Below are positions 1 through 64,000 of a stretch of DNA of 64,000 nt, in pieces. The notes under the pieces were generated by a model. It saw nothing but the letters and a program-made list of their open reading frames with translations. It searched no databases and was not told the origin of the DNA. How positions within the stretch are numbered: the first letter of the stretch is position 1; every line of letters begins with the position of its first letter. Where the stretch lies: contig QZJE01000013.1 in the NCBI GenBank assembly GCA_003599235.1, positions 540 through 64,539 of the forward strand. The letters run 5' to 3'. Source of the DNA: Actinomycetota bacterium. GTDB lineage: Bacteria > Actinomycetota > Aquicultoria > SURF-47. The position numbers were made by a program, and so were the translations under genes.

Positions 1-3000
1 TAAGAGTCCCTATAGCATTCGTTGGATGCATATCTGAATGGTCGGAGATTCCCCAATAAAAGCGATTTATATCATTGTTGTCTTGCTGCATTACCCAGTT
101 AGTGCCATAACGATGGTTGTTGTCGATAATATTCGCATAGGCAACTTGGCTATTGCCTGGATTGACCCACATTGAAATAGAGAATGTCTGATAGCCAAAC
201 CAATTTCCTAGTTCTATGCAATCATCGCTTCCATCAAAATTAGCCGACTTATTAAACTTAGCGTCCGTGGAGTTAGTTAGGCCGCCGACAATCGTTCCGT
301 TGTGGACTCCAGTTTCGTCTTTAACGGTATTACCGGTTTGGCTGTCTAGGGTCCAAAAGCCCTGCATGCCTTTAATATCGTATTCCTCGAATACCCTGTT
401 ACCATCGCTAGCACTAACAGCATTGGCATTACCATAATACATATAGATTGTTTTGGCTGATTTAGCTAGCAGTGACGGAACTTTCAACCAAACAGTGGCT
501 TTAGTCCCATCAGTTTTACTTTCTATCCAGTATGGAATCTCAGATATTTTATCTGTATCAGTAAAACGCAAGTCAGAGAAATCTGACTTCATTGCCTCTT
601 TATACTCAAGGACTACTTTAACTTGATAGTTATTTAGAGTTTTAGGATTAGTAGTATTGTCAATTCTTAAAGGTGCTCTTTTAGTCCAGCTGTCACTATA
701 CCAATCTCTAATAGTAGTTGGTTTGGATACCGATACTGTTGGTTCAACAGAGCTAAGCTTGCGTATAGTAATATGATCTGCAATTTTTTCCATCTGGTTT
801 TGGTAACGACTGGTGATTTGCTCTGCAGTTAGCGGCTGATTATAAATTTTAACCTCATCTAAACAACCTCTAAAATACTGATCTGTAGTTGAATTAACAC
901 CTAAGCGTCCGATTCTTACAGGACTTCCTTGCCCATGTAAACTACCTGTCTCTGAGCTTACATCAATGGGGCCGGCAATGAGCTTGCCATCAAGATAGCC
1001 ATAAGCTGTATTTTGCTCTCTGTTAACGACTAAAACAAAGTGATGCCAAGCCCCATCGCTTATTCCTTGACCTGGTGCTTGTATGTATTTGCCATCACCC
1101 ACTCCGTCGCTGACTTCTGCCCAGAAGCCGCCGTTTCTGTGTTGTAGGATAAACCCCTGAGCCCAGCCAGAGCCACCGGTAGCCATTATCGTTCCATGTT
1201 CATTGTCTACATCGCTTGCTTGCCTTTTAGACCAGGCCTCTACGGTGAAGCTGCCATATGATAAGTCCACATTTTGAGGACTTTGTGTTTCCAGATAATC
1301 ATCATAGCCGTCGAAATAAGCCGCCCGGCCAAACTTAGCGTCTGGCACAGTAGAGGCTGAGCCAAAAGAGTTGGCATTATTAATGCCTATTTGGTCAGCT
1401 ACCTCACCAGGAGTTCCATTCCACGAAGCTTCATCGAACTTATAAAAAGCACTAATATTTTGCATATCAAAGCCATCAAAAGTAGCCACACCATCGCTAG
1501 CACTCTTTGCTAGAGGATTGCAGTAGTACATATTTACGGTCTTAAGTAATGCGGCTTTTATCTCTGGAACCCTAACCCAAATGGTAGCCCTAGATGATTC
1601 AGTATAATTTTCTATCCAGTAGGCAAGCTTGGTTAAATTATCAGAATCAGTAAAACACAGGTCAGAGAAATCAGATTTCATGCCTGGTTGATAGTCAACT
1701 TCTAGCTTAACGGGATAGTCGTTTAGGGTATTTGAGTTCTCTGTATTATCAAGGGTAATTTCAGAGCGCTTTAGCCAATCTTCATTAAACCAATCGAGGT
1801 TAAGTGATACCTCGGGCTCGTTTTGTGCACTTTTGCAAACATTAAAGACATCGCCCATCTTTTGTGTTTGATTCTTAGAGACACTTGAAACCTCATCTGC
1901 ACTAAGCGCCCGGTTGTATATTTTGAGTTCATCCATGGCCCCCTTAAAATACCTGGCTGCACCACTGTCTAGCTCTCTGCCAATCATTAAATCAGTATTA
2001 TCAACAATCTGAGGAGTTGTTGGGGCACTAGCTTTTTCTATTCCATTTATATATGTTTTTGCAGTCTGTCCGTTATTGGTGAGAGTTATATGATTCCAAT
2101 TATCCCAGCTAATATTTCCTGCCGGTGTATTAATAAACTCGTTAACATTATTAGCTGTGTGGAAACAATGATGAATATAGCCTGTAAAGTTTAGCCAGGC
2201 ATTGAAGTTCCTTCCAGGCTTGCCAACTAATCCTTTAAAGTCCTCATTAGGCTGACCATAGGGCTTCAACCAGAAGTCAACAGAGTAATTACTGATACGC
2301 AAACTCTGTGAATCAGAAGCAGTGATGCTGTCATTGAGACCATCAAAATAAGCAGCGCGGCCGAACTTTGCATCCGAGGTTGTTGCTGTCCCAGAGCTGC
2401 TGGTTCCACTATTTTGCCCTGTTTGGTCAGCCACATTTCCAGAAGCTGCTCCTTCTATAAACTCGGTTGCCTTGGATCCTTGCTCTAGTTGAGCTGCATC
2501 GAAATCATAATTAACACCAGGTGTATGCATATATACCTGGGCTCTTAAAGCTCTGGTAAGGGAAGCAAAATTCCTAATCGGTAATGTTACGCTATAGCGT
2601 TGCCACTCTTTGGAGTTGGTTGAAAAATAATTTCCAGCAGCATAATTGCCACCTGTCATATCGAAAAGAGCTAGTGTGCCGCTAATATTTTGGCCACCAG
2701 GAGATTTAATATAAATCGAAAAAGTGTAGTTGTCGTTAGCGCTTGCTGATACGTTTACATCTTGAAACCATGAATCTCCATTGTTTGGCGTTATAATATT
2801 TGTTTCTAAATAATTATTGCCGTGCTGTGAGCTTGCTTGGTTTGAATAAACTGCATGATTCAAATTTCCATAATGGCCCCAATTGGTAAGACCACTCTCA
2901 AAACTAGCATTAGTTAGCAGATTTGACTTAAAAGCATCCTCGTCCATATTGTAGAAAGCTGCTAGACCGCCAACATTGTAAGCATCAAAAACCTTACTGC

Positions 3001-6000
3001 CGTCGCTGGCACTGCCGGCATTAGGATTACCATAGTACATATAGATTGTCTTATTAGAGTTAGCTTTTATCTCAGGTACCTTAATCCATACTATGGCCTC
3101 TTCTGAGCGCTTATAGCTTTCTATCCAATAGTTAAGCTCAGCTACCCCGTCTGAGTCAGTAAAACGCAAGTCCGAGAAGTTATTCTGCATTTTGCTGACA
3201 TAAGGTACTTTTACTTTAATTTGATAGTCGGTTAAGGTGCTTGAACTATCTTTATTGTCTACTTTTAAGCTAGCCCTATTGGGCCAAGCCTGGCCATACC
3301 ATTGCTTAGTGGTAGTAGGATTGCCAGAAATGACAGGAATTAAACCCAAGTCTGAACCAGAAAAACCGTTTCCATTGCTTTGACTATTTGCTTCGGGATT
3401 TCCGTAGTACATATATATGGTTTTTATCGAAGTGGCTTTAATTAACGCAACTTTTACCCATACAGTAGCTTGCTTGGAGTCTGTTTTATCTTCTATCCAA
3501 TAAGGTAGCTCAGTTTGTTTGTTGGAGTCAGTGAAACGCAAGTCGGAAAAGTCGGCCTTCATGCCGGTGTCGTAATCGATGCTTATCTTAACCTGGTAAT
3601 CAGTTAAGTCCTCGGGGTTATAAAGATTATTAATCATCAACGGAGCTCTTCTAAGCCAAGCTGAATCGTACCAGGTGTCTGGATTAGTGGGAGTGTTATT
3701 ATCGCCTTGTAGAACTAGCTGGCCGTTGGCGGGGTCGTGATAGGCGTTAGCGTTCTTGCTGTTCCATAGCACTGGGTTAAATACTGAGAAGTCGTCTGCA
3801 AATAGATCATAGAGGCCGCTAGACTCCTTAGCAACTGACTTAATGATATTGCCGTTCTTATCGTAGTAATAGCGGTAGGTTGATAGTTCATCTACCCCCT
3901 GAGCTCCGTTGTCCCTAGCATTGCTGATTGAAGTTAGCTTGGAAGCAGCATCGTAGTCATAGTTAGTAATTAAACTGCTTAATGCATTGAGGGGACTGGT
4001 TATTTGGTCGATATTATTGCTCTTGCCGCCTTTGTCGTAGGAGAAATCAGACAGAGTTTTGCCACTATTATTAGAAATATAATCAAGCTTACTACTTGAA
4101 TTATATTCGTACCTCGTTTCAACCGTTGAATCGTTAATATTCTTTATTTTGTCATCTGGATCATATTGGAAATTAATAACTTTGTTCGAAGCATCTTTAA
4201 CGCTACCAATCATGTCATCATTGTTATATCTATATTCATATGATGTTTGAGATTGACCACTTGCTGGATTCTTAGTTACAGTTTCTACTAAATTTCCCAT
4301 CCAGTCGTATGAATTTTCTACGTCAACACTAGACTGTATATTTCCTTCGGCGTTCAGCTTAGTTAGGTTGCCAGCACTATCATAGTTTAGGCTTTGATTT
4401 TTTTCATTTGGTTGAATAATGTTCTCAGTTAAACCCGAATTATTGTAGTTAGTTTCAACTGTTTTTACGTTTTGATCGGTTTCAGTAGTTACCTGATCTG
4501 AAGCGTTATAGGCGGCAGCTGTGGAGGTGTTGTCCGGAGCGATTACTTTAGTCTCGTTTTGATTATTATCATATTCATAGTTTGTTTTATTTAGACTTCC
4601 ATCTTTAACAGTAGACAAGTTGTCGTTTTGATTATAGTTATAGCTAACTACATTATTTTTACCGTCAGCCGTTGTTCTTTCGTTTCCCTCCTTATCATAA
4701 GTAGTTTTAGTAACATTGCCAGTTTGATCCCCCGTAGCTACTTCATTGCCGGCTTTATCGTACAGACTCACTGAAGTACCTTCAGGGCTTCCCTGCTTAG
4801 TAACGTTACCAAAGCTATCATAGGCATATGCGGTCCAGTTACCGTCAGAAGCAGTTTCTTTGATTAAGCGGTTTAGTTTATCGTATTCATAGGTAGTCTC
4901 ACCATTGCGAAAGTTGTTAATTTCTTTTGTTTTGTTTCCATTTTCATCATACTGATAAGAATACCTAGCCCCTTTTTTATTATTTTTCTCTAATAGCTGA
5001 CCTGCCACATTGTATGAGTAGGTATTATAGCCCTTGGTGGTCGAGCTTCCATCGGTATTGTTGTTAAAGGCCTGAACAAAAATAACATTACCTGCAGCAT
5101 CATAAGTATTTTCAGTAACTGAATAGTCTCCGTTATCATTTGCCGGCTCTTTTTTTCTAATAACTCTTCCAAGTTCATCATATTCGGTGAGACTAAAGTC
5201 CATCCCTGCTTTTTGTTCTTTAGTTTTTCTGCCAAGTGAATCGTACTCAAAGGCAGTACTTACGCCTACCGGGTCTATTGTTTCTATGATATTGCCAAGA
5301 GCATCGTAACGATTATTAGCAACTCCTCCTTCAGGAGTTGTTTGAGTTACTTGATTGCCATTGTCGTCATAGGCATAGCTAGTAGTATTGTTATCAGGGT
5401 CAGTCTCTGATAAAAGATTGCCTTTGTCGTCGTAAGTGTAGTTGGTAGTCTTACCTGTCGGCGTGGTTTCAGCCAATACCAAGTTCTGTTGATTATATGA
5501 GCGTTCAGTAACCCTATGTCTGGCACTATAGCGAGCTTGGTCAGCGAGATATATTTGCTCATCTTCATTTGCATCATGGTCATGATTGATTTCTTTTAGC
5601 ACATTACCATTTGCATCGTATTCATAACTAGTAAAAGTCTTATCCTTATTAATCTGTTTAACAAGATTGTAATCGTTATCATATTCAAAATAGCATTCGC
5701 TGCCATGCTTAAATGGCTGGCTAAGCTCGGCGGAGGGAATATTTTCTTTAGCAAAGGCCGGGCCCCAGATATCGTTCCATAGTTGCTTTTTCTCCCACTG
5801 GATTTCTTTCCTGGCTACCACTTCAGCCTCTAAGTCATCAGCATCTTCGTCAAAATCATCGTAGGATTCATCTAGCCAATCGAGGTCTTCTTCATCTAAT
5901 CCCAGCTCTTCTTCATAGAAATCTTTATAGACCGTATAGTAGACAAGATATTCATGAGCAATTTCTTGCTCAACTGAGGCTCCCGGAAAGAAAGGTTTTT

Positions 6001-8722
6001 GGGCTTCTGTAATTACTGTTGAGCCTTCAGGCTCTCCAGCTACTGTTTTTAGCCCTTCTGGGTTGAAATAATATAGATATTCATAGCCTTTTGGGTCAGC
6101 TACTTTGGTGTAGCTTACTTCTCTTTCGTTTGTAGTCCAGGGATTATCGTTAACATTCTCAGTAACATATTCAATATTAATACTGTTACCATTAGGAAGC
6201 TGGGTGGTAACTAGGCTGGTAACGGTCGAGACTCCCCCACTTAAATAGCTAACTTTCGTTTGGCCACCCAAGGGGTTAGTGATAGTTTTGAGACCGTCTA
6301 CATCATAGCTATAGCTGTATGCAACCTCTGTGCTATTTCTTGGTAAGGGGTAAGTAACTTTACTTAAGTTATCTCCGCTAAAAGTATCGTTATATTCATA
6401 TGAATAAGTGCGGCCGGTAAAGTCCACTACGCTTACAACTTTGTGCTCTAGGGCACTCTTGTAATTGAATTTAATAAACCGGCTAGGATTATTATCATCA
6501 ACAATTTTTTCAATATGCCCGTTATCATTATATGTAAAGCTGATTGAGTTACCGTTCTTATCTAGCTCTTTTGCTGCTCTGCCGAAGGAGTCGAACTCAA
6601 CAATGCTTAAGTCTTTGCGTTTTAGAACAAAAGTGTTATTTTCGTTTAATACCAGGTCGTCAGTAGTTCCTTTGGGCCTTTTAAAAGAACCGTTTGGTTC
6701 CTTAGTGTACTCAAAAATAGCTCCTGTTTCATCGGTTAAAATAGCAGTTGAGCTGCCATTGTAATCGACCCTTAGACAATCCGGATAAGAGCTTACACCC
6801 CGTCCAAAGATTCTGGTAGTTTTATCATGGCTATTGTAAGTTCTTGCGACCCTCATTGAGGGGCCTTGGGTTTTGATAGATACGTCACTAGCTTCCAGCA
6901 TCAGGTTGCCGTTTTTAAGATCTACATTTACTCCGCTGTATTCCTTGTAGGTGCGGTAGCTTTTACGTCCATAGTCATTGGCCTCGTATGTAATAACTAA
7001 CCTAGGAGCTTTAGAGCCATCTTCTGATTCTGATGAATGAAAGACCATCTTGCGGTAGGTGTAAACATCATCAAAATACACTTGGCCAGAAGGCAGAGCC
7101 GCAAAATGAAGCCCATTTATCATGCTGTTGCCAAGAGTTATTTGACTAGGTATGAAGCTTAGTTTCTGCCAGCTGCCACCAGGAGGCAATCCCCCAATAT
7201 TTACCTTGTTAGGAAAATAAATATCCTCTTCATGGCTGCCATAGGTGGCAATTGCTCCCCAATAACCGGTGTGCCACGCATCGCCATTTTGTAAACTTAT
7301 GCCCAAATGCTGAGGCGCTGATTGAACAAAACACCAAGCCTCTATTGGGCTGTCTGTTGGAATATAGTAATCATTGCTGGTATTTTTCCAGGAGTTGTAA
7401 ACACGTCCATTAACACTTGTTGATTTAGTGCCTGAATGCAGTGGGGATCCTACCCAAGACCAGCTAGGATTAGTTGGCAATGCATCGTCAATAAGATAAA
7501 CCTTACTGGTATTGTCTAACATAAAGCCGTAATTCTGTGTGGGGCTTGCCTGCCAACCTTTTACAATGTCAGTTACATTAAAAGCTTGGTTGTCAACAGT
7601 ATTATCTGAGGCATCTATTTTTGAATTAGCATCATATTTATTGCTTTTGCTATTCCAGGTTGCAGTTGAATCCCAATTCTCAGTCATTTTGTAAACCCTG
7701 CTTTTAGCTTGGCCTTTATAGTAGGGGGAGCCAGCATTGATATTTGTCTCTGAATTATTAGTGCCGTAATCAGGCATAATATTTTGCAACTTAGCTTCGG
7801 TAATATTGGCGTTACCGGGAATAGAGTTAAGAGGATATCTAATAAGTGTTTTATATTGCTCACTCTCTGACTTAGCTCCCACTCTTAAACGAGTGTCGCT
7901 TGCAAATGAAGAATCGGGTTGAGCAGATGAAACATAGGTATCGGCATCTGGGCGTTCTTGGGTAATAAAAGTTGGGTCAATTTTTACCGGATAAACTCGT
8001 TTAGGGTCTGCTAGCCATTTTCTATCGGCAACTACCCTTAATATGTAGGTAGAGCCGGCTCTTCTTCTCAATGCCATAGTCACGTTAGGAGAATAAGCTT
8101 CTGCTTGAGCTGAGTCTGTCATAAAAGGTTTTTCGATAACTATTGAAGTTTTCTTGTTCTTATCTGTCAAGTTAATAGAGCCGTCTTTTTGAGGAGATGG
8201 GATTAAGTTTCTTAAGTTAAGCTCGAAGGTAAAAACGTTGCTTCGCGGTTTCTTTTTTAGGATAATTTGCTCTTTTAGGCGCCCTTGCTCAGTTAAGTAC
8301 TCTAAATCAGTATCGGTTGTAATATTACTGTAAACTACCTTGTTTTTCGCTTTTTTGATTGGCTTAAAAGCGCGTTTTTTTTCACCTAAAAGCTTGTAAG
8401 TTAACCCAAGATTTTTATTGTCTTTTTTTGCTAGAGAAAACAAATTACTTTGATTATCGCTAAAGTCTACCGTCAGGTTGTTTTTATTTACTTCCTGGGT
8501 AATTTCAGTTGTATAAGTACCGTCTGGATTAAGATAGGTTTTGGAATTAGCTGTTCTTTTATCAGTAAGCTCTACCTTGGTTGGCTTTGGCTTAGCGTAA
8601 GTAATGTTCATTAAAGCGCCTTTAAGGCTTCCCAGGAATGAAAAGTTAACAGGAATAGTGCTAATTATTTGAAACAACAGGCAAAAACAGATGGTTAATG
8701 CTGTTAAGCGTCTAACCCTCAT
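1..8722 (-). CDS. Giant secreted surface protein, partial (start at 8722, C-terminus beyond window position 1); YD/RHS-type repeats, four DUF2341-like repeats, LamG/concanavalin-like regions
   Basis: Minus-strand frame checked at anchor points 8720, 4757, 3542, 3170, 1661 and 572, all in the same phase; the span was not scanned codon by codon, but the track lists no other long ORF across 8.7 kb. ATG at 8722..8720 overlaps the TGA of the upstream gene (ATGA). N-terminus MRVRRLTALTICFCLLFQIIS is signal-peptide-like. YD motifs (e.g. LYDKAGNE near 4757). Motif DFSDLRFTDS...YWIE...IYMYYGNP recurs four times (DNA near 575, 1665, 3170, 3545). Absent from the ORF track because no stop lies inside the window. 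Confidence 0.8.
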   Translation of the reverse strand, partial: MRVRRLTALTICFCLLFQIISTIPVNFSFLGSLKGALMNITYAKPKPTKVELTDKRTANSKTYLNPDGTYTTEITQEVNKNNLTVDFSDNQSNLFSLAKKDNKNLGLTYKLLGEKKRAFKPIKKAKNKVVYSNITTDTDLEYLTEQGRLKEQIILKKKPRSNVFTFELNLRNLIPSPQKDGSINLTDKNKKTSIVIEKPFMTDSAQAEAYSPNVTMALRRRAGSTYILRVVADRKWLADPKRVYPVKIDPTFITQERPDADTYVSSAQPDSSFASDTRLRVGAKSESEQYKTLIRYPLNSIPGNANITEAKLQNIMPDYGTNNSETNINAGSPYYKGQAKSRVYKMTENWDSTATWNSKSNKYDANSKIDASDNTVDNQAFNVTDIVKGWQASPTQNYGFMLDNTSKVYLIDDALPTNPSWSWVGSPLHSGTKSTSVNGRVYNSWKNTSNDYYIPTDSPIEAWCFVQSAPQHLGISLQNGDAWHTGYWGAIATYGSHEEDIYFPNKVNIGGLPPGGSWQKLSFIPSQITLGNSMINGLHFAALPSGQVYFDDVYTYRKMVFHSSESEDGSKAPRLVITYEANDYGRKSYRTYKEYSGVNVDLKNGNLMLEASDVSIKTQGPSMRVARTYNSHDKTTRIFGRGVSSYPDCLRVDYNGSSTAILTDETGAIFEYTKEPNGSFKRPKGTTDDLVLNENNTFVLKRKDLSIVEFDSFGRAAKELDKNGNSISFTYNDNGHIEKIVDDNNPSRFIKFNYKSALEHKVVSVVDFTGRTYSYEYNDTFSGDNLSKVTYPLPRNSTEVAYSYSYDVDGLKTITNPLGGQTKVSYLSGGVSTVTSLVTTQLPNGNSINIEYVTENVNDNPWTTNEREVSYTKVADPKGYEYLYYFNPEGLKTVAGEPEGSTVITEAQKPFFPGASVEQEIAHEYLVYYTVYKDFYEEELGLDEEDLDWLDESYDDFDEDADDLEAEVVARKEIQWEKKQLWNDIWGPAFAKENIPSAELSQPFKHGSECYFEYDNDYNLVKQINKDKTFTSYEYDANGNVLKEINHDHDANEDEQIYLADQARYSARHRVTERSYNQQNLVLAETTPTGKTTNYTYDDKGNLLSETDPDNNTTSYAYDDNGNQVTQTTPEGGVANNRYDALGNIIETIDPVGVSTAFEYDSLGRKTKEQKAGMDFSLTEYDELGRVIRKKEPANDNGDYSVTENTYDAAGNVIFVQAFNNNTDGSSTTKGYNTYSYNVAGQLLEKNNKKGARYSYQYDENGNKTKEINNFRNGETTYEYDKLNRLIKETASDGNWTAYAYDSFGNVTKQGSPEGTSVSLYDKAGNEVATGDQTGNVTKTTYDKEGNERTTADGKNNVVSYNYNQNDNLSTVKDGSLNKTNYEYDNNQNETKVIAPDNTSTAAAYNASDQVTTETDQNVKTVETNYNNSGLTENIIQPNEKNQSLNYDSAGNLTKLNAEGNIQSSVDVENSYDWMGNLVETVTKNPASGQSQTSYEYRYNNDDMIGSVKDASNKVINFQYDPDDKIKNINDSTVETRYEYNSSSKLDYISNNSGKTLSDFSYDKGGKSNNIDQITSPLNALSSLITNYDYDAASKLTSISNARDNGAQGVDELSTYRYYYDKNGNIIKSVAKESSGLYDLFADDFSVFNPVLWNSKNANAYHDPANGQLVLQGDNNTPTNPDTWYDSAWLRRAPLMINNLYNPEDLTDYQVKISIDYDTGMKADFSDLRFTDSNKQTELPYWIEDKTDSKQATVWVKVALIKATSIKTIYMYYGNPEANSQSNGNGFSGSDLGLIPVISGNPTTTKQWYGQAWPNRASLKVDNKDSSSTLTDYQIKVKVPYVSKMQNNFSDLRFTDSDGVAELNYWIESYKRSEEAIVWIKVPEIKANSNKTIYMYYGNPNAGSASDGSKVFDAYNVGGLAAFYNMDEDAFKSNLLTNASFESGLTNWGHYGNLNHAVYSNQASSQHGNNYLETNIITPNNGDSWFQDVNVSASANDNYTFSIYIKSPGGQNISGTLALFDMTGGNYAAGNYFSTNSKEWQRYSVTLPIRNFASLTRALRAQVYMHTPGVNYDFDAAQLEQGSKATEFIEGAASGNVADQTGQNSGTSSSGTATTSDAKFGRAAYFDGLNDSITASDSQSLRISNYSVDFWLKPYGQPNEDFKGLVGKPGRNFNAWLNFTGYIHHCFHTANNVNEFINTPAGNISWDNWNHITLTNNGQTAKTYINGIEKASAPTTPQIVDNTDLMIGRELDSGAARYFKGAMDELKIYNRALSADEVSSVSKNQTQKMGDVFNVCKSAQNEPEVSLNLDWFNEDWLKRSEITLDNTENSNTLNDYPVKLEVDYQPGMKSDFSDLCFTDSDNLTKLAYWIENYTESSRATIWVRVPEIKAALLKTVNMYYCNPLAKSASDGVATFDGFDMQNISAFYKFDEASWNGTPGEVADQIGINNANSFGSASTVPDAKFGRAAYFDGYDDYLETQSPQNVDLSYGSFTVEAWSKRQASDVDNEHGTIMATGGSGWAQGFILQHRNGGFWAEVSDGVGDGKYIQAPGQGISDGAWHHFVLVVNREQNTAYGYLDGKLIAGPIDVSSETGSLHGQGSPVRIGRLGVNSTTDQYFRGCLDEVKIYNQPLTAEQITSRYQNQMEKIADHITIRKLSSVEPTVSVSKPTTIRDWYSDSWTKRAPLRIDNTTNPKTLNNYQVKVVLEYKEAMKSDFSDLRFTDTDKISEIPYWIESKTDGTKATVWLKVPSLLAKSAKTIYMYYGNANAVSASDGNRVFEEYDIKGMQGFWTLDSQTGNTVKDETGVHNGTIVGGLTNSTDAKFNKSANFDGSDDCIELGNWFGYQTFSISMWVNPGNSQVAYANIIDNNHRYGTNWVMQQDNNDINRFYWGISDHSDMHPTNAIGTL

Positions 8723-11436
8723 TTTTTCACCTTTACTTTGATAGCTTTTGAGTTGCTAGCCTTAAATCTTTGTTCTCCGGCAAAGACTGCCTTGATTGTA
8801 GTTGTTTTTCTAAAACGGATTGCTTTGGCAAAAACTCCCTTGGAATTGGTTTTAGCTTTAGCAATTACCCTCCAGACCCACTCTTTAGCCCTAATTGTTC
8901 TGCCATTAACCTTCTTTTTTATAATACGTAAGGCTTTGGCTTTAAAGTTTATCCCTTTATTAGCCAGTGCTCTGCCATTGCTATTTTTTAGTTGGCCCTT
9001 AATAACGGTTTTTTGACCTGCCTTTATTACATATTTCTTGGCTGCTATTGATAACCTGGTGCCAAGAACTTTTATTGCCGGAGAAGGGTTGATTGGATTA
9101 ATGTTTGGGGCTGGAGCACTGGGAGTAGGGCTTAGAACTGGTAGGGCTATTACTACCAAGGCTTGTGTAGCCTCATCAGATGAAGCTCCTTCATCATCTA
9201 TCGCTATAAACTTAATTACATGTGGACCTATCGATAGATTATTAGCATTAAAGCTGATTGCTCTAGAAAGCTCTCCATCGACTGAAGAAGTCCAAATATA
9301 TTCATCAATATCGCCATCTTCATCATTAGCGCTGCCTATAAAACTAACACCTTGGCCCTGAATTGCAGGATTAGGAGTTACAGACTCAATTTTAGCAGTT
9401 GGTTTTTTATTGGTTTGAGCAATAACGGTTACTTCTGTTTCGGCTTCGCTTGACCATAGCCCGTCATCATCTTTAACTTTGAAATATATTGTATGCTGAC
9501 CTGGCGATAAATAATCAGTATCAAATGACTTTTCATCTGAGAGATCATCGTCTATGGAAGAACGCCAACTATACTCGGCGATGCTTCCATCTGAATCATC
9601 ACCATGGCCACTAAAATAAACTGCCTCTGCCTCATTAACAGTTTCCGGGCTTGCTAAATCAATAACAGCAGTGGGTGGCTGATTCGGGGGTTGTATCTCC
9701 AAATTGGCAGATACTTCATCAGACCAAGCACCTTTGTTGTCCTTGACCTTTAAATAAATAGTATGTAGGCCGATTAATAAATCTCCTACACTAAACATCC
9801 TTAAGCTAGGAAGTGTTTCGCCCATAGAAGAGCGCCAGCTATATTCAACGATAGATCCATCATCAATTCCTAATGCTTCAAAAAAAATTGGTGTGTCAAC
9901 GTGCGCAGTTGTTGGATTAAGATAGTTTATCAAAGCAACAGGCTTTTGATTAATATCTATTATAGCGGAAACTTCATCAGAGAAAGCACCGTCGTTATCC
10001 CTAACTTTAAAGTAAATTGTATGGAGTCCAGGAGGCAGGTTGTTAATAGCAAAATCTTTTTGATTTGATAAAGGTCCATTAATGGAAGAACGCCAGTAAT
10101 ATTCTGTTATACTCCCATCTGTATCTAGTCCGCTGCCACCAAATGAAATATTATCCCCCTGGTTAGCTGGGTTAGGACTAATGAGATTTATAGTAGCCGT
10201 TGGAGCTTGATTAATTACCTCTAGAGTGCTAGACGCTTCATCTGACCACTCACCCTCACTATCTCTTACCTTAAAATATATAGTGTGAGCACCGACCGAT
10301 AAAGTACTGGTATTAAAACTGGCTTGATTAGATAGTTGCCCATCTATCGAAGAACGCCAACTGTACTCTCTAATTATTCCGTCTATATCATTTCCCATAC
10401 CATCAAAAGCTACACCTTGCTTTTGAAATGCAGGATTTGGAGTTATCAAATTTATTATAGCGGTTGGTTTTTGGTTGTTAATAATAAAGAGTTTTGTATC
10501 ATCAGCTGTTACTACTTGAGTTGAAACGTTAATTAAATCTGCATTCTCAATTGTTTGAGATGCCTTGTAATATTTTGTTTTATATACTTGGGCATCATCA
10601 TAAAACCTTAGTTTGTAATTACCATTTCGAAGGCCATTAAGCTGATAATTACCCTGAGAATCGGTTGAAGTACTGAATAAATAAGTCGAATTGGCATCAA
10701 ATAAACCGACTTCAATATATTCAAGAGGCTGGTCAATGTTATTTGTAACTTTACCTATTATTTGAGAAGGCACCTCTAATTCAGCATTAATATTCTCTAA
10801 TTCTTGAGTAGAGTTTAAGTGAACAGAGCTAGCGCTAGTAAAATCTGATTTATCATTATAATATTCATAAGCGTAGCTATCTGCTAAAAATAAGACCTTG
10901 TAATCCCCGGAAGGTAAGGCGCTTATTTCATAGCTTCCATTGGACTCACTATATCCAGAGCTAATATAATGGCCATTTAAGTCAAAAGCAGATATCTCAA
11001 CATTTTCAACAGGCAAGCCGGCGTTGTCTGTGACAACTCCTTTTATCAAAGACGCTGGCTCTAAAATACTATTATTAATACTAAGGCTTGAACCGTTACT
11101 AAGCGAAATTGAATTAGCTTCTTCTAGACAATTGCTGTTTTGATAAAATTTTATTGCATAATAGCCAGTGTAATCGATGAATTTGATTTTATAATTACCG
11201 TCGGCTAAATCTGTAAAAGTATAGTTGCCGAAAAAGTCAGTGAATTGAGTATCGAGTGGCTCTCTATTGCTATCAAATATAGTCACTTCGATTTCTTCTA
11301 TTGCTTGGCCAGATGCATTGTTGACTTTCCCGGTAATTGAACCTGACCCTAAACCATAAGAAGGATTACTAAATAATATAAGAGATAAAGCTATTAATAT
11401 TATAACCAAGCCCAACTTCTTTAGATGCATGTACAA
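8719..11436 (-). CDS. Secreted repeat protein: signal peptide, three Cna-B / carboxypeptidase-regulatory-like domains, six ~88-aa PKD-like repeats, Lys/Arg-rich C-terminal module
   Basis: 905-aa ORF. Repeats of the form KPTA.INLI.PNPA.QG..V.F.G.G.D.DG.I.EY.WRSS..G.LS....F....L..G.HTIYFKV.D..G.WSDE occur six times. Track start is TTG at 11436; an in-frame ATG at 11430 is the more likely start. Confidence 0.8.
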   Translation of the reverse strand: MYMHLKKLGLVIILIALSLILFSNPSYGLGSGSITGKVNNASGQAIEEIEVTIFDSNREPLDTQFTDFFGNYTFTDLADGNYKIKFIDYTGYYAIKFYQNSNCLEEANSISLSNGSSLSINNSILEPASLIKGVVTDNAGLPVENVEISAFDLNGHYISSGYSESNGSYEISALPSGDYKVLFLADSYAYEYYNDKSDFTSASSVHLNSTQELENINAELEVPSQIIGKVTNNIDQPLEYIEVGLFDANSTYLFSTSTDSQGNYQLNGLRNGNYKLRFYDDAQVYKTKYYKASQTIENADLINVSTQVVTADDTKLFIINNQKPTAIINLITPNPAFQKQGVAFDGMGNDIDGIIREYSWRSSIDGQLSNQASFNTSTLSVGAHTIYFKVRDSEGEWSDEASSTLEVINQAPTATINLISPNPANQGDNISFGGSGLDTDGSITEYYWRSSINGPLSNQKDFAINNLPPGLHTIYFKVRDNDGAFSDEVSAIIDINQKPVALINYLNPTTAHVDTPIFFEALGIDDGSIVEYSWRSSMGETLPSLRMFSVGDLLIGLHTIYLKVKDNKGAWSDEVSANLEIQPPNQPPTAVIDLASPETVNEAEAVYFSGHGDDSDGSIAEYSWRSSIDDDLSDEKSFDTDYLSPGQHTIYFKVKDDDGLWSSEAETEVTVIAQTNKKPTAKIESVTPNPAIQGQGVSFIGSANDEDGDIDEYIWTSSVDGELSRAISFNANNLSIGPHVIKFIAIDDEGASSDEATQALVVIALPVLSPTPSAPAPNINPINPSPAIKVLGTRLSIAAKKYVIKAGQKTVIKGQLKNSNGRALANKGINFKAKALRIIKKKVNGRTIRAKEWVWRVIAKAKTNSKGVFAKAIRFRKTTTIKAVFAGEQRFKASNSKAIKVKVKK

Positions 11437-11586
11437 AATAACATCCTCTCAATTAGATTTACTTGGTAAGATGGCTAGTACTTCTAAGTGGTTTGACGAC
11501 TACTGATAGATAACTCAATATTATATCCTACTATCGCCATAATGCCAAGCGTATGGTTATGATACAACCGAATAATGAAGTTGACT

Positions 11587-11610
11587 ACCCTAAAAATTAG
11601 GGTATTTTTT
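11587..11610 (+). promoter_or_regulatory. Perfect palindrome ACCCTAAAAATTAGGGT followed by ATTTTTT; terminator-like on plus strand or operator
   Basis: 7-bp stem, 3-nt loop, T-run on the plus strand, yet both flanking genes are minus-strand. Embedded in the direct repeat TTGACTA..ATTAGGGT (11581-11603 and 11610-11626). Confidence 0.3.
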
Positions 11611-11667
11611 GACTAGAAATTAGGGTCTTAAGATTGCCGTGCCGGTGGGTCGCAATGACGATAATAG

Positions 11668-14097
11668 CTACTTTACTGCTCTTAGGTGTTTTTTCTCAAC
11701 ACTCTTTTTAGCAGTAGAAGAGCGGCCTTTTAGGTAGATTTTATTGGCGATTTTTACAAAGACTTTGGCGATAATTGGGTCAAATTGAGTACCGGCATTG
11801 TTTTTAATCTCTTTAAGGGCAACTGATAGCGGAAGTGCTTTGCGGTATGGCCTGTCGGAGGTCATGGCGTCGAAGGTGTCAGCCACAGCTAAAATGCGAG
11901 CTCCCAGAGGAATTACCTCACCGGCAATGCCGTTGGGATAGCCTTTGCCGTCGTATCTTTCATGGTGATGCAGCACGATTGGCATAATATCTTCTAAATC
12001 CGAATATTGCTCGATAAGCTTCTTGCCGATTTTTGGATGTTGCTCAATTAAGGCTCTTTCTTCGTCTGTTAAAAACCCCGGTTTGTTGAGGATTTTGTCG
12101 CTGATACCAATCTTGCCGATGTCATGCAGTTCACCGGCTACTTCTATCATCCGAACTTCTTCTTCTGATAAGCCCATTTCTTTAGCGATTTCTACCGAAT
12201 ACTTTGTTACTGCATCGGAGTGACCTTTGGTGTATGGGTCTCTGGCTTCAACAGCGCTGATATAGATGTTTATTACCTGCAAGTTACGCCGCTCTTCGTC
12301 CTCTCTTAGCTTAGTGTTCTCTATAATTTGGGCTACATTAGCAGCAACAGTTCTTACCAAATCTGTATCTTCATTGGTAAAACGCCTTTTGTTTTTCACT
12401 CTATTGATGCTTAAAACTCCCAAGAACTTGCCCCTGGCCTCTAGGGGTACGCAAATAGCGGAGTTAATATGGTCTCTTTTAAGAAACTTTCTTAAAGCCT
12501 CGTCTTCATTGTCAATTATCACCAGCTCTTTATCTTGAGCCACCCTGCCGGCAATGCCCTCACCCAGCTTTACTTTGTTGTAATAATACTTGTGAGGAAC
12601 TCCCCGGCAAGCGCTTATCTCCAGAGTTTCTGTTTTGTCATCATAGAGCATAATGGAGCCGCCCTCAGACTGAGTAGCTATAAAAGCGCTGTCGATAGTG
12701 CCATCCAGCACTTCACTTAAGTCTTCGTTAGAGATTATCTTCTCGGCTTGGTTATACAAAGCCGCCATTTTCTTAACTTCATTGGAACGCTCTAAGGCTA
12801 CAACCGCACGGGAAGAGAAGTCGTCGAGTAAGCGCAAATCCTGGCTGGTATACATATCGCCCGACTTCTTACTGCCCAAGGCCAGCATAGCCACCATGTC
12901 ATCTTTGGTTTTTATTGGGACAAGTACTTCTACGCCATTATCTCTTAGGTTGTTTTTAATATCGTTTTCTTCTTCTAGTTCGTCTGTTACCAGCATTTCA
13001 CTATGGTCGAAAAGATAGGTCGAAAACCCTTGCCAAAGCCTTTTGCCTGTCGGAAAACCAATAGCTTGCACCTGATTTACCTGAGAGCTAGTAGTTAGCA
13101 CAAAAGCTGCATTGTTTATTTTCATCTGGTCTGTTAGTGTGTCTAGCCAGTTCTTGATTAAGTTCTCTTCCCTAGCGTACGTTAAGCTGATATTGTCCAG
13201 CTCCCTTCTTAACTCTGCTGGTTTATACCGCCCCTTGGCAAATAGCCTGTCAGTGTGATCTTCGATAAACCGCCTGAGGGGGTTGAATGTGAACACGAGG
13301 ATAAAAAGAGCTACTATATTGAGTGCTAGCGGATTGATGATGGGTTTTAGCTTGTCCAGAAATAGATAAGTGACGGTAATATATATGCCTGCTATTACTG
13401 ATAGAGTTAGCGTATAAGCTACAGAGCGTAGAACCAATAGACGTATATCCATAAGCCGGTGTTTTACTATTGCATAAGATGCAAACCCAACAAAAAACAA
13501 AGATCCCGGGCTATCCAACATATAAAGTTTATAAATACCAAGAATCGGCAGAATAATGTCTACAAAAGTTACCCAAACAGCAAATAAGATAATTCCTAAA
13601 AAAACGAACTCGGCCTGTCTCTTTCTTGGACCAATATGTCTTTTGTTAATAAAAAATAAAGCAAAAAACCAGACTGTATTGATTAAAATATAAACAGCAA
13701 ATAAAGGAAAAAGTAAACCATATTCAACTTCTGAACCGGTTATACTGAAAGTTTTGACTTTTTCAACAACCATTGGAGTTATCCCAATAGCGCCCACCAC
13801 TAAACCGAAAGCATAAACTAGCAATGCAAGCTTTCGGTTATCATAATAGAAAATCAGCATCCAACTAAGATAACAAGAAATACAGATCGCGCCAGTTGCA
13901 TACATAAGTCTAATTAACAGGAGATTGTGCACATATAAAGCGGTGAGATTAACCCCTATCCAGGAAATTGTGGCAATTGTTAAAATAAAAAAATTGCGAT
14001 TAATCGCAGACTTCTTGTTTCTTATAAAAACAAGCAGACCTAGAAGAAAGTTAATTATAATACTAAAAGCAATTATTGACTTAAGAATACTCAGCAT
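11668..14097 (-). CDS. Membrane sensor phosphodiesterase: N-terminal 7TM region, GAF-like middle, C-terminal HD-GYP domain
   Basis: 809 aa. Multi-TM N-terminus with RLMDIRLL motif. C-terminus carries ELHDIGKIGISD and HHHERYDGKGYPNG (HD and GYP signatures). Confidence 0.8.
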   Translation of the reverse strand: MLSILKSIIAFSIIINFLLGLLVFIRNKKSAINRNFFILTIATISWIGVNLTALYVHNLLLIRLMYATGAICISCYLSWMLIFYYDNRKLALLVYAFGLVVGAIGITPMVVEKVKTFSITGSEVEYGLLFPLFAVYILINTVWFFALFFINKRHIGPRKRQAEFVFLGIILFAVWVTFVDIILPILGIYKLYMLDSPGSLFFVGFASYAIVKHRLMDIRLLVLRSVAYTLTLSVIAGIYITVTYLFLDKLKPIINPLALNIVALFILVFTFNPLRRFIEDHTDRLFAKGRYKPAELRRELDNISLTYAREENLIKNWLDTLTDQMKINNAAFVLTTSSQVNQVQAIGFPTGKRLWQGFSTYLFDHSEMLVTDELEEENDIKNNLRDNGVEVLVPIKTKDDMVAMLALGSKKSGDMYTSQDLRLLDDFSSRAVVALERSNEVKKMAALYNQAEKIISNEDLSEVLDGTIDSAFIATQSEGGSIMLYDDKTETLEISACRGVPHKYYYNKVKLGEGIAGRVAQDKELVIIDNEDEALRKFLKRDHINSAICVPLEARGKFLGVLSINRVKNKRRFTNEDTDLVRTVAANVAQIIENTKLREDEERRNLQVINIYISAVEARDPYTKGHSDAVTKYSVEIAKEMGLSEEEVRMIEVAGELHDIGKIGISDKILNKPGFLTDEERALIEQHPKIGKKLIEQYSDLEDIMPIVLHHHERYDGKGYPNGIAGEVIPLGARILAVADTFDAMTSDRPYRKALPLSVALKEIKNNAGTQFDPIIAKVFVKIANKIYLKGRSSTAKKSVEKKHLRAVK

Positions 14098-14178
14098 TTT
14101 TTTTGCCTACTTTTGTTGCTTAGAATATGTATCGGCAATTAAGCAAGAAACTTAAGTAGTTGGGACATTAAACACTGG

Positions 14179-15636
14179 TTACTTTAGTTTCCTTGCATAT
14201 TCATTAAAATTAAGAGCTAAATTAATTGCTGATGTTGAAGTCACATTTTTGTTCCATAAACATTTTATTATAAAAATGTTTTTAGCAACATTAAATCCTA
14301 GCGTCTTGATAGTAAAAATAAAGCGTCCTTTAGAAAAAACGGTTTGTTTTTCGTTTCTACCTCTAACAAAAACTTTATTTCTCCAAAGGTTAGTAAATCT
14401 GGAATGCATTGAATTGTATTTATATAGATGTTTCAAGAGCCTGTTTCTCTCAGATTGCAATATCGTTGGAGAAATCTGCTTTGTCTGAAAGCAAACTTTT
14501 TCTCCATCATACTCATGCCATAGATTAGAAGTTATTCTTCCTTGACTAGCTAAACGCTCATATAACAAAGTACCAGGCGCAGGAGTGATTAAGTTAATCA
14601 TTGAAAAAGCTAAATTTGTATCCTTTATGAAGTTACTTGTTGCTTCAATAGTTGCAATGTCGTCATTGTCATTCCCTAACATAAATGATCCAATTACAGC
14701 TATCCCATTCTTATGTATTAGGTTAACAATCTCCTTATACTGTTCTACCTTATTAACTTTGCTTTTGTTTAATTCAAAAATACTCTCTTGTTTAACTGAT
14801 TCAAATCCTATAAAAACAGCCCTACAACCAGATTCATACATTAATTTAAGAAGCTGGCTGTCATTTAAACGATTTATTGCTGCTTGGCACCACCAACTAT
14901 TAATCTTAAGAGGAATGAGGTTTTTGAAAAGGCTTTTAGCAAACTCGGGTTTAGCCAACAAATTATCGTCTGCGAAAAAAATCATTTTTTTTGGGTCAAT
15001 AGCCCTTAAATAACGAATTTCCTCAATCACTGTATGCACTGACTTGTTTCTATATTTATGTCCATTAAAAGACCAAACAGAGCAAAAATCACAACTATTT
15101 GGGCAACCTCTTCCTACTTGGACAGTAAAATAACAATATTCATGAGTTTTGAGCAGATCCCACCTAGGAATTGGTGAATTAGTTAATGATGGGGGGGTTT
15201 TCATTCGATAAATTTTTTGTAGTTTGTTTTGCTTAAAATCATTAATTAACCCAGGCCAAAGTTCATCAGCCTCACCAATAACAATGCTGTCAGCATGCTT
15301 TATTGCTTCATCGGGTAACATTGAGACATGTATACCGCCTAGAACAACCTTAACCCCTCGTTTCATAAATTCATCTGCTATCTCGTATGCTCTCGGGGCT
15401 AGGGAAGTAAGAAAAGAAATTGCTACTAAATCAACTTGCTCCTCGAAATCAATGCGCTCAACAACTTCATCATTAATAATAACTTCAACCTCTGAAGGAG
15501 TTAGTGCTGCTAAAGTTGGGAGAGATAGGATAGTACCTCCTGCTTTTCTCCCAGTTATCTCTCTGACAGTTTTAAAATCCCAAAAACTCTCGCCCCATTC
15601 AGGCTTTCTGGCTGGAGCTATCAGTTTAATTTTCAT
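14179..15636 (-). CDS. B12-binding-domain radical SAM protein
   Basis: 485 aa. N-terminal B12-binding-like region; radical SAM cysteine triad CPNSCDFCSV. 4-bp overlap with the upstream gene. Confidence 0.75.
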   Translation of the reverse strand: MKIKLIAPARKPEWGESFWDFKTVREITGRKAGGTILSLPTLAALTPSEVEVIINDEVVERIDFEEQVDLVAISFLTSLAPRAYEIADEFMKRGVKVVLGGIHVSMLPDEAIKHADSIVIGEADELWPGLINDFKQNKLQKIYRMKTPPSLTNSPIPRWDLLKTHEYCYFTVQVGRGCPNSCDFCSVWSFNGHKYRNKSVHTVIEEIRYLRAIDPKKMIFFADDNLLAKPEFAKSLFKNLIPLKINSWWCQAAINRLNDSQLLKLMYESGCRAVFIGFESVKQESIFELNKSKVNKVEQYKEIVNLIHKNGIAVIGSFMLGNDNDDIATIEATSNFIKDTNLAFSMINLITPAPGTLLYERLASQGRITSNLWHEYDGEKVCFQTKQISPTILQSERNRLLKHLYKYNSMHSRFTNLWRNKVFVRGRNEKQTVFSKGRFIFTIKTLGFNVAKNIFIIKCLWNKNVTSTSAINLALNFNEYARKLK

Positions 15637-16820
15637 TTTATTATTCCTGACAATGCCTCAATTAGCACATCAAGATGCTCTTGTTCATGAAGAGCTGTTG
15701 GCACAATTCTCATTCTTGCTGTATTTGGTGGAACAGCTGGGCTTCTAAAGCTCTCGATAAGTATTCCTTTATTAAATAGCTTTTCAGATGCTGATACAGC
15801 CTTCATATCATCGTATAGCATCAGCGGCAACACCGGGGATACACCGTTTCCTAAGATATCAAAATTCAATAATTTTATTTTGTCATAAATATAATTGTAA
15901 TTACTAAAAAGCTTTTGCCTTAATGAATTATCGTTAATGCTAAGCTCTATTGCCTTTATTAATCCACCAGCCACTGGTGCAGAAATTGGCGAAGAATAAA
16001 TGTAAGGCCTGAGCGTAATTCTTAAATAATCAATAAGTTCTTTTTTGCCAGCTAAAAATCCACCCATTCCACCAAGCGCTTTGCTAAAAGAACCCATGAT
16101 GATATCTACTTGCCCCTCAAGCCCAAAGTGCTGTACGGTGCCCCCTCCATTATCGCCAAGGATTCCAATAGAATGTGCATCATCTATTAAAACCATCGCT
16201 CCATATTTCTTAGCTAATTCAACTATTCCTGGCAAAGGAGCTAATTCTGCCTCGAGACTAAACACACCTTCTGTAACAATTAATTTAGGCTCTTCTTTAT
16301 CCACATTGGATAGTTTTTCTTCTAAATCTGTTAAATCATTATGCTTAAAAACCGCTAGCTTGGTATAACTTTGTCTGTATCCATCAGCAATTGAAGCATG
16401 GTTACTTTCGTCACTTATAAGGATTCCAGAACCTCTTTTATAGTCTGAAGTAAAAAACATAGGATCCAGCAAAGCGCTGATAATACCACTATTTGCTATG
16501 TATCCGGTAGGAATAGTTATAGCTGCCTCAGTTTGAACCAATTGGGATACTTTTAGTTCAAGCTCTTCGAGCAAAGCTAAGTTGCCTGATAGCAACCTTG
16601 ATGTTCCTGGCCCAATTCCGTGCTCTCTAGCAGCCTCGATAGAGGATTGAATAACTTCTGGATGAGTTGATAAGCCTAAATAATTGTTTGAGCAGAAATT
16701 TATGTAATCTTTATTGTCGATTGTTATTATTGGCTGAGTTGAACCTTTGGCGACTGTTTTTATTTTTGGATAAAGACCTGATCCTTTAATATGATTCAGG
16801 GTATCGTATATGTGCTTCAA
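15633..16820 (-). CDS. PLP-dependent alpha-oxoamine synthase family enzyme (BioF / Kbl / serine palmitoyltransferase / CqsA-like)
   Basis: 395 aa. Motifs LIDDAHSIGILGDNGGG and GSFSKALGGMGGF (PLP lysine). Confidence 0.8.
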   Translation of the reverse strand: MKHIYDTLNHIKGSGLYPKIKTVAKGSTQPIITIDNKDYINFCSNNYLGLSTHPEVIQSSIEAAREHGIGPGTSRLLSGNLALLEELELKVSQLVQTEAAITIPTGYIANSGIISALLDPMFFTSDYKRGSGILISDESNHASIADGYRQSYTKLAVFKHNDLTDLEEKLSNVDKEEPKLIVTEGVFSLEAELAPLPGIVELAKKYGAMVLIDDAHSIGILGDNGGGTVQHFGLEGQVDIIMGSFSKALGGMGGFLAGKKELIDYLRITLRPYIYSSPISAPVAGGLIKAIELSINDNSLRQKLFSNYNYIYDKIKLLNFDILGNGVSPVLPLMLYDDMKAVSASEKLFNKGILIESFRSPAVPPNTARMRIVPTALHEQEHLDVLIEALSGIIK

Positions 16821-16837
16821 TCCTTATTCCCTTGTAA

Positions 16838-18592
16838 TCAGCAATTAATGTCTGAATATAATTTATCTATTGCTTCTCTGTAAACGTTGCCGATTTTGTC
16901 TCTGTTTATACTACTGTCGTCGTTTAGAAAACGGTTGTCTTTTGTAAATTCATTCCTTAGTAGTTCGAACTTCTTAATTTGCTCATGTCTGGAAAAACCT
17001 TTTAGCTGCTTATTAATCTCAGCTTGGATAAACTTCCTAATCTCTTTATTCTTTACAATCTCTCTCTTTCTATTCAACCCGAATTTTCGGCTAATCTGCT
17101 TATAATCTGGAACAATTAAGGCAGCAATGTGTTTTTTATCATCCCCAACAACTGCTGCCTGCTTAATATATTTACTAAGTGTAACTTCTGCCTCTATAGT
17201 CCTGGGAGAGACATTCTTGCCGGTAGAAAGCACAATTACTTCTTTTTTCCTTCCAATAATCTTTAAGTAGCCTTCTTCGTCCATCTCGCCTAGATCGCCC
17301 GTCTTAAACCAGCCATCATCCAGTATCAATTGAGGCCCACAGCCATTTCCATAATAGCCCTTCATGATTCCCGGCCCCTTAATTAGCACCTCACCATCAT
17401 CAGCAATTCGAACGCTTGTATTAGGCAACGGGTGGCCAACTGTGCCAATCTTATAATCATCCGGCTTGTTCACTGACACTATAGGCGAATACTCCGTCAG
17501 CCCGTACCCCTCTAACACAGGAACGCCACTAGCATCAAAGAACATCCCCACCTTGGGGTTAAGAGCAGCCCCACCAGATATCATAAATCGCAGGTTGCCG
17601 CCAAGTGTATTACGTATCTTTCTATAAACCAACGCATCATATACCTTGTATTGAAGCTTCTTTCTGTTCTCTTTTTTACTGCCATACTCGATAGCTTTCT
17701 TAGTTACTTTGCTCAACAACTCTTTGGAGTTAATCTGCTGCACAATGCGTTGATACGACTTCTCATAAAGTCTCGGAACACCAATAATGACTGATGGCTT
17801 ATGTTGCTTAACAACAGGAGTAAATTTCGCAATATCAGTCAAATAAGCAATACTTGCCCCTTGCATTAATGGAATGTAGTATCCTGCCATCTGCTCAAAA
17901 GCATGTGATAGGGGTAAAATTGATAAAAACTTATCGTCTGGTCTGATGTATACATTACCTAAAGTGCCTTCGGCGTTCGAAATAATGTTCTTGTGGCTAA
18001 GCTCTACTCCGCGGTATTTGCCGTTTGGGCCGATGGTAAAGATAATGCTGGCGGTATCATACTGGTCAATATCAGCTATTAAATCCCTGTACAATTCACT
18101 GTGATTATCATGTGGCATAAGCTTAAGGGCTTCAATAAAATGGCATTTATCGTTTTTGAACTCAGATAAATCCTCTTTAAGCTCCACATTATAGTAAAGA
18201 AGCATGACCTTTTTCTCAATTTCCTTCTTAATACCAATAAGCTTAGCTAGCATGCGTTTTTCTGAAACTATAATAACCTTGGGGTCAATCTCTAAAATAA
18301 TCTCTTTTATCTGATCTGCGGTTAATGTGGTGTGTATGGGGGCAAAAATAGCTCCTAAGCTGATAGCTGAGAGGTCTGATACTACCCACTCTGGCCTGTT
18401 CTCGGATAAAATAACAACCCTGTCTCCCTTCTTGACTCCTAATTTTTCCAAGGAAAGAGTAAAGTTTTCTACTAAATTAAGAAGACGCCTGTAAGTTACT
18501 TCGCCGAATGTATGGCCGTCTTTGTATATTAAGCAGGGGTTTTCCGGATTATTAGTTGCACTCTTTATAAATGCCTGGGGGATAGTATTCAT
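16838..18592 (-). CDS. Long-chain acyl-CoA (or acyl-ACP) synthetase, AMP-forming
   Basis: 584 aa. Adenylate-forming enzyme motifs (GGAALNP..., YGLTEYSP, KTGDLGEMDEEGYLKIIGRKKE). Confidence 0.8.
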   Translation of the reverse strand: MNTIPQAFIKSATNNPENPCLIYKDGHTFGEVTYRRLLNLVENFTLSLEKLGVKKGDRVVILSENRPEWVVSDLSAISLGAIFAPIHTTLTADQIKEIILEIDPKVIIVSEKRMLAKLIGIKKEIEKKVMLLYYNVELKEDLSEFKNDKCHFIEALKLMPHDNHSELYRDLIADIDQYDTASIIFTIGPNGKYRGVELSHKNIISNAEGTLGNVYIRPDDKFLSILPLSHAFEQMAGYYIPLMQGASIAYLTDIAKFTPVVKQHKPSVIIGVPRLYEKSYQRIVQQINSKELLSKVTKKAIEYGSKKENRKKLQYKVYDALVYRKIRNTLGGNLRFMISGGAALNPKVGMFFDASGVPVLEGYGLTEYSPIVSVNKPDDYKIGTVGHPLPNTSVRIADDGEVLIKGPGIMKGYYGNGCGPQLILDDGWFKTGDLGEMDEEGYLKIIGRKKEVIVLSTGKNVSPRTIEAEVTLSKYIKQAAVVGDDKKHIAALIVPDYKQISRKFGLNRKREIVKNKEIRKFIQAEINKQLKGFSRHEQIKKFELLRNEFTKDNRFLNDDSSINRDKIGNVYREAIDKLYSDINC

Positions 18593-18746
18593 TATTGCCC
18601 ACCATCTAATGAACTTACAATTAAGTTATTTATTTTCCCATTTCGAGTAAACATAACATAACCTGGCGAGGCAATTATTTACCGCTAAATTGCAGTATAG
18701 AATATTAATTGTACCAAAAAAGTAAAAATATGGCAACAAAGCAGTA

Positions 18747-18774
18747 CTTGGTGCTTGGTTCTTGGTACTTGGTG
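18747..18774. repeat. Heptanucleotide tandem repeat CTTGGTN x4
   Basis: CTTGGTG CTTGGTT CTTGGTA CTTGGTG, perfect 7-nt period, ending 1 nt before the hicA stop codon. Confidence 0.85.
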
Positions 18775-18775
18775 C

Positions 18776-18997
18776 CTAGAGGAGCTTTTTAAGAGATTCT
18801 TTTTTTACATTTGCTCTTTTTAGAATAGCTTCTAATGTGCCCTTTTTTAAGTCTTTACTATGATAAGGAACAGGAATGGCTTTCTTAAGCTCTTCATTGA
18901 CCATAATTACATGACTACCAGTTTGGCGCTTAACATAGAAGCCAGATTTCTCTAGTACTTTAATTACCTGCTTCGGCCTTAAGGAAGGAGTTTTCAT
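18776..18997 (-). CDS. hicA: HicA-family toxin (mRNA interferase)
   Basis: 73 aa. Matches the HicA pattern K.LEK.GF...RQ.GSH......VP.H..KDL.KGTL..IL. Overlaps hicB by 4 bp. Confidence 0.8.
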   Translation of the reverse strand: MKTPSLRPKQVIKVLEKSGFYVKRQTGSHVIMVNEELKKAIPVPYHSKDLKKGTLEAILKRANVKKESLKKLL

Positions 18998-19212
18998 GCA
19001 GCAGTTATCTTTACATCAACTGTCTCTTCTTCTATCTTAGGTGGTTTCCAGCCCATTTCTTCCATAGTCTCAAGATACCCCTTGATAGCATCTTTGATAT
19101 TTTCTAAAGCCTCCTTTTTAGTGTCGCCCTCAGATACAACATCTGGAAGTTTTGGTACAAATACTGTATATCCACCTTCTTCTTGCCTTTCAAGTATCAC
19201 TTTGTATGTCAT
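18994..19212 (-). CDS. hicB: HicB-family antitoxin (UPF0150 fold)
   Basis: 72 aa. MTYKVILERQEEGGYTVFVPKLPDVVSEGDTKKEALENIKDAIKGYLE matches the HicB N-terminal consensus. RBS AGGAGGG upstream. Confidence 0.8.
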   Translation of the reverse strand: MTYKVILERQEEGGYTVFVPKLPDVVSEGDTKKEALENIKDAIKGYLETMEEMGWKPPKIEEETVDVKITAA

Positions 19213-19281
19213 TACTTTTCCCTCCTATAGTTATCATACCATAGCCTAGCTGGCATAACAAAGTAAAAAGGCTTGCTTCAC

Positions 19282-19295
19282 GGTCAACGGTCAAC
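19282..19295. repeat. Heptanucleotide tandem repeat GGTCAAC x2 (TTGACC family)
   Basis: GGTCAACGGTCAAC in the 335-bp intergenic region upstream of hicB. Confidence 0.6.
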
Positions 19296-19547
19296 TAATC
19301 CCATAGAAATTCAAGCTTTTCCAATAATTTGCCGATAGATAGTTTATATATTTTGCCGTAGGAGTGATTTAATTGTTTAAGAGAGAGCAAGTACGTACGT
19401 CCCGCCCTTTTTCTGAGACTAAACTAGAGGTTTGGCTTAAAAAAGTCGGCATGAAGATTCTAAAAGCCACTGGCTGGGATTACTACCTATTTCCGTAAAT
19501 TAGCCTTCATTATTTCAATATTTACTCTAGAACAAGCCTTAGAAGAA

Positions 19548-19772
19548 TTAATAAAACAAGTAAAGAACTACAGAAGTTATGGCGAAGATGATGGCTAAGA
19601 CTATGGTTATGCGGTTCAAGTTTCGCTCAATGATGGTGGTGCCGGAAAAACCGCTGGCCATAGCACCGCCGAAAGCGTTAGATAAGCCTGCCCCTTTGCC
19701 GGAATGAAGTAGGACGGCAAAAATCAAGCCGATGCAAACTATAACGTGAATAACAATGACTGCCTTTATCAT
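19548..19772 (-). CDS. secG: Preprotein translocase subunit SecG
   Basis: 74 aa, two TM segments, LLHSGKGAGLSNAFGG motif. Confidence 0.7.
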   Translation of the reverse strand: MIKAVIVIHVIVCIGLIFAVLLHSGKGAGLSNAFGGAMASGFSGTTIIERNLNRITIVLAIIFAITSVVLYLFY

Positions 19773-19784
19773 AACTTAGATACT

Positions 19785-21197
19785 TTACCCTACTTTTGCA
19801 GCACTTTCAATTCTTTTAATAGATTTTTGTTTTCCGAAAAGGACAAAAATATAGAAAAGTTCAGGGCCTTCTGTTTTGCCTGTTAAGGCGCACCTAACCG
19901 GCATAAAAACGTCCTTACCCTTAATCCCTTGTTCCTTCATCTCTTTGCTTAAGGATTTAAGTACTGCCCTGGCCTCATCGTTATTATCAACCCTACTGGC
20001 CCCCAAAACCTCAACTAATTTAGCTAACACAGCTTTAGAAGTATCTTTTTCCAACCACTGCTTAGCTTCCTTGGTTATCTTTAAGGGTTTAAAAAATAAC
20101 TCAGACTGCACTTTAGCATCGGCTAAAGTAATATAGTCGTCCCTGGTAGCCTCAACCATCTTAATTAACCATTCTCTGCTAACTTTCTTAACCTCATCCT
20201 TGGCAAGAAAGGGAATTGCCATCTGCGTTAACTCTTCTAAGGGATAACTTCTTATATGCTGACCGTTTATCCAGTTGAGTTTGCCTATATCGAAAATAGC
20301 AGGACTTTTTGATAATTTTTCTAAGCTAAAATACTGCATAAGTTCTTCCGGCTTAAATATTTCTTGTTCTCCAGCGGGAGTCCAGCTAAGCAATGCCAGG
20401 TAGTTAATAACAGCTTCATGCAGATAACCGGCTTCCCTATACTGAAAAACAGCGGTTGCTCCATGGCGCTTAGAGAGCTTACCACCATCACTGCCCATAA
20501 TAAGCGAGTGATGGGCAAACTTAGGAATATCGTATCCTAGAGCTTTAAATAAAAGGATGTGTTTAGGAGTATTAGGCAAATGATCATTTCCCCTGATAAC
20601 ATGGCTAATCTTCATTTCTGCGTCATCAACTACCACTGATAAATGAAAGGTGGGCATACCGTTGCCGCGCAAAATGATAAAGTCTTTTATATTTGCCGTA
20701 TCAAACTCAGTAGGGCCATAGACGATATCGTCAATGACTATTTTTTCTTTAGGAACCCTAAATCGTATGGCCGGATTTACTCCTTTAGCTGAAGCATCAA
20801 GTTGATCCCTGCCATCTAAACCCAAACAATTGCAAGTTTTTTTATTTACAGAATCGACTTTGGACTGCTCTCCACAATAACAATAATACGCCTTGCCGTC
20901 AGCAACTAGTTGTTTAGCTTTGCTTTTATAAAGTGATAACCTGCGGCTTTGACGGTAGGGGCCAAAGCCCCCTTTTCCCGGACCTTCGTCGTAGTTTAGG
21001 CCAAGCCAGCTAAGATCTTCTAAAATAGATTGCTCAAACTCCGGAGCCGACCTTAGAAAATCGGTATCTTCAATCCTAACTATAAAGTCGCCCCCATGAT
21101 GCTTAGCAAAAAGCCAATTGTACAAAGCAGTACGGGCTGAGCCTAAATGCAGGTTGCCAGTAGGAGAAGGAGCGAAGCGTACTCTTATATTACCCAT
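19785..21197 (-). CDS. gltX: Glutamyl-tRNA synthetase
   Basis: 470 aa. HIGH-type motif PSPTGNLHLGSARTA and KMSKS-type KLSKRHG. Confidence 0.9.
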   Translation of the reverse strand: MGNIRVRFAPSPTGNLHLGSARTALYNWLFAKHHGGDFIVRIEDTDFLRSAPEFEQSILEDLSWLGLNYDEGPGKGGFGPYRQSRRLSLYKSKAKQLVADGKAYYCYCGEQSKVDSVNKKTCNCLGLDGRDQLDASAKGVNPAIRFRVPKEKIVIDDIVYGPTEFDTANIKDFIILRGNGMPTFHLSVVVDDAEMKISHVIRGNDHLPNTPKHILLFKALGYDIPKFAHHSLIMGSDGGKLSKRHGATAVFQYREAGYLHEAVINYLALLSWTPAGEQEIFKPEELMQYFSLEKLSKSPAIFDIGKLNWINGQHIRSYPLEELTQMAIPFLAKDEVKKVSREWLIKMVEATRDDYITLADAKVQSELFFKPLKITKEAKQWLEKDTSKAVLAKLVEVLGASRVDNNDEARAVLKSLSKEMKEQGIKGKDVFMPVRCALTGKTEGPELFYIFVLFGKQKSIKRIESAAKVG

Positions 21198-21217
21198 TGA
21201 CCATTGACCTTTTACCC
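21197..21217. repeat. Heptanucleotide tandem repeat TTGACCA TTGACCT TTTACCC (TTGACC family)
   Basis: Fills the ispF-gltX intercistronic spacer and abuts the gltX ATG. Confidence 0.6.
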
Positions 21218-21682
21218 TTCATCTAATAGAACAGTAGCCATGGCAGCAATTCCTTCGCCTCTGCCGGTAAAGCCCATTTTCTCGGTAGTTTTTGCCTTAA
21301 TGCTAATTAGGCTTTCGTCTAAGCTTAAAACATTACCAATAGCTTTTTTCATATCCTGCCAATGATTCTCTAACCTGGGAAGTTCAAGAATTATTACAGA
21401 ATCGATGTTTACGATCTTATACCCAGCCCTAGATATCATCTGGGCTGTCTTTTCTAATAATTTCAAACTGGAAACATCCTTATACTCATCAGTTGATGGA
21501 AAAAAGTGACCGATATTGCCTAAAACAGAAGCTCCCAAAAGAGCATCGATGATAGCATGAACCAGTACATCGGCATCAGAGTGACCGGCTAGCCCTTTTT
21601 CGAAATCAATATTTACTCCGCCTAATACTAACGGCCGGCCTTTTACAAAAGGATGGGCATCATAGCCTATTCCGACTCTCAA
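21212..21682 (-). CDS. ispF: 2-C-methyl-D-erythritol 2,4-cyclodiphosphate synthase
   Basis: 156 aa. MRVGIGYDAHPF...HSDADVLVHA..DALLGA. Confidence 0.9.
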   Translation of the reverse strand: MRVGIGYDAHPFVKGRPLVLGGVNIDFEKGLAGHSDADVLVHAIIDALLGASVLGNIGHFFPSTDEYKDVSSLKLLEKTAQMISRAGYKIVNIDSVIILELPRLENHWQDMKKAIGNVLSLDESLISIKAKTTEKMGFTGRGEGIAAMATVLLDEG

Positions 21683-22364
21683 CTTTTCTCCTTTTTAAAA
21701 TCTCCTCAGCCACGTTTAGGTCTTCGGGGGTAGTTATCTTGATATTATCGTAGGAACCCATATACATCTTTACCCTGTACCCTTGCCGTTCCAGCAAAGA
21801 AGCGTCGTCGGTAGCATAGTAGCCTTGCTGCATTGCCTTTTCGTAAGATATTTTCAAAGGGCCAGCTTTGAAAACCTGAGGAGTTTGGGCAACCCAGAGG
21901 AAAGCACGTTCGGCTGTTTTTTTAATTAGCTGGTTTCCGGTAACCCTTTTGATGGTATCGATTACGGGAACACCGGCGATTATACCATCATCGGAACCGA
22001 TTGCGGCAATAAGTTCGTCAATTAGTTTTGGACCAATTAGCGCCCGGGCCGCATCATGAATTGCCACGATATCGGCAGCATCATTTAGCACCTTTACCGC
22101 CTGATAACACGAATCTTGCCTTTCTTTGCCGCCAGCCAAAACCTTAGCTACTTTGGTATATTCATTCTGTCTTACAAGCTCCTCAGCCTTTTGTACTTGT
22201 TCTGCTTTTACGACCAAAATTACAGCATCGACTAAATTAGCTTTTTCAAAAGCATCCAGGGAATATGAAAGTAAGGGTTTATCAGCCAAATTAATAAATT
22301 GCTTGGCACCAAATTGCTTCATCCGCTGGCCGGCGCCGGCGGCCAAAACTATAGCTATATTCAT
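21660..22364 (-). CDS. ispD: 2-C-methyl-D-erythritol 4-phosphate cytidylyltransferase
   Basis: 234 aa. N-terminal IVLAAGAGQRM motif. 23-nt overlap with ispF. Confidence 0.85.
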   Translation of the reverse strand: MNIAIVLAAGAGQRMKQFGAKQFINLADKPLLSYSLDAFEKANLVDAVILVVKAEQVQKAEELVRQNEYTKVAKVLAGGKERQDSCYQAVKVLNDAADIVAIHDAARALIGPKLIDELIAAIGSDDGIIAGVPVIDTIKRVTGNQLIKKTAERAFLWVAQTPQVFKAGPLKISYEKAMQQGYYATDDASLLERQGYRVKMYMGSYDNIKITTPEDLNVAEEILKRRKVESRNRL

Positions 22365-23410
22365 TTCGCTCCCTTCACAAGCTTGGCAAACATCATTTTA
22401 CCGGCTGAGGTTTGCAATATAGAAGTCACTGTTGCTTCTACCTCAGAGCCAATATGACTCTGAGCTGATTCTACAACCAGCATGGTTCCGTCTTCAAGAT
22501 AGCCTACCGCCTGGCCTTTTTCTTTACCTTTTTTAACTAATAAAATCTTTAAAGTTTCGCCGGGTAATACAACCGGCCTTAATTTTATCGCTAACTCATT
22601 GATGTTTAGTACCTTAATTTTCTCTAAAGCGGCTACTTTCGATAAATTATAATCATTAGTAGCTAGTGTTGCTCCTAAGTCTGATGATAACTGAATTAAT
22701 TTATCATCAGGCTCAATGAGCTCTGGATAGTCTTTTTCTAATAGTTCTGCCGGGCCAACTTTGGTCAATACCTGCAGTACATCCAGTCCCCTTCGGCCGC
22801 GAGCCCTCTTTAGTTCATCATCTGAGTCAGCAATGCCCTGCAGTTCATTAATAATAAACCGGGGAATTACAATGTTTGCAGAAATAAAACCCATTTTTAC
22901 CAGTTCAGCGATACGGCCATCAATGGCTACACTGCTATCGATGACTAAAGTATTATTTTTGCTTTTACTTGCAGACCCAGCGCTTATTCCGCTAAAAAAA
23001 TCCAGGCTTGCTTTCTTTCTGGCAAAAATATTTAAACCTAGATATCCGAAGATGAAATAAACAAGTACGATAGCATAAGGAACCGCAACCGGAGTAATAG
23101 GGCTAAGGGCTTCCTTTATTGGTTGGGACACTAAGGAAGAGACAACCAGTCCGAGTATTAAGCCGCCTGAGCCCATAACCAGCTCGGAAGGCGATACTTT
23201 TTGGGTTTTTTCCTCAATCCACTTAACGGTGCGGTCTAATTTGCGGCCTATCACTCCGCCAAGAACATAGCCTATCCCTGTGCCTATAACAATAAATAAA
23301 ATGAGTGCTAAATTTTTTGACACAAAGGATATCTGCCAAATCTTGCCCAGATAAGCACTTCCTACCGCTACCGCTAGCATAAAAATGAGGCGAATTGCTT
23401 CTGCTAGCAT
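22361..23410 (-). CDS. Membrane-anchored PIN-domain and TRAM-domain protein (YacL-like)
   Basis: 349 aa. N-terminal TM helices, central PIN-like region, C-terminal TRAM-like region. Synteny with disA and ispDF as in Firmicutes. Confidence 0.65.
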   Translation of the reverse strand: MLAEAIRLIFMLAVAVGSAYLGKIWQISFVSKNLALILFIVIGTGIGYVLGGVIGRKLDRTVKWIEEKTQKVSPSELVMGSGGLILGLVVSSLVSQPIKEALSPITPVAVPYAIVLVYFIFGYLGLNIFARKKASLDFFSGISAGSASKSKNNTLVIDSSVAIDGRIAELVKMGFISANIVIPRFIINELQGIADSDDELKRARGRRGLDVLQVLTKVGPAELLEKDYPELIEPDDKLIQLSSDLGATLATNDYNLSKVAALEKIKVLNINELAIKLRPVVLPGETLKILLVKKGKEKGQAVGYLEDGTMLVVESAQSHIGSEVEATVTSILQTSAGKMMFAKLVKGAK

Positions 23411-23438
23411 ATTTTGTTGTCACCGTTCCTAGATTAAA

Positions 23439-23906
23439 TTAATTAACGAACGTATCTACTTTTTTAACTACATCTTTTTCTGGCTTGTCCAATGAATGCA
23501 TTAATTCGCTAACTAATATCTGCTTAGCTTTGTTTAGCATTCTTTTTTCTCTGGTTGTAAGCCCATCGCGACCTGAGAGATCTCTTACAACTTCAGCAAC
23601 TTGAAAGGGTGAGCCGCTACCTATCTTTTCATTATTTATCTTAAAACGCTCATTCCAATCATCGGGCATGGTGCATTTTTTATCTTTTAGTATATTGAAC
23701 ACTTTTCTAGCCTGGGAAGAACTGATTACTGTCCTTAACCCCAGGTCTTGGGTGTTAGAGACAGGTACCGTTATTTTAAGCTCTCCCAATGAAAGCTTAA
23801 AGATATAGTACTTGTGCTTCTCGTTAAGTACTACTTTTTCCTGGAGGCCTTCGATTGTGCCCGCTCCGTGATGAGGGTATACAACCTTGTCGCCTACCTT
23901 AAACAT
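23439..23906 (-). CDS. CarD/CdnL-family RNA-polymerase-binding regulator
   Basis: 155 aa. MFKVGDKVVYPHHGAGTIEGL N-terminal Tudor-like motif. Confidence 0.8.
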   Translation of the reverse strand: MFKVGDKVVYPHHGAGTIEGLQEKVVLNEKHKYYIFKLSLGELKITVPVSNTQDLGLRTVISSSQARKVFNILKDKKCTMPDDWNERFKINNEKIGSGSPFQVAEVVRDLSGRDGLTTREKRMLNKAKQILVSELMHSLDKPEKDVVKKVDTFVN

Positions 23907-24000
23907 ACTTACACCTCAAATTAAAGGCTATATTTGTTTAGTTATTACCAAACAGCCTAGTACATTAATTATACCACTTAAGCAGCTTTTTTGTAAATCT

Positions 24001-24022
24001 AGGCACGGGGACCTGCCCCTAC
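24001..24022 (-). repeat. REP-like GC-rich element (GTAGGGGCAGGTCCCCGTGCCT on minus strand)
   Basis: Same GTAGGGGCAGG head as the REPs flanking the RAYT gene at 61.4-62.0 kb. Sits in the carD-divergent intergenic region. Confidence 0.6.
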
Positions 24023-24113
24023 ATAATTGCACCACCCCTCGTATATTCATCTTTATCTAATTCCTGTTTCCTGTTGCCTGTATCCTGATATATAATTGCA
24101 ACCAGGAGGTAAT

Positions 24114-24509
24114 ATGAAGAAGAAGGAAGCTCAAGAACTACAAGAAGCCGTATCTCATTTCTTGGTTAGAAACCGCAGTATTCTTGATGTAATGGCAAAA
24201 TTCGCCGAGTCTAATGCAAAGGTAAACAGCGCTATTGTTAAGTCGGTAACTCACTGCGGCTGCTTAGAAATCGATGCCTCAAAGCAACCGATTCCCGAAG
24301 GAACTAGTATCGCCGAGATGCTTTCTTATGTCCAAAGCCATATTAAAGGGAAGTTGTGTGATAACTGCCGTCAAATATTAGAAGAAGATATCGGCAACAG
24401 CCTTTTTTACTTAACCGGTATTTGTGCCTTATTAGACCTTGACTTAGAAGAGATCATGAAAAGTGAAAACTCTGCCATTTCTACTTTGGGAGTTTATTCA
24501 CTGACTTAG
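24114..24509 (+). CDS. Hypothetical small protein with two Cys pairs (HCGC...CDNC)
   Basis: Track start is TTG at 24096; AGGAGG at 24104-24109 followed by ATG at 24114 suggests the shorter form. Converges on disA with 4-bp overlap. Confidence 0.5.
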   Translation: MKKKEAQELQEAVSHFLVRNRSILDVMAKFAESNAKVNSAIVKSVTHCGCLEIDASKQPIPEGTSIAEMLSYVQSHIKGKLCDNCRQILEEDIGNSLFYLTGICALLDLDLEEIMKSENSAISTLGVYSLT

Positions 24510-25579
24510 ACGTATCTTTCCATCAAAGATGCTTCTCTGAAACGCCTAAGCGAATCATGTATTTCTTTGGCCCTGGATTTAGCAACCCCGGGCACTTCTT
24601 CTAAGTCCGTTGCCTTAGCTAATAAAACAGCTTGCAGGGAGCCGAATTTATTAACTATTTTATCAATAACAACTAAAGGCAAACGGGGCACTTTCTTCAA
24701 AACCCGGTATCCGCGGGGATGAATGTTTGTATCTAAAATGCTGATGTCGCCATCATAGCCCAGAGCCTTGGCAATATTTAGCAGATCAAGCATTTCCTCG
24801 GAAGTAAGCCTTTTTAATTGAAGTTTAATTTCTTCGATATCATGTTTAGGCTTAGCATAGTCCTTAATAATAGCTAAACTATGCTCTGGAATATTTGCCA
24901 GTAGCTCCTCAGACTGAACCTTGATTAATTTTCCTTCACTTCCTAATTCATAGACATAACGGTTAATCTGGTCTGCCACCCGCTCTACCATAAGCGAGCG
25001 CTGTAAAACGATAACAACATCTAATAAAGTTACTAAGTCCTCATATTCGAGAGCACCTAAATTAGCATCAACCTGTTCTAGGCGCGTTTTGTATTTTTCA
25101 AACGCTTGTAGGGCTTGATTGGCTTTTGCCAGAATACTTCTGGTATCTCTTAAAATATACTTAATGTTGTCCACATATAGCGTCACAGATTGCCGCTTTT
25201 GAGAAACAGAAATTACCAAAGCTTTGGTTTGTTTGGCTACCCTCTCTGCTGTTCTGTGCCTCATTCCGCTCTCACTTGTATATATTGAGGAATCAGGAAC
25301 CAGATGAACATTGGAACGCAGTATTTGGTTAAGCTCGCTGTCCATGATGATTGCGCCATCCATTTTCGTAAGTTCATATAAGCGTTGGGGGGTAAATTGA
25401 CAATACAGCTCAAAGCCTCCGTTACTCATTTTAAGCACGTTTTCGGTATCGCCAATGACAATTAAACCACCTGTTTTGGCACTAATAATATATTCGATTG
25501 CCTCGCGCAAATCAGTCCCCGGTGCGATTTTTTTAAGCGCATCAGCTAACATTTGCTGTTTTTGAGTTCTTGTTGTCAC
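24506..25579 (-). CDS. disA: DNA integrity scanning protein DisA (diadenylate cyclase)
   Basis: 357 aa. DGAIIMD and SGMRHRTAER motifs, C-terminal HhH region. GTG start with AGGAG upstream. Confidence 0.85.
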   Translation of the reverse strand: MTTRTQKQQMLADALKKIAPGTDLREAIEYIISAKTGGLIVIGDTENVLKMSNGGFELYCQFTPQRLYELTKMDGAIIMDSELNQILRSNVHLVPDSSIYTSESGMRHRTAERVAKQTKALVISVSQKRQSVTLYVDNIKYILRDTRSILAKANQALQAFEKYKTRLEQVDANLGALEYEDLVTLLDVVIVLQRSLMVERVADQINRYVYELGSEGKLIKVQSEELLANIPEHSLAIIKDYAKPKHDIEEIKLQLKRLTSEEMLDLLNIAKALGYDGDISILDTNIHPRGYRVLKKVPRLPLVVIDKIVNKFGSLQAVLLAKATDLEEVPGVAKSRAKEIHDSLRRFREASLMERYV

Positions 25580-25598
25580 CTTACTCCTAAAATCTAAA

Positions 25599-25620
25599 CC
25601 TTCAGCTCTTCAGTCTTCAG
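25599..25620. repeat. Short tandem repeat CTTCAG x3 (periods 8 and 7)
   Basis: CCTTCAG CTCTTCAG TCTTCAG, 20-40 nt upstream of the disA start. Confidence 0.5.
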
Positions 25621-25629
25621 TCTCTATCC

Positions 25630-26970
25630 TTACGTCAGGTACTCCATTGCTTGTTCTAACTTACTAACCCTGCATAACTTGATTTTCTCTGAGGTTTTTA
25701 CCTTCAGTTCTGGCATAATAATATTTTTAAAACCTAACTTGGAGGCTTCAATTACCCTTTGCTCAGTTGATGATACCTGGCGCAATTCCCCTGAGAGACC
25801 GATTTCTCCAAATGCTATTGTATCGGCAGAAAGCTTCTTATTCTTTAATGAAGAAGCAACAGCTAAGGCAATGCCGATATCAGCCCCAGCTTCACCAACC
25901 TTTAATCCGCCTGCTACATTAGCATAAACATCTTTGTTAGCCAGAGATAGCCCAACCCGTTTTTCTAGTACTGCAATTATAATAGCCAAGCGGTTATAAT
26001 CCAAGCCAGACACCTGTCTTCTGGGGTTAGAAAAATATGATGGAGTCACCAGAGCTTGCACTTCTACCAAGAGTGGCCTAGTTCCCTCGATGGTGGCTAC
26101 TACCACGGAACCGGGCTCACTTTGGCGCTGTGACAAAAATAACTGAGAAGGATTAGCTACCTCTACAAGCCCTGAATCCCGCATTTCAAAAACGCCCACT
26201 TCATTGGTTGAGCCAAAACGGTTTTTGTGCGCCCTGATTATCCGATAACTATGGCAGCTATCCCCTTCAAAATATAAAACGGTGTCGACTATATGCTCTA
26301 GCAGCCTGGGGCCGGCAATAGCACCCTCCTTTGTCACATGCCCTACTATAAAAACCGGTTTATTTAAATCCTTGGCGATTTTTAGCAGACGGGCTGTACA
26401 TTCCCTTATCTGGCTTACACTGCCGGGAGCAGAACTGACTTCGGGCAAAGACATCGTCTGAATCGAATCGATTATTATTATCTGAGGATTAACCGCTTTA
26501 ACCTGCTTGTCTATATATTCTAAGTTAGTTTCAGAAAGTACTAAGGTATTGTCGGATAGTGAGCCTACTCTTTGGGCTCGCATTTTAACTTGGTTGACTG
26601 ATTCCTCTCCGGATACTAAAAGAACCTTTTGGCCTTGATTAGAGACCTGTGATGCTAATTGCAAAAGAAGAGTGGATTTGCCGATTCCTGGTTGGCCGCC
26701 TAATAGTACAAGACTACCTGGGACAATGCCTCCGCCTAGTACCCGGTCGAGTTCGCTGATACCGGTTTTAGTCCGCTTGAAATTAACACTGTTTACTTCG
26801 GTAATTTTTTCAGGCTTAGAATAGTCTTTTTTATCATCGCTTGCACCTTTATAGAAGGTAAGTTCTTCAGCGAAGGTATTGTATTGCTCACAATCTGGAC
26901 AACGCCCCAACCACTGAGGCGAGATATAGCCGCATTGCCCGCATACAAAACCAGTAGCTACTTTACTCAT
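25630..26970 (-). CDS. radA: DNA repair protein RadA/Sms
   Basis: 446 aa. N-terminal zinc ribbon (CGQCGY...CPDC), Walker A GQPGIGKST, Lon-like C-terminus. Confidence 0.9.
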   Translation of the reverse strand: MSKVATGFVCGQCGYISPQWLGRCPDCEQYNTFAEELTFYKGASDDKKDYSKPEKITEVNSVNFKRTKTGISELDRVLGGGIVPGSLVLLGGQPGIGKSTLLLQLASQVSNQGQKVLLVSGEESVNQVKMRAQRVGSLSDNTLVLSETNLEYIDKQVKAVNPQIIIIDSIQTMSLPEVSSAPGSVSQIRECTARLLKIAKDLNKPVFIVGHVTKEGAIAGPRLLEHIVDTVLYFEGDSCHSYRIIRAHKNRFGSTNEVGVFEMRDSGLVEVANPSQLFLSQRQSEPGSVVVATIEGTRPLLVEVQALVTPSYFSNPRRQVSGLDYNRLAIIIAVLEKRVGLSLANKDVYANVAGGLKVGEAGADIGIALAVASSLKNKKLSADTIAFGEIGLSGELRQVSSTEQRVIEASKLGFKNIIMPELKVKTSEKIKLCRVSKLEQAMEYLT

Positions 26971-26998
26971 AAGTTAATAATAGCATAATGAGCAGGGG

Positions 26999-27023
26999 GT
27001 AGGTGGTAGGAAGTAGGGAGTAG
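26999..27023. repeat. Heptanucleotide tandem repeat GTAGGNN x4
   Basis: GTAG at 26999, 27006, 27013 and 27020, exactly 7 nt apart, ending at the clpC stop codon. GTAG is also the head tetranucleotide of the REP elements in this window. Confidence 0.7.
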
Positions 27024-29516
27024 TTACGACTTAGACTTACTTTTGGCTTTTTCTTTAGGGGCTTCAGTCTTTTTTTCGATAAAAACGATAGCCTTGTCTT
27101 TTACTTCACAGATTATCGTCTGGCCTGGCTTGTATTTGCCCTTTAAAAGCTCTTCAGATAAGGGATCTTCTACATAGCGCTGAATAGCCCGTCTCAATGG
27201 CCTAGCCCCGTAAGCTGGAGTATAGCCTTCTTTGGCTAAAAAGTTTTTAGCTTTAGGGCTTAACTCGACCTCAACTCCGCGCTCTTGTAATTGTCCCTGC
27301 ACCCTAGAAAACATCAATTCTACTATCCTTTTGATATTATCCTCGCTTAATTCTGAAAAGACGATAACGTCATCGATGCGGTTTAAAAACTCAGGGCGAA
27401 ATGTCTTCTTTAATTCTGCCGTAACTTTTTCCTTCATATCTTTATAAGAAACCGCCTTCGACTGTTTGCCAAAACCAAGTGATTGTCCTTTTTGAATATC
27501 CCTGGCCCCGACATTAGATGTCATGATGATGATGACATTTTTAAAATTAACCGTTCTACCCTGGGCATCTGTTAAGTGTCCATCTTCTAGAATCTGCAAA
27601 AGAATATTAAAAACATCCGGGTGGGCTTTTTCTATTTCATCGAATAAAATGACAGCGTATGGCCTTCTTCTAACTTGCTCGGTAAGCTGGCCGCCTTCTT
27701 CGTGGCCAACATAACCCGGAGGAGAGCCAATTAACCGGGAGACAGTATGCTTTTCCATATACTCACTCATATCAATTTGAATAAGCGAGCTTTCATCTCC
27801 AAACATATATTCTGCCAAGGCTTTGGCAAGCTCTGTTTTGCCAACCCCAGAGGGTCCTAAGAAAATAAAACTGCCAGATGGGCGCTTGGGATCATGCAAC
27901 CCTGCCCTTGATCGCCTAATGGCCCTAGAGACAGCAACAACAGCTTCATTCTGATCGATAATACGTTCATGTAAGCCGTCTTCCATTTTCAGCAACTTGC
28001 TAGTTTCTTCCTCAGTTAACTTAAACACCGGAATACCAGTCCAGGAGGAGACGATTTGAGCAATTTCTTCTTCAGTAACCTTGGTATCTTCTGCGTTTTT
28101 AGGAATCTTCCATTCTTTTTCCTTTTCCTTTTTATCTACCGTTAGTCTTTTTTCTTTATCCCTTAAAGCGGCTGCTTTTTCGAACTCTTGAGCCTCGATG
28201 GCTGCTTCTTTTTCGGTTCTTACATGTTTAATATTTTTTTCTAAAGCCTTAAAATCAGGTGGAGCCGTCATTAACTTAATACGCAACCTGGAAGCTGCTT
28301 CATCTACTAAATCAATGGCTTTATCAGGCAAAAAGCGGTCTGAGATATAGCGATCCGACATATTTGCCGCTGCAATTAAAGCCTCGTCAGTAATAGCTAT
28401 GCCGTGATGAGCCTCATAGCGATCACGCAAGCCCATTAATATATCTACCGTCTCAGCCACTGAAGGCTGGCCAACTTGAACCGGCTGAAAACGCCGCTCC
28501 AAAGCAGCATCTTTTTCGACATGTTTGCGGTATTCGTCTAAGGTAGTAGCCCCGATGGTTTGTAATTCTCCACGGGCTAAAGCCGGTTTTAGAATACTGG
28601 CGGCATCTATTGCTCCTTCAGCTGCTCCTGCCCCTACCAGATTATGCATCTCATCAATGAATAAGATGACATCCCCGCGGCTAGTTATCTCTTTGATAAC
28701 TTTTTTAAGCCGCTCCTCGAACTCCCCGCGGTATTTTGAGCCGGCAACTAAAGCTCCAAGGTCAAGAGTAAAAATACTTTTGTTTTTTAAGATTTCCGGC
28801 ACTTCGTTTCTGGCAATAGCTTGAGCTAGTCCTTCGACGATAGCGGTTTTTCCTACTCCTGGCTCACCGATTAATACCGGATTGTTCTTAGAGCGCCTGG
28901 ATAGTATCTGCATTACCCGCTCAATTTCTTTTTCCCTGCCGATTACAGGATCGAGCTTACTCTCGGTTGCCAGGCGGGTTAAGTTTCTTCCGTATTCATC
29001 AAGCATACCGCCTTTAGAAGCAAAAGTTTTTTTAGATGCCGGGCTGGTTGCAGAGCCACTTTCGGCAGCTGAGCCGGTATAGTATCCGCTTAACAGCTCG
29101 ATTACCTGGCTTCTTACTTTTTCTAAATCTGCTCCCAGATTAGTCAGCACCCGGGCAGCGATGCCTTCGCCTTCGCGAATAAGCCCTAATAAGATATGTT
29201 CGGTTCCAATATAGTTGTGCCCAAGCTGCAAAGATTCCCGTAATGACAGCTCGAGGACTTTTTTAGCTCTAGGAGTAAAAGGAATGTGGGCCGAAGGGGT
29301 AGAAGTACCTTTGCCGATGATATCTTCGACCTGGGTACGAACATCTTCTAAATTAATGCCTATATTTTTTATGGCCCGAGCGGCGATGCCTTCTTCTTCG
29401 CGAATAAGCCCCAGTAAAAGATGCTCGGTGCCGATATAGTTCTGGTTAAGCATCCTGGCTTCTTCTTGAGCATATACAACCACTCTTCTGGCTTTTTCGG
29501 TAAACCGCTCAAACAT
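27024..29516 (-). CDS. clpC: ATP-dependent Clp protease ATP-binding subunit ClpC
   Basis: 830 aa. Duplicated Clp_N repeats, two AAA+ modules ([16 protein letters not shown]), UVR-like linker. Confidence 0.9.
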
Positions 29517-29526
29517 TTAAACCCCC

Positions 29527-29556
29527 GTTGTTCGAACTTTGAACTTCGTTGTTCGT
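29527..29556. promoter_or_regulatory. Direct repeat CGTTGTTCG (n12) CGTTGTTCG with internal GTTCGAAC palindrome, 11-40 nt upstream of clpC
   Basis: Two identical 9-mers 21 bp apart in the 49-bp mcsB-clpC spacer. Confidence 0.35.
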
Positions 29557-29565
29557 TATCTAATT

Positions 29566-30555
29566 TTACAGCTTTAACTTCATCCTTACCAATTCTGCCC
29601 GGTTAACTTCTTCTTGACTTTCGTTTAAGGCTTTTCTGGCTCTTGTCTGCAAATGCCCAGACCTTATTGTTGTCGACAAATTATCGATTTTCTTTAAGGT
29701 TTTCCTTTGACCATACAATCCGAGATCTATTCCCATACGCAAGATAGATAGATAATCTATAGCCTCATCATATGAAAGTAGTTTGGCATAACGCAGCACA
29801 GCTATTGCCCGCTCTACCTTATCAGTAAGCCACAGTTTATCTTTTGATATCATCTTTTCCCGATTTTGTATCTCTTTAGCCTCCAGGTAATTTATCTCAT
29901 TTTTGATATTGTTAATTATCTGCTGCTCAGAAGAACCAGTGCTGACGTTAGTTTCGAAAAAGAAATAATGACCGCAAGCCAAGGTGCCAACGCCAAAAAC
30001 AGGGCGAGTAAATATTCTCTTTTCCACTAAAGCCCTAATTATCTCCGGCATTTGTTTAGACATAGTTAAAGCTGGTAGATGAAGCACTGAAGCTACTTTG
30101 AGTCCTGTTCCGGCTTTAGTGGGACAGGCTGTTAGAAAACCAATTTCTGTATCAAAAGCAAACTCTAACTTTTTACCAAGTTTGTCATCGAGTGTTGATG
30201 TCATTTTCCAAACACTGTCTAAATCCTTGCCTGGCCGGATAACCTGGATAACTAAATGGTCATCTTCATTGATTAAAAAAGATATGTCTTTTGTACAAGC
30301 CAGAGCGCTTCCCTCATAGTTGTTTGCATAAAAAGCCTCAGTGATAAGCCCCTTTTCTAAAAACACTCTTTTCTTAAGAGCTGTTAATTTATCCCACTTA
30401 AAAATCTTTAAATCCAACCCCAAATCATTTAAGGCATTATTAATATGTTTAAAGATAACCAGACTTTCCTTTTTATCTAACGAATTAGAAAAAGGATAAT
30501 TGGAAAGATTGCGATGCAGGCGGACACGGCTTTTTAAAACAATAGAAGGTTTCAA
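29566..30555 (-). CDS. mcsB: Protein arginine kinase McsB (ATP:guanido phosphotransferase family)
   Basis: 329 aa. Phosphagen-kinase-like CPTKAGTGLK motif. Positioned between mcsA and clpC. Confidence 0.75.
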   Translation of the reverse strand: MKPSIVLKSRVRLHRNLSNYPFSNSLDKKESLVIFKHINNALNDLGLDLKIFKWDKLTALKKRVFLEKGLITEAFYANNYEGSALACTKDISFLINEDDHLVIQVIRPGKDLDSVWKMTSTLDDKLGKKLEFAFDTEIGFLTACPTKAGTGLKVASVLHLPALTMSKQMPEIIRALVEKRIFTRPVFGVGTLACGHYFFFETNVSTGSSEQQIINNIKNEINYLEAKEIQNREKMISKDKLWLTDKVERAIAVLRYAKLLSYDEAIDYLSILRMGIDLGLYGQRKTLKKIDNLSTTIRSGHLQTRARKALNESQEEVNRAELVRMKLKL

Positions 30556-30563
30556 GGGTAATT

Positions 30564-31082
30564 TTAGGCTTTAGTTAGCTTTTCCTTTACAGTGTTAATT
30601 TTGTCTCTGATAAGAGCTGCTGCTTCGTAATTTTCTTGGGAAATAAGCGAGAAAAGCTCATTTTTAAGAGCTTTTAACTCAGTATTTAAGACATACGTTA
30701 CCGGCGCCCAGACAGGAATCTTGCCCTTATATTCCAGACTACCGTGCATTTCTTCCAGTAAAGGGCGAAGTTGCTGACCAAAAAACTGATAACAGTTTGG
30801 ACATCCCAGTAAGCCTGTTTGCATAAAATCAGCAAAAGAAAGCTGGCATTTAGGACACATTTTAAAATTGCTTAAGCGCTCGGGGTAGAACTCCTTATCG
30901 TTTAAGCAATTGAAATAGCTGTCTAAAGGCAGATTCTGGCTATTAATGGAGATTTTAAGGGAGAACGCTTTAAGACAATCTTCACACAAAGAGAACTTAG
31001 TTACCTCACTACCCTCGATTTTAGTAACCCAAGCGCTTGCTACCTTTTTATGACATTGCTCACACATTACCTGTTTATTCAT
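30564..31082 (-). CDS. mcsA: McsA-like protein (zinc-finger N-terminus plus UvrB/UvrC motif)
   Basis: 172 aa. Four CxxC pairs and C-terminal LKALKNELFSLISQENYEAAALIRDKI UVR motif. Confidence 0.7.
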   Translation of the reverse strand: MNKQVMCEQCHKKVASAWVTKIEGSEVTKFSLCEDCLKAFSLKISINSQNLPLDSYFNCLNDKEFYPERLSNFKMCPKCQLSFADFMQTGLLGCPNCYQFFGQQLRPLLEEMHGSLEYKGKIPVWAPVTYVLNTELKALKNELFSLISQENYEAAALIRDKINTVKEKLTKA

Positions 31083-31103
31083 TGCTACTATTATACTACA
31101 AAG

Positions 31104-32585
31104 TTATTTTTCGGGCCTAAGATGAGGAAATAAAATAACGTCCCTTATCGAATAAGAATCTGTTAGGAGCATTATCAGACGGTCGACGCCAATTCCTAAA
31201 CCACCGGCCGGTGGCATACCGTATTCTAGTGCCCGCAAAAAATCCTCGTCTAGCTGACGGTCGACTACTTCCTTGCTTTCTATCTTTAACTGCTGTTCAA
31301 AACGCTTTCTCTGCTCGATAGGATCAGTTAGCTCTGAGAAAGCATTAGCAATTTCCCTTTGAGCAATAATTAACTCAAAACGTTCTGTAACATTAGGATC
31401 ATTCCTATCTCTTCTGGCTAAAGGCGAGACTTCCACCGGAAACTCCGTTATAAAAGTAGGTTGGAATAAATGGTGTTCGACATTTTTTTCAAAAATAGCG
31501 TTGATTATCTTGCCTTTCCCCCACTCTTTATCTGCCGGGGCACCGGCTTGCTTAGCCGCTTTTCTTAAATCGTTAAGGCTATCTTCGTAAGTTAAGTCTA
31601 ACTTAGAGTATTTCTTGATAGCTTCAAGCATAGTTAAGCGCTCAAACTTCTTTCCAAAATCCAGCTCTTGCTCCTGATAAGTAACCTTAGTATCTCCGGT
31701 AGCTTCAAGAGCCATAGTTTTAATAAGTTCTTCTGTCAAAGCCATCATATCTTCGTAATCGCCGTAAGCCTGATAGGCTTCCAGCATAGTAAACTCCGGG
31801 TTATGGCGAACTGACAAACCTTCGTTACGAAAATTACGTCCTAACTCAAAAACCTTCTCATAGCCGCCTACCAATAAGCGCTTAAGATAAAGCTCAGGAG
31901 CGATGCGTAGATATAAATTAGTATCGAGTGCATTATGAAAAGTCTTAAAAGGCCTAGCAGTTGCCCCACCATATATTTGTTGCAAAACAGGGGTATCCAC
32001 TTCTATAAAATCCCGGTTAATAAAGAAATCACGCAATGACTTAATAGCTTTTTCGCGAATAGCAAAGACCTGTTTAACATCAGGATTCATAATGAGATCC
32101 GTGTAGCGTTGGCGATACCTTATCTCCACATCCTTTAAACCATGCCATTTCTCCGGCAGAGGACGCAAAGACTTGGTAAGTAAAGTAAAGCTTTTGGCTT
32201 TTATCGAAAGCTCACCGCGCCTAGTCTTAAAAACTTCTCCATTAACACCAACAATGTCGCCAATATCTAAGTGAGAAAAAAGGTTGTATTGTTCCTCCCC
32301 CAGCACATCTAGGGCAAGATACAGCTGGATAGAGATATTGTTTTCAGCTAAATCAGCAAAGGAAGCTTTGCCATGACGTCTTAAAGCCATTAGACGGCCG
32401 GCTACAGAAAAGTACTTGTTAGATGACTCTTCGGGTTCTAGTTTTTCGTATTGGTTAATTAAATCAGCAATTTGAGCAGTGCGCTTAAAATTGTAAGCAA
32501 AAACAGGTATCCCCTGATTGGTAAGGGTTTCAAGCTTTTTTCTGCGTTGCTGCATTAATTGATTTAGCGGTATATCAGCCATCAT
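31104..32585 (-). CDS. lysS: Lysyl-tRNA synthetase, class II
   Basis: 493 aa. Class II motifs ([15 protein letters not shown]). Confidence 0.9.
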
Positions 32586-32621
32586 TCTCCTAATAAATTA
32601 AGACAATGATAGCATAATATA

Positions 32622-35600
32622 CTATTTCACTATCAGCCAATTACTAGCCACTCTAGCCTGAGTATTACCAGCCCTGTCTGTAGCTAACACGTAATATCTG
32701 TACTTGCCTCTTTTAAGTCTTATCCTTATTCTCTTGACTTTCAGCTTATTGATTGCCGTTAAACCCAGTCTAATTGTTTTATAAGTTTTTAAGTAGACTC
32801 TCTTTTTGCCCCTTATTTTCTTAACTGCCTTTTTCTTTATTACTAAAGATACTTTAGCTTTACTCGATAGCGAGTCAGCTACTTTCCAATAGAGTTTAGC
32901 TATTTTTCCTCTTCTAACAACAGATTTTTTAGGAGCATAGGTCTTTGGTTTAGTGTTATCTACCGTAACCATCTGAGTTATTTGGTTTTCGTTTCCTAAG
33001 ATGTCTCTTACAACATATATTAGCTGATGAGGACCATCATTAATGCCTCTAGTGTCCCAGGTAACCGATTTTGCCCCGCTACCTACAGCTGAAGTTGCCG
33101 GATCATCAATGTAGACCGTAAAGGAGCCTATACCACTAGCATCAACAAATGACGGGGACAATACTACTTTGCCTTTTACTAACTGACCTTCTGATAAGGT
33201 ACTCATAGCTAGAGTTGGAGGAGTAGTATCATAGTTATAAACAAATGTTTGCCAAGGACTTACGTTTCCTACATTATCTGTCGCCCTTACTTTAAAGTAG
33301 AAAGTGCCGTCTGAAGGTACTGATACTTCAGGATAAGTGTTAGACTCTGCGCTATCGGTAGGAACATCTCCATTGATATTATTGCCGAAGTAAATATCAT
33401 AGCGGCTAAAACCGCTGCCTTTGTTGCCGTCTTTAGAAGCTTCCCAATAAAAGCTTGGAGCTTGATTATTTGTCCAGCTCCCACTAGCTATTCCGTGAGT
33501 CTCGATAATTGTGCCTGGAGTACTTGGAGCTGACGGATCACATTTATAGGTAAAAACCGTTTCAGCAGCAGTTTCATTGCCAGCCTTGTCTTTTACCTTA
33601 ACTCTTAGATAATATGTTCCCTCAGCTGTTATCTTGCCCGGCTCTAATAGATTAGAAGTTAAATAACCGGTGGTTGCTGTTTGAGTAGCTGAAGGTGTCC
33701 CATTTGGGTTAGTGCCGAAATAATAAGTATATCCTTCAATTCCGCTAGAGGTATCTTGCCAGTTCAGTTCAAACGAAGGGTTGCTTTCAGCAGTAAAAAC
33801 ATCACTTTCTACATTATTGTTTTCTATTACAGCAACATCTTGTTTTTCCGGTGCAGTTATGTCAGCACGATAGATAAATTCCCTCCAACCACTGGTCTTG
33901 CCAGCTAAGTCTTTAGATCTAACCTTTAAGTGATAGATGCCATCTTCGCTGATTGATGGAGGAGTAAAACTACGGTTGTTTATAGCCGTCGACTCAAAAG
34001 GAGGAGTGGGAATCTCATCGGTATCCCAAGATATTTCATACTCAGCTAAGCCGGATGTTCCACCAGCTGGCTCATCCCAGATAAAGCTGGGGTTGGTTCT
34101 CTTTGTCCAAGGATCATTGTTAGCTATTCCATGGATTTCAGTAATTGCTCCTGGCTCAGAAGGAAGAACTGAAGAAAACCTATAGATAAAAATCTCTGCC
34201 GGAGAGCTTACATTGCCGGCATTATCAATAGCTACTACTTTTAGAAAATAAGTGTTATCAGCCGTTATTATAGGCGGCTGAAAAGTGTTGCCGCTGATTG
34301 GAGTGCTTGGAACCTGAGAAGGATCTGTGCCCCAGTAAACTCTATAACCAGCAACAGAACTTGTTTCATCAATCCAGTTAAACCTAAAAGAAGGATTGAT
34401 AAGTGAGGTATAGCTGCCGCTTTCTGTGCCATGAGTTTCTTCAATAGCAGCCATCCCTTCCATAGGTTTAGGTGTTTCAACATCTGCATTATAACGATAT
34501 GTTTTTGGATCTGATATATTCCCGGCTGTATCTTTTACCCATACCTTAAGATAATATGAACCATCTTCATCTATGGTGGGGTTAAAAGTTTGCTCGATTT
34601 GATCAGGCTGATTAGGTATTAAAGCAGTTGGATTTGTTCCCCAATATATTCTATAAGTATCTAGTCCGCTAATATTGCAATCAGAGCTTAAGTAGAAATT
34701 AGGGCTTATGTTATTTGACCATGGACCATTATCGGGTACATCTGCCGTTATATTATTCATGATTGGCTTGGAGGCGTCATACTTAAAGACAAATACAGTT
34801 TCGGTAGCTGCTTGGTTACCGGCATTGTCTTTAGCTCTAACTCGCAGGTAGTAAGTACCTTCAGTTGTCAGGGCAGCCGGGTCAATGGTGGTTCCGGTTA
34901 CATAAGTTGCAGGAGTGCCAGATGAGCTAGGGCCGAAATAATAGGTGTAGCCGGCAAGGCCGCTCTCATCATCGTCACCGTTTAACTCAAAGCATGGATC
35001 AGCGTTGTTAGTCCACTCATTATCTACTACTGCGTGGGTCTCCATTGCAGTTCCGTTTGTTGGAGAGCTAACATCGGCTCTATATGTAAAAATATCTGAC
35101 CAAGCACTTACTCTTCCAACATTATCTATCGCCCTTATCCTTAAATAATAAACACCGCTTTCAGATAAGGTAGCCGGTGTAAACGTAGAGTTATTTACAT
35201 TATCATACGGAGGAGGACACAAAGAATCAGTTCCAAAATAAACGTCGTAGCTCTCGATTCCGCTACCACTATCAGTTGAGTTAGCCCATGAAAAACTAGG
35301 ATTGTTGATATTGGTTACAGGGTCATTGCTATTATAGCCATGAATCTCTGTAATAGAGATAGGCTTTGTGGGAGCATTTCCATCGTATTTATATATATAC
35401 TGTTCAACGGCACTTTCTTTGCCGGTATTATCTCTTGCTTTTACTTTTAAGTAATAAGTGCCCTCAGCTGTAAGCGGGCTAGGTGTAAAATTATTACTGG
35501 TTGTTTCAGCAGCTGGAGTCCCGGCACTGTCAGGACCAAAGTAATAGATATATTTCTGAATACCGCTTTCATTATCTTCCCAATTAAATCTAAAACTAGG

Positions 35601-36674
35601 ATTATTTTTACTTGTCCAGGTTTCGCTCTCAATACCGCTTGTCTCTTCAATGGCATCTTTTCCCGTTATGACATCAGGTGGCAGAGTATCTACAATATAG
35701 GTTCGATTAACTGTAGCCACATTATTAGCCCTGTCATAAGCAGTATATGTAACCGTATGAGCTCCGTTGCTGGCAGCATCAGTAGGCACAACCCAGGAAT
35801 GGTTAAAAGGATACCCTGTAATCTCGATATTATCATCATCAATAACAAAAGCAGTTCTATCATAATCCAAGCCTGAATCCTCTTCATGAGGCTGGATTGT
35901 AAAATTTACCGAGCCGCTAACCAAGCTGTTATCTGCGGGGCCGGTAAAGTCAACTGTGGGAGCAGTTGTATCGTTTGCAAAATTATCACTGCCTTTAAAA
36001 ATAGCATTGCCAAATGTGCTGGGACTATATAATGAAGAGCCACTTGGCCATACCCCAGCATAACTAGGAGTTTGTACAGTTTCACCTACAGACAAGCCAA
36101 ATGTTTTACTTGTAGTAGATGTAAGGCCTAATTTAGAAAAATATATCTTAAACTCGGCTTCCCAATAAGTTGAACCAACAATTCTCTTGGCGCTCCATTT
36201 GTTGGTTGTCTCACTCGAGTAAGTAACACTGGTATTGTAGCCATACCCATTTCCTTTAGCTTCAATATTTTCTCCATCAGATTTTCTGATAGTAAGCATG
36301 TAATCGCTACTGTCAGCTGAATTGCCATTATGGTTTAGATCTAAGCCAATCCTGGCAAAGTTGTTAGAAGAATTGCCGCCGTCAGGGATATAGAATCCAA
36401 CGTACAAATAACTTCCGTTTGTTTTAAAATAAGCACATCCCTGTTGGCCGGTAACAGTAGTAAAATATGCTCTTTTTTCCCCGCTAGCAGTATCTGTCCA
36501 TTCGTTTACACTAGGGTCTATATTTCCATCATAGGTAACAGTTGTTCCACTACTAATATTTGCTCTACTTAAAGCATCGTCGTGAGCAAAAGAAATTGAG
36601 GGAAACATGGCAGCGGGAATTAAATTTAAGACTAAAACCAAAGATATTAACGAAGCTATTGTCTTCCTTATCAT
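32622..36674 (-). CDS. Large secreted surface protein with about nine FN3/Ig-like repeats and a Lys/Arg-rich C-terminal module
   Basis: 1350 aa. Signal peptide. Repeated motif YYFG.....TP......T...P..L..EGTYYL.V.A.DNAGN. C-terminal ~110 aa alignable with the C-terminus of the 8719..11436 protein. Confidence 0.8.
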   Translation of the reverse strand: MIRKTIASLISLVLVLNLIPAAMFPSISFAHDDALSRANISSGTTVTYDGNIDPSVNEWTDTASGEKRAYFTTVTGQQGCAYFKTNGSYLYVGFYIPDGGNSSNNFARIGLDLNHNGNSADSSDYMLTIRKSDGENIEAKGNGYGYNTSVTYSSETTNKWSAKRIVGSTYWEAEFKIYFSKLGLTSTTSKTFGLSVGETVQTPSYAGVWPSGSSLYSPSTFGNAIFKGSDNFANDTTAPTVDFTGPADNSLVSGSVNFTIQPHEEDSGLDYDRTAFVIDDDNIEITGYPFNHSWVVPTDAASNGAHTVTYTAYDRANNVATVNRTYIVDTLPPDVITGKDAIEETSGIESETWTSKNNPSFRFNWEDNESGIQKYIYYFGPDSAGTPAAETTSNNFTPSPLTAEGTYYLKVKARDNTGKESAVEQYIYKYDGNAPTKPISITEIHGYNSNDPVTNINNPSFSWANSTDSGSGIESYDVYFGTDSLCPPPYDNVNNSTFTPATLSESGVYYLRIRAIDNVGRVSAWSDIFTYRADVSSPTNGTAMETHAVVDNEWTNNADPCFELNGDDDESGLAGYTYYFGPSSSGTPATYVTGTTIDPAALTTEGTYYLRVRAKDNAGNQAATETVFVFKYDASKPIMNNITADVPDNGPWSNNISPNFYLSSDCNISGLDTYRIYWGTNPTALIPNQPDQIEQTFNPTIDEDGSYYLKVWVKDTAGNISDPKTYRYNADVETPKPMEGMAAIEETHGTESGSYTSLINPSFRFNWIDETSSVAGYRVYWGTDPSQVPSTPISGNTFQPPIITADNTYFLKVVAIDNAGNVSSPAEIFIYRFSSVLPSEPGAITEIHGIANNDPWTKRTNPSFIWDEPAGGTSGLAEYEISWDTDEIPTPPFESTAINNRSFTPPSISEDGIYHLKVRSKDLAGKTSGWREFIYRADITAPEKQDVAVIENNNVESDVFTAESNPSFELNWQDTSSGIEGYTYYFGTNPNGTPSATQTATTGYLTSNLLEPGKITAEGTYYLRVKVKDKAGNETAAETVFTYKCDPSAPSTPGTIIETHGIASGSWTNNQAPSFYWEASKDGNKGSGFSRYDIYFGNNINGDVPTDSAESNTYPEVSVPSDGTFYFKVRATDNVGNVSPWQTFVYNYDTTPPTLAMSTLSEGQLVKGKVVLSPSFVDASGIGSFTVYIDDPATSAVGSGAKSVTWDTRGINDGPHQLIYVVRDILGNENQITQMVTVDNTKPKTYAPKKSVVRRGKIAKLYWKVADSLSSKAKVSLVIKKKAVKKIRGKKRVYLKTYKTIRLGLTAINKLKVKRIRIRLKRGKYRYYVLATDRAGNTQARVASNWLIVK

Positions 36675-36834
36675 ATATCCTCCGATAGATAATCTTGCCA
36701 GCTAATGGTAGTAGTGTAGAGTAGGGCTAAGAATAATAGTATTAGGTAATGATAACATCACTGTAAGTGGTTTGTCAATAGTTTAACAATCTTTTGAAAA
36801 GGGTTAAAAGGATAGAACGAATAGATACCGTAGA

Positions 36835-37323
36835 TTATTTTTTGTGGTTGCGGCTAATCTTTAAGATACGGTATTGCAGCTGGCCTTGGGGTGTTTCTAC
36901 GGTAACGGTTTCTCCGGCTTTTTTATCCATAATAGCTTGTCCAACTGGAGATTCATTCGATATCTTATGGTTTGTCGGGTCTGCTTCGGCAAAACCTACC
37001 ACTAAATAATCCATTTTTTCTTTAGTTTCTAAATCCTTTAATGTCACCAAAGAGCCTAAAGAAACTTTGCTGGTAGTAGCCCGGCGGTCATCAATAACTT
37101 TAACGTTAGATAGCATATCTCTTAGCTGAGAAATACGGCCTTCTACAAAAGCTTGCTCATTTTTGGCATCGTCGTATTCAGAGTTTTCGCTTAGGTCGCC
37201 AAACTCAATTGACTGCTTTATTCTATCAGCCACTTCTTTTCTCTTGGTAGTGGTTAGGTGATTAAGTTCTTCTTCTAGCTTTTTATACCCTTCCGGGGTT
37301 AACACTACTTCTTTTTGCGACAT
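36835..37323 (-). CDS. greA: Transcription elongation factor GreA
   Basis: 162 aa. Coiled-coil N-terminus, FKBP-like C-terminus. Confidence 0.9.
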   Translation of the reverse strand: MSQKEVVLTPEGYKKLEEELNHLTTTKRKEVADRIKQSIEFGDLSENSEYDDAKNEQAFVEGRISQLRDMLSNVKVIDDRRATTSKVSLGSLVTLKDLETKEKMDYLVVGFAEADPTNHKISNESPVGQAIMDKKAGETVTVETPQGQLQYRILKISRNHKK

Positions 37324-37538
37324 AAATTACCTTTCTGTACTGCACTCAAGCGTTCACTGTGCAATGCTAGCAATGAAGTAAACTCCTGTATTATAAGAAA
37401 ATTATTTACTCTTGTAAAGCAAAAAATACTCTATATTATGTAGTATTGATAGCACTATAAGTGATTGACTAATTAGCGATAATACGTTAGCATTTAAACT
37501 AACTGATTTCTATCATATTAGAAAGGAGGTGAACTGTA

Positions 37539-38120
37539 ATGAAAAAATTTATTACCCTTTTAGTTCTTTTTTGCTTAGCAGCTATGATGATAACCAATTT
37601 AGTTTATGCTGGCAGTCAATCACCTCAATGGGCTAAACCATGCCGTATACAAAAAAACACTTATTGGACAAAGCTTATTTTTTATACTGGTAAACTATCC
37701 ATGTGTTATATGCCGGTTCCAATGAGTAAAGCATTTAAAAATTCCTATTTTTTCTTAAGTGCTACTACTCATGCCACAACCGTAAAAAATGAAAACACCA
37801 GAGATTACACAAAACAGTACGACTGTTACTGGATTTATGCAAAAGCTACCGCCAGTATTAAAGGTTACTGGAAATACGGCAGTAGAGCTAAAAAGTATTT
37901 TAAGCACACTATGAAACCCAGAGCAGACAGTAACTACTCATCTAAAGTAAGCTACCGTAATTCGATAGCCCATTCTCTTGGTTACTGGCAAGCTCCAAAA
38001 GGCTATAAGTTCCAATCCTTTTATGCTTCTGCTAAAGGCTCGCATGCCTTAAAAATACGCAGAACTGGACTAAAGTACACAGTTTATACTAAGACTGCTA
38101 TGAGAAGATCCAGACCTTAG
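37539..38120 (+). CDS. Secreted Tyr/Lys-rich protein; possible lactococcin-972-like bacteriocin domain
   Basis: 193 aa. RBS AAAGGAGGTG. Signal peptide. Segment THATTVKNENT...YWIYAKATASIKG resembles, from memory, the Lcn972 core THSATVVNNNTG...VWAKATVG. Confidence 0.6.
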   Translation: MKKFITLLVLFCLAAMMITNLVYAGSQSPQWAKPCRIQKNTYWTKLIFYTGKLSMCYMPVPMSKAFKNSYFFLSATTHATTVKNENTRDYTKQYDCYWIYAKATASIKGYWKYGSRAKKYFKHTMKPRADSNYSSKVSYRNSIAHSLGYWQAPKGYKFQSFYASAKGSHALKIRRTGLKYTVYTKTAMRRSRP

Positions 38121-38128
38121 AGTATCAA

Positions 38129-38166
38129 AAACAGCTAGTCTTTAGATGTCTAGGGGCTAGCTGTTT
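38129..38166 (+). terminator. Stem-loop AAACAGCTAG ... CTAGCTGTTT followed by a T-rich tract
   Basis: 10-bp perfect inverted repeat 9 nt after the stop of the 37539..38120 gene. Loop is 18 nt, so the call is tentative. Confidence 0.35.
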
Positions 38167-38205
38167 GCTTATTATTAAGTGCCCGCTCTATGATAAGATA
38201 GCGTT

Positions 38206-39147
38206 GTGAATAAAAAAAAATTATCCCTTAGATTTATTATTATTTTTACCTTAATTATTTTTATTCTCATAGCTAGCTGCAAACAAAAAGATGTTAGCGA
38301 CCAGTCAAGCCAAGAAACAGAAGCCGTTGGAACTAGATTTTCAATTTCTAATCCACCCTTAAAAGAAGACGACCCAGGTACTAAACTTGTTTATACACTA
38401 AATCCCAATGCCGCCTTTAAGGCCACTTATGAATTAGAAAACTTAAGAAATAACCGAAATTATCTGCTACTTTGTTTTTTAGACTACAACCAAGAACCGT
38501 TAATCATCGATAACAAAAAAAACTCTCTTTTTAAAATCAATGTTAAGCCTGGACAAAAAAAGTACTGGCGGTTTAAAACAAATACGATAAAAAACGGCTT
38601 TCATGATTTTGCTACCCTGTTGATTTGGGACCCTGAGATTCATAGGCTCGACAAAGATTACAGAATAGAAAGTGACTTTAATCTAATAGCAACCAACCGA
38701 GCCAATATCATTGCTGATGGTTCAAACCCACCTGCATTTTCATTTATCACTGCCCCAAGCAAGCAATCCCAAAGCAAAGAGCCATATGATGGAATAAGAA
38801 TAAATAAGCAAGCTAATAACCTTGATTACTGGTTAATAGAAAAGGCTTTATCCGGTAAGAAAATCAATTACTATATTCATGTAGCCAGCAGTGAAAAACA
38901 ACCAGTAACTTACGCCTTAATTGCTTTACTTGATTATAAGCAAATACCGTTAAATAAATCCAAAGTGTTGTTTGCAAAAGTAAACCCTAATCAAGTAGTT
39001 ACTTTTCCGGCAAGCTTTACGGCTCCTATGCAAAAAGGAACTCATGAGCTAATGCTTATCAGGATTAAAAACCCTTATAAAAGGTTAACAAGCGATGATG
39101 ATACATTAATAGAACCAAGTATCCGAGTTCCTATCGTTGTTAAGTAG
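38206..39147 (+). CDS. Hypothetical lipoprotein with internal two-domain duplication
   Basis: 313 aa. Lipobox LIASC. Duplicated motif YLLLCFLDYNQEPL / YALIALLDYKQIPL. Confidence 0.6.
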   Translation: MNKKKLSLRFIIIFTLIIFILIASCKQKDVSDQSSQETEAVGTRFSISNPPLKEDDPGTKLVYTLNPNAAFKATYELENLRNNRNYLLLCFLDYNQEPLIIDNKKNSLFKINVKPGQKKYWRFKTNTIKNGFHDFATLLIWDPEIHRLDKDYRIESDFNLIATNRANIIADGSNPPAFSFITAPSKQSQSKEPYDGIRINKQANNLDYWLIEKALSGKKINYYIHVASSEKQPVTYALIALLDYKQIPLNKSKVLFAKVNPNQVVTFPASFTAPMQKGTHELMLIRIKNPYKRLTSDDDTLIEPSIRVPIVVK

Positions 39148-39215
39148 ACAGTATTTCAAAAATTATTTATAAATTATCAGATAATTACTTGTTACGTTCT
39201 TTTGAGTGTTGCCGG

Positions 39216-39503
39216 CTATGGTCTTCTTGTCGAGCCTCGAAGTCTTTTGTGAAATTTCCTGACTTCTTCTTCAGCTTCTTTTTTACTTAAGCCTTTGGCC
39301 ATAAACTCATCTTTTAGCTCCTGATGTATTTGCTCTTCTAAGGAAGGGCGACTTTGGCCAAATCTCTTATGGATACCAATATCATCAGGACGATAACTGC
39401 CACCCCGAACACGTTTTGTTTTTATGCAATGCAAGCATAGATCATCACTATCAATTATTGGCGTACCACAGTTTTTGCATTTCATAGGAATGTTTATACC
39501 CAA
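39216..39503 (-). CDS. Small zinc-ribbon protein with basic C-terminal tail
   Basis: 95 aa. CKNCG...CLHC. Confidence 0.45.
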   Translation of the reverse strand: MGINIPMKCKNCGTPIIDSDDLCLHCIKTKRVRGGSYRPDDIGIHKRFGQSRPSLEEQIHQELKDEFMAKGLSKKEAEEEVRKFHKRLRGSTRRP

Positions 39504-39797
39504 AGCCTCAAGCAGTAAGCTGTAAGCTTATGGCTCATAGCTTCAACCACTTACCCCTCTTAACCAGGCATTTAAATCGTTTATTTTTAAAAAAACATCA
39601 TATTTTCTAATTTTATGGGTAAAAACAATAACCGTAGCTATTGATAATTAACGGAGGTTGCAATTTCTCATATTGATTTTCCTGATGGGGTAATACCTTT
39701 TACTTATTGCATAATCGGCTTTGTTTTAGCCGGCATTGTACTAGCTGTTTGCACGCGTAACACTGAAAGCAAATTAGTTAGAAAAAAGGTTCCTTTA

Positions 39798-40517
39798 ATG
39801 GGAGTGCTTTTTGCCGCGATGTTGTGTGCAATGTCAATACCGCTTGGCATTATCCCATTTCATTTAAGCCTGGCTGTCTTAACCGGGATTTTAATAGGGC
39901 CTTGGCTAGGGTTTTCTGCTGTTTTTGTCATTGTTTTTTTTCTGGCTTTGCTTGGACATGGAGGCTTAACGGTAGTAGGAATTAACGCCTTAGTAGTAGG
40001 CTCAGAAGCCATCTTTGGTTACTATTTCTTCAAATTATTCAGTAGTTTAATTAAAAACAAGGTGGCAGGCAGTGCTATTAGCACTGTTTTATCTTTAGCA
40101 ATCTCAATCACTTTGCTTATTAGCATTATTTCAATTGCCCAAATCAACCCGGATAAAATAATCCCTGAAAAAAAAGCCCCGTTTTTGCAAAAAGAAGGCA
40201 AACTTGCAGTGATTGTTCAAACAACAAAATACCAGCCCCGGGTAGAAACGCTAAAGCCTTTTGAGCTGCAAAAAAGCGCCCCTATTGAACAGTCATCTAC
40301 AGTTACCCGTTTTGCAGGTATTGTCTTGCCTATTGCTTTGCTTTGCATAATTATCGAATCTGCCATAACTAGCTTGACCATCCTTACCATAAAAATAATT
40401 AAACCCGCACTGCTAGATGATGACGCTGTATTAAAAATAGCAGATAGGATAGAAGAACAAGTAGCTGAGATTAGCTACATAGTAGTAAACGGAAATGACA
40501 ATAAAGAAGCTGCCTAG
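39798..40517 (+). CDS. Polytopic membrane protein, CbiM / ECF-transporter-like; N-terminus probably extends upstream
   Basis: 239 aa from the ATG. Upstream the same frame is open from the stop at 39645 and encodes ISHIDFPDGVIPFTYCIIGFVLAGIVLAV (a TM helix). GGAGG at 39653-39657 lies 5 nt before an in-frame ATT at 39663. Confidence 0.55.
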   Translation: MGVLFAAMLCAMSIPLGIIPFHLSLAVLTGILIGPWLGFSAVFVIVFFLALLGHGGLTVVGINALVVGSEAIFGYYFFKLFSSLIKNKVAGSAISTVLSLAISITLLISIISIAQINPDKIIPEKKAPFLQKEGKLAVIVQTTKYQPRVETLKPFELQKSAPIEQSSTVTRFAGIVLPIALLCIIIESAITSLTILTIKIIKPALLDDDAVLKIADRIEEQVAEISYIVVNGNDNKEAA

Positions 40518-40569
40518 CCCAAGCTTGTGTCTTGAAATCGCTTTGCATTCTTAATAAAGTGTCAGCGAT

Positions 40570-41709
40570 ATGCAAAAAAGATATCAGTTAGCAAATATCG
40601 CTTTTATTTTAATATTACTCGTTCTTTTTGGTTGTAGCTCTAAGATAGCCACAAAAACAAAGCCTATCGAAGTAAAAAAAGCCAAAAAAACAATGCCAAA
40701 AAAACAAGTTACATTTGATAAGCCCTACTATAAGGGAATATCTTATCCGGCCTATAATGCAAAGGTTTATCTTAAAGCCGAATCAGACAGAGAAATTAGG
40801 CGCATCGCCTCAACCGGAGCCAATACTATTGCCTTGGTGCCATTATGGTATACCACCAACTTAACACAGAGCGATATCCATCCCGAGCCAGAAGATACCG
40901 CCACTGACGCCTCATTAATTCACGCTATAAAACTTTCTCATAGCTTGGGAATAAAAGTTAATCTCAAACCTTTTGTCGACCCAAAAACAGGTGGCACCTG
41001 GCGGGCAAAATACCATCCTAAAAACTGGCAAGAGTGGTTTAACAACTATAATGTTTTTATAAAACATTATGCCACCATAGCTCAGCAAAATGGTGTTGAG
41101 CTTTTAACTATTGGCACCGAATATACCAGCAGTGACGGCGTTAGAGAAGCTAATTGGCGAGAAGTTATCAAAAATGTCCGTAATATCTATAAAGGAAAAA
41201 TAACCTATGCCGCTGATTACCAAGACATTAAAAGCGACGGCCCACCATACAGAGGCGGCTACCGCAATATAAGGTTTTGGGATGCACTAGATTATATTGG
41301 CATTGATGGCTACTTTCCCTTGGCCAAAAAGCCCGGTGAAAGTAAACCCCAATTAGTAGCTCGTTGGCAAAAGTGGATTTTTGAACTCGAAAATTGGGGC
41401 TGGGTTAAGGAACAAAAGAAACAAATTATTTTTACCGAAATAGGATATGGAAGCTACCCTGGAACTACTGTTGACACCGGCCACTGGGATAGAAAAACAA
41501 CTACCGTCAGTTTATCTGAACAAGCCAATGCCTACGAAGCTGTCTTTGTTGCTTTTGAGAAAAAACCCTGGTTTGCCGGCATGTATTGGTGGGCCTGGGA
41601 TAACCCGTCTACTTTTGATTGGAAACCTCATATCAGAAAATTCTTCTTTACGCCCAAAGGTAAACCAGCTGAGCGAGTACTGCATCAGTGGTTTAAGAAA
41701 ACAAACTAA
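40570..41709 (+). CDS. Lipoprotein, putative TIM-barrel glycoside hydrolase
   Basis: 379 aa. Lipobox LFGCSS. Candidate catalytic Glu in TIGTEYTS and IIFTEIGYG. Trp-rich pattern typical of clan GH-A enzymes. Confidence 0.5.
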   Translation: MQKRYQLANIAFILILLVLFGCSSKIATKTKPIEVKKAKKTMPKKQVTFDKPYYKGISYPAYNAKVYLKAESDREIRRIASTGANTIALVPLWYTTNLTQSDIHPEPEDTATDASLIHAIKLSHSLGIKVNLKPFVDPKTGGTWRAKYHPKNWQEWFNNYNVFIKHYATIAQQNGVELLTIGTEYTSSDGVREANWREVIKNVRNIYKGKITYAADYQDIKSDGPPYRGGYRNIRFWDALDYIGIDGYFPLAKKPGESKPQLVARWQKWIFELENWGWVKEQKKQIIFTEIGYGSYPGTTVDTGHWDRKTTTVSLSEQANAYEAVFVAFEKKPWFAGMYWWAWDNPSTFDWKPHIRKFFFTPKGKPAERVLHQWFKKTN

Positions 41710-41772
41710 TGTTTTCTCTAGATAAGCCGATATTATAAAAGCAGGCATTAAGCTCTAGACCAAGGGAGAAAT

Positions 41773-43731
41773 ATGGAGTGGTACCCGGCTTCAACATTAA
41801 TAACAGTTATAATAAGTGCGGTTATTGCTTGCTTTACCATGTTTAGAAGCCGAAATCATAGGGCTACAAAAGTATTTTCTTTTCTATTATTAGGAACAAC
41901 CCTCTGGTGTTTAGGCGCTTTCTTGGTTAATATCTCAACACAGGCCAAACAAGCACTTTACTGGACAAGATTTATGCATCTGGCAATCGTCTTTGTGCCT
42001 TCCTTTTTCATCCATTTTGTTATAGCCATGCTTTCAGAAGAAAATAATTGGATTCTAAAGACTTGTTACGGTATCTCTATATTTTTTGCCTTTACCATCT
42101 TAAGCCCTTTGTTGATAACCAAAGTTACCCCTGCTGATTATATTGGCTGGTCATTTTCAACCGGAATACTATATTACCCTTTAGCAGCCTTTTATGTTTT
42201 AGGGTCAACTTACGGTTTTATCAAGCTATACAAATCTTATAACCAGACTTCTACCGGTTACAGAAAAAAACAGCTTCAGTACTTTATCTTTGCTAATCTT
42301 ATCGCCGTTACAGGAATAATAATCTTTTATTTTCTTTCGATTAGCAATCTACCTTTTAAAGTTCCGCCGATGGATAATTTATTTCTTTTAACTTTTATTT
42401 TAATTGTTACCTACGCCATGATATCTTACCGGTTAATTGATATTAGGCTAGCGATAATAAAATTCTTCTTTTTTAGCTTATTTGGTACTTCAGTACTTAT
42501 TTTATTTATTGGATTATTAACCCCAGTCAGCTATCTTGTGTATCAGAAAATAGAATATCCATTTATAGTTGTAGCAGCAGGCGCCTTTGTTCTAACCGTT
42601 GGCATAAGCAAGCCACTGAGAGAAGGACTAATGGGCTATGTTAACCAAATAGTTTACGGCGAAAATCACAAACATGCCAAAGTAATAAAAGATGCCGCTT
42701 CTGCAGTGGTAACAATGCTAGATATCAGAGAATTACTAGGATATGTTATGGAAACAATCGTAAAAGACATAGGCGTAAAAAAAGTGTCTCTGCTGATAAA
42801 AGAAGGTAGTGTCTATAAAGTTAAAGCATCACAAGGGTCGCAAGCTAGAAATTATCTACTAAAAGAAGACTCACCTCTTATTGTCAAGCTTAGCCAAAAT
42901 AAAGATAAAGCCTACATTAGATACGAATTAGAGCGAGAGAATAATCAAACTAATAAGGGGGTAATCCAGGAATTAGATAAAATTGGAGCCGAGCTTATTA
43001 TCCCTTTGGCTTACAAAGAAGAGTTAATTGGGGTGCTTAACTTAGGACTCAAATCATCTGGAAAAATATATTCCCCAACTGATATCGATACCTTAACAAC
43101 GTTAGGCACTAACTTAGGTATTGCCCTGGTAAATGCCAAGCTTTACGCCGAAGCAATATCAGATGCCTTAACCGGGCTGTATCATCACAAATATTTCAAA
43201 TCCCGGCTTGCTGATGAACTATTGCAAGCCAAAACTCTTAAGTATCCATTCTCCGTGATGATGCTTGACCTTGATCATTTTAAGAAGGTAAATGATACCT
43301 ATGGCCATCCTGTTGGAGACGAAGTATTAAAAGAAGTCGCTGACTTGATGAAAGAAAATACTAGATTATTTGATGTAGTAGCCCGCTATGGTGGCGAAGA
43401 GTTTGCCATCATTCTGCCCGGAGTTGGCAAAAACGGACGTAAAAACCATATTCAAACGGTTACCAAAATTGCCGAACGCCTAAGAAAGAAAATCGAAGAA
43501 CATCAATTTTCTTCTTCGAAAATTAAACTGACCATTAGTATCGGTTTAGCCATATATGATGGCAAGGGTAAAAACGTAACTGACAAAAATCTTCTAAAAA
43601 AAGCAGATGATGAGCTTTATATGGCTAAACGGCAAGGACGAAACAGAGTTTGTATCAGTTCCTTTAGTGATCTTCCTGGCAAGCTTGCAGTCGTGTCTAA
43701 CAACGCTGCTCCAAAAGCAAGCGCCAGTTAG
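41773..43731 (+). CDS. Membrane sensor diguanylate cyclase: N-terminal 7TM region, GAF-like middle, C-terminal GGDEF domain
   Basis: 652 aa. RLIDIRL motif in the TM region (paralogous to the 11668..14097 N-terminus). Active-site RYGGEEF. Confidence 0.85.
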   Translation: MEWYPASTLITVIISAVIACFTMFRSRNHRATKVFSFLLLGTTLWCLGAFLVNISTQAKQALYWTRFMHLAIVFVPSFFIHFVIAMLSEENNWILKTCYGISIFFAFTILSPLLITKVTPADYIGWSFSTGILYYPLAAFYVLGSTYGFIKLYKSYNQTSTGYRKKQLQYFIFANLIAVTGIIIFYFLSISNLPFKVPPMDNLFLLTFILIVTYAMISYRLIDIRLAIIKFFFFSLFGTSVLILFIGLLTPVSYLVYQKIEYPFIVVAAGAFVLTVGISKPLREGLMGYVNQIVYGENHKHAKVIKDAASAVVTMLDIRELLGYVMETIVKDIGVKKVSLLIKEGSVYKVKASQGSQARNYLLKEDSPLIVKLSQNKDKAYIRYELERENNQTNKGVIQELDKIGAELIIPLAYKEELIGVLNLGLKSSGKIYSPTDIDTLTTLGTNLGIALVNAKLYAEAISDALTGLYHHKYFKSRLADELLQAKTLKYPFSVMMLDLDHFKKVNDTYGHPVGDEVLKEVADLMKENTRLFDVVARYGGEEFAIILPGVGKNGRKNHIQTVTKIAERLRKKIEEHQFSSSKIKLTISIGLAIYDGKGKNVTDKNLLKKADDELYMAKRQGRNRVCISSFSDLPGKLAVVSNNAAPKASAS

Positions 43732-43810
43732 CCAGCCATAAGCTTTAAGACGCAAACCTTAAGCAAAAAATATTCCATCGTTTACTTAGAGCTAGCTTAC
43801 GGCATACTGC

Positions 43811-43993
43811 TTACGCAGTGGCGCTATATGCATCAAGAAGTGGGCGAAACATCGCTTGGTCTGCTCCACATTCCGGACAAATCCAGTCTTCGGGCAAATC
43901 ATAGAATGAGGTGCCAGATAAAACTTCAGCAGCAGGATCCCCTTTTCTGGGATCGTAGGTATATCCACAATCACTGCAAACATACAAACGCAT
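43811..43993 (-). CDS. Rubredoxin
   Basis: YVCSDCGYTYDP ... WICPECGA. Start chosen at the internal ATG (43993), which is preceded by AAAGGAG; the track's longer form from 44026 adds 11 unlikely residues. Confidence 0.8.
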   Translation of the reverse strand: MRLYVCSDCGYTYDPRKGDPAAEVLSGTSFYDLPEDWICPECGADQAMFRPLLDAYSATA

Positions 43994-44149
43994 TTTGACT
44001 CCTTTAGGCGGGCCCTTAAAGGGCATAAGGCTATTTTAGAAAACTTAAGTTTAAGTTAGCGCTTTTTTGATAAGAATTGCAATAGTTTTTTTATATATTT
44101 TTAGCTTTTTTAAGCCATACTCTTGCTCTCTTTGCATTTATCTACAGAC

Positions 44150-44758
44150 TTATTGCCATAACTTATTGCCGGAGGTAGGTAAGGGCAATGTTAGTAAAAC
44201 GATAGCTGTAAAAAAGAAAAGAGCGCTAAGAAAGAAGGACAATTTTATGGTCAGATTAGACGAGGAAGAAATCGCTGATGCCGGATGAAAGGCCCTGCCG
44301 ACTAAAATAATCATACTCCAATATAGACCCGCTATTATCGAATACATCACAGCAGATAATTTATCGACATCGATAAGATAGGTAAATGATAAAATAAGGC
44401 TCGAAAATAAAAGTATTAATACATTGTATTTAAATCGCGGCTCGGTGAACAAAACAGCATTCCAAATGATCTTCATAGTAACCGATGATAGCGCTAGATT
44501 AATAGCAAGTAGAATAACTGCAATTAGCTCACTTTTCTTAGCCCAGTTAAATATAAACAATTTGTTAGTAACTAAAAAAATAATCCCCAGAATCCCGCTT
44601 AAACTAAAGACTAAGATAGTTGACCAAATAAGTGCCCCATGAAAGTAGACTAGTTTTACCCATTGACCCAATGTCTGCTCGGCCGGAGCACAAATAATTA
44701 TTATTATCCCAATTGCAAAAAATAGAATTGCGCTAAATATCCTGGTAGATAGCTTCAT
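44150..44758 (-). CDS. Hypothetical polytopic membrane protein
   Basis: 202 aa, five or six hydrophobic segments. Confidence 0.5.
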   Translation of the reverse strand: MKLSTRIFSAILFFAIGIIIIICAPAEQTLGQWVKLVYFHGALIWSTILVFSLSGILGIIFLVTNKLFIFNWAKKSELIAVILLAINLALSSVTMKIIWNAVLFTEPRFKYNVLILLFSSLILSFTYLIDVDKLSAVMYSIIAGLYWSMIILVGRAFHPASAISSSSNLTIKLSFFLSALFFFTAIVLLTLPLPTSGNKLWQ

Positions 44759-44771
44759 AATTTAATTATAA

Positions 44772-45086
44772 CTACTTAGTAGCAAAATTAAAGAACAAGG
44801 TTAAAAAAATAATCATCATTGCAGCGTTGGTTACTATCCTGGAAGGTTGCCTAAAGGGAACGTTGATAATGGTCCAAGAGAATAAAAAGGATAACGGCAA
44901 GCCTAGAATAATATAGTCAAAGCCGGGGCCTGAATAATCATGCCAGGTAGTAGGCCCACTGGGAATAGCTGATATTAACTTAAACCCCTTATAGGACAAA
45001 CTAAAGCAAAAAAAGGCAGCCACTATTATCACTATTGCCGAAAAGATTCTATTGTATATCAAGCGTTTAATAAGGCCCAAGAACAT
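44772..45086 (-). CDS. Hypothetical small membrane protein
   Basis: 104 aa, three hydrophobic segments, 13 nt upstream of the previous membrane protein. Confidence 0.45.
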   Translation of the reverse strand: MFLGLIKRLIYNRIFSAIVIIVAAFFCFSLSYKGFKLISAIPSGPTTWHDYSGPGFDYIILGLPLSFLFSWTIINVPFRQPSRIVTNAAMMIIFLTLFFNFATK

Positions 45087-45165
45087 AGGATAATTATAAC
45101 ATCCGTTGACCGCTAACTAAGATGTTTATATAATAATTAAAAAGAAATTAGAAAGAAGGCTTGTT

Positions 45166-45489
45166 ATGCTTTCTGAGCGAGCCGGCTCACTGAAAATTAG
45201 AGAAGGGTCTTATGAAGGGCATCCACTTCTGATTCTGGATGGAGACTGCGGCCAAGATCAGGGGGAAGTTCTTCAAAGCAAAATTAGCAAACTAGTCAGT
45301 GGCGGCGATAAAACAATAGCAATTGACGTTCGCAATCTACACTTTAACGGCGTGTGCTGTTATAGCATAATAGCTAAAGCTCACCGGGAAATCTTAAAAC
45401 TTGGTGGCAACTTAATCCTTATTAAAGAAACCCAAAATGCAACATCTAAAGCTCATCGAGTAAGAAGAGCTCACGGAGACCATTACTAA
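45166..45489 (+). CDS. STAS-domain protein (anti-sigma-factor-antagonist-like), probably non-phosphorylatable
   Basis: 107 aa. LILDGD...IAIDVRNLHF...LGGNLILI pattern. Lacks the usual DSSG serine (has NGVCCY). Confidence 0.5.
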   Translation: MLSERAGSLKIREGSYEGHPLLILDGDCGQDQGEVLQSKISKLVSGGDKTIAIDVRNLHFNGVCCYSIIAKAHREILKLGGNLILIKETQNATSKAHRVRRAHGDHY

Positions 45490-47555
45490 GCCAATTCGAA
45501 ATCCATTTGGCGCTGCCCCACTACTACATTTATCAGCCTAACTTTTACTTTTTGGCCAATAAGGAAAACTTTGCCGGTACGTCTGCCTCTAAGTAGAAAA
45601 CGCTGCGGCTCATAATCATAATAATCATCTCGTAATAACCTTGCAGGGACGAGCCCTTCGGCTGAGTTAGGAATCTGAACAAAAAAACCGTAGGATTGGA
45701 CACCGGTAATTATGCCTTCGTATGTTTCTCCAATATAGTCTTTCATTAATTGACACATCATTACATCCACCGCCTCGCGCTGCGCTGACTCCACTTCTCT
45801 TTCTTTTACAGAAGCGTGTTCGCTGATTTGGGATAACTTGGCTAATGTTTCTTCATCTACCTTTATCTTTTGACTACCTATGACTTGCTTAACTAAACGG
45901 TGAACAACTAAATCAGGATATCTCCTTATCGGTGAAGTAAAGTGACAGTACCGAGCAGAAGCCAAACCAAAATGCGGGCTGAGGGTAGCTGCATAACGTG
46001 CTTTTTTCATTAAACGCAAAAGGACCATATTAATAAGAAGACGCTCCGGCCGGCTATGAGCAAACTTAATAATCTGTTGAAAGGTTTTTGGATTAGCTCC
46101 TTTTAGAGATTTAACCGGATAGTTTAATTGTTTTAGTAGCTCTTGCACTTGAGCAATAGCATCTTCGGCCGGATCTTCGTGGATGCGATATATTAAAGGT
46201 TGTTGCTGCCAATACATATAATCAGCCACTACTTCGTTAGTTAAAATCATTGTCTCTTCAATGAGCTTAGTAGCAGGAGTTTTCTCTCTAATTTTTACAT
46301 CTATTGGTTGCTTGTTATCATCTAGAATTACTTTGGGCTCGATTGTCTCAAAGTTGACAGCACCGCGTTTATTTCTTTTTTCTTCTAAGATATCGCTTAA
46401 TTCTCTTAAAAGCCTAAGCGTAGTTTCTTGCTGTTTATTGTCAAAACTATTCTTTTTAAAACATTCATCGACTTGTTCATAGGTAAGCCTGGCCTTGCTA
46501 TTGATGATGCCTTTAAAAACCTTAGAATCTATGACATCTCCTGCATTGTTAATTACCATCTCTACCGATAAAGTAAGCCGGTCGACTTTCGGATTTAAGC
46601 TACAAATGCCGTTAGATAACTCTTTTGGAATCATTGGATAAACCCTGTCTGGGAGATAGTTACTAAAAGCCCTCAGGTAGGCTTCTTCATCAATAGCTGA
46701 CTCTTCAGTAACATAATGAGAAACATCGGCAATATGGACATTTAGATGATAGTACCCGTGCCTTTGTTCGATACAGACAGCATCATCAAAATCCTTAGCG
46801 TCTAGCCCATCGATGGTTACTACGCAGTCCCTTCGATAATCTTTTCTTCTATCAATATCTTTTAACGATATTTCGCTTGGGATTTTTTTAAGCTCTTTTT
46901 TGACCTCCTCTGAAAATTCTTTTCTTAAATCATGCTCTCTTACTATTATTTCAATCTCTACTTCTGCTACGCCTTCTTGACCGATTATTTCCTTAACCTC
47001 AACTAGAGGTTTACCCTCTCCTGGAAAAACTTTGATTTTGCCTAAAACTATATCACCATCTTTTACCTGGTTAGAGATGCACTCAAAATCATAAGGAATC
47101 CGCCGGTCAGAAGGAACAAGTATGGTCTTACCAGGTATTTTCTCGATTCTACCTATCACCTTATCCGTTGCCCTCTGAATTACTTCTACAATTTTCCCTT
47201 CCCGGCTTAGTCCTTTTTTTCTGCGGCGCAAAACGACTGCTACCCTGTCTTTTGGCATAGCACCCAATGTATTATGGCGCTTAATATAAATGTCAAAATC
47301 GGGGGTCACAACAAATCCAAACCCTTTTTTATTTGCCTCAAATATTCCAGTTAGGTTGTCAAGTTTTTCAGGAACAGCAAAACAGCCGTTTTTGGTCTGG
47401 ATAATTTTTCCTTCTGAAGCTAATACATCCAAAGCTTTTTCTAATGACTCGATAGTAACAGTTGGATCTTTTAATTTTTTGAGAAGTTGCTTAAAAGAGG
47501 AAGGGTGATAACTTTTTTTTCTCATTAACTTTAGAACCTTATTGGCGATTCGCAT
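45486..47555 (-). CDS. rnr: Ribonuclease R (RNase II family 3'-5' exoribonuclease)
   Basis: 689 aa. RNB catalytic region and C-terminal S1 domain (YEGIITGVQSYGFFVQI). Confidence 0.85.
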   Translation of the reverse strand: MRIANKVLKLMRKKSYHPSSFKQLLKKLKDPTVTIESLEKALDVLASEGKIIQTKNGCFAVPEKLDNLTGIFEANKKGFGFVVTPDFDIYIKRHNTLGAMPKDRVAVVLRRRKKGLSREGKIVEVIQRATDKVIGRIEKIPGKTILVPSDRRIPYDFECISNQVKDGDIVLGKIKVFPGEGKPLVEVKEIIGQEGVAEVEIEIIVREHDLRKEFSEEVKKELKKIPSEISLKDIDRRKDYRRDCVVTIDGLDAKDFDDAVCIEQRHGYYHLNVHIADVSHYVTEESAIDEEAYLRAFSNYLPDRVYPMIPKELSNGICSLNPKVDRLTLSVEMVINNAGDVIDSKVFKGIINSKARLTYEQVDECFKKNSFDNKQQETTLRLLRELSDILEEKRNKRGAVNFETIEPKVILDDNKQPIDVKIREKTPATKLIEETMILTNEVVADYMYWQQQPLIYRIHEDPAEDAIAQVQELLKQLNYPVKSLKGANPKTFQQIIKFAHSRPERLLINMVLLRLMKKARYAATLSPHFGLASARYCHFTSPIRRYPDLVVHRLVKQVIGSQKIKVDEETLAKLSQISEHASVKEREVESAQREAVDVMMCQLMKDYIGETYEGIITGVQSYGFFVQIPNSAEGLVPARLLRDDYYDYEPQRFLLRGRRTGKVFLIGQKVKVRLINVVVGQRQMDFELA

Positions 47556-47590
47556 ATAATAGTGTCTCGTGGCTAGTGACTCACTCGTGA

Positions 47591-48742
47591 CTAGTTAAGT
47601 ATGCTCAAGGCTTTTTGCAACTGGTTATCAGTATCACCATTTTTGCGATACTTTACTACTATATCAGGAGTTATACCCTTTTTATCAATGGAGCGCCAAC
47701 TAGGAGTAAACCATTTCTGGCTAGGGATAATAAGCGCCCCTTTGTTGGAAAGAGTAATTACATTCTGGACGCAACCTTTACCAAAAGTCTGCTCTCCGAT
47801 AATAGTCGCTCTTTTATGATCTTGTAAGGCACCGGCCACAATCTCAGATGCAGAAGCACTTCCTTTATCAACTAAAACTACCAACTTGCCCTTATATATA
47901 GCTGTTTGGCCACTTGAATAACTTTTCTCTTCCCCCTGCTTTGATTTAGTGCGAACAACCACAACATTATTAACATACAGACCCACTAAATCAATAGCTT
48001 GGTCTAGTTCGCCACCTGGATTTCCCCTTAAGTCTAAAATTAATCCTTTTGGCTTTTTGCTAAGAACTAGTGACATTTTCTTCTTTACTTGCTCGCTTAA
48101 GTCCCTGGTAAACTGGTGTACTTTAACATATCCGATTTTGCCTATCATTTTTGACGATACATTAGGCAACTCAATCTTTCTTCTAGTTAATTCAAACGGT
48201 ATCTCTTTACCTTTGCGCTTAAGAAGCAACTTAACTTTAGTACCCTCAGGGCCTTTGATGTGTTCAGCTACCGTATTGATACCAATCTCTTTTACCGTTC
48301 TGTTGTCTACCTTTACGATATAATCGCCTTCTTTAATGCCGGAAGCCTCAGCCGGAGAACCCTCAAAGAGCGAAACAACATAGACTTGCTCCTTATCAAA
48401 CCCTAAAATCATTCCCACCCCGGAATAATTACCGGCCATATGTTGATTAAAACTTTTATAGTTTTTAGGACTTAGATACTCGGCGAAAGGATTGTTTAAT
48501 GATTTTGTTATTCCCTCCAGAGCACCTTGAATTAGTTTTTCCTTATTTGTTTTAGCGTAGTAATTATCCTTGATTTGCCCTAAAGCCTCGTTGATCAATT
48601 CAAGATCGGAAGAACCAGATACACTGTAATTTTTTAAAAGATAGTTGTTGTAGCCGAAATGATACCCGACCACGAAAGCACCCGAGATAAGCAAGCAAAA
48701 AATAATTGTTAAAACAAAGGTGATAAGAAACTTTTTCGACAT
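47591..48742 (-). CDS. Carboxy-terminal processing peptidase (S41 family) with PDZ domain
   Basis: 383 aa. N-terminal TM anchor, PDZ segment, S41 motifs (GALIIPSQKWFTPS, ATIIGEQTFGKG). Confidence 0.85.
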   Translation of the reverse strand: MSKKFLITFVLTIIFCLLISGAFVVGYHFGYNNYLLKNYSVSGSSDLELINEALGQIKDNYYAKTNKEKLIQGALEGITKSLNNPFAEYLSPKNYKSFNQHMAGNYSGVGMILGFDKEQVYVVSLFEGSPAEASGIKEGDYIVKVDNRTVKEIGINTVAEHIKGPEGTKVKLLLKRKGKEIPFELTRRKIELPNVSSKMIGKIGYVKVHQFTRDLSEQVKKKMSLVLSKKPKGLILDLRGNPGGELDQAIDLVGLYVNNVVVVRTKSKQGEEKSYSSGQTAIYKGKLVVLVDKGSASASEIVAGALQDHKRATIIGEQTFGKGCVQNVITLSNKGALIIPSQKWFTPSWRSIDKKGITPDIVVKYRKNGDTDNQLQKALSILN

Positions 48743-48753
48743 TAACTTTGCCC

Positions 48754-49656
48754 TTAAGTTGTTAGATACCTTCTTAAAGCAATCGTACTTCCAGCAGCGC
48801 CGATAGCGATACCGGCTAACATCAACCAGAATACCAAAAGGTTATAAAAAGAAGAATTAATATCTATCGGTAGCCAGGGTACACTTGATTGGAACTGGGC
48901 TAACACAAAAGCTTTGATAGCTAATAGCAATAACACCGCTAAGATTGCACCTATTAGGCCCTGCAAGATTCCTTCTAGCAAAAAAGGCCAGCGAATAAAC
49001 CAATTCGAAGCCCCGACCAAGCGCATTACCGCCACTTCTTTTCTTCTGGAATAAATCGCCAATCTAATTGTATTTGATATTAGAGCCAAGGAGGCAAAAC
49101 ATAAAAAGGTAATTAAAACCAAAAAAATCACCCTTATCCAACCGGTTACCTTAAATAATTTCTGGATAGTCTCCCTAGCATAGTTTATTTTTTCGACTAC
49201 TGTTTTTCTCTCCGGCAAGTTTTCCAGTTTGCCTGCCACTTTATTTGCATCACGCGGATTCTTGAGACTAAGCTCATAAGATGCCGGTAGGGGGTTTCCG
49301 CTTATTTGCTCAATTAATTCCGGCTGATTTTTATGGCGCTCCTTAAAATCAACTAAGGCCTGGTCTTTTGTAATATAGACAACGGTTTTGACTTCTTTAA
49401 GCTCTTTTATCTTGGCTTCAAAAGATTGTACTTGTTCTTTGGTAGCTGAATCTTTTAAGAAAATTTTTATTTCTACCTTGTTTTCCAAGTCGCTAGTGAT
49501 TTTACCAACTATATGACCCAGAAAAGTAATACTTCCTACCAACAAAACGGAAATAAAAACTACCATTACCGCTGCAAAACTCATCACCCAATTACGGCGA
49601 AAACTATCATAGGCCTCAGCTAGAAAATAATAAACCCTAATCCTCACCGTATACAC
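48754..49656 (-). CDS. ftsX: Cell-division ABC transporter permease FtsX
   Basis: 300 aa, four TM segments, adjacent to and overlapping ftsE. Confidence 0.8.
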
Positions 49657-50338
49657 CCCGCATTTGGTCTCTCATTACTTTTCCGTCAGCTAAAGCAACT
49701 ACCCTTTTTCTCATCGAATCAACCATTTCCCTGTCGTGAGTAGCGATAACCACTGTGGTACCGGTCTTATTAATCCTATTTAAGATAGACATGATACCCA
49801 TTGAAGTATTGGGATCGAGGTTACCGGTTGGCTCATCAGCTAACAACAAGGGCGGACGGTTAACAAAAGCCCGGGCAATAGATACCCTTTGTTGTTCTCC
49901 ACCTGATAGTTCATCGGGATAGCTCTCAAACTTGTCACCTAAACCCACTAACTTTAACACCTCAGGAACCTGGGTTGCAATAACATGTTTTGATTTATTT
50001 ATTACTTCGAGAGCATAAGCAACATTCTCATAAGCGGTTTTATTGGGAAGCAGTTTAAAATCTTGAAAGACAGTACCGATATTTCGCCTAAGATAGGGAA
50101 CTTTCCAATTTCTTAGATGAATAATATCTTGGCCGGCTATTGTTACCTGGCCTTTTGTGGGAACTAGCTCTCTTAATAGTAAGCGAATGAAGGTAGATTT
50201 ACCAGAACCGCTAGGCCCTACAATAAAGACAAACTCACCTTTATCAATACTTAGATTTACATCTATTAATGCCGGCTTCGGACTTTCCTTATAAGTAACT
50301 GATACGTCCTTTGCTTCAATCATCATGGCTACAAACAA
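49637..50338 (-). CDS. ftsE: Cell-division ABC transporter ATP-binding protein FtsE
   Basis: 233 aa. Walker [10 protein letters not shown], signature LSGGEQQR. Confidence 0.85.
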
Positions 50339-50373
50339 CCCCCTAAGGCTGAAATCTTAACAAAAAACAGTCG

Positions 50374-51294
50374 TTAAAGCAATTGTTTCACTTTAGCTTC
50401 AATGTCTTTGGCAGTAAGACCGTAGTGTTCAAGCAATTCATCCGGACTGCCAGATTGGCCAAAGCGGTCTCTAATGCCAACCATAGCTACCGGTAGAGGA
50501 ATATTCTCAGCCAGTAACTCACAAATAGCACTGCCCACTCCGCCGACAACAGTATGGCACTCTGCAGTTACAACGCGTTTGGTTTTGGCTACCGAATCCA
50601 AGATTGCCGCTTTATCTAAAGGTTTAACTGTTCTTAAATTAATAACCTCACAATCAATTCCCTCTTTAGCTAAATTATCTGCAGCTTCTAGGGCGGCTGC
50701 TACCATTATGCCTACAGCAAAGATGGTTGCGTCTTTTCCTTGCCTAAGCATCAACGCTTTGCCAAACTCAAACTTGTAATCATCGGCATTGATCTGGGGA
50801 AGAGCAGCGCGTCCTAATCTTATATAGATCGGGCCTTCGATGTAGGCTGCGGCTTTAACAGCCGTCTTGGCTTCTATATAGTCTGAGGGCACTATTATTT
50901 TCATATTAGGAATCGCCCTCATCAGGCTAATATCCTCAATAGCTTGATGAGAGCTACCATCGGCACCAACAGTTACTCCTGCATGCGAAGGACACAACTT
51001 CACATTTAAATTAGAGTAAGCAATAATGTTGCGGACTTGCTCGAAAGCACGGCCGGTAGCAAAAATAGCAAAGGAGCCAGTGTAGGCAATTTTCCCCGAA
51101 GCCGCCAGCCCAGCTGCTACTCCCATCATCAACTGCTCTGCAACGCCGCAATCGATAAAACGTTTGGGAAATTTTTCTGCAAATGTATAGCTCGTAGTAG
51201 ATTTGGCTAAGTCGGCATCAAGAACCACCACGTTGGGATTTTCTTGGCCCAGCTCAACTAACGCATCTCCGTAACCTTGCCTGGTAGCTTTCAT
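50374..51294 (-). CDS. Transketolase, C-terminal (pyrimidine-binding) subunit
   Basis: 306 aa, split-transketolase small subunit. Confidence 0.85.
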   Translation of the reverse strand: MKATRQGYGDALVELGQENPNVVVLDADLAKSTTSYTFAEKFPKRFIDCGVAEQLMMGVAAGLAASGKIAYTGSFAIFATGRAFEQVRNIIAYSNLNVKLCPSHAGVTVGADGSSHQAIEDISLMRAIPNMKIIVPSDYIEAKTAVKAAAYIEGPIYIRLGRAALPQINADDYKFEFGKALMLRQGKDATIFAVGIMVAAALEAADNLAKEGIDCEVINLRTVKPLDKAAILDSVAKTKRVVTAECHTVVGGVGSAICELLAENIPLPVAMVGIRDRFGQSGSPDELLEHYGLTAKDIEAKVKQLL

Positions 51295-51312
51295 TTATCT
51301 GTTATTCCTATA

Positions 51313-51372
51313 AAATTACAAATCGTAAATTCCAAATTACAAATAATATCGAAATTCAAAATTCCAAACATT
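51313..51372. repeat. AT-rich heptanucleotide tandem repeat AAATTNC, about 8 units
   Basis: AAATTAC AAATCGT AAATTCC AAATTAC AAATAAT (atcg) AAATTCA AAATTCC AAACATT in the 135-bp spacer between the two transketolase subunit genes. Confidence 0.7.
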
Positions 51373-51429
51373 TTAATTGGGATTTGATACTTGTAATTTA
51401 TTTGCTTTTTGGTGCTTGGTTTTTGAGAT

Positions 51430-52260
51430 TTATTCATCTAGTTCATCCTCACTTACACCAAGTTCCAATAAGGCCTGCCTGACTTGTTCTTTATTTGGAG
51501 CTACTCCATGCCAATCTACTTTGTTTTCCATAAATGAGACCCCTTTGCCTTTTACCGTATGGGCCACAATCATCGAAGGTTTTTCTTTAACCTTTTTGGC
51601 TTTATCTGCCGCCTCTATTATTTGGTTAAAATCATGGCCGTCGACCTCAAAGGTTTGCCAGCCAAAAGCTTCCCATTTTTGAGCTATTGGTTCCAGAGAA
51701 CTAATATCGCAGGTCTTGCCATCAATTTGCAATCCATTGTTATCCAGAAAAACGATTAGATTATCAAGCTTGTGATGAGCAGCAAAAATAGCAGACTCCC
51801 ATATTATTCCTTCTTGGCTTTCGCCATCCCCGATTATGGAATAGACATGATGATCTTCTCCATCCATCTTACCTGCCATCGCCATACCCACAGCAGTAGA
51901 GATACCTAGTCCAAGTGAGCCAGAACTCATATCAATTCCTACCGTGCGCCTTAAATCAGGATGGCCTTGTAAGCTGCTTCCCAGCTTACGCAAAGTCCAA
52001 AGTTTCTCTCTTGGAAAAAAAGAGGCCTCAGCTAAGACCGCATATAAAGCAGGACAAGCATGGCCCTTAGAAAGCACAAAGCGGTCTCTATTTTTCATTT
52101 TAGGGTTTTTAGGGTCAACATATAAAATCTTGAAATATAAAGCACAGAGAATATCAGCGCATGATAGCGAGCCACCGGGATGCCCCGAACCAGCTAGGCC
52201 TATCATTTTAATAATATCTTGTCTTATCTTAGTAGCTTTTTCTACAAGCTCGCTGTGCAT
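51430..52260 (-). CDS. Transketolase, N-terminal (thiamine-diphosphate-binding) subunit
   Basis: 276 aa. TPP-binding GDGESQEG motif. Confidence 0.85.
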   Translation of the reverse strand: MHSELVEKATKIRQDIIKMIGLAGSGHPGGSLSCADILCALYFKILYVDPKNPKMKNRDRFVLSKGHACPALYAVLAEASFFPREKLWTLRKLGSSLQGHPDLRRTVGIDMSSGSLGLGISTAVGMAMAGKMDGEDHHVYSIIGDGESQEGIIWESAIFAAHHKLDNLIVFLDNNGLQIDGKTCDISSLEPIAQKWEAFGWQTFEVDGHDFNQIIEAADKAKKVKEKPSMIVAHTVKGKGVSFMENKVDWHGVAPNKEQVRQALLELGVSEDELDE

Positions 52261-52351
52261 TAATGTTGGCAGTTCTTATTCCTTAAATAGTAGCAAAAAT
52301 CATTAACTTATATGGTTAATATACGGGTATAGGGGGATGTTTGTCAAAACT

Positions 52352-52377
52352 GTAGGGGCACACCCCTGTGTGTGCCC
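52352..52377 (+). repeat. REP-like palindromic element GTAGGGGCACAC-CCCTGT-GTGTGCCC
   Basis: GTAGGGG head plus 8-bp stem GGGCACAC/GTGTGCCC. A related GC-rich segment (GGGCAGGCACGCGACAGGCCCCC) follows at 52401-52425. Confidence 0.65.
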
Positions 52378-52428
52378 TCTGTTCTCAAAAACAAACGAAA
52401 GGGCAGGCACGCGACAGGCCCCCGAGGC

Positions 52429-53142
52429 TTAAGAACCTAAGAAACTAGTGAGTCTATCAAGGCTAATATTAATTATTTTTTCTTTATCTATGCCAACCTT
52501 ATCAATTAAGGCCAGGGCAGCTTCAAAGCTACCTACCCCGCTAGCTAGATGAGCATCGCTATTTACAACAATTTCATTGCCCACTTCCAAGACTGCCTCT
52601 GCCAGTTTTAAATCGAGATCATAAGCTCCATGCCGGCTAGTTGAGGGCAAATATGAGCTGTTATTAAACTCAATAGCTACCCCTAAATCTTTAGCTGCTT
52701 TAGCCAGTTCCATATAATCAATAGGGAAAAGAGGGTTGCCGGGGTGACCCACAATATTTACCGATTTATGGCTAATAGTTTTTATCATTACTTCAGTATT
52801 TTCTTTGGCACTTCTGCTTTCATAACCACAATGTGAATGAAATGTAGCCAGTACCACATCCAAAATATCGAGCAACTCATCTTCTAAATCCAGCTCTGCC
52901 TTTGAATTAATTATATTTGCTTCTGCCCCTTTAAGAATCCTTACCCCTTGTATTTCCTGAGGTAATATACGCAGGTTCCAAAAATGATAGGGGTGGGCTC
53001 CCCCGGGCAAAGCCGGCCCATGGTCAGTTATAGCCACCATTTTTAGCTTACGTATAAAAGCCGCTTTAGCTATCTCATTAACAGTTGAGAAAGCATGCCC
53101 CGAAGCTACTGTATGAACGTGTAAGTCAGCAATTATCTTCAT
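52429..53142 (-). CDS. PHP-domain metal-dependent phosphoesterase
   Basis: 237 aa. N-terminal DLHVHT motif. Confidence 0.75.
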   Translation of the reverse strand: MKIIADLHVHTVASGHAFSTVNEIAKAAFIRKLKMVAITDHGPALPGGAHPYHFWNLRILPQEIQGVRILKGAEANIINSKAELDLEDELLDILDVVLATFHSHCGYESRSAKENTEVMIKTISHKSVNIVGHPGNPLFPIDYMELAKAAKDLGVAIEFNNSSYLPSTSRHGAYDLDLKLAEAVLEVGNEIVVNSDAHLASGVGSFEAALALIDKVGIDKEKIINISLDRLTSFLGS

Positions 53143-53158
53143 CTGTCATCCTTAATTT

Positions 53159-53224
53159 GGTCAACGGTCAATGGTCAACGGAAGTAATATTTTACTTTGA
53201 CCTTTAACCTTTACCCTTTGCCCT
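53159..53224. repeat. Inverted pair of heptamer arrays: GGTCAAC GGTCAAT GGTCAAC (53159-53181) and TTGACCT TTAACCT TTACCCT TTGCCCT (53197-53224)
   Basis: Strict 7-nt period. The second array overlaps the last codons and stop of prfB; the first lies 17-40 nt upstream of the PHP gene start. Confidence 0.8.
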
Positions 53225-54311
53225 GCTCTGATGGTACCTCACAATAAAATCCTGTATTTCGCCATCTAAAACCGCATCCACTTTTCCAGTCTCAAGACCG
53301 GTTCGGTGATCTTTAATCATACGGTAAGGATGAAGCACATAGGAGCGAATTTGGCTGCCCCAAGCAATTTCCTTTTTCTCTCCCTTTATTCTGGCAATTT
53401 CTTCGGCTTTTTTTTCTAGCTCTAGCTCATAGAGCTTAGCTTTTAGTATTTTCATAGCCGTATTACGGTTCATAAGCTGGCTTCGCTCATTCTGACACGA
53501 AACCGTAGTTTTTGTGGGAGTATGAGTTATACGAACTGCAGAATCAGTCACATTAACATGCTGGCCTCCGGCCCCCGAAGAACGGTAAGTCTCTATTCTT
53601 AAATCCTTAGGGTCGATATTTACTTCAACTTCTTCATCAACAACCGGAGTTACGTCAACTGAAGCAAAAGAGGTATGGCGCCGCTTAGAAGCATCAAAAG
53701 GCGATATGCGTACCAGGCGATGAACCCCTTTTTCTGCTTTTAGCAAGCCATATGCATTTTTGCCAGATATTGTAAGAGTAGCACTTTTTATTCCTGCTGC
53801 TTCTCCGGGAGAAACCTCATTTAGGATAGCATTGAAACTTTCAATTTCAGCATATCTTAAATACATCCGAAGCAGCATATTAGCCCAATCCTGGGATTCG
53901 GTTCCTCCTGCCCCCGGATGAATCTCTACAATAGCATCGTGGCGATCGAGGTCGGAAGTAAACCAGGCTGATATTTCCAGGTGATTTAATTCGTTGGTGA
54001 TTTTACTTACTTGCTGCTCTACTTCTTGGGCAGTTTTTTCGTCTTCTTCGCTTATAGCCAGCTCATTTAGCACTTTTAGATCTTCAATTTTTAAAGACAG
54101 CCCGTTGTACATATCGATATCGTCTTTAATATCTTTGATTTTAGAGGTTATCTTGGTAGCTTTTTCTTGATCTTCCCAAAAACCAGACTCTGTGGTTTTT
54201 GCCTCTAGTTCTTTTAGGGATTCTTCTTTTGCATCAGGGTCAAAGATAGTCCTTTATCTGGACTAAGCGTTTATGTAATTCGTTAATTTTCTCAGAACAA
54301 TCAATTATCAT
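53204..54311 (-). CDS. prfB: Peptide chain release factor 2, expressed through a +1 programmed ribosomal frameshift
   Basis: ATG at 54311..54309, 23 codons (MIIDCSEKINELHKRLVQIKDYL), then CTT TGA C (rc of 54245..54239). The +1 frame continues DPDAKEESLKELEAK... with no stop into the track ORF 53204..54112, which contains SGAGGQHVN (GGQ motif). AAGGA lies 3 nt upstream of CTT. Confidence 0.85.
54239..54245 (-). other. prfB: prfB +1 frameshift site CTT TGA C
   Basis: Plus-strand GTCAAAG at 54239..54245. In-frame UGA after 23 codons with the canonical shifty CUU codon. Confidence 0.8.
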
Positions 54312-56884
54312 TGACCGCAACACTTCTTATACTTCTTGCCACTGCCACAAGGACAGGGTTCGTTACGTCCTACTTTATCACTTTTTGCCTGGTATGTTTG
54401 GGTGGTGGTTTCAGCAGCTTGGGCTGTCATATTCATAGAAGCCCCGGGAGCAGTAGTTAAATCCGTAAATACCGGAGTAGCTTGCTCTAATTGTGACACC
54501 GGAGCTTCAGCAATTTCTACATGGAAAATATACTCGGCAAAATCCTCCTTGATAGCTCCCATGAGCTGCTGGAACATATCATAAGCTTCTGCTTTAAACT
54601 CAACTAAGGGGTCGCGCTGCCCCATTGCCCGCAGACCGATTCCCTCTTGCAAGTCATGTATTACATCTAAGTAATCCTTCCAATGATGGTCTATGACCTG
54701 CAACATTATTACCTTAATCAACTCAGCTAAGCCATCTTCGCCTAGCTGAGCCTTTCTTTGCTCTAAACCCTGATTGGCAATGTCGTTAAATTTGTCTTTT
54801 AGGGTTAGAGGAGTTAATTCCTCATCCTTAAAATCTTTAGCTGATAACTCGTGGGGGATAAATTGTTTGATATGGCGAAGCAAGCCATCGATATCCCAGT
54901 CTTCTGCGTAGACTTCCTCATTTATATGACGATCAACAGTTGCTAAGATTATTTCTTCTAAAAAACTTATGGCTAACTCAATGAGCCCGGATCCGCCCGC
55001 TAGCACCTTATCGCGTTCCTCGTAGATAATTTCGCGCTGTTTATTGACAATGTCGTCGTATTCCAGAAGATGTTTTCTGGCAGAAAAGTTAATCGATTCT
55101 ACCTGCTTTTGAGCATTCTCAATAATTTTAGACAGCATTGCCGCTTCAATCGGCTGGTCATCAGGTAAATTAAACCTCTCCATTACCGCTTTAATACGGT
55201 CAGCAGCAAAAAGCCGCATTAAATCGTCTTCTGTAGACAAATAAAATAACGACGAACCAGGGTCCCCTTGACGTCCGGAGCGCCCTCTTAATTGATTGTC
55301 AATCCGTCTGGATTCATGACGCTCTGTGCCTATAATATGAAGCCCGCCTTGAGCTAAAACTTTTTGCTGCTCGGCTTTATCAGCAGGATTCCCGCCTAAA
55401 ACGATGTCGACACCTCGGCCGGCCATATTGGTAGCTACTGTTACCGCTCCTTTTTTGCCTGCTTGAGCAATAATATCGGCTTCTCTTTCATGATACTTGG
55501 CATTTAAAACCTCGTGTCTTATGCCCCGTTGCTTTAGCAGCCTTGAGAGCCGCTCACTTTTTTCAATAGATACTGTTCCTACCAAAACCGGCTGTCCCCG
55601 TCTTGAGCGCTCAGCAATATCATCAGCTACCGCCTTGAATTTGATTTCCTCCGTCTTATATATAACATCGGAGAAATCCTTTCTTACCATCGGTTTATTA
55701 GTAGGGATCTCCATACACTCCAATTTATAAATATGCATAAACTCGTCTGCTTCGGTGATGGCAGTACCTGTCATACCAGCTAGTTTTTTATACATCCTAA
55801 AATAATTCTGCAAAGTGATAGTAGCAATAGTTTGGTTTTCTTCACGAACAGCTACTTGTTCTTTTGCCTCTATAGCTTGATGCAATCCTTCGGAGTAGCG
55901 CCTTCCTTCCATCAGGCGGCCGGTAAACTCATCAACAATTATTACTTCTCCGTCTTTTACCACATAATCGACATCTTTTTTAAATAAAGCCTTAGCCTTT
56001 AGAGCTTGCTGCAGATGATTAACATAATTAGTATGCAAATGATCGTATAAGTTTTTAATATTTAAGGCGCTTTCCACTTTAGCAATGCCGGATTCGGTAA
56101 TAGAAACCGCCCTGTCTTTTTCATCTACTTCGTAGTCCTCATTTTCCTTTAAGCGGGGAACAATGCGGGCAAATTGGCGATAAGTCTTAGCAGCTTGTTC
56201 TGCCGGCCCTGAGATTATCAAAGGAGTTCTGGCTTCGTCTATTAAAATGGAGTCTACTTCGTCGACAATGGCAAAGTGATGCCCTGTTTGGACTTTTTCC
56301 TCCAAGCTGATAGCCATATTATCGCGCAAATAATCAAAGCCAAACTCCGAGTTGGTGCCATAGACAATGTCACACTGATAAGCTTTTCTTCGTTCATCAG
56401 GCATCATATCGGCCTGAATTAGCCCTACTGTTACTCCTAAAAAATTATAAACCGGTGCCATCCACGCTCTATCGCGCTTTGCCAAATAATCATTTACCGT
56501 TACTAAATGAGATGTTTTTCCGGTAATGGAGTTTAGAACAAGGGGCAAAGTGGCAACCAAAGTTTTTCCTTCTCCTGTCTTCATCTCAGAGATTTTGCCT
56601 TCAAATAAAACAATGCCTCCCATAATCTGGACGTCAAAATGACGCATTTTCATCGATCTTTTGGAAGCCTCTCGTACAACAGCAAAAACCTCGGGTAATA
56701 ATTCCTCTAAAGTTTGACCATCCTGATAGCGCTTTTTAAACTCGCCCATTTTAGCTTTAAGCTCATCGTCATTTAAAGCTGCAACCTGCGGTTCAAACTC
56801 AGTGACTAAGGCGGCTTTATTTTCTAGTTCTTTGATTTTTTTGCCTTCTCCGTAGCGAAGAACTTTTGAAAGAGTTTTAAACAT
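54308..56884 (-). CDS. secA: Preprotein translocase ATPase SecA
   Basis: 858 aa. DEAD-like motor motifs and C-terminal zinc-binding tail CPCGSGKKYKKCCG. Stop overlaps the prfB start (ATGA). Confidence 0.9.
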   Translation of the reverse strand: MFKTLSKVLRYGEGKKIKELENKAALVTEFEPQVAALNDDELKAKMGEFKKRYQDGQTLEELLPEVFAVVREASKRSMKMRHFDVQIMGGIVLFEGKISEMKTGEGKTLVATLPLVLNSITGKTSHLVTVNDYLAKRDRAWMAPVYNFLGVTVGLIQADMMPDERRKAYQCDIVYGTNSEFGFDYLRDNMAISLEEKVQTGHHFAIVDEVDSILIDEARTPLIISGPAEQAAKTYRQFARIVPRLKENEDYEVDEKDRAVSITESGIAKVESALNIKNLYDHLHTNYVNHLQQALKAKALFKKDVDYVVKDGEVIIVDEFTGRLMEGRRYSEGLHQAIEAKEQVAVREENQTIATITLQNYFRMYKKLAGMTGTAITEADEFMHIYKLECMEIPTNKPMVRKDFSDVIYKTEEIKFKAVADDIAERSRRGQPVLVGTVSIEKSERLSRLLKQRGIRHEVLNAKYHEREADIIAQAGKKGAVTVATNMAGRGVDIVLGGNPADKAEQQKVLAQGGLHIIGTERHESRRIDNQLRGRSGRQGDPGSSLFYLSTEDDLMRLFAADRIKAVMERFNLPDDQPIEAAMLSKIIENAQKQVESINFSARKHLLEYDDIVNKQREIIYEERDKVLAGGSGLIELAISFLEEIILATVDRHINEEVYAEDWDIDGLLRHIKQFIPHELSAKDFKDEELTPLTLKDKFNDIANQGLEQRKAQLGEDGLAELIKVIMLQVIDHHWKDYLDVIHDLQEGIGLRAMGQRDPLVEFKAEAYDMFQQLMGAIKEDFAEYIFHVEIAEAPVSQLEQATPVFTDLTTAPGASMNMTAQAAETTTQTYQAKSDKVGRNEPCPCGSGKKYKKCCGQ

Positions 56885-57059
56885 TGCATGTTATTTTAGC
56901 ACAATTTTAGGCAATAGATTTCTTTACTCCACTCGCATCCTATGGCTTCGACCTCATCACGCAAGGCGAAATTGGAACTTACAATTGGCTAATACAACCA
57001 ATTTGCCGCCGCTGCTTAATTTCGGTCTCTGCTCATGGGTGCTCAAGTCGCCAATAAAT

Positions 57060-57641
57060 CTATTGCCTAAATGACCCATTGACCGTTGACCGTCTTTTTC
57101 CTCTATATACCATGCAATTTTGCAGATAAAGAAAAGCACCGATGGTAATAAATACATCCCCGGCACTAATAAGGCTAGGCAGAGGATAGGGTTTGGGAAT
57201 TGGGATTATGTCAGCTAAAAAGGGAAGACGCGTTTTAGCAGTTAGAATAACGTGCTTGTAGTCAGTTAGAAAAGATTTTTTAAAGGCGCTTAGGTCTTCG
57301 CCAATAAAAGCTGCTGATTTAGCAGATACCGGCATGCCCCCGTTTAGGGCAATTACGACAAAATTTAAAGTAGCTCCGATAGCTATCAGCAACAAAAAAT
57401 TATTCTCTTTTCCGTTTATAAAACTAGCAAATATCAACAGAGCGTATGTTGCCAAAAGAAGTGCAAAATTACTAACGGCAGGCATTGGCAAGCTGGCCCC
57501 AAAAAAAACCAATCCAACCTGGATAAATAAAGCGATGATAATAAGATAGTCGAAGCGGATTCTTATGGTATCAAGCCTGGATAGCGAGCCTCCCCTAAGA
57601 TAGCCCACCACAATCGCTAGCACCACCCCTAGCTCAATCAT
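57060..57641 (-). CDS. Hypothetical polytopic membrane protein
   Basis: 193 aa, about five TM segments. The 3' end of the ORF contains a TTGACC heptamer array. Confidence 0.5.
   Translation of the reverse strand: MIELGVVLAIVVGYLRGGSLSRLDTIRIRFDYLIIIALFIQVGLVFFGASLPMPAVSNFALLLATYALLIFASFINGKENNFLLLIAIGATLNFVVIALNGGMPVSAKSAAFIGEDLSAFKKSFLTDYKHVILTAKTRLPFLADIIPIPKPYPLPSLISAGDVFITIGAFLYLQNCMVYRGKRRSTVNGSFRQ
57072..57092. repeat. Heptanucleotide tandem repeat TGACCCA TTGACCG TTGACCG (TTGACC family)
   Basis: Within the last codons of the 57060..57641 ORF, about 190 nt upstream of secA. Confidence 0.6.
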
Positions 57642-57645
57642 AATC

Positions 57646-58887
57646 CTAAACCAGTTTTCCTTGACGCTTAAGTACGTTGGTAAAAGCCCGCATTATCCGG
57701 GGATCATATATCAAGCCCTGGTCTTTCTGCAATGCTGAGACTGCCTGCTTGGTATCTAGACGTTCCTCTAATTCTTCAGCATGAGTCATCTCGTCAAAGC
57801 GGCTGACAATGGAAATAATGCGAGAACCAAAAGGAAGCGGCTTGCTTACCCCCAACCCCACAAAAGGCTCATGGTGATACTTTACCAATTCCGCTGAGTC
57901 TTTAAGGTAATCCACATTGCTAATAATTTCGGCTCCAACTTTAGCATGCAGAGGCAAGCCTTCCTCAGATGGCAAATCCTCGGTGTCAAATAAAGTTTCT
58001 TTAGCGCTGTCATCAAAACCCAGCTGGCCAATATCGTGCAAGGACGCAGCATATCCTAACCTTTCTAAGTCCTTTCCAAACATGCCTAGTTCGCGGCCAA
58101 CATCGATGCTTAAGTTGGTAACCCTTTGAGCATGACCCTTTTTGCTTGGATCCCCCGCCTCGATTACCGAAGATAAAGCTGAGATAGTATCCTTATAAGT
58201 CCGTCTGATATTTAGCAGCAATTTAAAAGAGTGCCCGGCAACGAGCAGGGGAAGAGCAAATAAAAGATAACTCCATACATGCAGCTTGGAATACATTATA
58301 GCCATCAATAAACTGATAATAGCAAAGGTAGAATACATCGGGAAAAGCAGCCTTATAGTTCCGATATAGACCGGCAGAAAAGACACTCCTTTCTCCATCG
58401 AGAAAAAAAACTGGTTGAGCCCAATATCAAGAAGGAAAAAGACAGAAGAGCTGGCAACCGTTAAAGGCAAAATATACCAAAAAGAAATAGGTGCGTTTAC
58501 CTGACCGCCTAAGAAAGTAAATACCAACCAGGCAGCCGACATCGATAAAACAAATCGGCTCACAGTAAGCATGGGTTTAATAAAGTTTAATTTTTTTTCG
58601 AAAAAAAGCCTTTGCGCTAAAGCACCTACAAAAACTCCCAGTACCGCAAAGGAGTATGGCAAGATAAAAATTGAAGCTAATACAACAGCCGGGGCAATGG
58701 TAAGGCGTCCGCCTTGGGGAAAATCAATACTTAAGAAGCCGCATAAGAAGATTGCTACGGCTAGAGCTAGTGATTGAAAAATCAAAGCGTCTGAGCTTAA
58801 GCCCAACAGAGAGAAAACTAAAACAAATAATCCTAAACCAACTACCAGCACCCGGCTGATAGCTAATTTAGATCTGATTGCTAACAA
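57646..58887 (-). CDS. Membrane protein with C-terminal HD-type (degenerate HD-GYP-like) domain
   Basis: 413 aa. About eight TM segments, then GHAQRV...SLHDIGQLG...YHHEPFVGLG. Confidence 0.55.
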   Translation of the reverse strand: MLAIRSKLAISRVLVVGLGLFVLVFSLLGLSSDALIFQSLALAVAIFLCGFLSIDFPQGGRLTIAPAVVLASIFILPYSFAVLGVFVGALAQRLFFEKKLNFIKPMLTVSRFVLSMSAAWLVFTFLGGQVNAPISFWYILPLTVASSSVFFLLDIGLNQFFFSMEKGVSFLPVYIGTIRLLFPMYSTFAIISLLMAIMYSKLHVWSYLLFALPLLVAGHSFKLLLNIRRTYKDTISALSSVIEAGDPSKKGHAQRVTNLSIDVGRELGMFGKDLERLGYAASLHDIGQLGFDDSAKETLFDTEDLPSEEGLPLHAKVGAEIISNVDYLKDSAELVKYHHEPFVGLGVSKPLPFGSRIISIVSRFDEMTHAEELEERLDTKQAVSALQKDQGLIYDPRIMRAFTNVLKRQGKLV

Positions 58888-58888
58888 A

Positions 58889-59542
58889 TTACACCCCTAA
58901 AGAAAACTCAAGCTTTCTATTTAGAGCAGCCAGAACCGCTTTGACCACTGCTTGATTTTCATTATTAAGGACGATACAGCTTCCGCTGAAGTTAAGCTCT
59001 TTTTCTATGGTTAGGAGATTAAGACATACGGTGACTATTTTACGGTCGCCGGTAGATACTAAGCGAACATCCTCCAGGCTAATCCCTCCCGGTAAAGACC
59101 CAAGTTTATCAACAGCGTTGATGGTGGCTTGCCCCACCAAACGCAGCTTTGAACTGCTGGAAGCTACCCCTTGGCATAATCCTTCGTATTCTTTGGTCCC
59201 TGACTCTAATATTACATTGACTGTGGAGTGAATACCGGAGGTCTCAACATTTACAGATTTCAGTTTAGGACGGGGAAGAGGCTCATTTGCCTGCTCATCA
59301 CTGGTAATCTGGGCTATGCTGATTTTTCTGTAATCAACCCCTAGACCGTGTTTTACCATAACAGCCGACTCAATATCTCTGGCTAGGCTTTTAAGATTTT
59401 TTGGCGAGCTTGAGACAACATGAACTTCTGAGATATCATCAGATTCAGTTACAATGCGAGCAGCTTCTACACCATCTATCTGGCAAATCGTCGTTTCTAT
59501 CTCGTTAACCGGATGTCCTTTTACAATAAGTTCCATAACCAC
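58889..59542 (-). CDS. Hypothetical cytoplasmic protein
   Basis: 217 aa, no recognised motifs. Confidence 0.45.
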   Translation of the reverse strand: MVMELIVKGHPVNEIETTICQIDGVEAARIVTESDDISEVHVVSSSPKNLKSLARDIESAVMVKHGLGVDYRKISIAQITSDEQANEPLPRPKLKSVNVETSGIHSTVNVILESGTKEYEGLCQGVASSSSKLRLVGQATINAVDKLGSLPGGISLEDVRLVSTGDRKIVTVCLNLLTIEKELNFSGSCIVLNNENQAVVKAVLAALNRKLEFSLGV

Positions 59543-59595
59543 TCTAAGAAGTACTTAGTTACTTAGATGGTAAAGGATAAAGGGGTAGTAGTCAA

Positions 59596-60108
59596 CTACG
59601 GTTCTATCCAGCCGATGTCTTTATCTTTACGGTAATAGACAACGTTAATCTGGTCGGTATCAGCATTTTTGAAGATATAGAAATTGTGGCCCAATAGCTC
59701 CATATTAGTCACCGCTTCATTGGGAGTCATTGGTTCCATCTCATGATCGGTCTTAATTATCTGCCTTTGTAAAGTCTGAGAGTATTTATCAACATGGTTA
59801 CCATGGTGATTATGATGAACTTTCCCTTTATACTTTTCAATTTGCTTTTCTAGCTTACCTAAAACAATGTCTAAGGAAGCATGGATATCAATTGAAGAAG
59901 CGCTGGCTTTCATTACCGGACCATTGCTTATTACCCTTACATCAACCACTTGGTTGTCAGAAATACTAGGATTTTTCTCAACTGAACATTCCACTTCTAC
60001 GATGTCGGCTTGAGCAAAATGACGATGAATTTTTTGGGTTTTCTCTTCAATAAAAGTTCTAAGCTCGTCTGAGATTTCAATGTTTTTACCTTTGATTACT
60101 GTTTGCAT
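59596..60108 (-). CDS. hpf: Ribosome hibernation promoting factor (long HPF / RaiA family)
   Basis: 170 aa. N-terminal MQTVIKGKNIEISDELRTFIEEK..., C-terminal dimerisation extension. Located upstream of secA as in Firmicutes. Confidence 0.85.
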   Translation of the reverse strand: MQTVIKGKNIEISDELRTFIEEKTQKIHRHFAQADIVEVECSVEKNPSISDNQVVDVRVISNGPVMKASASSIDIHASLDIVLGKLEKQIEKYKGKVHHNHHGNHVDKYSQTLQRQIIKTDHEMEPMTPNEAVTNMELLGHNFYIFKNADTDQINVVYYRKDKDIGWIEP

Positions 60109-60192
60109 AAGAATTGTCCTTTCATAAATATATATTCCCTTTAAGCAGATTCATAAAATAATATCGGTAGATATGCTTGTTAACTAAAACTT

Positions 60193-61218
60193 TTATTTTC
60201 CGTGACAATTTTGACAAACTCCGCGATTATCTAATCTAAGTAGGGCGGAAAAACCAGGCCCTGAGCTAGGACTGCTTTTTGTGGGTTCAACTTGGGCCAT
60301 CACCGTCATATCAACCGAGGTCCCGTGAGCATAATGGCATGTTAAACACTGTATTTGATTATCGGGATCGCTGTTAGGGGTGGTGCCCGTAGCTTTATCT
60401 AACGGCAAAACAGTATCGTTATTTAGAGGATTTTGAAGCTTCCCGGTTTCATCAGTCATGTCTACGCCAACTCCGTGATGAAAGTTCTCGCCTTGAGTTG
60501 GCTCATTGTAGGTGGTATGGCATGATGCACACCAGCCCGACATTCCTTGACCGGCAGTAGTGGGTGTTTTATAAGGCTGGACACCGGTGTTGCCGGCAGC
60601 ATAAGCCGTATAGTTAGGCTGATAAGTGATAAAGGGCGGTTTTCCCTCGCGTGGCATAGTAATACTTTCAGAGCTAAATCCAGCTTCATTTGAGCTTACA
60701 AAACCAGCAACGTTCACCCCGTTAACTGAGTCTCTAAGAAGGCGGTAGTTTGAACTACCATCAGGATTGTGACAGGTAGAGCAGTTTATAACCATAGTTG
60801 TAGAGCCGCCAAACGGAACTGTGCTGGTTGCGCCATCAATAAGATGAGTTGAGGTTACCGCTTTGCCGCCTACCTGGATAAATCCGCCACCGTTTAAACT
60901 ACCACCAGAAATACCATTAAGAGTGCCGCGATAGACACCGCTTTCCACATCGCAATCAGCGCCTTCGACACTTACACCATGGCAAGTTACTAAACAAGTT
61001 TCATACTCGGCAATAGCATTGGTTTGCATAGAATAAACTGACGGAGCAGTTTCTACTCCTAGCTGCTGCTGTATGGGAACGTGCTGACGGTGGCATCCGG
61101 TGCAGGTATCGGCATTTTTCTCGAATGATTTATGTATACCAAAACCAGCCTGGGCAACAGGCACACAGGCACAAAACACAATAACTGCTGCCAGAATGAT
61201 AATTAAGCGTTTTGTCAT
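60193..61218 (-). CDS. Secreted multihaem c-type cytochrome (five CxxCH plus one CxxxCH)
   Basis: 341 aa. Signal peptide. Haem motifs CTGCH, CLVTCH, CSTCH, CASCH, CLTCH, CQNCH. Confidence 0.85.
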   Translation of the reverse strand: MTKRLIIILAAVIVFCACVPVAQAGFGIHKSFEKNADTCTGCHRQHVPIQQQLGVETAPSVYSMQTNAIAEYETCLVTCHGVSVEGADCDVESGVYRGTLNGISGGSLNGGGFIQVGGKAVTSTHLIDGATSTVPFGGSTTMVINCSTCHNPDGSSNYRLLRDSVNGVNVAGFVSSNEAGFSSESITMPREGKPPFITYQPNYTAYAAGNTGVQPYKTPTTAGQGMSGWCASCHTTYNEPTQGENFHHGVGVDMTDETGKLQNPLNNDTVLPLDKATGTTPNSDPDNQIQCLTCHYAHGTSVDMTVMAQVEPTKSSPSSGPGFSALLRLDNRGVCQNCHGK

Positions 61219-61278
61219 TTTAACACCTACTACTAACTATTATCTCACAAAATACAGTGTCTAACAAGACCACTGTGA

Positions 61279-61326
61279 GTAGGGGCACACGCAGGATAAT
61301 GGGCAACCACGGGGGGTTGCCCCTAC
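61279..61326 (+). repeat. REP element: GTAGGGGCACAC...GGGCAACCACGGGGGGTTGCCCCTAC
   Basis: GTAGGGG head and CCCCTAC tail form an outer inverted repeat; inner palindrome GGGCAACC/GGTTGCCC. About 110 nt upstream of the RAYT gene. Confidence 0.75.
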
Positions 61327-61391
61327 GACAATTGGTCAAAAATACCCCAATAATTAGGGTTATGTTGTTATCAAAATGTATTTATATTGTC

Positions 61392-61421
61392 GTAGGGGGC
61401 GTATTGCAATACGCCCCCTAC
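61392..61421 (+). repeat. REP element: perfect 30-bp palindrome GTAGGGGGCGTATTGCAATACGCCCCCTAC
   Basis: Reverse complement is identical to the sequence. Ends 14 nt before the RAYT ATG and immediately precedes its RBS AAGGGAG. Confidence 0.8.
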
Positions 61422-61434
61422 CTAAGGGAGATAA

Positions 61435-61992
61435 ATGTTACATAACAGACAATCGATTAGATTAAAAAAATACGATTATTCATTACCAGGAGCGTATTTT
61501 GTGACCGTTTGTACGCATCGTAGACAATTTACATTGGGACAAATTGTTAATGTAGGGGCAGGCCCCCGTGGTTGCCCACAAATGATATTAAATAATATTG
61601 GGCAAATGGTTGATAAAACATGGAATGAAATCCCCAATTATTATCATGATATAAATATTGATGTCTTTCAAATAATGCCCAACCATATTCATGGCATATT
61701 AATAATTGATAAATTAAATGTCCAGACATTATTTAATGGGCAACCACGGGGGGTTGCCCCTACAACAAGGAATTTGTCGTTATCCGATATTGTCCACAGA
61801 TTCAAATCAAAGACAACCAATGATTATTTTAAACAAACAAAACAAAATATTTTGTTGCCAATCAAATTGTGGCAACGTAATTATTACGAGCACATAATAA
61901 GAAGCGAAAAGGAATTACAGGAGACCAGAAAATACATTGCCGATAACCCAATTAATTGGAATATGGATAGGAATAATCCGAAAAATATGTAG
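61435..61992 (+). CDS. REP-associated tyrosine transposase (RAYT; IS200/IS605-like HuH Y1 transposase)
   Basis: 185 aa. YDYSLPGAYFVTVCTHRR N-terminus, HuH motif MPNHIHGIL, catalytic-Tyr region WQRNYYEHIIR. Flanked on both sides by GTAG-headed palindromes. TAG stop lies inside the head of the downstream REP. Confidence 0.8.
   Translation: MLHNRQSIRLKKYDYSLPGAYFVTVCTHRRQFTLGQIVNVGAGPRGCPQMILNNIGQMVDKTWNEIPNYYHDINIDVFQIMPNHIHGILIIDKLNVQTLFNGQPRGVAPTTRNLSLSDIVHRFKSKTTNDYFKQTKQNILLPIKLWQRNYYEHIIRSEKELQETRKYIADNPINWNMDRNNPKNM
61552..61577 (+). repeat. REP-like segment inside the RAYT coding sequence (GTAGGGGCAGGCCCCCGTGGTTGCCC)
   Basis: Shares GTAGGGGCAGGCCCC with the downstream REP at 61989. Encodes VGAGPRGCP in frame. 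Confidence 0.6.
61738..61763 (+). repeat. REP-like segment inside the RAYT coding sequence (GGGCAACCACGGGGGGTTGCCCCTAC)
   Basis: Identical 26-mer to the extragenic copy at 61301-61326; identity extends to 29 nt with the AAT prefix. Encodes GQPRGVAPT in frame. Confidence 0.7.
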
Positions 61993-62055
61993 GGGCAGGC
62001 CCCTGTGCCTGCCCAATATCATAAACATAGGGCAACCGCAGGGGGTTGCCCCTAC
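61989..62055 (+). repeat. Composite REP element: GTAGGGGCAGGCCCCTGTGCCTGCCC - 15 nt - GGGCAACCGCAGGGGGTTGCCCCTAC
   Basis: Two GC-rich arms with GTAG head and CTAC tail. Supplies the RAYT stop codon and ends 1 nt before the stop of the convergent 62057..62338 ORF. Confidence 0.75.
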
Positions 62056-62056
62056 A

Positions 62057-62338
62057 TTACGATTGTTGATCCTCGGCGGTTTCGGAGAGCTCGGAGGTTG
62101 TTTCTACTCCTCCTTCTGTTTCCCAGAGTTGCAGCACTTCCTGGACAGCGGTGGTATCCACCAGCGGATCTTCGCTGACTTTAAACCATTCATCGCCAGA
62201 GTAATTATCAAGGTCAAAGTTACTCATATCGATATAGTTTTCGTCGTCAACTATCATGATAACCTCATTAACAGGATTAAAAAAAGTTCCTCGCATCTGA
62301 GCAATATCATCGGTTGTAAAACTTCTGTCCTTAGCCAT
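62057..62338 (-). CDS. Hypothetical small acidic protein
   Basis: 93 aa, strongly acidic, no recognised motifs. Confidence 0.4.
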   Translation of the reverse strand: MAKDRSFTTDDIAQMRGTFFNPVNEVIMIVDDENYIDMSNFDLDNYSGDEWFKVSEDPLVDTTAVQEVLQLWETEGGVETTSELSETAEDQQS

Positions 62339-62425
62339 AACTCTCCTTCGTCTTGTAGTCTATATTCCCATTTACAGATGTTTAAACTGGCAAGCGGGTG
62401 AAATAATTCAATTGACACAAATAAC

Positions 62426-62449
62426 GTAGGGGAGGGTTTTAACCCTCCC
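62426..62449 (+). repeat. REP-like palindrome GTAGGGGAGGGTTTTAACCCTCCC
   Basis: GTAGGGG head; 9-bp stem GGGAGGGTT/AACCCTCCC. About 20 nt upstream of the RBS of the 62469 gene. Confidence 0.6.
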
Positions 62450-62468
62450 GCGTTGCCGACAAGGAGGC

Positions 62469-62876
62469 ATGATGGATACCAGACAATTTCTTAATAGGGT
62501 TAAAGATGAGGCGTCCCTTCCAGATGACCGGCAGGCTAAAAACATAACCGAAGCCGTCCTTACAACTCTACACTCACGCATTAAGGAAGGTGAGGCTGAT
62601 GATGTGGAAGCTACATTGCCCACTGAGATAAAAGAGTTATGGGAGGGCGACATCGGTCAAAAAATCACCAAACATTTAGGAGCGGTGGACAAGCTTAACA
62701 AAGGTCAATTTATTGCCAGGGTGCAAGACAAAGCCAGGATAGCCACCACGGAGGAAGCTGAGCAAAAGACTAAAGCGGTAATTAAAGTACTTAAGGAAGC
62801 AATCCCTGATGGAGAAGTAAAAGACTTAAGCGCCCAGTTGCCCGAGGACTTGAGGGATTTTGTTAAAGCAGCATAA
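62469..62876 (+). CDS. DUF2267-like conserved hypothetical protein
   Basis: 135 aa. RBS AAGGAGG. Pattern FLNRVKDEASLPDDRQAKNITEAVLTTLHSRI...AQLPEDLRDF recalled as typical of DUF2267. Confidence 0.6.
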   Translation: MMDTRQFLNRVKDEASLPDDRQAKNITEAVLTTLHSRIKEGEADDVEATLPTEIKELWEGDIGQKITKHLGAVDKLNKGQFIARVQDKARIATTEEAEQKTKAVIKVLKEAIPDGEVKDLSAQLPEDLRDFVKAA

Positions 62877-62910
62877 AAAAAGAGACGCCCGAAGGCGCCT
62901 CTTTTTTTTA
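62877..62910. terminator. Bidirectional rho-independent terminator
   Basis: A-run, then stem AGAGACGCC/GGCGCCTCT with one mismatch and a CGAA loop, then a T-run. Sits between convergent genes ending at 62876 (+) and 62928 (-). Confidence 0.65.
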
Positions 62911-62927
62911 TATTAACTAGCCTTGTA

Positions 62928-64000
62928 CTACTTTTCGTGACAGTCTTGACAAACGCCACGGTTAGGCTTACGCAGTATGGCTGTTGGTCCGTTAGCACCT
63001 GCAGTTTTAACATACTCTGCAGTTGTAGCAGGAACAGCAGTACTGGTACCGTGAGCATAGTGGCATGTTAAACAAACCATCCACTGATCTTTTTCAAGCT
63101 CTGTACCAGAATTAGCAGCCAGTGGTAAGTCATCACCATCGACGCTTAACTGAGCAGTGGTTGAAGTACCAGTCCGCTTATCCGTATATATTGTCCTCCA
63201 TTCAGAAAGAGCAATATTAACCGGATGACGGAAACGCTCAGCAGTTTCCCAAGCTTTGTCTGTGCCTGTCCTGGTCTTGTAACTACCTTGGCCAATAGAA
63301 CCACCGCCAGTATAAGGATCATCAGTTGTACCAGATCCTGTCTTAGCGGTTACGTTCTTGTATTTAACGTGGCAACGTTTTCCAGCGTCACCGCCTTTCC
63401 AACAAGAAGCAGAAATACCGGCGTTTACATCTGAATCGGTATGACCAGGAGTCGTACCATCATCAGGAATCCACTTACCTTTACCATACCTGTATTCAGT
63501 ATAGTTTGGTAGGTAGTTTGCTGTACCATAGCTGGCCTCACCAGAACCGATTTGAGGACCGGAGTCGTCATTATCGGTCTTTAACAGACGGTAGTTAGGC
63601 GTGCCATGCGGGTCGTGACAATCACCGCAAGTAAGCTTCCTAAGCTCCCTCAGGTCTGGATCGCCAGTAGCAGGTGGAGCATCAACGCTAGCAGAACTAC
63701 CACCCCAAGCGACATCAGAAGTAGTTTCCCCATCGATATCATGCTTAGAAGTAACAGCTACTCCAGCAAAGTTGGCAAAACCGCCGCCGTTTAAGTTCCC
63801 GTTATGGGTACCTAAAGGTGGGTTTGTTCCACCAGTTTGGGCAGTTTTACGCTTTTCGTTACGGCCGGAAAGATATTTACCGTCAGTAACGTTAGTGTCA
63901 GCCAGAGTGTTAGTATTGCCGTGGCAAGCTAAACAAAGAGCTGAATCACTGTTAGCAGCGCTAACGCCTGTTACGCCACCGTCAATAGGAGTAATAACAA
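62928..64000 (-). CDS. Multihaem c-type cytochrome, partial (N-terminus beyond window end); paralogue of 60193..61218
   Basis: Stop at 62928-62930 (rc TAG). C-terminus ...WMVCLTCHYAHGT...NRGVCQDCHEK parallels ...CLTCHYAHGT...NRGVCQNCHGK in the other cytochrome. Further CxxCH motifs (CGDCH, CLACH) upstream. Not in the ORF track because the start lies outside the window. Confidence 0.8.
   Translation of the reverse strand, partial: VITPIDGGVTGVSAANSDSALCLACHGNTNTLADTNVTDGKYLSGRNEKRKTAQTGGTNPPLGTHNGNLNGGGFANFAGVAVTSKHDIDGETTSDVAWGGSSASVDAPPATGDPDLRELRKLTCGDCHDPHGTPNYRLLKTDNDDSGPQIGSGEASYGTANYLPNYTEYRYGKGKWIPDDGTTPGHTDSDVNAGISASCWKGGDAGKRCHVKYKNVTAKTGSGTTDDPYTGGGSIGQGSYKTRTGTDKAWETAERFRHPVNIALSEWRTIYTDKRTGTSTTAQLSVDGDDLPLAANSGTELEKDQWMVCLTCHYAHGTSTAVPATTAEYVKTAGANGPTAILRKPNRGVCQDCHEK

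Follow-up and report, generated by a model that had tools for sequence, protein, structure and literature searches.

A rare, apparently mobile two-gene cassette that encodes a small secreted protein and an internally duplicated lipoprotein

ORF1 and ORF2 are adjacent genes in the 64,000-nucleotide stretch of DNA that we analyzed (the window; Table 1). Judging from their sequences and from related loci, they appear to be one copy of a conserved, rare, and horizontally mobile two-gene cassette without a curated family. The first gene encodes a secreted protein and the second encodes a lipoprotein with two homologous domains. We think it possible, though somewhat short of probable, that the cassette encodes a secreted effector and a membrane-tethered binding or immunity protein that protects the producer. 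The original prediction for these genes, which was that ORF1 may contain a core like that of the bacteriocin lactococcin 972 (Lcn972), fared less well: at the sequence level, our comparisons largely refute the assignment of ORF1 to the Lcn972 family.

Table 1. Positions in the window of the two genes of the cassette, their parts, and the upstream neighbor.
Feature	Position	Strand	Description
greA	36835..37323	-	Pfam GreA_GreB_N, 4.9e-30
Shine-Dalgarno sequence AAAGGAGGTGA	37522..37532	+	6 nt before the ATG of ORF1; near-perfect; read from sequence
ORF1	37539..38120	+	ATG start; 193 aa; signal peptide at residues 1-24, mature protein of 169 aa
ORF1 residues 61-104 (PMSKAFKNSYFFLSATTHATTVKNENTRDYTKQYDCYWIYAKAT)	37719..37850	+	Resembles Lcn972 residues 9-50
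17-bp stem-loop, then GCTTATTATT	38129..38166	+	Directly 3' of the ORF1 stop, between ORF1 and ORF2
ORF2	38206..39147	+	GTG start; 313 aa; lipobox LIAS-C25; two homologous domains, predicted to be Ig-like beta-sandwiches
ORF2 domain 1, residues 38-176	38317..38733	+	Motifs LDYNQ and GFHDF; family-invariant Q96, G131, and H133
ORF2 domain 2, residues 190-313	38773..39144	+	Motifs LDYKQ and GTHEL; invariant P290

ORF1 had been described as a secreted protein of 193 residues that is rich in tyrosine and lysine, and this is what we found. Its N-terminus is a typical Sec signal peptide (MKKFITLLVLFCLAAMMITNLVYA, followed by GSQ), and the mature protein contains 18 tyrosines, 32 lysines or arginines, and 4 aspartates or glutamates. 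From this composition, the mature protein has a pI of 10.2 and a net charge of about +28. Because a strong Shine-Dalgarno sequence precedes it and a 17-bp hairpin follows its stop codon, ORF1 is very likely a true gene. The hairpin looks terminator-like or attenuating, and the dG of the intergenic region is -32 kcal/mol. The surroundings were also as described, with the two genes lying between greA and unrelated genes.

The original claim that the lipoprotein is built from two homologous halves was borne out. Profiles of residues 38-176 and 190-313, each built from seven members of the family, match each other with an hhalign probability of 97.4% (E = 9.3e-12), and the two domains share LDY(K/N)Q and G-x-H-(D/E)-(F/L). 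Across an alignment of 12 lipoproteins, the lipobox cysteine is nearly invariant, and Q96, G131, H133, and P290 are invariant. Two members of the family apparently carry a plain N-terminal transmembrane helix instead of the lipid anchor. ORF2 is predicted to fold into two Ig-like beta-sandwiches, and the structural neighbors of this model are generic (TM-scores of 0.25-0.38, including WxLIP bound to WxL, 9i25). ORF2 is similar to P0003 (5.5e-65) and P0004 (5.8e-50), and it has homologs on Bacillaceae plasmids (by tblastn, down to 6e-16, and by profile matches). We considered a metal site, formed by the invariant histidine and glutamine and linked to a nearby CbiM-like gene, and dropped the idea because no other locus carries CbiM.

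Although the lipoprotein family carries a BsuPI label, this does not hold up against Pfam: neither ORF2, nor its separate domains, nor other members matched BsuPI (PF12690) at E ≤ 10. Since Pfam's model is negative, the BsuPI label on D3G1Y1 in UniProt must stem from another signature. A tethered protease inhibitor or envelope-protective binder, with Ig domains like those of BsuPI or alpha-2-macroglobulin and with the small protein as its accessory factor or substrate, is quite improbable. Besides the negative result for BsuPI, the matches to MG and Ig-like domains were generic, and no protease gene is conserved near the cassette loci.

The lipoprotein family occurs at 19 loci with readable upstream DNA (the window and 18 others). 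The hosts are Bacillus cereus-group, Priestia, Cytobacillus, Alkalihalophilus, and Planococcus plasmids, a Coriobacteriia MAG, and metagenome contigs. Co-occurrence of the two genes in other genomes had been proposed as a check, and at all 19 loci, a small gene on the same strand lies directly upstream of the lipoprotein gene. This gene is intact at 17 loci. In B. cereus E33L it is a pseudogene with an in-frame stop, beside an intact lipoprotein gene, and at one locus (L026) there is only a 76-aa ORF. Plasmid p419 of B. mycoides has two tandem paralogs of the partner. When we searched with a core member of the partner family using tblastn, partner homologs turned up only beside a lipoprotein gene. 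Outside the window, pairs of loci have partner and lipoprotein identities of 67/76, 58/71, 36/24, and 27/27%. This co-divergence is as expected for interacting proteins, and comparison of the loci supports a functional pair.

The layout of the cassette recurs as well. Shine-Dalgarno sequences as strong as that of ORF1 precede the partner gene at four numbered loci (L001, L002, L006, and L014). An intergenic hairpin is present in 5 of the 7 loci examined, including the window; the hairpins in this gap at L001, L002, L003, and L013 are of 17-20 bp, in loci that range from 33 to 64% GC.

The genes had been described as accessory-looking, which agrees with their settings elsewhere, as plasmid cargo and near mobile elements. 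The 11-kb MobV plasmid pNM11 of P. citreus carries the cassette as cargo, and the cassettes on Bacillaceae plasmids adjoin Tn3, IS6, ISNCY, and TnpB elements and recombinases. Further copies are on a Rep3/MobA plasmid-like contig and in the Coriobacteriia MAG, which is high-GC. The copy in the window looks chromosomal, with no adjacent mobile elements, in a low-GC MAG of an uncultured actinobacterium. RNPP quorum-sensing regulators lie beside two of the cassette loci.

Most of the upstream partners form a single family that submitters labeled "XoxI," a name for which neither an NCBIfam model nor a relevant paper turned up. Examples of the pair are WP_215559519.1 with WP_215559518.1 (B. mycoides) and BpOF4_21814 with BpOF4_21809 (A. 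pseudofirmus). The pI values of the partners run from 4.8 to 10.2, so being cationic does not typify them. Two sequence blocks mark the family, ...DxIYAKxK... and ...GxHxFExSGY.... Because G-x-H-x-F/L is common to the partners and the lipoproteins, we considered that the partner might be a third copy of the lipoprotein's Ig domain, but HMMs of domain 1, domain 2, and both together, as well as hhalign, gave noise-level scores against six partners, and we rejected this.

ORF2 resembles the XoxI-linked lipoproteins in full-length homology, two-domain build, gene order, and the presence of an upstream gene for a small secreted protein. ORF2 and the lipoprotein at L001 are 42% identical, whereas ORF1 and the L001 partner cannot be aligned. 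An HMM of the partner core recruits the partners from L003, C. kochii, L001, and L006 (L003up, L001up, and L006up for the numbered loci), but not ORF1 (1685/3000 shuffles), and iteration did not change this. Smith-Waterman alignments with shuffles, leave-one-out, core, and iterated HMMs, and hhalign were all negative, and by these comparisons ORF1 is not recognizable as one of the partner family. In a test for the two blocks, ORF1 gave 55/5000 (P ~ 0.011), about as good as one of five negative controls (15/2000), while unseen true members gave 0/2000. Nor is ORF1 a frameshifted canonical partner: six-frame tblastn and HMM searches of positions 37300-38300 of the window with 13 partners found no trace in the other frames. 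Because it does not align with the canonical partners, ORF1 seems to be an effector that is either displaced or very strongly diverged, and an extremely cationic one.

ORF1 also lacks relatives elsewhere. We found none but ORF1 itself among 5.8e9 clusters, and an exhaustive phmmer search of 1.84e9 representatives returned ORF1 and three other proteins (P0006-P0008). Because these are long and repetitive (P0008 is a tandem-repeat sequence), we consider them compositional matches and not homologs. There were zero matches to ORF1 in Pfam, NCBIfam, PADLOC, PHROGs, or the PDB, and the phage collection that we searched had no matches for the cassette. AlphaFold2 modeling of mature ORF1 from its single sequence gave a pLDDT of 29.9 and a pTM of 0.17, values too low for comparing its fold with others. 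By these searches, ORF1 appears to be a sequence orphan in the partner slot of the cassette.

The Lcn972 family (structures 2LGN and 9HKJ) is characterized by lipid II binding and septum-directed antibacterial activity. Lcn972 folds into a beta-sandwich in which each of the two sheets has three strands (2LGN; PMC7476776). The Lcn972 sequence that the original prediction gave is correct (it is identical to PDB 2LGN), and both of the strings that it pointed to, THATTVKNENT and YWIYAKATASIKG, are found in ORF1. What stands of the predicted core is a local, ungapped-like match. BLASTP of this single pair gives 15/44 identities, 22.3 bits, and E = 5e-4. A Smith-Waterman alignment of the same pair has z = 4.4 and was equaled by 0/1000 shuffles; the shuffle P is 0.002-0.003. 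Since shuffles rarely equal the alignment score, the likeness of this pair exceeds composition. With hhalign, ORF1 and the Lcn972 family align over 34 columns of the same stretch with a P-value of 0.025 and a probability of 1.9%.

This local match, along with ORF1 being secreted, cationic, and part of an accessory two-gene unit, might suggest that ORF1 holds a diverged lipid-II-binding beta-sandwich core of the Lcn972 type, with ORF2 as its immunity or export partner. We consider this very improbable, as every family-level comparison that we ran went against it. The original prediction proposed a search with the Lcn972 family profile; neither PF09683 nor TIGR01653 matched ORF1 at E ≤ 10, or matched the isolated 76-aa core of ORF1, while the positive control, Lcn972 itself, scored 3.4e-15. 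Against a custom HMM that we built from six true Lcn972-family proteins, with every filter disabled (--max), ORF1 scored 0.3 bits, and 355/5000 shuffles did as well. A phmmer search of the PDB with ORF1 at E ≤ 10 did not return 2LGN. The end of the Lcn972-like stretch of ORF1 (DCYWIYAKATASIKG) scores 12 bits against the ...DYIYAKAK... block of the partner family. The IYAKA string recurs within the cassette's own partners, and these show no kinship to Lcn972 (hhalign probability of 0.1%). On the profiles, the custom HMM, hhalign, and the PDB search, we reject ORF1 as a homolog of Lcn972 at the family level.

The motifs, size, and gene neighbors of ORF1 do not fit the Lcn972 family either. Six plasmid-borne members of the family share GGxWxYG, (W/F)SNYYHGxKxH(A/S)T, and a C-terminal YY, but ORF1 lacks GGxWxYG, SNYYHGxKxH, and the C-terminal YY and keeps only H-x-x-T-V and AKA(T). 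Those members have precursors of 90-98 aa and a single mature domain of about 60-70 aa; the mature part of ORF1 is about 2.5 times longer (169 aa vs. about 66). In all six of the real Lcn972 loci that we inspected, a large membrane protein is encoded 3' of the bacteriocin gene. Four of these proteins are named as bacteriocin-associated integral membrane protein or DUF1430, and two are unnamed hypothetical proteins (one of them of about 710 aa). The Lcn972 locus on pBL1 also has an ABC ATPase. Lcn972 loci have a polytopic DUF1430 protein of 650-740 aa and an ABC ATPase, whereas ORF1 has neither a DUF1430 or 7-TM protein nor an ABC ATPase nearby and is followed by a 313-aa lipoprotein with tandem Ig-like domains (as modeled). 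The two systems do have in common that a protein secreted by a Sec-dependent route comes first in a small, often plasmid-borne accessory operon, and ORF1 is cationic with a local likeness of 44 residues to Lcn972.

To return to the pair of secreted effector and tethered immunity protein, this proposal builds on the established gene structure, signal peptide, lipobox, duplication, pairing, mobility, and co-divergence, and on the predicted beta-sandwiches of ORF2. In this view, the first gene codes for a Sec-secreted protein of about 105-170 residues that is translated strongly and is rich in aromatic residues and Ser/Thr. The second, on the same strand and usually behind a long hairpin that would pass only part of the transcripts, would give a protein that is lipid-tethered at the outer face of the membrane and presents two tandem Ig-like domains. 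We infer that this protein would bind its own secreted partner on the surface of the cell and that binding would most probably shield the producer from the partner's envelope-directed activity. This would follow the logic of an antibacterial protein that leaves by the Sec route and is countered outside the cytoplasm by an immunity lipoprotein. Immunity-like signs are the intact lipoprotein beside a dead partner in E33L (a single locus), the tandem paralogs on p419, and the RNPP regulators. In the searches that we ran, the cassette proteins had no match among known bacteriocins, toxins, immunity proteins, or defense systems. That ORF2 is 42% identical to the L001 lipoprotein while ORF1 is unalignable with the L001 partner is awkward for a strictly specific fit between toxin and immunity protein.

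NisI is built from two SpaI-like domains of similar structure. By analogy, the lantibiotic immunity lipoproteins NisI and SpaI are the best precedent for a duplicated immunity lipoprotein: as in our reading of ORF2, the protein is lipid-anchored outside the cytoplasm, all-beta, and duplicated internally, and its gene accompanies that of a secreted antimicrobial active on the envelope, as proposed for ORF1. A SpaI-like fold was absent from the structural neighbors listed for ORF2, and there were no genes for lantibiotic biosynthesis or LanFEG in the neighborhood in the window.

By another analogy, membrane-tethered binders of small secreted proteins also use the Ig-like fold, as in WxLIP-WxL (9i25; PMC10599100). 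Tandem Ig-like domains are just as characteristic of adhesins and scaffolds (RbmA and WxLIP), and it is possible, if rather unlikely, that the cassette serves surface display or scaffolding in this manner. The lipoprotein would then anchor a small beta-rich protein, for instance by strand complementation, in an adhesive or matrix structure with no toxin. WxL/WxLIP proteins (DUF916-DUF3324; structures 9i1y and 9i25) are encoded in cell-surface clusters of Lactobacillales and Bacillales, and the small protein has two Trp-x-Leu motifs (PMC10599100). Like WxLIP, ORF2 is membrane-tethered and has two tandem domains that are probably Ig-like. However, neither ORF1, ORF2, nor 12 members of each family matched Pfam's WxL, DUF916, or DUF3324, and a regular-expression scan found Trp-x-Leu nowhere in ORF1 and no more than once in any partner, so the dual motif is missing. 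The anchor is an N-terminal lipid instead of a C-terminal TM helix. Unlike WxL clusters, the cassette has only two genes, has no large WxL or LPXTG protein, and is plasmid- or transposon-borne and patchy, reaching Actinomycetota MAGs. The structural matches are generic, as noted above. For an adhesin, one would less expect an intact anchor beside a dead partner, as in E33L, or an 11-kb plasmid as the carrier, and a hairpin that lowers expression of the anchor relative to the partner is unsuited to a 1:1 surface complex.

More speculatively, and we think this unlikely in full, the cassette may represent a previously unrecognized class of Sec-dependent antibacterial or envelope-active proteins with a tandem-Ig immunity lipoprotein. 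The class would have spread on plasmids and transposons through the B. cereus group, Priestia, and other Bacillales, and into uncultured Actinomycetota, with ORF1 as an extremely cationic effector of recent origin, or a displaced one. If such an effector is still served by a conserved lipoprotein, then immunity would work by shielding the target and not by recognizing the toxin.

In practice, the Lcn972 lead should be abandoned. If the two genes are an effector-immunity pair, they would add antibacterial proteins of a new family, unmodified and secreted through Sec, together with a new type of immunity lipoprotein. If they are a surface-display pair, they would be a lipid-anchored counterpart of WxL/WxLIP outside the Lactobacillales. 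Several hosts of the cassette are cultivable and genetically tractable (B. mycoides, B. thuringiensis, P. megaterium, A. pseudofirmus OF4, and P. citreus with pNM11), so these ideas are directly testable. Either way, families that are labeled as "hypothetical protein," as "XoxI protein," or, misleadingly, as "BsuPI domain-containing" gain an architecture and a testable partnership.

Judging from the sequence of ORF2 and from synteny, the window carries one copy of an uncurated two-gene cassette. The cassette consists of a small secreted "partner" gene and a lipoprotein gene, and ORF1 occupies the partner slot. Both ORFs sit where the original prediction placed them, and its description of ORF1 as secreted and Tyr/Lys-rich is correct: ORF1 has a Sec-type signal peptide, and its mature part (169 amino acids) has 18 Tyr and 32 Lys or Arg versus 4 Asp or Glu (pI 10.2). 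ORF2 has a lipobox (LIAS-C25) and, as was also proposed, is built from two homologous halves: using profiles from seven family members, residues 38-176 match residues 190-313 (hhalign probability 97.4%, E = 9.3e-12), and both halves contain the motifs LDY(K/N)Q and G-x-H-(D/E)-(F/L).

Downstream of ORF2 come, in order, genes for a small Zn-ribbon protein, a CbiM-like protein, a GH113 lipoprotein, and a GGDEF-type protein. ORF1, ORF2, and the last two of these lie in a plus-strand block within a long minus-strand region, and the block is slightly AT-richer (35% GC versus about 40% around it). The CbiM-like protein could be an ECF S-component that is atypical or has lost its N-terminus; we noticed no CbiN/O/Q genes adjoining it. 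The 1350-aa protein just beyond greA resembles large repeat proteins of the surface or adhesin type.

Features at and around the locus (window coordinates)
Feature	Coordinates	Strand	Description
Repeat protein	32622-36674	-	1350 aa; signal peptide; a module of roughly 100 aa repeated about eight times; motifs ...NPSF..W....SG(I/L).(G/S)Y.(Y/V)Y(F/W)G... and ...G.YY(L/F)(K/R)V(K/R)A.D.AGN...; very basic C-terminal tail
greA	36835-37323	-	divergent from ORF1/ORF2
Shine-Dalgarno of ORF1	37522-37532		near-perfect, AAAGGAGGTGA
ORF1	37539-38120	+	ATG start, 193 aa
Plus-strand block	37539-43731	+	35% GC
Hairpin	38129-38166		17 bp, 3' of ORF1
ORF2	38206-39147	+	GTG start, 313 aa
Zn-ribbon ORF	39216-39503	-	95 aa; convergent with ORF2; N-terminal CxxC...CxxC (Pfam Zn_Ribbon_1, weak, E = 0.0056); basic Lys/Arg/Glu-rich C-terminus
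CbiM-like membrane protein	39798-40517	+	PF01891, 1.5e-19, match starting only at position 47; hydrophilic insertion at about residues 120-165
GH113-family glycoside hydrolase	40570-41709	+	lipoprotein signal; PF22612, 4e-56
Multi-TM sensor protein	41773-43731	+	C-terminal GGEEF (GGDEF-type) motif, read from translation

ORF1 had also been proposed to contain a core like that of the bacteriocin lactococcin 972 (Lcn972). The Lcn972 sequence quoted there was exact (identical to PDB 2LGN), and the local match is real: ORF1 61-104 aligns to Lcn972 9-50 with 15/44 identical residues (22.3 bits, E = 5e-4 by BLASTP as a single comparison), and the Smith-Waterman score is better than 1000/1000 shuffles (z = 4.4, Gumbel P ~ 0.002). 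But the resemblance is gone at the family level. The suggested family-profile search, in Pfam and NCBIfam, gave no match at E ≤ 10 to ORF1 or to its isolated 76-aa core (Lcn972 itself matches PF09683 at 3.4e-15), and an unbiased phmmer search of ORF1 against all PDB sequences did not return 2LGN at E ≤ 10. Against a custom HMM from six real plasmid-borne members (from Lactococcus, Streptococcus, Staphylococcus, Enterococcus, Macrococcus, and Bacillus), with all filters off, ORF1 scored 0.3 bits, which 355/5000 shuffles equalled; hhalign gave a probability of 1.9% for ORF1 and the Lcn972 family. The family-defining features in the six-member alignment are GGxWxYG, (W/F)SNYYHGxKxH(A/S)T, an AKAS strand, and a C-terminal YY, and the residues that ORF1 matches are mainly those particular to Lcn972 itself. 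ORF1 is also longer (193 aa, while Lcn972 family precursors have 90-98), and its neighbors differ: a large membrane protein follows the bacteriocin gene in all six Lcn972 loci (annotated in 4/6 as bacteriocin-associated integral membrane protein or DUF1430) and the pBL1 locus also has an ABC ATPase, whereas the ORF1 locus has neither. (A single-sequence AF2 model of mature ORF1 had a pLDDT of 29.9.) From the profiles, custom HMM, hhalign, motifs, size, and neighbors, we reject family-level homology, and we consider it very improbable that ORF1 is an Lcn972-type protein.

On the proposed check for co-occurrence of the two genes in other genomes, a small same-strand gene lies directly upstream of the lipoprotein gene in 19/19 loci with readable upstream DNA. 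Every partner whose N-terminus was read has a signal peptide, with two exceptions: the Alkalihalophilus pseudofirmus partner has none as annotated (a 200-aa cluster member suggests that its start was miscalled), and the L013 partner is cut at a contig end. The second product is membrane-anchored, with a lipobox in most members, and has a tandem Ig-like ectodomain. Gene order and expression architecture are conserved. Seven loci were examined for this: wherever the 5' end of the partner gene is present, a strong Shine-Dalgarno sequence precedes it, and 5/7 have a 17-20 bp perfect hairpin in the 47-91 nt intergenic gap, across 33-64% GC. The pattern is not intact at two loci. In Bacillus cereus E33L (pE33L466, L016 3300-3900), the partner is a pseudogene with an in-frame stop after the signal peptide and only its last 62 codons annotated, and the lipoprotein gene downstream is intact; L026 has only a 76-aa ORF in the upstream slot. 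B. mycoides p419 (L018 2572-3680) has two tandem partner paralogues and then one lipoprotein gene. In the second paralogue (3123-3680), similarity stops at about residue 130 and the gene overlaps the start of the lipoprotein gene; this points to a recent frameshift or fusion.

The partners are recognizable as one sequence family (P = 8e-10 for L014 versus B. mycoides, about 1e-6 for B. mycoides versus Alkalihalophilus and Planococcus). A core partner HMM recruits L003up (0/3000 shuffles), Cytobacillus kochii (2/3000), L001up (5/3000), and L006up (43/3000), where "up" marks the gene upstream of the lipoprotein. We found no NCBIfam model or paper behind the submitter label "XoxI protein" that some partners carry. 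The partners share two recurrent blocks, ...S(I/E)DYIYAKAK... and ...G-(D/N)-H-x-(F/Y)-E-x-S-G-Y..., and a two-block test of members unused in defining them (L025, L027) gave 0/2000. ORF1 gave 55/5000, about as good as one of five negative controls, and no partner-family profile recruited it. Its two-block score is driven by DCYWIYAKATASIKG (12 bits against a partner block), so the string that was likened to VWAKATVG of Lcn972 finds an equal or better match in the partner family, which itself shows no relation to Lcn972 (hhalign 0.1%).

Among 1.84e9 representative proteins, ORF1 has no homologues beyond compositional matches. Its only non-self matches (P0006, P0007, and P0008; E = 3e-10 to 5e-6) are long proteins with 5-20 matched stretches each, and P0008 is a perfect tandem repeat, so the Lys/Tyr/Ser-rich composition of ORF1 can give misleadingly good E-values. 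In pairs outside the window, lipoprotein and partner co-diverge (67/76, 58/71, 36/24, and 27/27% identity), but between the window and L001 the lipoproteins are 42% identical and the partners only about 8%. Because of this rate anomaly, and because we excluded ORF1 as the product of a frameshifted ancestral partner, ORF1 either took the slot as a non-orthologous replacement or diverged to an extreme degree. Its net charge of about +28 (other partners have pI 4.8-9.6) supports an unusual history.

Only six relatives of ORF2 came from word-indexed searches; tblastn against PLSDB then traced the family to plasmids from cultured Bacillales, namely B. cereus E33L and AR156, B. mycoides, B. thuringiensis, Priestia megaterium, P. 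aryabhattai, C. kochii, C. oceanisediminis, A. pseudofirmus OF4, and Planococcus citreus pNM11. Paenibacillus polymyxa has a remnant. Another member is in a Coriobacteriia MAG, and we found none in phages. A genome scan with a lipoprotein pattern, which covered one genome per GTDB species, missed the window's own genome even though ORF2 contains the pattern (ALIALLDYKQ); this MAG ("Actinobacteria bacterium", locus tag C4562_03480, 212-kb contig) appears not to be a species representative in that set. The cassette is horizontally mobile: it is cargo on an 11-kb MobV plasmid and repeatedly adjoins Tn3, IS6, ISNCY, and TnpB elements or recombinases. On a plasmid-like ENA contig (L003 3546-4814) that also carries Rep3, MobA/MobL, and a resolvase, it lies just downstream of an MqsA/HTH + SocA_Panacea antitoxin-type gene and a DUF2188 gene. 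RNPP-type quorum-sensing regulators (HTH_3 + RNPP_C/TPR) flank it in two loci only, A. pseudofirmus OF4 (L019 5128-6087) and C. oceanisediminis (L022 1202-2140 and 4494-5390). The latter has a third small signal-peptide gene 3' of the lipoprotein gene (L022 3791-4240, 149 aa), which bears no relation to the partner motifs (1259/2000 in the two-block test).

We tentatively favor the view that the secreted partner is a putative effector and that the tethered lipoprotein, which would bind it at the outer face of the membrane, provides self-protection. This would fit with the cassette being plasmid or transposon cargo that is patchy across phyla, with E33L, where the lipoprotein is intact but the partner gene dead, with the tandem partners in B. 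mycoides, with a layout that yields more of the first product than of the second, and with the partner homologues, which tblastn with a core partner found only adjoining a lipoprotein gene. The variable charge of the partners weakens it, and strict toxin-immunity specificity does not fit a conserved lipoprotein next to the unrelated-looking ORF1, unless immunity shields the target. The main alternative, which we find only slightly less probable, is a surface-display or scaffold pair that follows the logic of WxL/WxLIP (PMC10599100), a surface protein with a membrane-tethered binder: the architecture is the same, but no WxL/WxLIP membership test placed the cassette in that system. That the lipoprotein is a tethered protease inhibitor seems improbable, as the BsuPI label in UniProt was not reproduced by Pfam.

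Systems of this kind, in which a secreted protein is paired with a cognate beta-sandwich protein tethered to the membrane, are known. Neither of the two protein families has been described, nor have the lipid-anchored tandem-Ig partner and the distribution, and other copies in public genomes are annotated as pairs of "hypothetical proteins". The claim of bacteriocin homology fails, but a tractable and unexplored two-gene module comes to light, and in this bacterium its putative effector slot holds an unexplained orphan.

Follow-up and report, generated by a model that had tools for sequence, protein, structure and literature searches.

Two predicted c-di-GMP enzymes of one Actinomycetota genome carry distantly related sensors of a large modular membrane-sensor family

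Do two c-di-GMP enzymes of opposite activity, each carrying a multi-helix membrane sensor and encoded in the same genome, answer to the same signal? The question is raised by a 64,000-nt stretch of contig QZJE01000013.1 from an uncultured Actinomycetota bacterium, hereafter the window, in which the earlier note had recognized a GGDEF protein and an HD-GYP protein with the same input module and had read them as push-pull control by one signal. The open reading frames of both proteins, and that of a third membrane protein with an HD domain, are present exactly where that note had placed them (Table 1). Our results indicate that the cyclase and the phosphodiesterase are probably independent members of one large modular membrane-sensor family. 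The window illustrates ordinary modular signalling in an uncultured Actinomycetota genome, in which a known sensor family is joined to two well-known c-di-GMP outputs, and shows no new regulatory principle.

Table 1. Features of the window discussed in the text, ordered by position (aa, residues of the encoded protein)
Feature	Coordinates	Strand	Basis and remarks
Phosphodiesterase gene, 7TM-GAF-GAF-HD-GYP	11668..14097	-	809 aa; RJQ32081.1; database protein P0156; ORF and Pfam
HD-GYP catalytic domain	11776..12261	-	aa 613-774; Pfam HD_5, E=1.7e-43
HD-GYP motif DTFDAM	11863..11880	-	D740
HD-GYP motif HHERYDGKGYP	11935..11967	-	aa 711-721; HHE 711-713, DGKGYP 716-721
HD-GYP motif QHPKIG	12025..12042	-	H687
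HD-GYP motif HDIGK	12112..12126	-	aa 658-662
HD-GYP motif GH	12208..12225	-	GH at 626
Second GAF domain of the HD-GYP protein	12319..12726	-	aa 458-593; Pfam GAF_2 1.1e-20, GAF 8.7e-19
Sensor cassette of the HD-GYP protein	12778..14076	-	7TM aa 8-222; TM8-9 aa 223-300; cryptic GAF1 aa 301-440
Signature HRLMDIRL of the HD-GYP protein	13438..13461	-	aa 213-220
B12-binding radical SAM enzyme	14179..15636	-	Pfam; same strand as the HD-GYP gene and 81 nt 5′ of it
BioF/Kbl/serine-palmitoyltransferase-type alpha-oxoamine synthase (AOS)	15633..16820	-	Pfam Aminotran_1_2; 4-nt overlap with the radical SAM gene
FadD-like fatty acid-CoA (AMP-forming) ligase, first cluster gene	16838..18592	-	Pfam AMP-binding
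GH113-family glycoside hydrolase lipoprotein	40570..41709	+	Pfam PF22612, 4.1e-56; 63 nt 5′ of the cyclase gene, same strand
Diguanylate cyclase gene, HisKA_7TM-GAF-GGDEF	41773..43731	+	652 aa; RJQ32106.1; ORF and Pfam
7TM sensor domain of the cyclase, TM1-TM7	41794..42444	+	aa 8-224
Signature YRLIDIRL of the cyclase	42427..42450	+	aa 219-226
TM8-TM9 hairpin and long cytoplasmic helix of the cyclase, linking membrane domain to GAF	42445..42708	+	aa 225-312
GAF domain and C-terminal signalling helix of the cyclase	42721..43158	+	Pfam GAF_2 aa 317-452; helix aa 435-462
GGDEF catalytic domain	43153..43647	+	aa 461-625; Pfam; alignment to PleD 1w25 and DgcB 6hbz
Metal/substrate motif DLDHFKKVND	43267..43296	+	
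I-site RLFD	43363..43374	+	aa 531-534
Active site GGEEF	43390..43404	+	aa 540-544
DUF5317 gene	57060..57641		adjacent to the gene of the third HD protein
Membrane protein with HD-GYP-family HD domain, GYP loop absent	57646..58887	-	413 aa; Pfam HD_5 3.5e-17, 63.1 bits

The cyclase is identical to database protein P0001, annotated as 'MAG: diguanylate cyclase [Actinobacteria bacterium]'. Its N-terminal region matches the Pfam HisKA_7TM profile with 56.3 bits against a cut-off of 28.6 (profile positions 2-222 of 224), and its GGDEF domain is recognized at E=3.9e-46. Hydropathy and the AF2 model (mean pLDDT 89.5) predict nine transmembrane (TM) helices, seven in the HisKA_7TM domain and two in a TM8-TM9 hairpin. 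In this model a beta-hairpin (aa 115-130) sits in the outer TM4-TM5 loop, the 7TM domain ends at the family signature YRLIDIRL, the linker is made of helices 224-257, 262-278 and 280-312, and the signalling helix that leaves the GAF domain continues into the GGDEF domain. When the full model was submitted to Foldseek, all matches were GGDEF/GAF proteins, among them the GAF/PHY-helix-GGDEF cyclases 4zmu and 5llw (E=5.7e-15 to 7.5e-14), the predicted GPCR-like fold of the membrane part being seen only with a TM-only model. Judged by analogy with these cyclases, the membrane bundle would relay its changes through the GAF domain to the signalling helix and thereby determine the way in which both GGDEF domains of a dimer come together.

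The output domain bears out the earlier description of this protein as an active-looking membrane sensor-GAF-GGDEF. In the alignment with PleD (1w25), DLDHFKKVNDTYGHPVGDEV and RYGGEEF are conserved and the guanine-binding N335 and D344 of PleD as well as the metal-binding Asp are matched; GGEEF and RLFD are intact in comparison with PleD and WspR. RLFD lies five residues ahead of GGEEF and corresponds to the RxxD inhibitory site, which is common among GGDEF cyclases, is not obligatory, and is conserved in most GGDEF-output members of the sensor family. The conserved residues make an active diguanylate cyclase, product-inhibited via the RxxD I-site, the most likely assignment. The orthologues of the protein (P0007-P0010 and others) keep the GGDEF output and form with it a pure-GGDEF cluster of 13; 285 of 300 neighbour-joining bootstraps unite it with P0007 and P0008.

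The protein encoded at 11668..14097 ends, as had been proposed, in an HD-GYP domain. All metal ligands and the DGxGYP loop are kept in its alignments with V-cGAP3 (5z7c, E=3.9e-42) and PmGH (4mcw, E=2.8e-41), and both are invariant in 12 orthologues. Ten full-length orthologues (P0157-P0165 and P0167) have the same architecture, with 36-41% identity over 95-98% coverage, while P0166 is partial. Judged by these residues, the protein is most likely an active HD-GYP-class c-di-GMP phosphodiesterase. It could be argued that in vivo one of the proteins, or each of them, has no enzymatic role and acts instead as a c-di-GMP-binding or scaffold protein, the cyclase having a c-di-GMP-binding I-site, or that the HD-GYP domain acts on another nucleotide such as 3′3′-cGAMP, given that its best solved relative is the cGAMP-specific V-cGAP3 and that, as in V-cGAP3, a Tyr occupies the position of a PmGH Glu that we take to be the third-metal ligand. 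We find both proposals very improbable: neither domain lacks any catalytic or metal-binding residue, and the c-di-GMP enzyme PmGH matches almost as well as V-cGAP3. Hypr-GGDEFs have Ser at the guanine-specifying position of GxxGD; there is no sign of cGAMP synthesis here, because Asp occupies that position both in the window cyclase (GHPVGD) and in P0170, a second cyclase discussed below (GHQTGD).

We then compared the two sensors. Alignment of the N-terminal TM and GAF regions confirmed the homology that the earlier note had assumed, and neither catalytic domain lacks essential residues. BLASTP aligns aa 11-435 of the HD-GYP protein to the cyclase sensor with 22% identity across 446 columns (E=9e-22). 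When the family was modelled as an HMM on 150 other sensors, leaving out the two window proteins, aa 8-439 of the HD-GYP protein scored 237 bits (HMM positions 7-460) against 4.1 bits for the best of 200 shuffles. These values indicate that the relationship is real and not due to chance. Pfam at E<=0.01 returned no HisKA_7TM match for the window HD-GYP protein; several of its orthologues have a precomputed PF16927 match. In hydropathy and AF2 predictions both proteins begin with seven TM helices that end in a Y-x4-(Y/H)RL(M/I)DI signature, and the RL(I/M)DIRL motif noticed earlier is indeed found in both (Table 1). Both also contain the core signature of the family (W45, R66, Y99, G131, Q167, Y214, L221, D223, I224, P411, K427 and D437). 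The notion of a common 7TM-GAF sensor is correct insofar as homology extends over the whole TM and GAF cassette, but it needs amendment in that nine TM helices are predicted, not seven, and that a second GAF domain, without counterpart in the window cyclase, is present in the HD-GYP protein.

Sensors that are homologous end to end, family core residues in both proteins and two output domains that look active are what a dedicated pair would offer in which both enzymes read one signal via a common sensor type and set c-di-GMP in push-pull fashion. A natural single-chain 7TM-GAF-GGDEF-HD-GYP protein (L006), found in a Dehalococcoidaceae MAG, also speaks for such a pair, since its existence means that both activities can come under a single sensor of the family. 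We nonetheless consider this pairing highly unlikely for the window proteins. With 17-24% identity overall (17% in the multiple alignment), their sensors are farther apart than any other pair sampled from the family: the HD-GYP sensor ranks 151st of 151 among the sampled relatives of the cyclase sensor, with 74.6 bits against 125 bits for the 150th database match, and the two are sisters in none of the 300 bootstrap replicates (neighbour-joining, Poisson distance). Of the 43 positions conserved in the family, the HD-GYP sensor keeps only 28, which is less than the 5th percentile of the family; the 15 lost include P76, H81, F82, Y170, P199 and G420, and the extra GAF domain further separates the two proteins. 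Their genes, on opposite strands, are separated by 28 kb, and the surroundings of the two differ both in content and in conservation; no HD-GYP neighbour of the window type was found beside the cyclase orthologues, nor a cyclase orthologue near the HD-GYP orthologues. Each sensor falls in its own orthogroup and has retained its own output, and the RL(I/M)DIRL motif that had suggested a special relationship is family-wide. On these alignments the window sensors appear to be only distant cousins, and a shared signal, and with it push-pull control by one signal, is thus not supported. Instead, the HD-GYP sensor, which carries an extra GAF domain, would come from another branch of the family that split off long ago, and the two enzymes would oppose each other only generically, via one cellular c-di-GMP pool. 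Were a single general property of the membrane what the whole HisKA_7TM family reads, divergence would not keep the two proteins from responding to it.

The size of the family puts this pair in perspective. The conserved unit spans about 460 residues, comprising nine TM helices and the GAF domain, and the best 150 database matches cover approximately aa 1-460 of the cyclase. We picture this cassette as a GPCR-like seven-helix bundle (HisKA_7TM) followed by the TM8-TM9 hairpin and then by a long helix that leads to the GAF domain; in various proteins the cassette is joined to a histidine kinase, GGDEF, HD-GYP or cyclase domain. An exhaustive HMMER search with the cyclase sensor matched 7,835 representative clusters at E<=1e-3, 2,887 at E<=1e-10 and 163 at E<=1e-30. 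Among the best 155 of the 7,835, approximately 107 are histidine kinases, the majority, 19 have GGDEF (window cyclase included), 12 have HD-GYP and 1 has a class III cyclase, so that GGDEF and HD-GYP outputs each account for about 10% of these best 155. The 7TM-GAF cassette is an output-promiscuous and widespread family. RL(I/M)DIRL is part of its YAIxxYRLMDI signature, in which Y is conserved in 94%, L in 88%, D in 83% and I in 84% of 152 members. All 19 further members scanned match PF16927, and one family member weakly matches PF07695 (6.5e-6). In a separate pattern scan of genome contigs, the matches listed were mostly GAF-GGDEF proteins of Chloroflexota and Acidobacteriota, with no close orthologues among those listed.

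A closer relative of the HD-GYP sensor with the opposite output is RJQ31733.1 (P0170), a 630-aa 7TM-GAF-GGDEF protein. Its sensor is 36% identical to that of the HD-GYP protein over 476 columns (E=2e-63; TM 31%, TM8-9 45%, GAF 40%), and the HD-GYP sensor clade is recovered with P0170 in 215 of 300 bootstraps and without it in 1 of 300. Since its sensor is nested inside this clade, P0170 is the closer opposite-output partner of the HD-GYP enzyme, and the idea of related sensors on opposite outputs holds better for these two proteins than for the window pair. The I-site (RSFD) and the GGDEF motif of P0170 are intact. P0170 and the window proteins carry the same NCBI label and belong to one accession series (RJQ31733 versus RJQ32081 and RJQ32106), and the tetranucleotide correlation between the P0170 contig and the window (0.962) can be set beside that between the two halves of the window (0.949); we infer that RJQ31733.1 very probably comes from the same MAG. 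These observations invite the proposal that the enzyme opposing the HD-GYP protein is P0170 and not the window cyclase, the P0170 sensor having arisen in the HD-GYP clade by output replacement, and that the two may share a signal. We regard this as unlikely, because sensors 33-36% identical are far too divergent for inferring one ligand, P0170 has no GAF2, its gene lies between ABC-transporter and ZIP genes, away from the ligase/radical SAM cassette described next, and its place in the same MAG is deduced from the signs above.

The genomic context of the HD-GYP gene offers a different clue to its input. This gene is the last of four, after those for the FadD-like ligase, the AOS and the B12-binding radical SAM enzyme (Table 1). 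The ligase is closest to FadD11-like models of NCBIfam, below cut-off. The AOS scores 372 bits with TIGR01825 (BioF/Kbl), below every equivalog cut-off, and its PDB matches are KBL, BioF and SPT at E~1e-73, with the CqsA structures 2wk8 and 3hqt also among them. The radical SAM enzyme has a CxxxCxxC motif (GCPNSCDFC) in its translation, and its best NCBIfam matches, HpnJ and lipid B12-radical SAM models, are all below cut-off. Ligase orthologues (47-70% identity) lie upstream of HD-GYP in all seven orthologous loci with context, B12-radical SAM orthologues (45-57% identity) adjoin HD-GYP orthologues in five of seven independent orthologous loci, and an AOS is also found upstream of P0157, P0158 and P0161. 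In a WOR-1 genome (L027), orthologous radical SAM and KASIII-like genes adjoin a 7TM-GAF-PAS kinase. This sample, the window plus seven orthologous loci and the WOR-1 locus, consists entirely of uncultured organisms, some of them fairly related (ligase up to 70%); the seven loci nevertheless show shuffled gene order, a variable third enzyme and differing outer flanks. Neither the radical SAM enzyme nor the synthase occurs in any of 80 control loci with GAF-HD-GYP relatives that lack the orthologous sensor; these loci come from a metagenome scan dominated by sensor-less GAF-HD-GYP proteins and serve as a negative control only. We conclude that the HD-GYP gene belongs to a conserved gene cluster of fatty-acyl enzymes. 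The spacing of the genes and the absence of terminator-like sites are compatible with co-transcription. A promoter-like site lies near the ligase gene (18736..18708), in scans for promoters and terminators that performed no better than on shuffled sequence.

Because the HD-GYP gene ends a conserved four-gene cluster, the input of the enzyme more likely relates to a fatty-acyl-derived molecule, of the membrane or of signalling, than to the stimulus of the window cyclase. A bolder version of this idea makes the HD-GYP 7TM-GAF sensor the receptor for a lipid-like product of the ligase, AOS and B12-radical SAM enzyme, forming a self-contained synthase-receptor unit that would feed an autoinducer or membrane-lipid signal directly into c-di-GMP breakdown, with a logic like that of CqsA/CqsS and with RJQ31733.1 as the opposing arm. 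We hold this to be quite unlikely as stated; a single product is not implied, because the third enzyme of the cluster varies. Were it true, it would give the HisKA_7TM family its first ligand class: literature searches on PF16927 returned no ligand and no functional study, and those on the combination of AOS and B12-radical SAM enzyme, as well as on DUF5317, returned no functional study. The consistent linkage of one HD-GYP subfamily, and of a kinase from another phylum, to a FadD-like ligase/B12-radical SAM cassette is the lead that we retain, since it points to fatty-acyl-derived signals as a testable class, for which the predicted GPCR-like fold would provide a structural frame.

The surroundings of the cyclase gene are of another kind. 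Co-transcription with the upstream GH113 gene is possible, the scan having detected no terminator-like site in the gap between them. A conserved linkage of the two genes was rejected, as no GH113 homologue occurs in 80 related genome loci or beside P0008 and P0009.

The third membrane protein had been described earlier as carrying a degenerate HD-GYP-like domain. Its GYP loop is missing, with HHEPFVGLGVSKPLPF in place of HHExxDGxGYP and VGLGVSKPLPF in place of DGxGYP, but in the PmGH alignment it keeps all HD metal ligands (H252, H284/D285, H314, H338/H339/E340 and D365), and its membrane domain is unrelated to that of the other two proteins. By Pfam it falls in the HD_5 family, without being a canonical HD-GYP. 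It was rejected as a relative of the two sensors, the family HMM scoring it at -13.8 bits, no better than shuffles. Rfam had no matches over the window, which therefore has no c-di-GMP riboswitch by this search.

Comparison with known systems helps to situate these proteins. HisKA_7TM (PF16927) was described earlier as a sensor domain of histidine kinases (PMC5847659, PMC6944256). The window cyclase matches this profile end to end, but the conserved unit is larger than the Pfam domain, the outputs are GGDEF and HD-GYP instead of a kinase, and divergence puts the HD-GYP protein beyond the reach of the Pfam model at E<=0.01. The 7TMR-DISM proteins are seven-TM receptors with diverse intracellular signalling modules, for example RgsP (PMC6107284). 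They resemble the window proteins in placing a bacterial 7TM input, here with a predicted GPCR-like fold, on alternative outputs including c-di-GMP enzymes. The window proteins differ in that they have no PF07695 match and no extracytoplasmic DISMED domain, TM1 beginning at residue 3 and thus leaving no room for an N-terminal ectodomain, and in that TM8-9 and GAF are specific to the HisKA_7TM cassette.

The output halves have soluble counterparts. Dcsbis/PA2771 (4zmu), the phytochrome-cyclase IsPadC (5llw) and PleD/WspR have the GAF-signalling helix-GGDEF arrangement and the catalytic and I-site residues in common with the window cyclase, but their cues are light, phosphorylation or unknown cytoplasmic ones, whereas the GAF domain of the cyclase would be driven by a nine-TM membrane domain. 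Similarly, PmGH of Persephonella marina (4mcw) and V-cGAP3 (5z7c) have a GAF domain followed by HD-GYP, with the same metal ligands and GYP loop; the window protein adds the nine-TM sensor and a second GAF domain, and has Tyr at the third-metal Glu position of PmGH.

DosC and DosP of E. coli are the textbook cyclase/phosphodiesterase pair acting on one signal; they are co-transcribed, and both sense O2 via haem. The window resembles them in that a single organism encodes opposing c-di-GMP activities, both of them placed under sensor domains. Here, however, the two genes stand far apart on opposite strands, neither conserved linkage nor co-transcription of the two was found, and no two sensors of the family sample are more distant from each other. 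In the CqsA/CqsS system, an autoinducer synthase of the alpha-oxoamine synthase family is encoded beside a polytopic membrane receptor. The cluster around the HD-GYP gene recalls this arrangement, an acyl-CoA-using enzyme of the same family being encoded beside a polytopic membrane sensor. Yet the window synthase is nearer to BioF/Kbl/SPT and reaches 162.6 bits with the autoinducer synthase model NF005526, whose cut-off is 428, the output of the receptor is HD-GYP and not a kinase, and the constant partners are the B12-radical SAM enzyme and the FadD-like ligase, the AOS being swapped in some orthologous clusters.

Translation of the window recovered the cyclase, the HD-GYP protein and the third, membrane-bound HD protein of an earlier note exactly where it had placed them (table below). 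The N-terminus of the HD-GYP protein has no Pfam match. Aligned to the cyclase sensor, it covers 446 columns at 22% identity (E=9e-22), and it scores 237 bits on an HMM made from 150 other sensors of the family, where no shuffled control exceeds 4.1 bits; these values show that the homology of the two sensors is real. The RL(I/M)DIRL motif occurs in both (YRLIDIRL in the cyclase, HRLMDIRL in the HD-GYP protein), as do the catalytic motifs RYGGEEF and HHERYDGKGYP, respectively. The sensor does contain the 7TM domain described earlier, but nine helices are predicted in all, a TM8-TM9 hairpin being added, and the HD-GYP protein carries two GAF domains. In alignments to PleD and DgcB for the cyclase and to PmGH and V-cGAP3 for the HD-GYP protein, both catalytic domains keep every catalytic and metal-binding residue; an RLFD I-site lies five residues upstream of the active-site motif of the cyclase. 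By all criteria testable on sequence, these proteins belong to the HisKA_7TM sensors, GGDEF cyclases and HD-GYP phosphodiesterases. The third protein, previously called degenerate, belongs to the HD_5 family and indeed lacks the DGxGYP loop but retains all metal ligands, and the family HMM finds no relation of its membrane domain to the two sensors. It is one of three close-packed genes with gaps of 1-4 nt; a literature search on DUF5317, the family of one neighbour, found nothing.

With residues 1-460 of the cyclase as query, an exhaustive HMMER search matched 7,835 representative clusters at an E-value of 1e-3 or below; 2,887 of these remained at 1e-10 and 163 at 1e-30. Since the best 150 matches span the full 460-residue query, the conserved unit comprises 7TM, TM8-9, a helix and GAF. 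The matches listed include Chloroflexota, Acidobacteriota, Patescibacteria, Thermodesulfobacteriota and others. The motif that had linked the two proteins is a signature of the whole family at the cytoplasmic end of TM7 (Y214 94%, L221 88%, D223 83% and I224 84% conserved among 152 members). Such modular combination of one sensor family with various outputs has long been known. Classed by seed searches and Pfam, the best 155 proteins have about 107 histidine kinase outputs, 19 GGDEF outputs (window cyclase included), 12 HD-GYP outputs and one class III cyclase output, the remainder being truncated. Locus L006, in a Dehalococcoidaceae MAG, holds a single-chain 7TM-GAF-GGDEF-HD-GYP gene with a masked N run inside, followed by a REC-HD-GYP gene; here a HisKA_7TM-family sensor is joined to the two opposing activities in one protein.

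The earlier note further proposed that both sensors take the same input, giving push-pull control of c-di-GMP by one signal. None of our results supports this for the window pair, and several speak against it. Among 152 aligned sensors, none is farther from that of the cyclase than the HD-GYP sensor (17% identity, rank 151 of 151), and seen from the HD-GYP side the cyclase ranks 139th of 151. The HD-GYP sensor reaches 74.6 bits when compared with the cyclase sensor, the 150th database match 125 bits. The two were never sisters in a neighbor-joining tree of 33 sensors (0 of 300 bootstraps), where the cyclase sensor grouped with those of two GGDEF proteins, P0007 and P0008 (285/300). Average-linkage clustering at 25% identity likewise placed the cyclase among 13 proteins with GGDEF outputs throughout. 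For the HD-GYP protein we found ten full-length orthologues of identical architecture (P0157-P0165 and P0167; 36-41% identity, 95-98% coverage) and a partial one, P0166. Each combination of sensor and output is thus an old and stable lineage. Of 43 family-conserved positions (family median 35, 5th percentile 29), the cyclase sensor keeps 35 and the HD-GYP sensor 28, with losses including P76, H81, F82, Y170, P199 and G420. One caveat to separate inputs is a signal common to the whole HisKA_7TM family, and hence to both proteins, which is possible because the family has no known ligand; census papers name HisKA_7TM as an earlier-described sensor domain and assign it no ligand (PMC5847659, PMC6944256).

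A closer GGDEF relative of the HD-GYP sensor is P0170 (RJQ31733.1), a 7TM-GAF-GGDEF protein of 630 residues with the database label 'MAG: Actinobacteria bacterium'. Between this sensor and that of the HD-GYP protein, identity is 33-36% (36% in the alignment with E=2e-63; by region, TM 31%, TM8-9 45%, GAF 40%), against 24% in TM, no significant match in TM8-9 and 32% over only 68 residues of GAF for the window cyclase. The HD-GYP orthologue clade was recovered with P0170 in 215 of 300 bootstraps and without it in one, and this nested position indicates an output replacement in that sensor branch. P0170 and the window very probably derive from one genome: RJQ31733, RJQ32081 and RJQ32106 belong to a single accession series, and the tetranucleotide correlation of its contig with the window is 0.962 (window halves 0.949, next-best locus 0.873). 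The push-pull idea may thus apply to P0170 and the HD-GYP protein, a pair whose partner lies outside the window and whose sensors are only about 35% identical. Genomes with an HD-GYP orthologue often carry a second HisKA_7TM gene less than 10 kb away, encoding another 7TM-GAF-HD-GYP protein or a kinase, so finding two cassette proteins in 64 kb is nothing exceptional for these lineages.

The HD-GYP gene closes a series of four genes on the same strand (11668..18592). From the ligase onward, successive genes are spaced by 17 nt, an overlap of 4 nt and 81 nt, and no terminator-like site lies between them. The cluster is bounded upstream by a toxin-antitoxin pair resembling HicA/HicB (73 and 72 residues), called from translated sequences only and situated immediately upstream of the ligase gene. 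The ligase adjoins the HD-GYP orthologue in all seven loci with usable context (47-70% identity) and the radical SAM gene is found in five of them (45-57%), the P0158 locus being without it. The third enzyme varies: alpha-oxoamine synthase in three loci, and an aldehyde dehydrogenase/LuxC-like protein, an acetyltransferase and a dehydrogenase-like protein in one each. Gene order inside these clusters is shuffled, and their outer flanks are of at least five different kinds. Among 80 control metagenome loci, with GAF-HD-GYP relatives lacking the orthologous sensor, none had the radical SAM or synthase gene and one had a weak AMP-binding match. In a candidate division WOR-1 MAG (locus L027), the gene for a 7TM-GAF-PAS-HisKA-HATPase kinase with a sensor from this family is immediately preceded by a radical SAM orthologue (41.5% identity) and a KASIII-like gene, which suggests that it is the sensor, not the output, to which the cassette is linked. 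Upstream there, in divergent orientation, is an MGDG-synthase-like gene. The cluster enzymes missed every cut-off of the NCBIfam equivalog models, and our literature search found no paper describing the ligase/synthase/radical SAM combination.

The window is otherwise mostly housekeeping (clpC-mcsB-mcsA, radA-disA, carD, ispDF, gltX, lysS, greA, secA, prfB, hpf, ftsEX, rnr, tkt), and an Rfam search across it gave no match. The disA (c-di-AMP synthase)-radA pair, beside the clpC-mcsB-mcsA protein arginine kinase system, means that a second cyclic-dinucleotide system is encoded there. The linkage between the cyclase gene and its GH113 neighbour is not conserved in relatives. The genome with the multihaem cytochrome pair carries an Actinomycetota label.

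Coordinates of features in the window and at comparison loci (L-numbers)
Feature	Position	Strand	Remark
Cyclase, RJQ32106.1	41773..43731	+	652 aa
HisKA_7TM, cyclase	aa 8-224	+	Pfam
GAF, cyclase	aa 317-452	+	Pfam
GGDEF, cyclase	aa 461-625	+	Pfam
HD-GYP protein, RJQ32081.1	11668..14097	-	809 aa
Strong GAF match, HD-GYP protein	aa 458-593	-	Pfam
HD_5/HD-GYP, HD-GYP protein	aa 613-774	-	Pfam
B12-binding radical SAM	14179..15636	-	
BioF/Kbl/SPT-type alpha-oxoamine synthase	15633..16820	-	
FadD-like AMP-ligase	16838..18592	-	
HicA/HicB-like pair	18776..19212	-	
Third HD protein	57646..58887	-	413 aa
217-aa protein	within 57060..59542	-	no family match
DUF5317 membrane protein	within 57060..59542	-	family match
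GH113-family glycoside hydrolase	40570..41709	+	lipoprotein signal LFGC; 63 nt upstream of cyclase gene
disA-radA and clpC-mcsB-mcsA	24506..31082	-	
Giant ORF, RHS repeats + DUF6531	within 2..11436	-	>=2,918 aa, runs off left end
Secreted protein, CarboxypepD_reg + PKD repeats	within 2..11436	-	905 aa, precedes giant ORF
Big_13/Ig-repeat protein	32622..36674		1,350 aa
Multihaem c-type cytochromes (two)	60193..61218, 62931..63998	-	paired CXXCH, MtrC-like matches
IS200-like transposase fragment	61435..61992	+	between the cytochrome genes
P0170 gene	L082 10001..11893		JGI 3300007352, contig Ga0104756_1000003
Single-chain gene and REC-HD-GYP gene	L006 2621..6278		CAYWUK010000051.1
WOR-1 radical SAM locus	L027 7527..12424		METM01000007.1
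Second HisKA_7TM locus	L084 6045..13940		
Second HisKA_7TM locus	L090 8001..15911		
Second HisKA_7TM locus	L087 15277..17220		
Second HisKA_7TM locus	L089 10886..12910		

The cyclase is predicted to have its N-terminus outside and the positively charged loops 26-32 and 156-166 on the inner face, with GAF and output domains in the cytoplasm. Domain order, intact catalytic motifs, I-site and this topology come directly from the analysis; for the signalling steps we infer, from established knowledge of GGDEF and HD-GYP enzymes, that both proteins would act as dimers and that the GAF domain and the signalling helix would relay a conformational change of the membrane bundle. The relayed change would set the GGDEF-GGDEF encounter in the cyclase, where c-di-GMP bound at RLFD would exert feedback inhibition, and HD-GYP activity in the other protein. 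Sharing the cellular c-di-GMP pool makes this a generic antagonism, not a dedicated circuit. We hypothesize that the HD-GYP input is most plausibly tied to the putative fatty-acyl product of the cluster, or to the membrane state thereby created.

The window proteins are not of the 7TMR-DISM type, because they have neither a PF07695 match nor an ectodomain, and unlike the operonic DosC/DosP, the cyclase and the HD-GYP protein do not form such a pair. They are a further example of a known sensor family with known outputs, the main value of which lies in the conserved cluster joining ligase and radical SAM to this sensor, and in the GGDEF paralogue of the HD-GYP sensor from what is very probably the same genome.

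Follow-up and report, generated by a model that had tools for sequence, protein, structure and literature searches.

Short tandemly repeated repetitive (STRR) sequences of heterocystous cyanobacteria (Calothrix/Nostoc) are built of heptanucleotide units, namely CCCCAGT, TTGGTCA, and CAACAGT. In many bacterial genomes, heptanucleotide units form the most abundant class of long simple-sequence repeats (SSRs), for which slippage of the polymerase was put forward as the source (Mrazek et al. 2007, as cited in PMC4679880 and PMC4692102). Such heptameric long SSRs include GGGAATC in Xanthomonas and GGGGA(C/T)T in Nostoc (PMC4692102; PMC4679880). The Nostoc heptamers GAC(C/T)AAT/TTTTGAA have been studied, and eight copies of GAC(C/T)AAT are located at the start of recO (bioRxiv 10.1101/2022.06.06.494920). 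In marine Beggiatoaceae, TAACTGA direct repeats of 2-6 copies lie just upstream of start codons, almost all in one orientation (PMC4679880). Heptads may also serve as protein-binding sites: the omega (ParB) protein of pSM19035 binds heptad arrays cooperatively, and at least four contiguous heptads are needed for full activation of the ParA ATPase (PMC9499535).

Here, we analyzed a stretch of 64,000 nucleotides (hereafter, the window) from an Actinomycetota MAG near Ca. Aquicultoria. Nearly all of its genes are on the minus strand. Based on Pfam matches, one string of genes comprises lysS, mcsA, mcsB, clpC, radA, disA, carD, PIN/TRAM, ispD, ispF, and gltX, and another comprises an HD-domain gene, DUF5317, secA, prfB, PHP, tktN, and tktC; a secG-like ORF, followed by hicB and hicA, is found downstream of gltX. 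A preliminary description of this DNA had reported TTGACC/GGTCAA heptamers in tandem at four gene boundaries. All of these arrays were found in the sequence with a strict 7-nt period, including the inverted degenerate array at the prfB-PHP junction. Six additional arrays with non-TTGACC units, which had been missed, were also detected (at 18747, 24061, 25607, 26994, 39510, and 51313-51344), and the complete set of 11 is listed in Table 1.

Table 1. Period-7 arrays in the window, with their units on the strand given, a second reading where available, and their surroundings
Array	Position	Strand	Units	Second reading	Surroundings
prfB-PHP spacer	53159..53181	-	GTTGACC ATTGACC GTTGACC (mRNA sense)	+ strand, 53159-53181: GGTCAAC GGTCAAT GGTCAAC	ends 16 nt ahead of PHP ATG (53142); supplies TGA in all three frames
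prfB end	53195..53224	-	GGGCAAA GGGTAAA GGTTAAA GGTCAAA (mRNA sense)	+ strand, 53195-53224: CTTTGAC CTTTAAC CTTTACC CTTTGCC	degenerate, inverted partner of the 53159 array; codes for final six RF2 codons (..AKGKG); includes prfB TAA stop (53206-53204)
ispF-gltX	21194..21216	-	GGTAAAA GGTCAAT GGTCAAT GG	+ strand, 21197-21216: TTGACCA TTGACCT TTTACC	from ispF TAA (21214-21212) to gltX ATG (21197-21195); fills the entire 14-nt spacer
hicB upstream	19280..19295	-	GTTGACC GTTGACC GT	+ strand, 19282-19295: GGTCAAC GGTCAAC	67 nt upstream of hicB start; 18 nt upstream of predicted -35 (TTGTTA-17-TATGAT)
DUF5317 tail	57072..57093	-	GGTCAAC GGTCAAT GGGTCAT	+ strand, 57072-57092: TGACCCA TTGACCG TTGACCG	in final 11 codons of DUF5317 gene (stop 57062-57060), past the Pfam domain match; 175-195 nt ahead of secA start
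post-hicA	18747..18773	-	ACCAAGT ACCAAGA ACCAAGC ACCAAG	+ strand: CTTGGTN x4	begins 2 nt past hicA stop; ends 10 nt before predicted -35 (TTGCCA-17-TACAAT)
carD-divergent	24061..24081	+	TTCCTGT TTCCTGT TGCCTGT		between divergent carD (-) and a 137-aa ORF (+); 14 nt before the ATG of this ORF (24096)
radA-disA	25607..25623	-	AGACTGA AGACTGA AGA	+ strand: CTTCAGT x2.4	6 nt past radA stop, 27 nt ahead of disA start
clpC-radA	26994..27023	-	CTACTCC CTACTTC CTACCAC CTACCCC CT	+ strand: AGGNNGT x4.3	adjoins clpC stop; 23 nt ahead of SD-less radA start
divergent intergenic	39510..39528	.	AAGCAGT AAGCTGT AAGCT	consensus AAGCWGT	
tktN-tktC	51313..51344	-	GTAATTT/GGAATTT-type units	custom scan: AAATTMC at 51327	within 135-nt tktN-tktC spacer; faces AAATTAC/AAATCCC-type units further upstream in it

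The TTGACC/GGTCAA arrays are confirmed as real and non-random, and the preliminary claim that they lie far from chance was borne out. In the 64-kb window, the 13-mer TTGACCNTTGACC has five exact matches; when one mismatch is allowed, eight matches were found against 0.21 expected, a count reached by none of 100 dinucleotide shuffles. With up to two mismatches, the number rose to 14 against 3.9 expected, and the additional matches were at background level. The TTGACC hexamer occurs 46 times compared with 30 ± 5 expected. Its surplus consists of array copies only, and hence it is the tandem arrangement that is non-random. A self-match scan for periods 4-15 detected 11 period-7 arrays in the window versus approximately 1.5 in Markov shuffles, while every other period was at background; this census covers the 64-kb window. 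Consistently, 11 of the 26 rows reported by Tandem Repeats Finder (TRF) have period 7. A strict head-to-tail register of 7 nt is evident in the sequence, in TRF, and in our custom scan. The arrays typically contain 2-4 units, the largest having 4.6 units by TRF or about 4.3 by the custom scan. They fall into about seven unit families, several of them unrelated, within 64 kb. The commonest family is TTGACCN/GGTCAAN, which accounts for five of the 11 arrays with one hexamer core in common. Thus, the recurrence of TTGACC at the four boundaries is real, but this motif is one family within a general period-7 excess, which some relatives show with other units, rather than a special one. Units of the same array tend to differ from each other in only one or two columns, so that they read as "hexamer + N" (P ≈ 0.03-0.05), which is weak evidence of a constrained core.

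All 11 arrays are located in spacers or in the final ~11 codons of an ORF, while just 7.4% of the annotated region is non-coding. In five cases, the array touches a stop codon or is no more than 6 nt past one, compared with 1.5 cases under random non-coding placement (P=0.012). With respect to transcription, two arrays of the TTGACC family are TTGACC-sense (before hicB and PHP) and three are GGTCAA-sense (at gene ends). The coordinates given previously were all confirmed. The array at gltX fills the ispF-gltX spacer; the ATG is located within a GGTCAATG unit and has no canonical Shine-Dalgarno (SD) sequence. The array that had been placed upstream of secA does precede that gene, but lies inside the end of the DUF5317 gene. 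When the sequences on either side of the five TTGACC arrays were compared by eye, nothing in common was seen outside the units, and a larger mobile element surrounding the arrays was rejected on this basis. No regulon-like logic was found to link the genes at the four TTGACC loci. Stop codons in all reading frames are provided by the TTGACC-sense and AGACTGA arrays but not by ACCAAGN and CTACTCC, and a general function as all-frame stops was therefore rejected.

Several other features of these genes were also observed. The prfB gene (54311-53204, minus strand) contains the programmed +1 frameshift site in its classical form, CTT TGA C (54245-54239), with AAGGA ahead of it, and its ATG overlaps the secA TGA (ATGA, 54311-54308) within a single GGTCAATGA unit. 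The hicB/hicA toxin-antitoxin pair (18776-19212, minus strand) is located between the secG-like 74-aa ORF and an acyl-CoA synthetase gene and has a heptamer array on either side (19280 and 18747), each belonging to a different family; a HicB-like gene is also present directly after gltX-secG in one of the related loci (L496, see below). The region 27024-32585 (minus strand) carries a Firmicutes-style lysS-mcsA-mcsB-clpC-radA-disA cluster in this Actinomycetota MAG, and the same gene order was found in three relatives (L495-L497). The radA start (26970) has no SD sequence (region 26960-27035, minus strand), and the 53-nt clpC-radA spacer, which contains a C/U-rich array, is predicted to have almost no structure (-0.7 kcal/mol). 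A giant ORF of more than 2,918 codons (1-~8720, minus strand) continues beyond the first position of the window; since its N-terminus is signal-peptide-like (MRVRRLTALTICFCLLF...), the product is probably a huge surface protein. In addition, a 1,350-aa Ig-like repeat protein is encoded at 32622-36674.

With the broad class of heptanucleotide SSR/STRR-like repeats, the window arrays share the strict period, the period-7 excess, the non-coding location, and the presence of several families. The resemblance to cyanobacterial heptanucleotide STRR repeats that had been noticed earlier holds, and the host is indeed not cyanobacterial. As in STRR sequences, strict 7-nt units are arranged head to tail, several families occur per genome, the arrays are intergenic, and overlap with a start codon is possible; a single base separates the window unit (A/G)TTGACC from the other strand of STRR2 (AATGACC). 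However, STRR arrays occur in cyanobacteria and extend to dozens of units compared with 2-4 here, and the window arrays are found more at stop than at start codons. Therefore, the window arrays are not STRR sequences in the strict sense, which implies a cyanobacterial host, STRR1-3 units, and long arrays. The Xanthomonas and Nostoc SSRs likewise show an intergenic period-7 excess, a conserved core with variable positions, and occasional inverted pairs, and their length variation between related strains may have a counterpart in the one-unit indel described below, but the window units are not G-tract or quadruplex-forming, and the window is a 64-kb sample only. Similar to TAACTGA of Beggiatoaceae, the arrays are short, a dominant heptamer recurs at many junctions, and some arrays replace a recognizable SD sequence. 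In contrast to that system, in which a single orientation immediately before starts is the rule, orientation in the window is mixed, a stop-codon bias is present, and gltX is the sole gene whose start falls within an array. The omega/ParB operators of pSM19035 are likewise built from contiguous 7-bp units, some direct and others inverted; however, they have the consensus WATCACW and are located at plasmid promoters, and full ParA ATPase activation takes at least four contiguous heptads, whereas the window arrays have a different unit and are chromosomal, intra-operonic, shorter, and interrupted by a gap, and do not qualify as operators of this type.

Several specific identities were examined and rejected. 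A sigma-70 promoter has a -35 box TTGACA with a -10 hexamer 16-18 nt downstream. No suitably spaced -10 was found on the coding strand for any array TTGACC; the single promoter match of an array TTGACC is antisense and weak (9/12), and promoter-like counts were below the shuffle mean. The CtsR operator of Firmicutes is a GGTCAAA direct repeat with copies about 10 bp apart, upstream of clp or ctsR genes. The window shares with it the GGTCAA core and has an mcsA-mcsB-clpC cluster, but the spacing here is 7 nt, as the preliminary description had correctly emphasized, no array is located upstream of mcsA or clpC, and lysS rather than ctsR precedes mcsA. Finally, a structured RNA or terminator was rejected. 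The inverted pair at the prfB-PHP junction has 21-nt arms with 76% complementarity and a fold of -22.1 kcal/mol (z=-1.9), while the other array spacers have z values of -0.3 to -1.7 relative to shuffles (-1.6 for the tkt spacer). No Rfam 15 match at gathering score and no tRNA were found in the whole window, and neither U-tract terminators nor terminator-like sites were found at the arrays.

We then compared the window with fetched loci that have its gene order (L-numbered loci). The nearest relatives show 55-64% amino-acid identity, and the named ones include Ca. Oleimmundimicrobium, Ca. Aquicultor, and Subteraquimicrobiales (class Ca. Aquicultoria). Array richness is patchy among these syntenic relatives, ranging from array-rich to array-free. 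Nine period-7 arrays per 21 kb were detected in L081, L082, and L083, six in L086 (Ca. Oleimmundimicrobium sp.), three in L088, and one or two in L495, L496, and L497; no period-7 arrays were found in L085 and L089 (Aquicultor). In L081, the set includes four copies of GGGTCAA past the secA stop, within a 520-nt spacer. This secA-prfB spacer (8507-9028) consists almost wholly of consecutive arrays with the units GGGTCAA, GGACGAA, GAGCRGA, GGGAGTN, and NAWCTGT, and in L083 (773-925) a run of N falls exactly at the GGACGAA array.

Conservation in related genomes, which the preliminary description had put forward as a check, is thus partial. A GGGTAAA array overlaps the prfB stop in the window as well as in L086 (Ca. 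Oleimmundimicrobium) and L087, and in L003 (Ca. O. americanum) the stop codon of gltX falls within a GGGTAAN array. Unit families are also common to different genera: 19 pairs were found at ≤1 mismatch versus 8.1 ± 2.8 under a composition-matched null (P ≈ 0.002), and three exact pairs versus 0.56 expected, although these pair counts are partly non-independent; stop- or SD-like contexts acting as common seeds may account for part of this sharing. On the other hand, some relatives are array-free and the units at orthologous spacers differ. The tktN-tktC spacer is enlarged and repeat-rich in four genomes, but with AAATTCC, AGGATTA, or TAACGAA as the unit, and the ispF-gltX junction has GGTCAAT in the window versus GAACCCT in L496. 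In the latter genome, 3.5 copies of GAACCCT (15296-15340) are located inside the annotated 5' end of gltX, with a predicted 12-residue N-terminal tail (MMSPNPEPRTLNS...), which indicates that heptamer arrays can be translated at protein termini. According to the preliminary description, arrays that were neither conserved nor positionally biased would have had to be dismissed; instead, both a stop-codon bias and a partial recurrence of families and positions in relatives were observed.

A closer view of array turnover is provided by L081 and L082, which are 99.69% identical over 17.5 kb. The only indel that separates them is a GGACGAA unit of an array, and the surrounding 9 kb show no other difference. 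This isolated event would fit the gain or loss of whole units but could also be an assembly difference. All 48 substitutions between the two loci are in HD-domain genes and ctpB (L081 3429-4768 and 15188-15716). Because they cluster in two genes, a comparison of substitution rates between arrays and genes is uninformative, and their distribution is more readily understood as strain mosaicism or recombination than as uniform divergence.

To place these arrays in a wider context, we examined unrelated loci that had been fetched as GltX-encoding (best GltX identity 48%) and that amount to 1.37 Mb from many phyla. Period-7 arrays occurred at 4.1 per 64 kb in this sample, compared with 1.9-2.8 for periods 5, 8, and 10, and the excess was concentrated in a few loci: 14 arrays were found in Saccharibacteria L048 and eight in Omnitrophota L054, and Patescibacteria L067, Spirochaetia L042, and Nitrospiria L037 (with CTTGACC units) are array-rich as well. 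In L048, L054, L037/L030 (Nitrospiria), L067, and L042, there is usually one dominant family in both orientations, and inverted pairs 20-160 nt apart are frequent in the array-rich unrelated loci. A metagenome scan for (TTGACCN)3 returned more than 120 contigs with a GC content of 0.35 to 0.71. In 80 such contigs that were fetched, 77 non-target period-7 arrays were detected versus about 35 per period at 5, 8, and 10. Those matches with few ORFs may be eukaryotic. In particular, an identical (AGGTCAA)3 is present on many contigs from a few samples (L092-L170), in DNA with very few ORFs, and may represent a dispersed eukaryotic repeat rather than a bacterial one. In IMG/VR phage contigs, (TTGACCN)3 was found at 47 loci, compared with 35 and 49 for TTGACC at periods 8 and 10; for the permuted hexamer TGTCAC, there were 41 loci with period 7 and 92 with period 8, and for TCGATC there were 21. 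Phage DNA therefore favours neither the TTGACC motif nor period 7, and TTGACC was rejected as a universally special heptad. The enrichment is hence limited to particular lineages and does not reflect a universal motif.

Our preferred explanation, to which we attach a little more belief than doubt, is that the arrays are STRR-like heptanucleotide simple-sequence repeats that grow and shrink unit by unit and survive only where frameshifts are harmless. Both slippage as the cause and the near-neutrality of the arrays are what we infer here. A short spacer sequence would be duplicated in 7-nt register, and the resulting array would gain or lose whole units via slipped-strand mispairing at replication. 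Since a 7-nt indel is a frameshift, arrays would persist only in spacers, behind stop codons, in front of ribosome-binding sites, or in dispensable codons at gene ends. They would be mainly mutational by-products that set spacer length, with incidental use as the gltX start codon, the final codons and stop of RF2, the DUF5317 tail, and the all-frame TGA before PHP. Duplication and slippage, filtered by selection against frameshifts, would account for the diverse units, the mixed orientation, the patchy occurrence in relatives, and the turnover of units at orthologous spacers. Nevertheless, independent slippage on random seeds does not predict one hexamer core in five of 11 arrays, nor does slippage explain the above-null sharing of families between genera or a unit length of 7 instead of 5 or 8. 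Also counting against it are the tendency of within-array variation to fall in a few columns and the GGGTAAA-type array found at the prfB stop in both the window and Ca. Oleimmundimicrobium and at the gltX stop of L003. The indel of a whole unit, as mentioned above, is one event and possibly an assembly difference. The unexplained recurrence of units, the family sharing, and the length of 7 keep sequence-specific readings alive.

Among these, the arrays could be cis-acting mRNA sites in which each 7-nt unit is bound by one subunit of a single-strand RNA binder, such as a cold-shock-domain protein, S1, or a HutP-like ring protein, that tunes the coupling between termination and reinitiation or the translation of the gene that follows. 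We consider this unlikely, though deserving of real weight. Such a role would suit the exact placement of arrays in intercistronic spacers with a bias to the stop codon, the gltX start within an array in place of a canonical SD sequence, the SD-less radA behind its unstructured C/U-rich array, the use of one unit at several junctions and of common families in several genera, and the few variable columns. Similar proposals have been made for TAACTGA of Beggiatoaceae (PMC4679880) and for the heptamers upstream of Nostoc recF/recO (bioRxiv 10.1101/2022.06.06.494920). However, the TTGACC unit occurs in both sense orientations and would present two different sequences to a single-strand binder, a separate binder would be required for each of at least seven unrelated units, close syntenic relatives are array-free, and no candidate binder was found.

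By analogy with omega/ParB of pSM19035, the arrays might instead be double-stranded DNA operators on which a small dimeric protein, either a global regulator or a nucleoid protein, would polymerize along 7-bp heptads. The strict 7-bp spacing, the presence of both direct and inverted units between prfB and PHP, and the recurrence of one unit at four spacers all agree with this possibility, independence of orientation suits a double-stranded reader, and cooperative binding of omega to heptad arrays is a precedent (PMC9499535). Yet there are just 2-4 units per array, a 16-nt gap separates the 53159 and 53195 arms, most arrays are intra-operonic after stops and not at predicted promoters, the unit is unlike WATCACW, and the genome has many other families. 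HicB (72 aa), judged from its translation only, also seems too short for a DNA-binding domain. Overall, we find such operators decidedly improbable.

We give still less credence, a very small chance, to the suggestion that paired inverted arrays form transcript hairpins or DNA cruciforms acting as terminators, RNase sites, or 3'-end stabilizers, in analogy to REP/BIME elements or inverted uptake sequences. Inverted pairs do occur at 53159/53195 and in the tkt spacer, as well as in L054, L030, L052, L133, L164, L143, and L161, in some cases between convergent genes, but neither the prfB-PHP nor the tkt-spacer fold goes significantly beyond shuffles, U-tract terminators were not found, and most window arrays are unpaired direct repeats. 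Finally, a common hexamer that clusters by chance, or an artefact of assembly, might be suspected from the shortness of the arrays (2-4 units) and the background level of the additional two-mismatch matches. This reading is effectively refuted by the shuffles and the period scan, by the independent detection of the excess in TRF and the custom scan, and by similar arrays in independent assemblies of relatives, and its probability is negligible.

The heptanucleotide excess has been known since 1990 and 2007 without an accepted cause or function. The arrays reported here belong to this known but mechanistically unexplained class of repeats, and what is new is the lineage, in which the class had not been described. 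It is quite unlikely, although somewhat less so than double-stranded operators, that they were left behind by a sequence-specific system reading or writing DNA seven nucleotides at a time. Such a system may take the form of an oligomeric nucleic-acid-binding protein with one subunit per heptad and a few families (GGTCAAN, GGGTAAA, GGGAGTN, AGGATTA, and others), or of a dedicated unit-adding activity. If true, it would account for the recurrence of families across Ca. Aquicultoria genera and for look-alikes in cyanobacteria, CPR (candidate-phyla-radiation) bacteria, Omnitrophota, and Nitrospirota, and it would provide a molecular cause for the bacterial heptamer excess. The arrays also have a value for annotation, as they explain odd short terminal tails (RF2, DUF5317, and the GltX of L496) and start or stop codons embedded in repeats. 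With this study, the phenomenon extends to a deep-branching, uncultivated actinobacterial lineage, in which array-rich and array-free syntenic relatives offer a useful natural contrast.

Follow-up and report, generated by a model that had tools for sequence, protein, structure and literature searches.

A RAYT gene from an uncultured bacterium with REP elements on both sides and in frame within its coding sequence

What is the relationship between a small transposase gene and the palindromes that surround it? The locus that raises this question lies in a 64,000-nucleotide stretch of contig QZJE01000013.1, from a metagenome-assembled genome (MAG) of an Actinomycetota bacterium, and we refer to the whole of this stretch as the window. 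The gene, a RAYT (or TnpA_REP) by its matches to the Y1 profile and to related folds, occupies positions 61435-61992 of the plus strand and is an open reading frame (ORF) of 185 codons plus a stop. A preliminary description had placed palindromes at 61279-61326, 61392-61421 and 61989-62055, each starting with GTAGGGG and ending with CCCCTAC, and we find these coordinates and ends to be correct. Our analysis indicates that the locus is very probably a REPtron of TnpA_REP subclass 2.4, also called RAYT group 4: a lone HuH/Y1 gene with cognate REPs on both sides and two further copies in frame within it, whose product would act on the REPs and whose internal copies would be passengers.

The gene product had been described as a HuH tyrosine transposase from two peptides, HIHGIL and WQRNYYEHII, both of which are present in the translated 185-aa ORF. 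The Pfam Y1_Tnp profile (PF01797) matched it with 32.3 bits against a cut-off of 23, over residues 112-170 only, so the concern that the protein might lack an HuH/Y1 fold was not borne out. Among the NCBIfam families, the top score went to the REP_Tyr_transpos equivalog (NF047646), with 51.3 bits over residues 114-174 only, which is below the curated cut-off of 80; the IS200 equivalog (NF033573) scored lower, with 23.8 bits against a cut-off of 55. The N-terminal half of the protein is interrupted by REP-coded inserts. An AlphaFold2 model based on 24 homologs had a mean pLDDT of 80 and a pTM of 0.77, and its low-confidence stretches, residues 41-50 (pLDDT 63) and 91-110 (pLDDT 47 over residues 101-110), coincide with the REP-coded segments. 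When the model was compared to the PDB with Foldseek, the top 30 matches were all IS200/IS605 TnpA proteins or Escherichia coli TnpA_REP (4er8), which gave the best TMq (0.57) and was also the sole match in a sequence profile search of the PDB. On the basis of the model, we conclude that the protein has the HuH/Y1 fold. An identical protein is deposited at NCBI as "MAG: transposase [Actinobacteria bacterium]" (P0001), and the window holds one RAYT copy.

The HuH codons, H84-I85-H86 (61684-61692, plus strand), lie within an N83-H-I-H sequence that is invariant in our alignment of homologs and agrees with the NH[IFV]H motif of subclass 2.4. Downstream, W146-Q147, E152-H153 and R156 (61870-61902, plus strand) align to 4er8 as the counterparts of W94, Q95, E100, H101 and R104, the residues of E. 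coli TnpA_REP that contact GTAG and are conserved in subclass 2.4 (PMC6006769). W146-Q147 is invariant among the aligned homologs. A third motif, YIADNP (61933-61950, plus strand), aligns to YIYINP of the E. coli protein; its Y167 and N171 are invariant and its P172 nearly so, and the protein ends 13 residues beyond it. Because the motifs and their spacing match E. coli TnpA_REP and the motif table of subclass 2.4, we take Y167 to be the catalytic tyrosine. By the same comparison of sequences, WQRNYYEH would be the GTAG-recognition motif and not the site of the catalytic tyrosine. The original identification of a HuH tyrosine transposase therefore stands on the profile and Foldseek results, but its active tyrosine is to be sought at Y167 and not among the tyrosines of WQRNYYEH. 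Judged against the homolog alignment, the ORF is intact and has every catalytic and GTAG-recognition residue.

The repeat unit of the locus is made up of a GTAG foot, an 8-bp stem beginning with GGGCA, a 6-nt loop (CCCYGY) and the second arm of the stem. The upstream composite (61279-61326) joins a truncated REP head (61279-61295) to a complete "long" REP on the minus strand (61301-61326), which has the GTAG foot, the 8-bp stem and the 6-nt loop, and no mismatches to the REP core. This REP has the same sequence as one of the copies inside the gene (61738-61763), and the identity reaches a few bases past the element, with 34 of 35 nucleotides matching between 61297-61331 and 61734-61768. Between the composite and the gene is a "double-foot" REP (61392-61421), which begins with GTAG and ends with CTAC. 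As had been reported, it is a perfect 30-bp palindrome, and its two 15-nt arms are 100% complementary; by our own arithmetic, about 6e-5 such palindromes would be expected by chance in 64 kb. The downstream element (61989-62055) is a REPIN-like dimer consisting of a plus-strand REP (61989-62014), a 15-nt spacer and a minus-strand REP (62030-62055). The dimer overlaps the end of the gene, such that the TAG of its first GTAG foot is the stop codon of the RAYT (61990-61992), an arrangement that recurs in 8 of 74 homologous ORFs. The heptamer GTAGGGG occurs 15 times in the window compared to an expected 4.9 ± 2.4, with nine of the occurrences falling within 61279-62432, and the 22-nt REP core has seven matches where 0.01 would be expected.

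Fold prediction of these elements as single-stranded DNA (ssDNA) hairpins, a check proposed in the preliminary description, gave clear signals for two of them. The predicted folding energies were -14.4 kcal/mol (z -7.3) for the 30-bp palindrome and -23.5 kcal/mol (z -5.5) for the downstream dimer. The upstream composite, in which the outer arms GTAGGGGCA and TGCCCCTAC pair, gave only a modest signal (-10.5 kcal/mol, z -2.2).

The 3' end of the 30-bp palindrome is 13 nt ahead of the A of the ATG (61435), and a Shine-Dalgarno-like AGGGAG, read from the sequence (61425-61430, plus strand), lies 3 nt 3' of the palindrome and 4 nt 5' of the start codon. The preliminary description had suggested that the palindrome could also regulate the gene. 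We considered whether it could sequester the ribosome-binding site and rejected this idea, as neither the Shine-Dalgarno sequence nor the AUG is paired in the predicted RNA fold (centroid). The only promoter-like match upstream is a weak one (9/12) at 61325-61354; if it is used, the palindrome would be located in the 5' UTR. A search of viral contigs for the palindrome found no copy, and among 202 fetched loci its core was found only inside two RAYT genes (L042 and L043).

Two more REPs are located inside the coding sequence, and both are in frame. Copy 1 (61552-61577, plus strand) encodes V40-P48 (VGAGPRGCP), at the tip of a β-hairpin between β1 and αA. Its stem is chimeric and imperfect, with one mismatch and one G-T pair (-5.1 kcal/mol), and it is present in 8 of 24 close homologs. 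Copy 2 (61738-61763, minus strand; -8.6 kcal/mol) encodes G102-T110 (GQPRGVAPT) within a variable insert, residues 92-115, that forms the loop leading from the HuH strand to the following helix. Together the copies make up an inverted pair of 28 nt, with 93% complementarity and a separation of 158 nt, around the segment coding for the HuH motif. As ssDNA, the stretch containing both is predicted to fold with -53.7 kcal/mol (z -8.2) and could form a 28-bp long-range stem. Neither the two internal REPs nor the position of the stop codon within a GTAG foot had been recognized in the preliminary description.

We looked for the same arrangement in homologous genes, with no bait other than the HuH and WQ peptides. 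This yielded 80 loci, one per species and from many phyla, with the source MAG not among them; the ORF could be delimited in 75. A GTAG-footed hairpin is present inside the ORF in 62 of these 75 genes, while the other 13 have none. Hairpin density is highest in the ORF itself (2.6 per kb), compared to 1.1 per kb within 500 bp of it and 0.08 per kb farther away. The sequence of the in-gene hairpin varies between lineages, and its place is the same loop after the HuH strand, where the encoded peptides include VGAQHAAPL, VGAKNFSPL, VGAGLKPAPT and RGVLQYAPT. Of these peptides, RGVLQYAPT is encoded by the core of the window's own 30-bp palindrome, which is in-gene in L042 and L043. In 28 of the 43 loci that have both kinds, the in-gene hairpin is no more than two edits from an extragenic hairpin of its own locus (p = 3e-5), compared to a median of seven edits to the hairpins of other loci. 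The number, site and reading frame of the in-gene REPs vary between homologs, and tandem partial duplications are common. The two closest homologs for which DNA was available, L081 and L082, lack flanking REPs and have only in-gene ones, and those of L082 are decaying, with GTCG and CCAC feet.

The homologs also reveal at which level these segments are conserved. In 15 genes that share the peptide G-Q/H-P/A-x-G-x-A-P-T, third codon positions within the REP have an entropy of only 0-0.35 bit, whereas the four-fold degenerate sites of invariant residues in the rest of these genes reach saturation (1.5-1.9 bit). Synonymous freedom resumes at the first base past the CTAC foot. Across 20 distinct in-gene 26-mers, stem pairing is kept in 96% of cells and compensatory double changes are found in five of the eight stem pairs, a level that was reached in none of 500 shuffles and in no slid register. 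From the frozen synonymous sites and the covariation of the stem, we conclude that it is the DNA hairpin that is conserved and that the peptide follows. Accordingly, we rejected GQPxGVAPT as a conserved functional peptide, since it is the nucleotides that are conserved, and only as far as the foot of the REP.

The palindromes had also been proposed to belong to a dispersed family, and this is supported by our searches, though within the genome of the window only weakly. Outside the RAYT island, the only intact REP in the window is at 52352-52377 (plus strand), with the stem variant GGGCACAC/GTGTGCCC (-8.9 kcal/mol) and a degenerate inverted partner about 23 nt downstream. The remaining 62 kb hold one other degenerate copy, near 24000-24022. 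With a single intact distal copy to set beside the one RAYT gene, dispersal here is weak, but it fits published counts for group 4, in which copies of the 16-mers flanking the genes number only about 14 per replicon (Bertels et al. 2017, PMC5581495). Beyond this genome, the exact 26-mer REP is found in at least 120 metagenome contigs. Among the matches listed, which exclude the window's own contig, only 11 of 133 copies are in RAYT-like ORFs and most are outside RAYT genes, showing that the family is widely spread. This sorting used naive stop-to-stop ORFs, so that its "other ORF" class is largely intergenic sequence and annotation noise. As noted above, the core of the 30-bp palindrome also recurs in two other RAYT genes.

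RAYTs with REPs both beside and in frame inside the gene have been described before, and the window locus is an ordinary member of this class. TnpA_REP subclass 2.4 (Quentin, Siguier, Chandler & Fichant 2018, BMC Genomics 19:475, PMC6006769) is the same as RAYT group 4 (Bertels et al. 2017, PMC5581495). Its motifs are NH[IFV]H, WQ and YIxNNP (PMC6006769, Table 1), its median length is 194 aa, and it has an insert between β3 and αC that varies in length and sequence (PMC6006769). Its REPs are either "long", with three G-C pairs at the foot of the stem, or "double foot", and its hallmark is the in-frame insertion of REPs into tnpA_REP, generally between HuH and Y, in a region that lies away from the active site and is regarded as tolerant (PMC6006769). 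The window locus has the motifs, the insert, the REP types and the length of this subclass, and every REP arrangement named for it is found there. The protein carries NHIH, WQ and YIADNP, and at 185 aa it is close to the median and without a conserved C-terminal tail domain. Its variable insert with an in-frame REP comes after the HuH strand and before the following helix, and the long REPs (beginning at 61301, 61989 and 62030) and the double-foot REP are all within 1 kb on either side of the gene. Like the subclass, its relatives are patchily distributed over many phyla and the number of REPs across the window is low. The differences are that the Y motif has D in place of N at its fourth position, that one of the in-gene REPs is upstream of HuH, at the β-hairpin tip, and that the host MAG is labelled Actinobacteria. 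Counted against the assignment as a whole are the NF047646 score below its cut-off, the single intact distal REP and the imperfect stem of copy 1.

Comparison with better-known systems places the locus further. E. coli TnpA_REP (RayT, YafM; 4ER8), from subclass 2.2 or group 2, shares the HuH/Y1 fold with our model, the identical W-Q...E-H...R spacing, the Y-I-x-x-N-P motif and GTAG REPs that flank the gene. The two proteins are about 20% identical, however, and the E. coli enzyme has DHLH and WE motifs and a C-terminal extension, while its REPs have bulged stems and hundreds of copies, none of them inside the gene. Repeats that insert in frame are also known from housekeeping genes, as intragenic REPs (Di Nocera et al. 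2013, PMC3733652) and as Rickettsia palindromic elements; there, as here, palindromes are tolerated in surface loops. Unlike those cases, the host gene here encodes the enzyme presumed to mobilize the repeat, and the loop is occupied throughout the family.

How such a locus might work can be modeled on the enzymes of E. coli, Stenotrophomonas maltophilia and Marinomonas. The RAYT protein would bind REP hairpins formed on ssDNA, with W146, Q147, E152, H153 and R156 reading the GTAG foot and H84 and H86 holding Mg2+. Cleavage would take place at a CT near the hairpin through a covalent link between Y167 and the 5' phosphate, and rejoining of the strands would copy or rearrange the REPs. The in-gene REPs are most simply explained as copies that landed in two permissive surface loops, at the β-hairpin tip and behind the HuH strand, which is also how Quentin et al. 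read them; re-insertion or gene conversion may then have kept them similar to the genomic REPs. Their varying copy number, site and frame, together with the tandem partial duplications, agree with such passengers. The near-absence of synonymous change and the paired changes in the stem are compatible with recurrent replacement or with gene conversion, and just as compatible with selection on the hairpin itself.

Several other explanations could account for parts of these data. An autonomous insertion sequence of the IS200/IS605 type, with the flanking palindromes as its subterminal hairpins, would share the fold and the Pfam family and would also place hairpins on either side of a gene. The TnpA proteins of IS608 and ISDra2 have the same HuH and single catalytic tyrosine, and by analogy the recognition of ssDNA hairpins with a 5' guide tetranucleotide would be a further common feature. 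These elements are multi-copy, have a Y...Q motif and often carry tnpB, and none of this is seen at the locus. NHIH, WQ and YIADNP differ from the DH[VI]H, W[TS] and Y[IV]ENQ of subclass 1.1, the IS200 equivalog falls far short of its cut-off, the gene is present once in the window, and a search of the 64 kb for tnpB found none. In addition, the hairpins have the GTAG foot typical of REPs and stand alone elsewhere. On the strength of the motifs and the copy number we rejected this identity, which we regard as extremely unlikely. It is also very unlikely that the palindromes are ordinary terminators or regulatory hairpins that adjoin the gene by chance. The downstream dimer, which is between convergent genes, does contain two terminator-like matches on the minus strand, and the 30-bp palindrome is in the likely 5' UTR, but the same sequences are also found inside the ORF and at the distal site, all copies have GTAG/CTAC feet, REPs of the same types are found with RAYT homologs in different phyla, and the plus strand has no proper T-tracts. 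A secondary role as terminators or stabilizers is compatible with the REPtron explanation.

The remaining alternatives accept that these are a RAYT and its REPs and differ in what the two now do. They may be the relic of a past burst or of a horizontal acquisition, in which case the enzyme would be domesticated or idle and would not act on the REPs here. The scarcity of distal copies, with one intact and one degenerate in 62 kb, is in line with such a history, as are the low copy number reported for group 4, the truncation of the upstream element, the chimeric stem of in-gene copy 1 and the lack of flanking REPs in the closest homologs. We find this possible but doubtful, because the ORF is intact with all of its catalytic and GTAG-recognition residues, the near-identity of the upstream and in-gene copies argues for recent copying, and the stems of the downstream dimer are well formed. 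A different proposal is that the in-gene REPs are selected cis-elements, either ssDNA or mRNA hairpins through which the RAYT controls itself or marks its gene, or protected "master copies" that link the enzyme to its substrate. The RAYT ORF is indeed the densest location of REPs, at about 30 times the level of the far flanks, and a single loop position is filled in most of the homologous genes over many phyla. Furthermore, the synonymous freeze runs exactly to the CTAC foot, compensatory changes in the stem keep the hairpin while altering the peptide, and the two copies in the window can form the long-range stem described above. Against this, 13 of the 75 homologs manage without an in-gene hairpin, the in-gene copies of L082 are decaying, and the variable number, site and frame, with tandem partial duplications, have the look of unstable neutral inserts. 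The identity of the DNA would need no selection if genomic REPs were inserted repeatedly or drove gene conversion, and Quentin et al. describe the region as remote from the active site and the inserts as tolerated (PMC6006769). On balance, selection on the in-gene hairpins as DNA or RNA structures, whether for self-recognition, for autoregulation or as a protected master copy, seems unlikely to us. We favor the REPtron of subclass 2.4, in which the enzyme would act on the REPs of the window and the internal copies would be neutral.

With this locus, a catalogued class of RAYTs gains one further member, found in an uncultured bacterium, at a time when biochemical study has covered groups 2 and 3 only. 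It is a compact test case, in which one small gene has a double-foot REP, a single long REP and a dimer beside it and two in-frame copies within it, and so shows each REP arrangement known for the class. The conservation of the hairpin and not of the peptide sharpens the question posed by the "tolerated insertions" of Quentin et al., for which repeated re-insertion, gene conversion and selection for function are the candidate causes. If selection were the cause, these protein loops would be encoded by, and subordinate to, a nucleic acid element that the same protein recognizes. The main value of the locus is thus in asking why such enzymes carry their own substrate within their own genes.

The GTAG foot of the downstream REP provides the TAG stop codon of the RAYT ORF (61989-61992). 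Eight of 74 homologous ORFs also take their stop codon from a REP foot, so REP insertion determines where certain members of the family end. At the opposite end, some homologs from protein databases (P0009, P0010 and P0023) carry N-terminal extensions, for example GGCPYAGNE and VGAGPCACPLCCPY. Because these extensions are translations of REPs upstream of the respective genes, they are probably start-codon mis-calls.

Within the window, the upstream REP (61297-61331) and one in-gene REP (61734-61768) match at 34 of 35 nt. Since this identity runs past the REP itself, by 4 nt on the 5' side and 5 nt on the 3' side, comparison of the two copies suggests either that one was recently copied between the RAYT gene and the flanking DNA, or that the mobile unit extends a little beyond the hairpin.

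Other RAYT ORFs hold tandem duplications of partial REP units, as seen at three homologous loci (L002, 4584-5285; L006, 9980-10570; L037, 9854-10726) and in the database protein P0016. The resulting peptide repeats include three copies of GQPREINN, four of GPCAVPK, eight of RAGLE and four of GQPQGVN, and such duplications account for the range of lengths in the family, from 172 to 294 aa. The closest homologs with available DNA, L081 (3500-4898; 60% identity) and L082 (3500-5089; 52% identity), retain the in-gene REPs, with feet altered to GTCG and CCAC in L082, and have no flanking REPs at these loci. Thus, in-gene copies are able to outlast flanking ones.

Elsewhere in the window, the distal REP carries a compensated stem variant (GGGCACAC/GTGTGCCC) and is followed after ~23 nt by a degenerate inverted partner, GGGCAGGCACGCGACAGGCCCCC; because of this partner, the region (52352-52425) resembles a REP dimer that has decayed. 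A different hairpin that also has a GTAG foot, GTAGGGGAGGGTTTTAACCCTCCC (62426-62449; -8.7 kcal/mol, z -3.4), precedes the ORF at 62469-62876 by 20 nt, lacks a CTAC foot and occurs once in the window. The RAYT island itself sits between two paralogous multihaem c-type cytochrome genes, both on the minus strand (60193-61218 and 62928->64000), whose products share a C-terminal CLTCHYAHGTS...GVCQxCHxK. The host MAG has 40% G+C and is labelled Actinobacteria at NCBI, and this cytochrome pair is unusual gene content for a MAG so labelled.

Among the matches listed, more than 120 metagenome contigs, sampled from widely differing environments, contain an exact copy of the 26-mer GGGCAACCACGGGGGGTTGCCCCTAC. 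This 26-mer frequently forms a pair with GTAGGGGCAGGCCCCTGTGCCTGCCC, and the majority of its copies in these contigs lie outside RAYT genes. This distribution implies that one REP sequence is common, almost unchanged, to many organisms.
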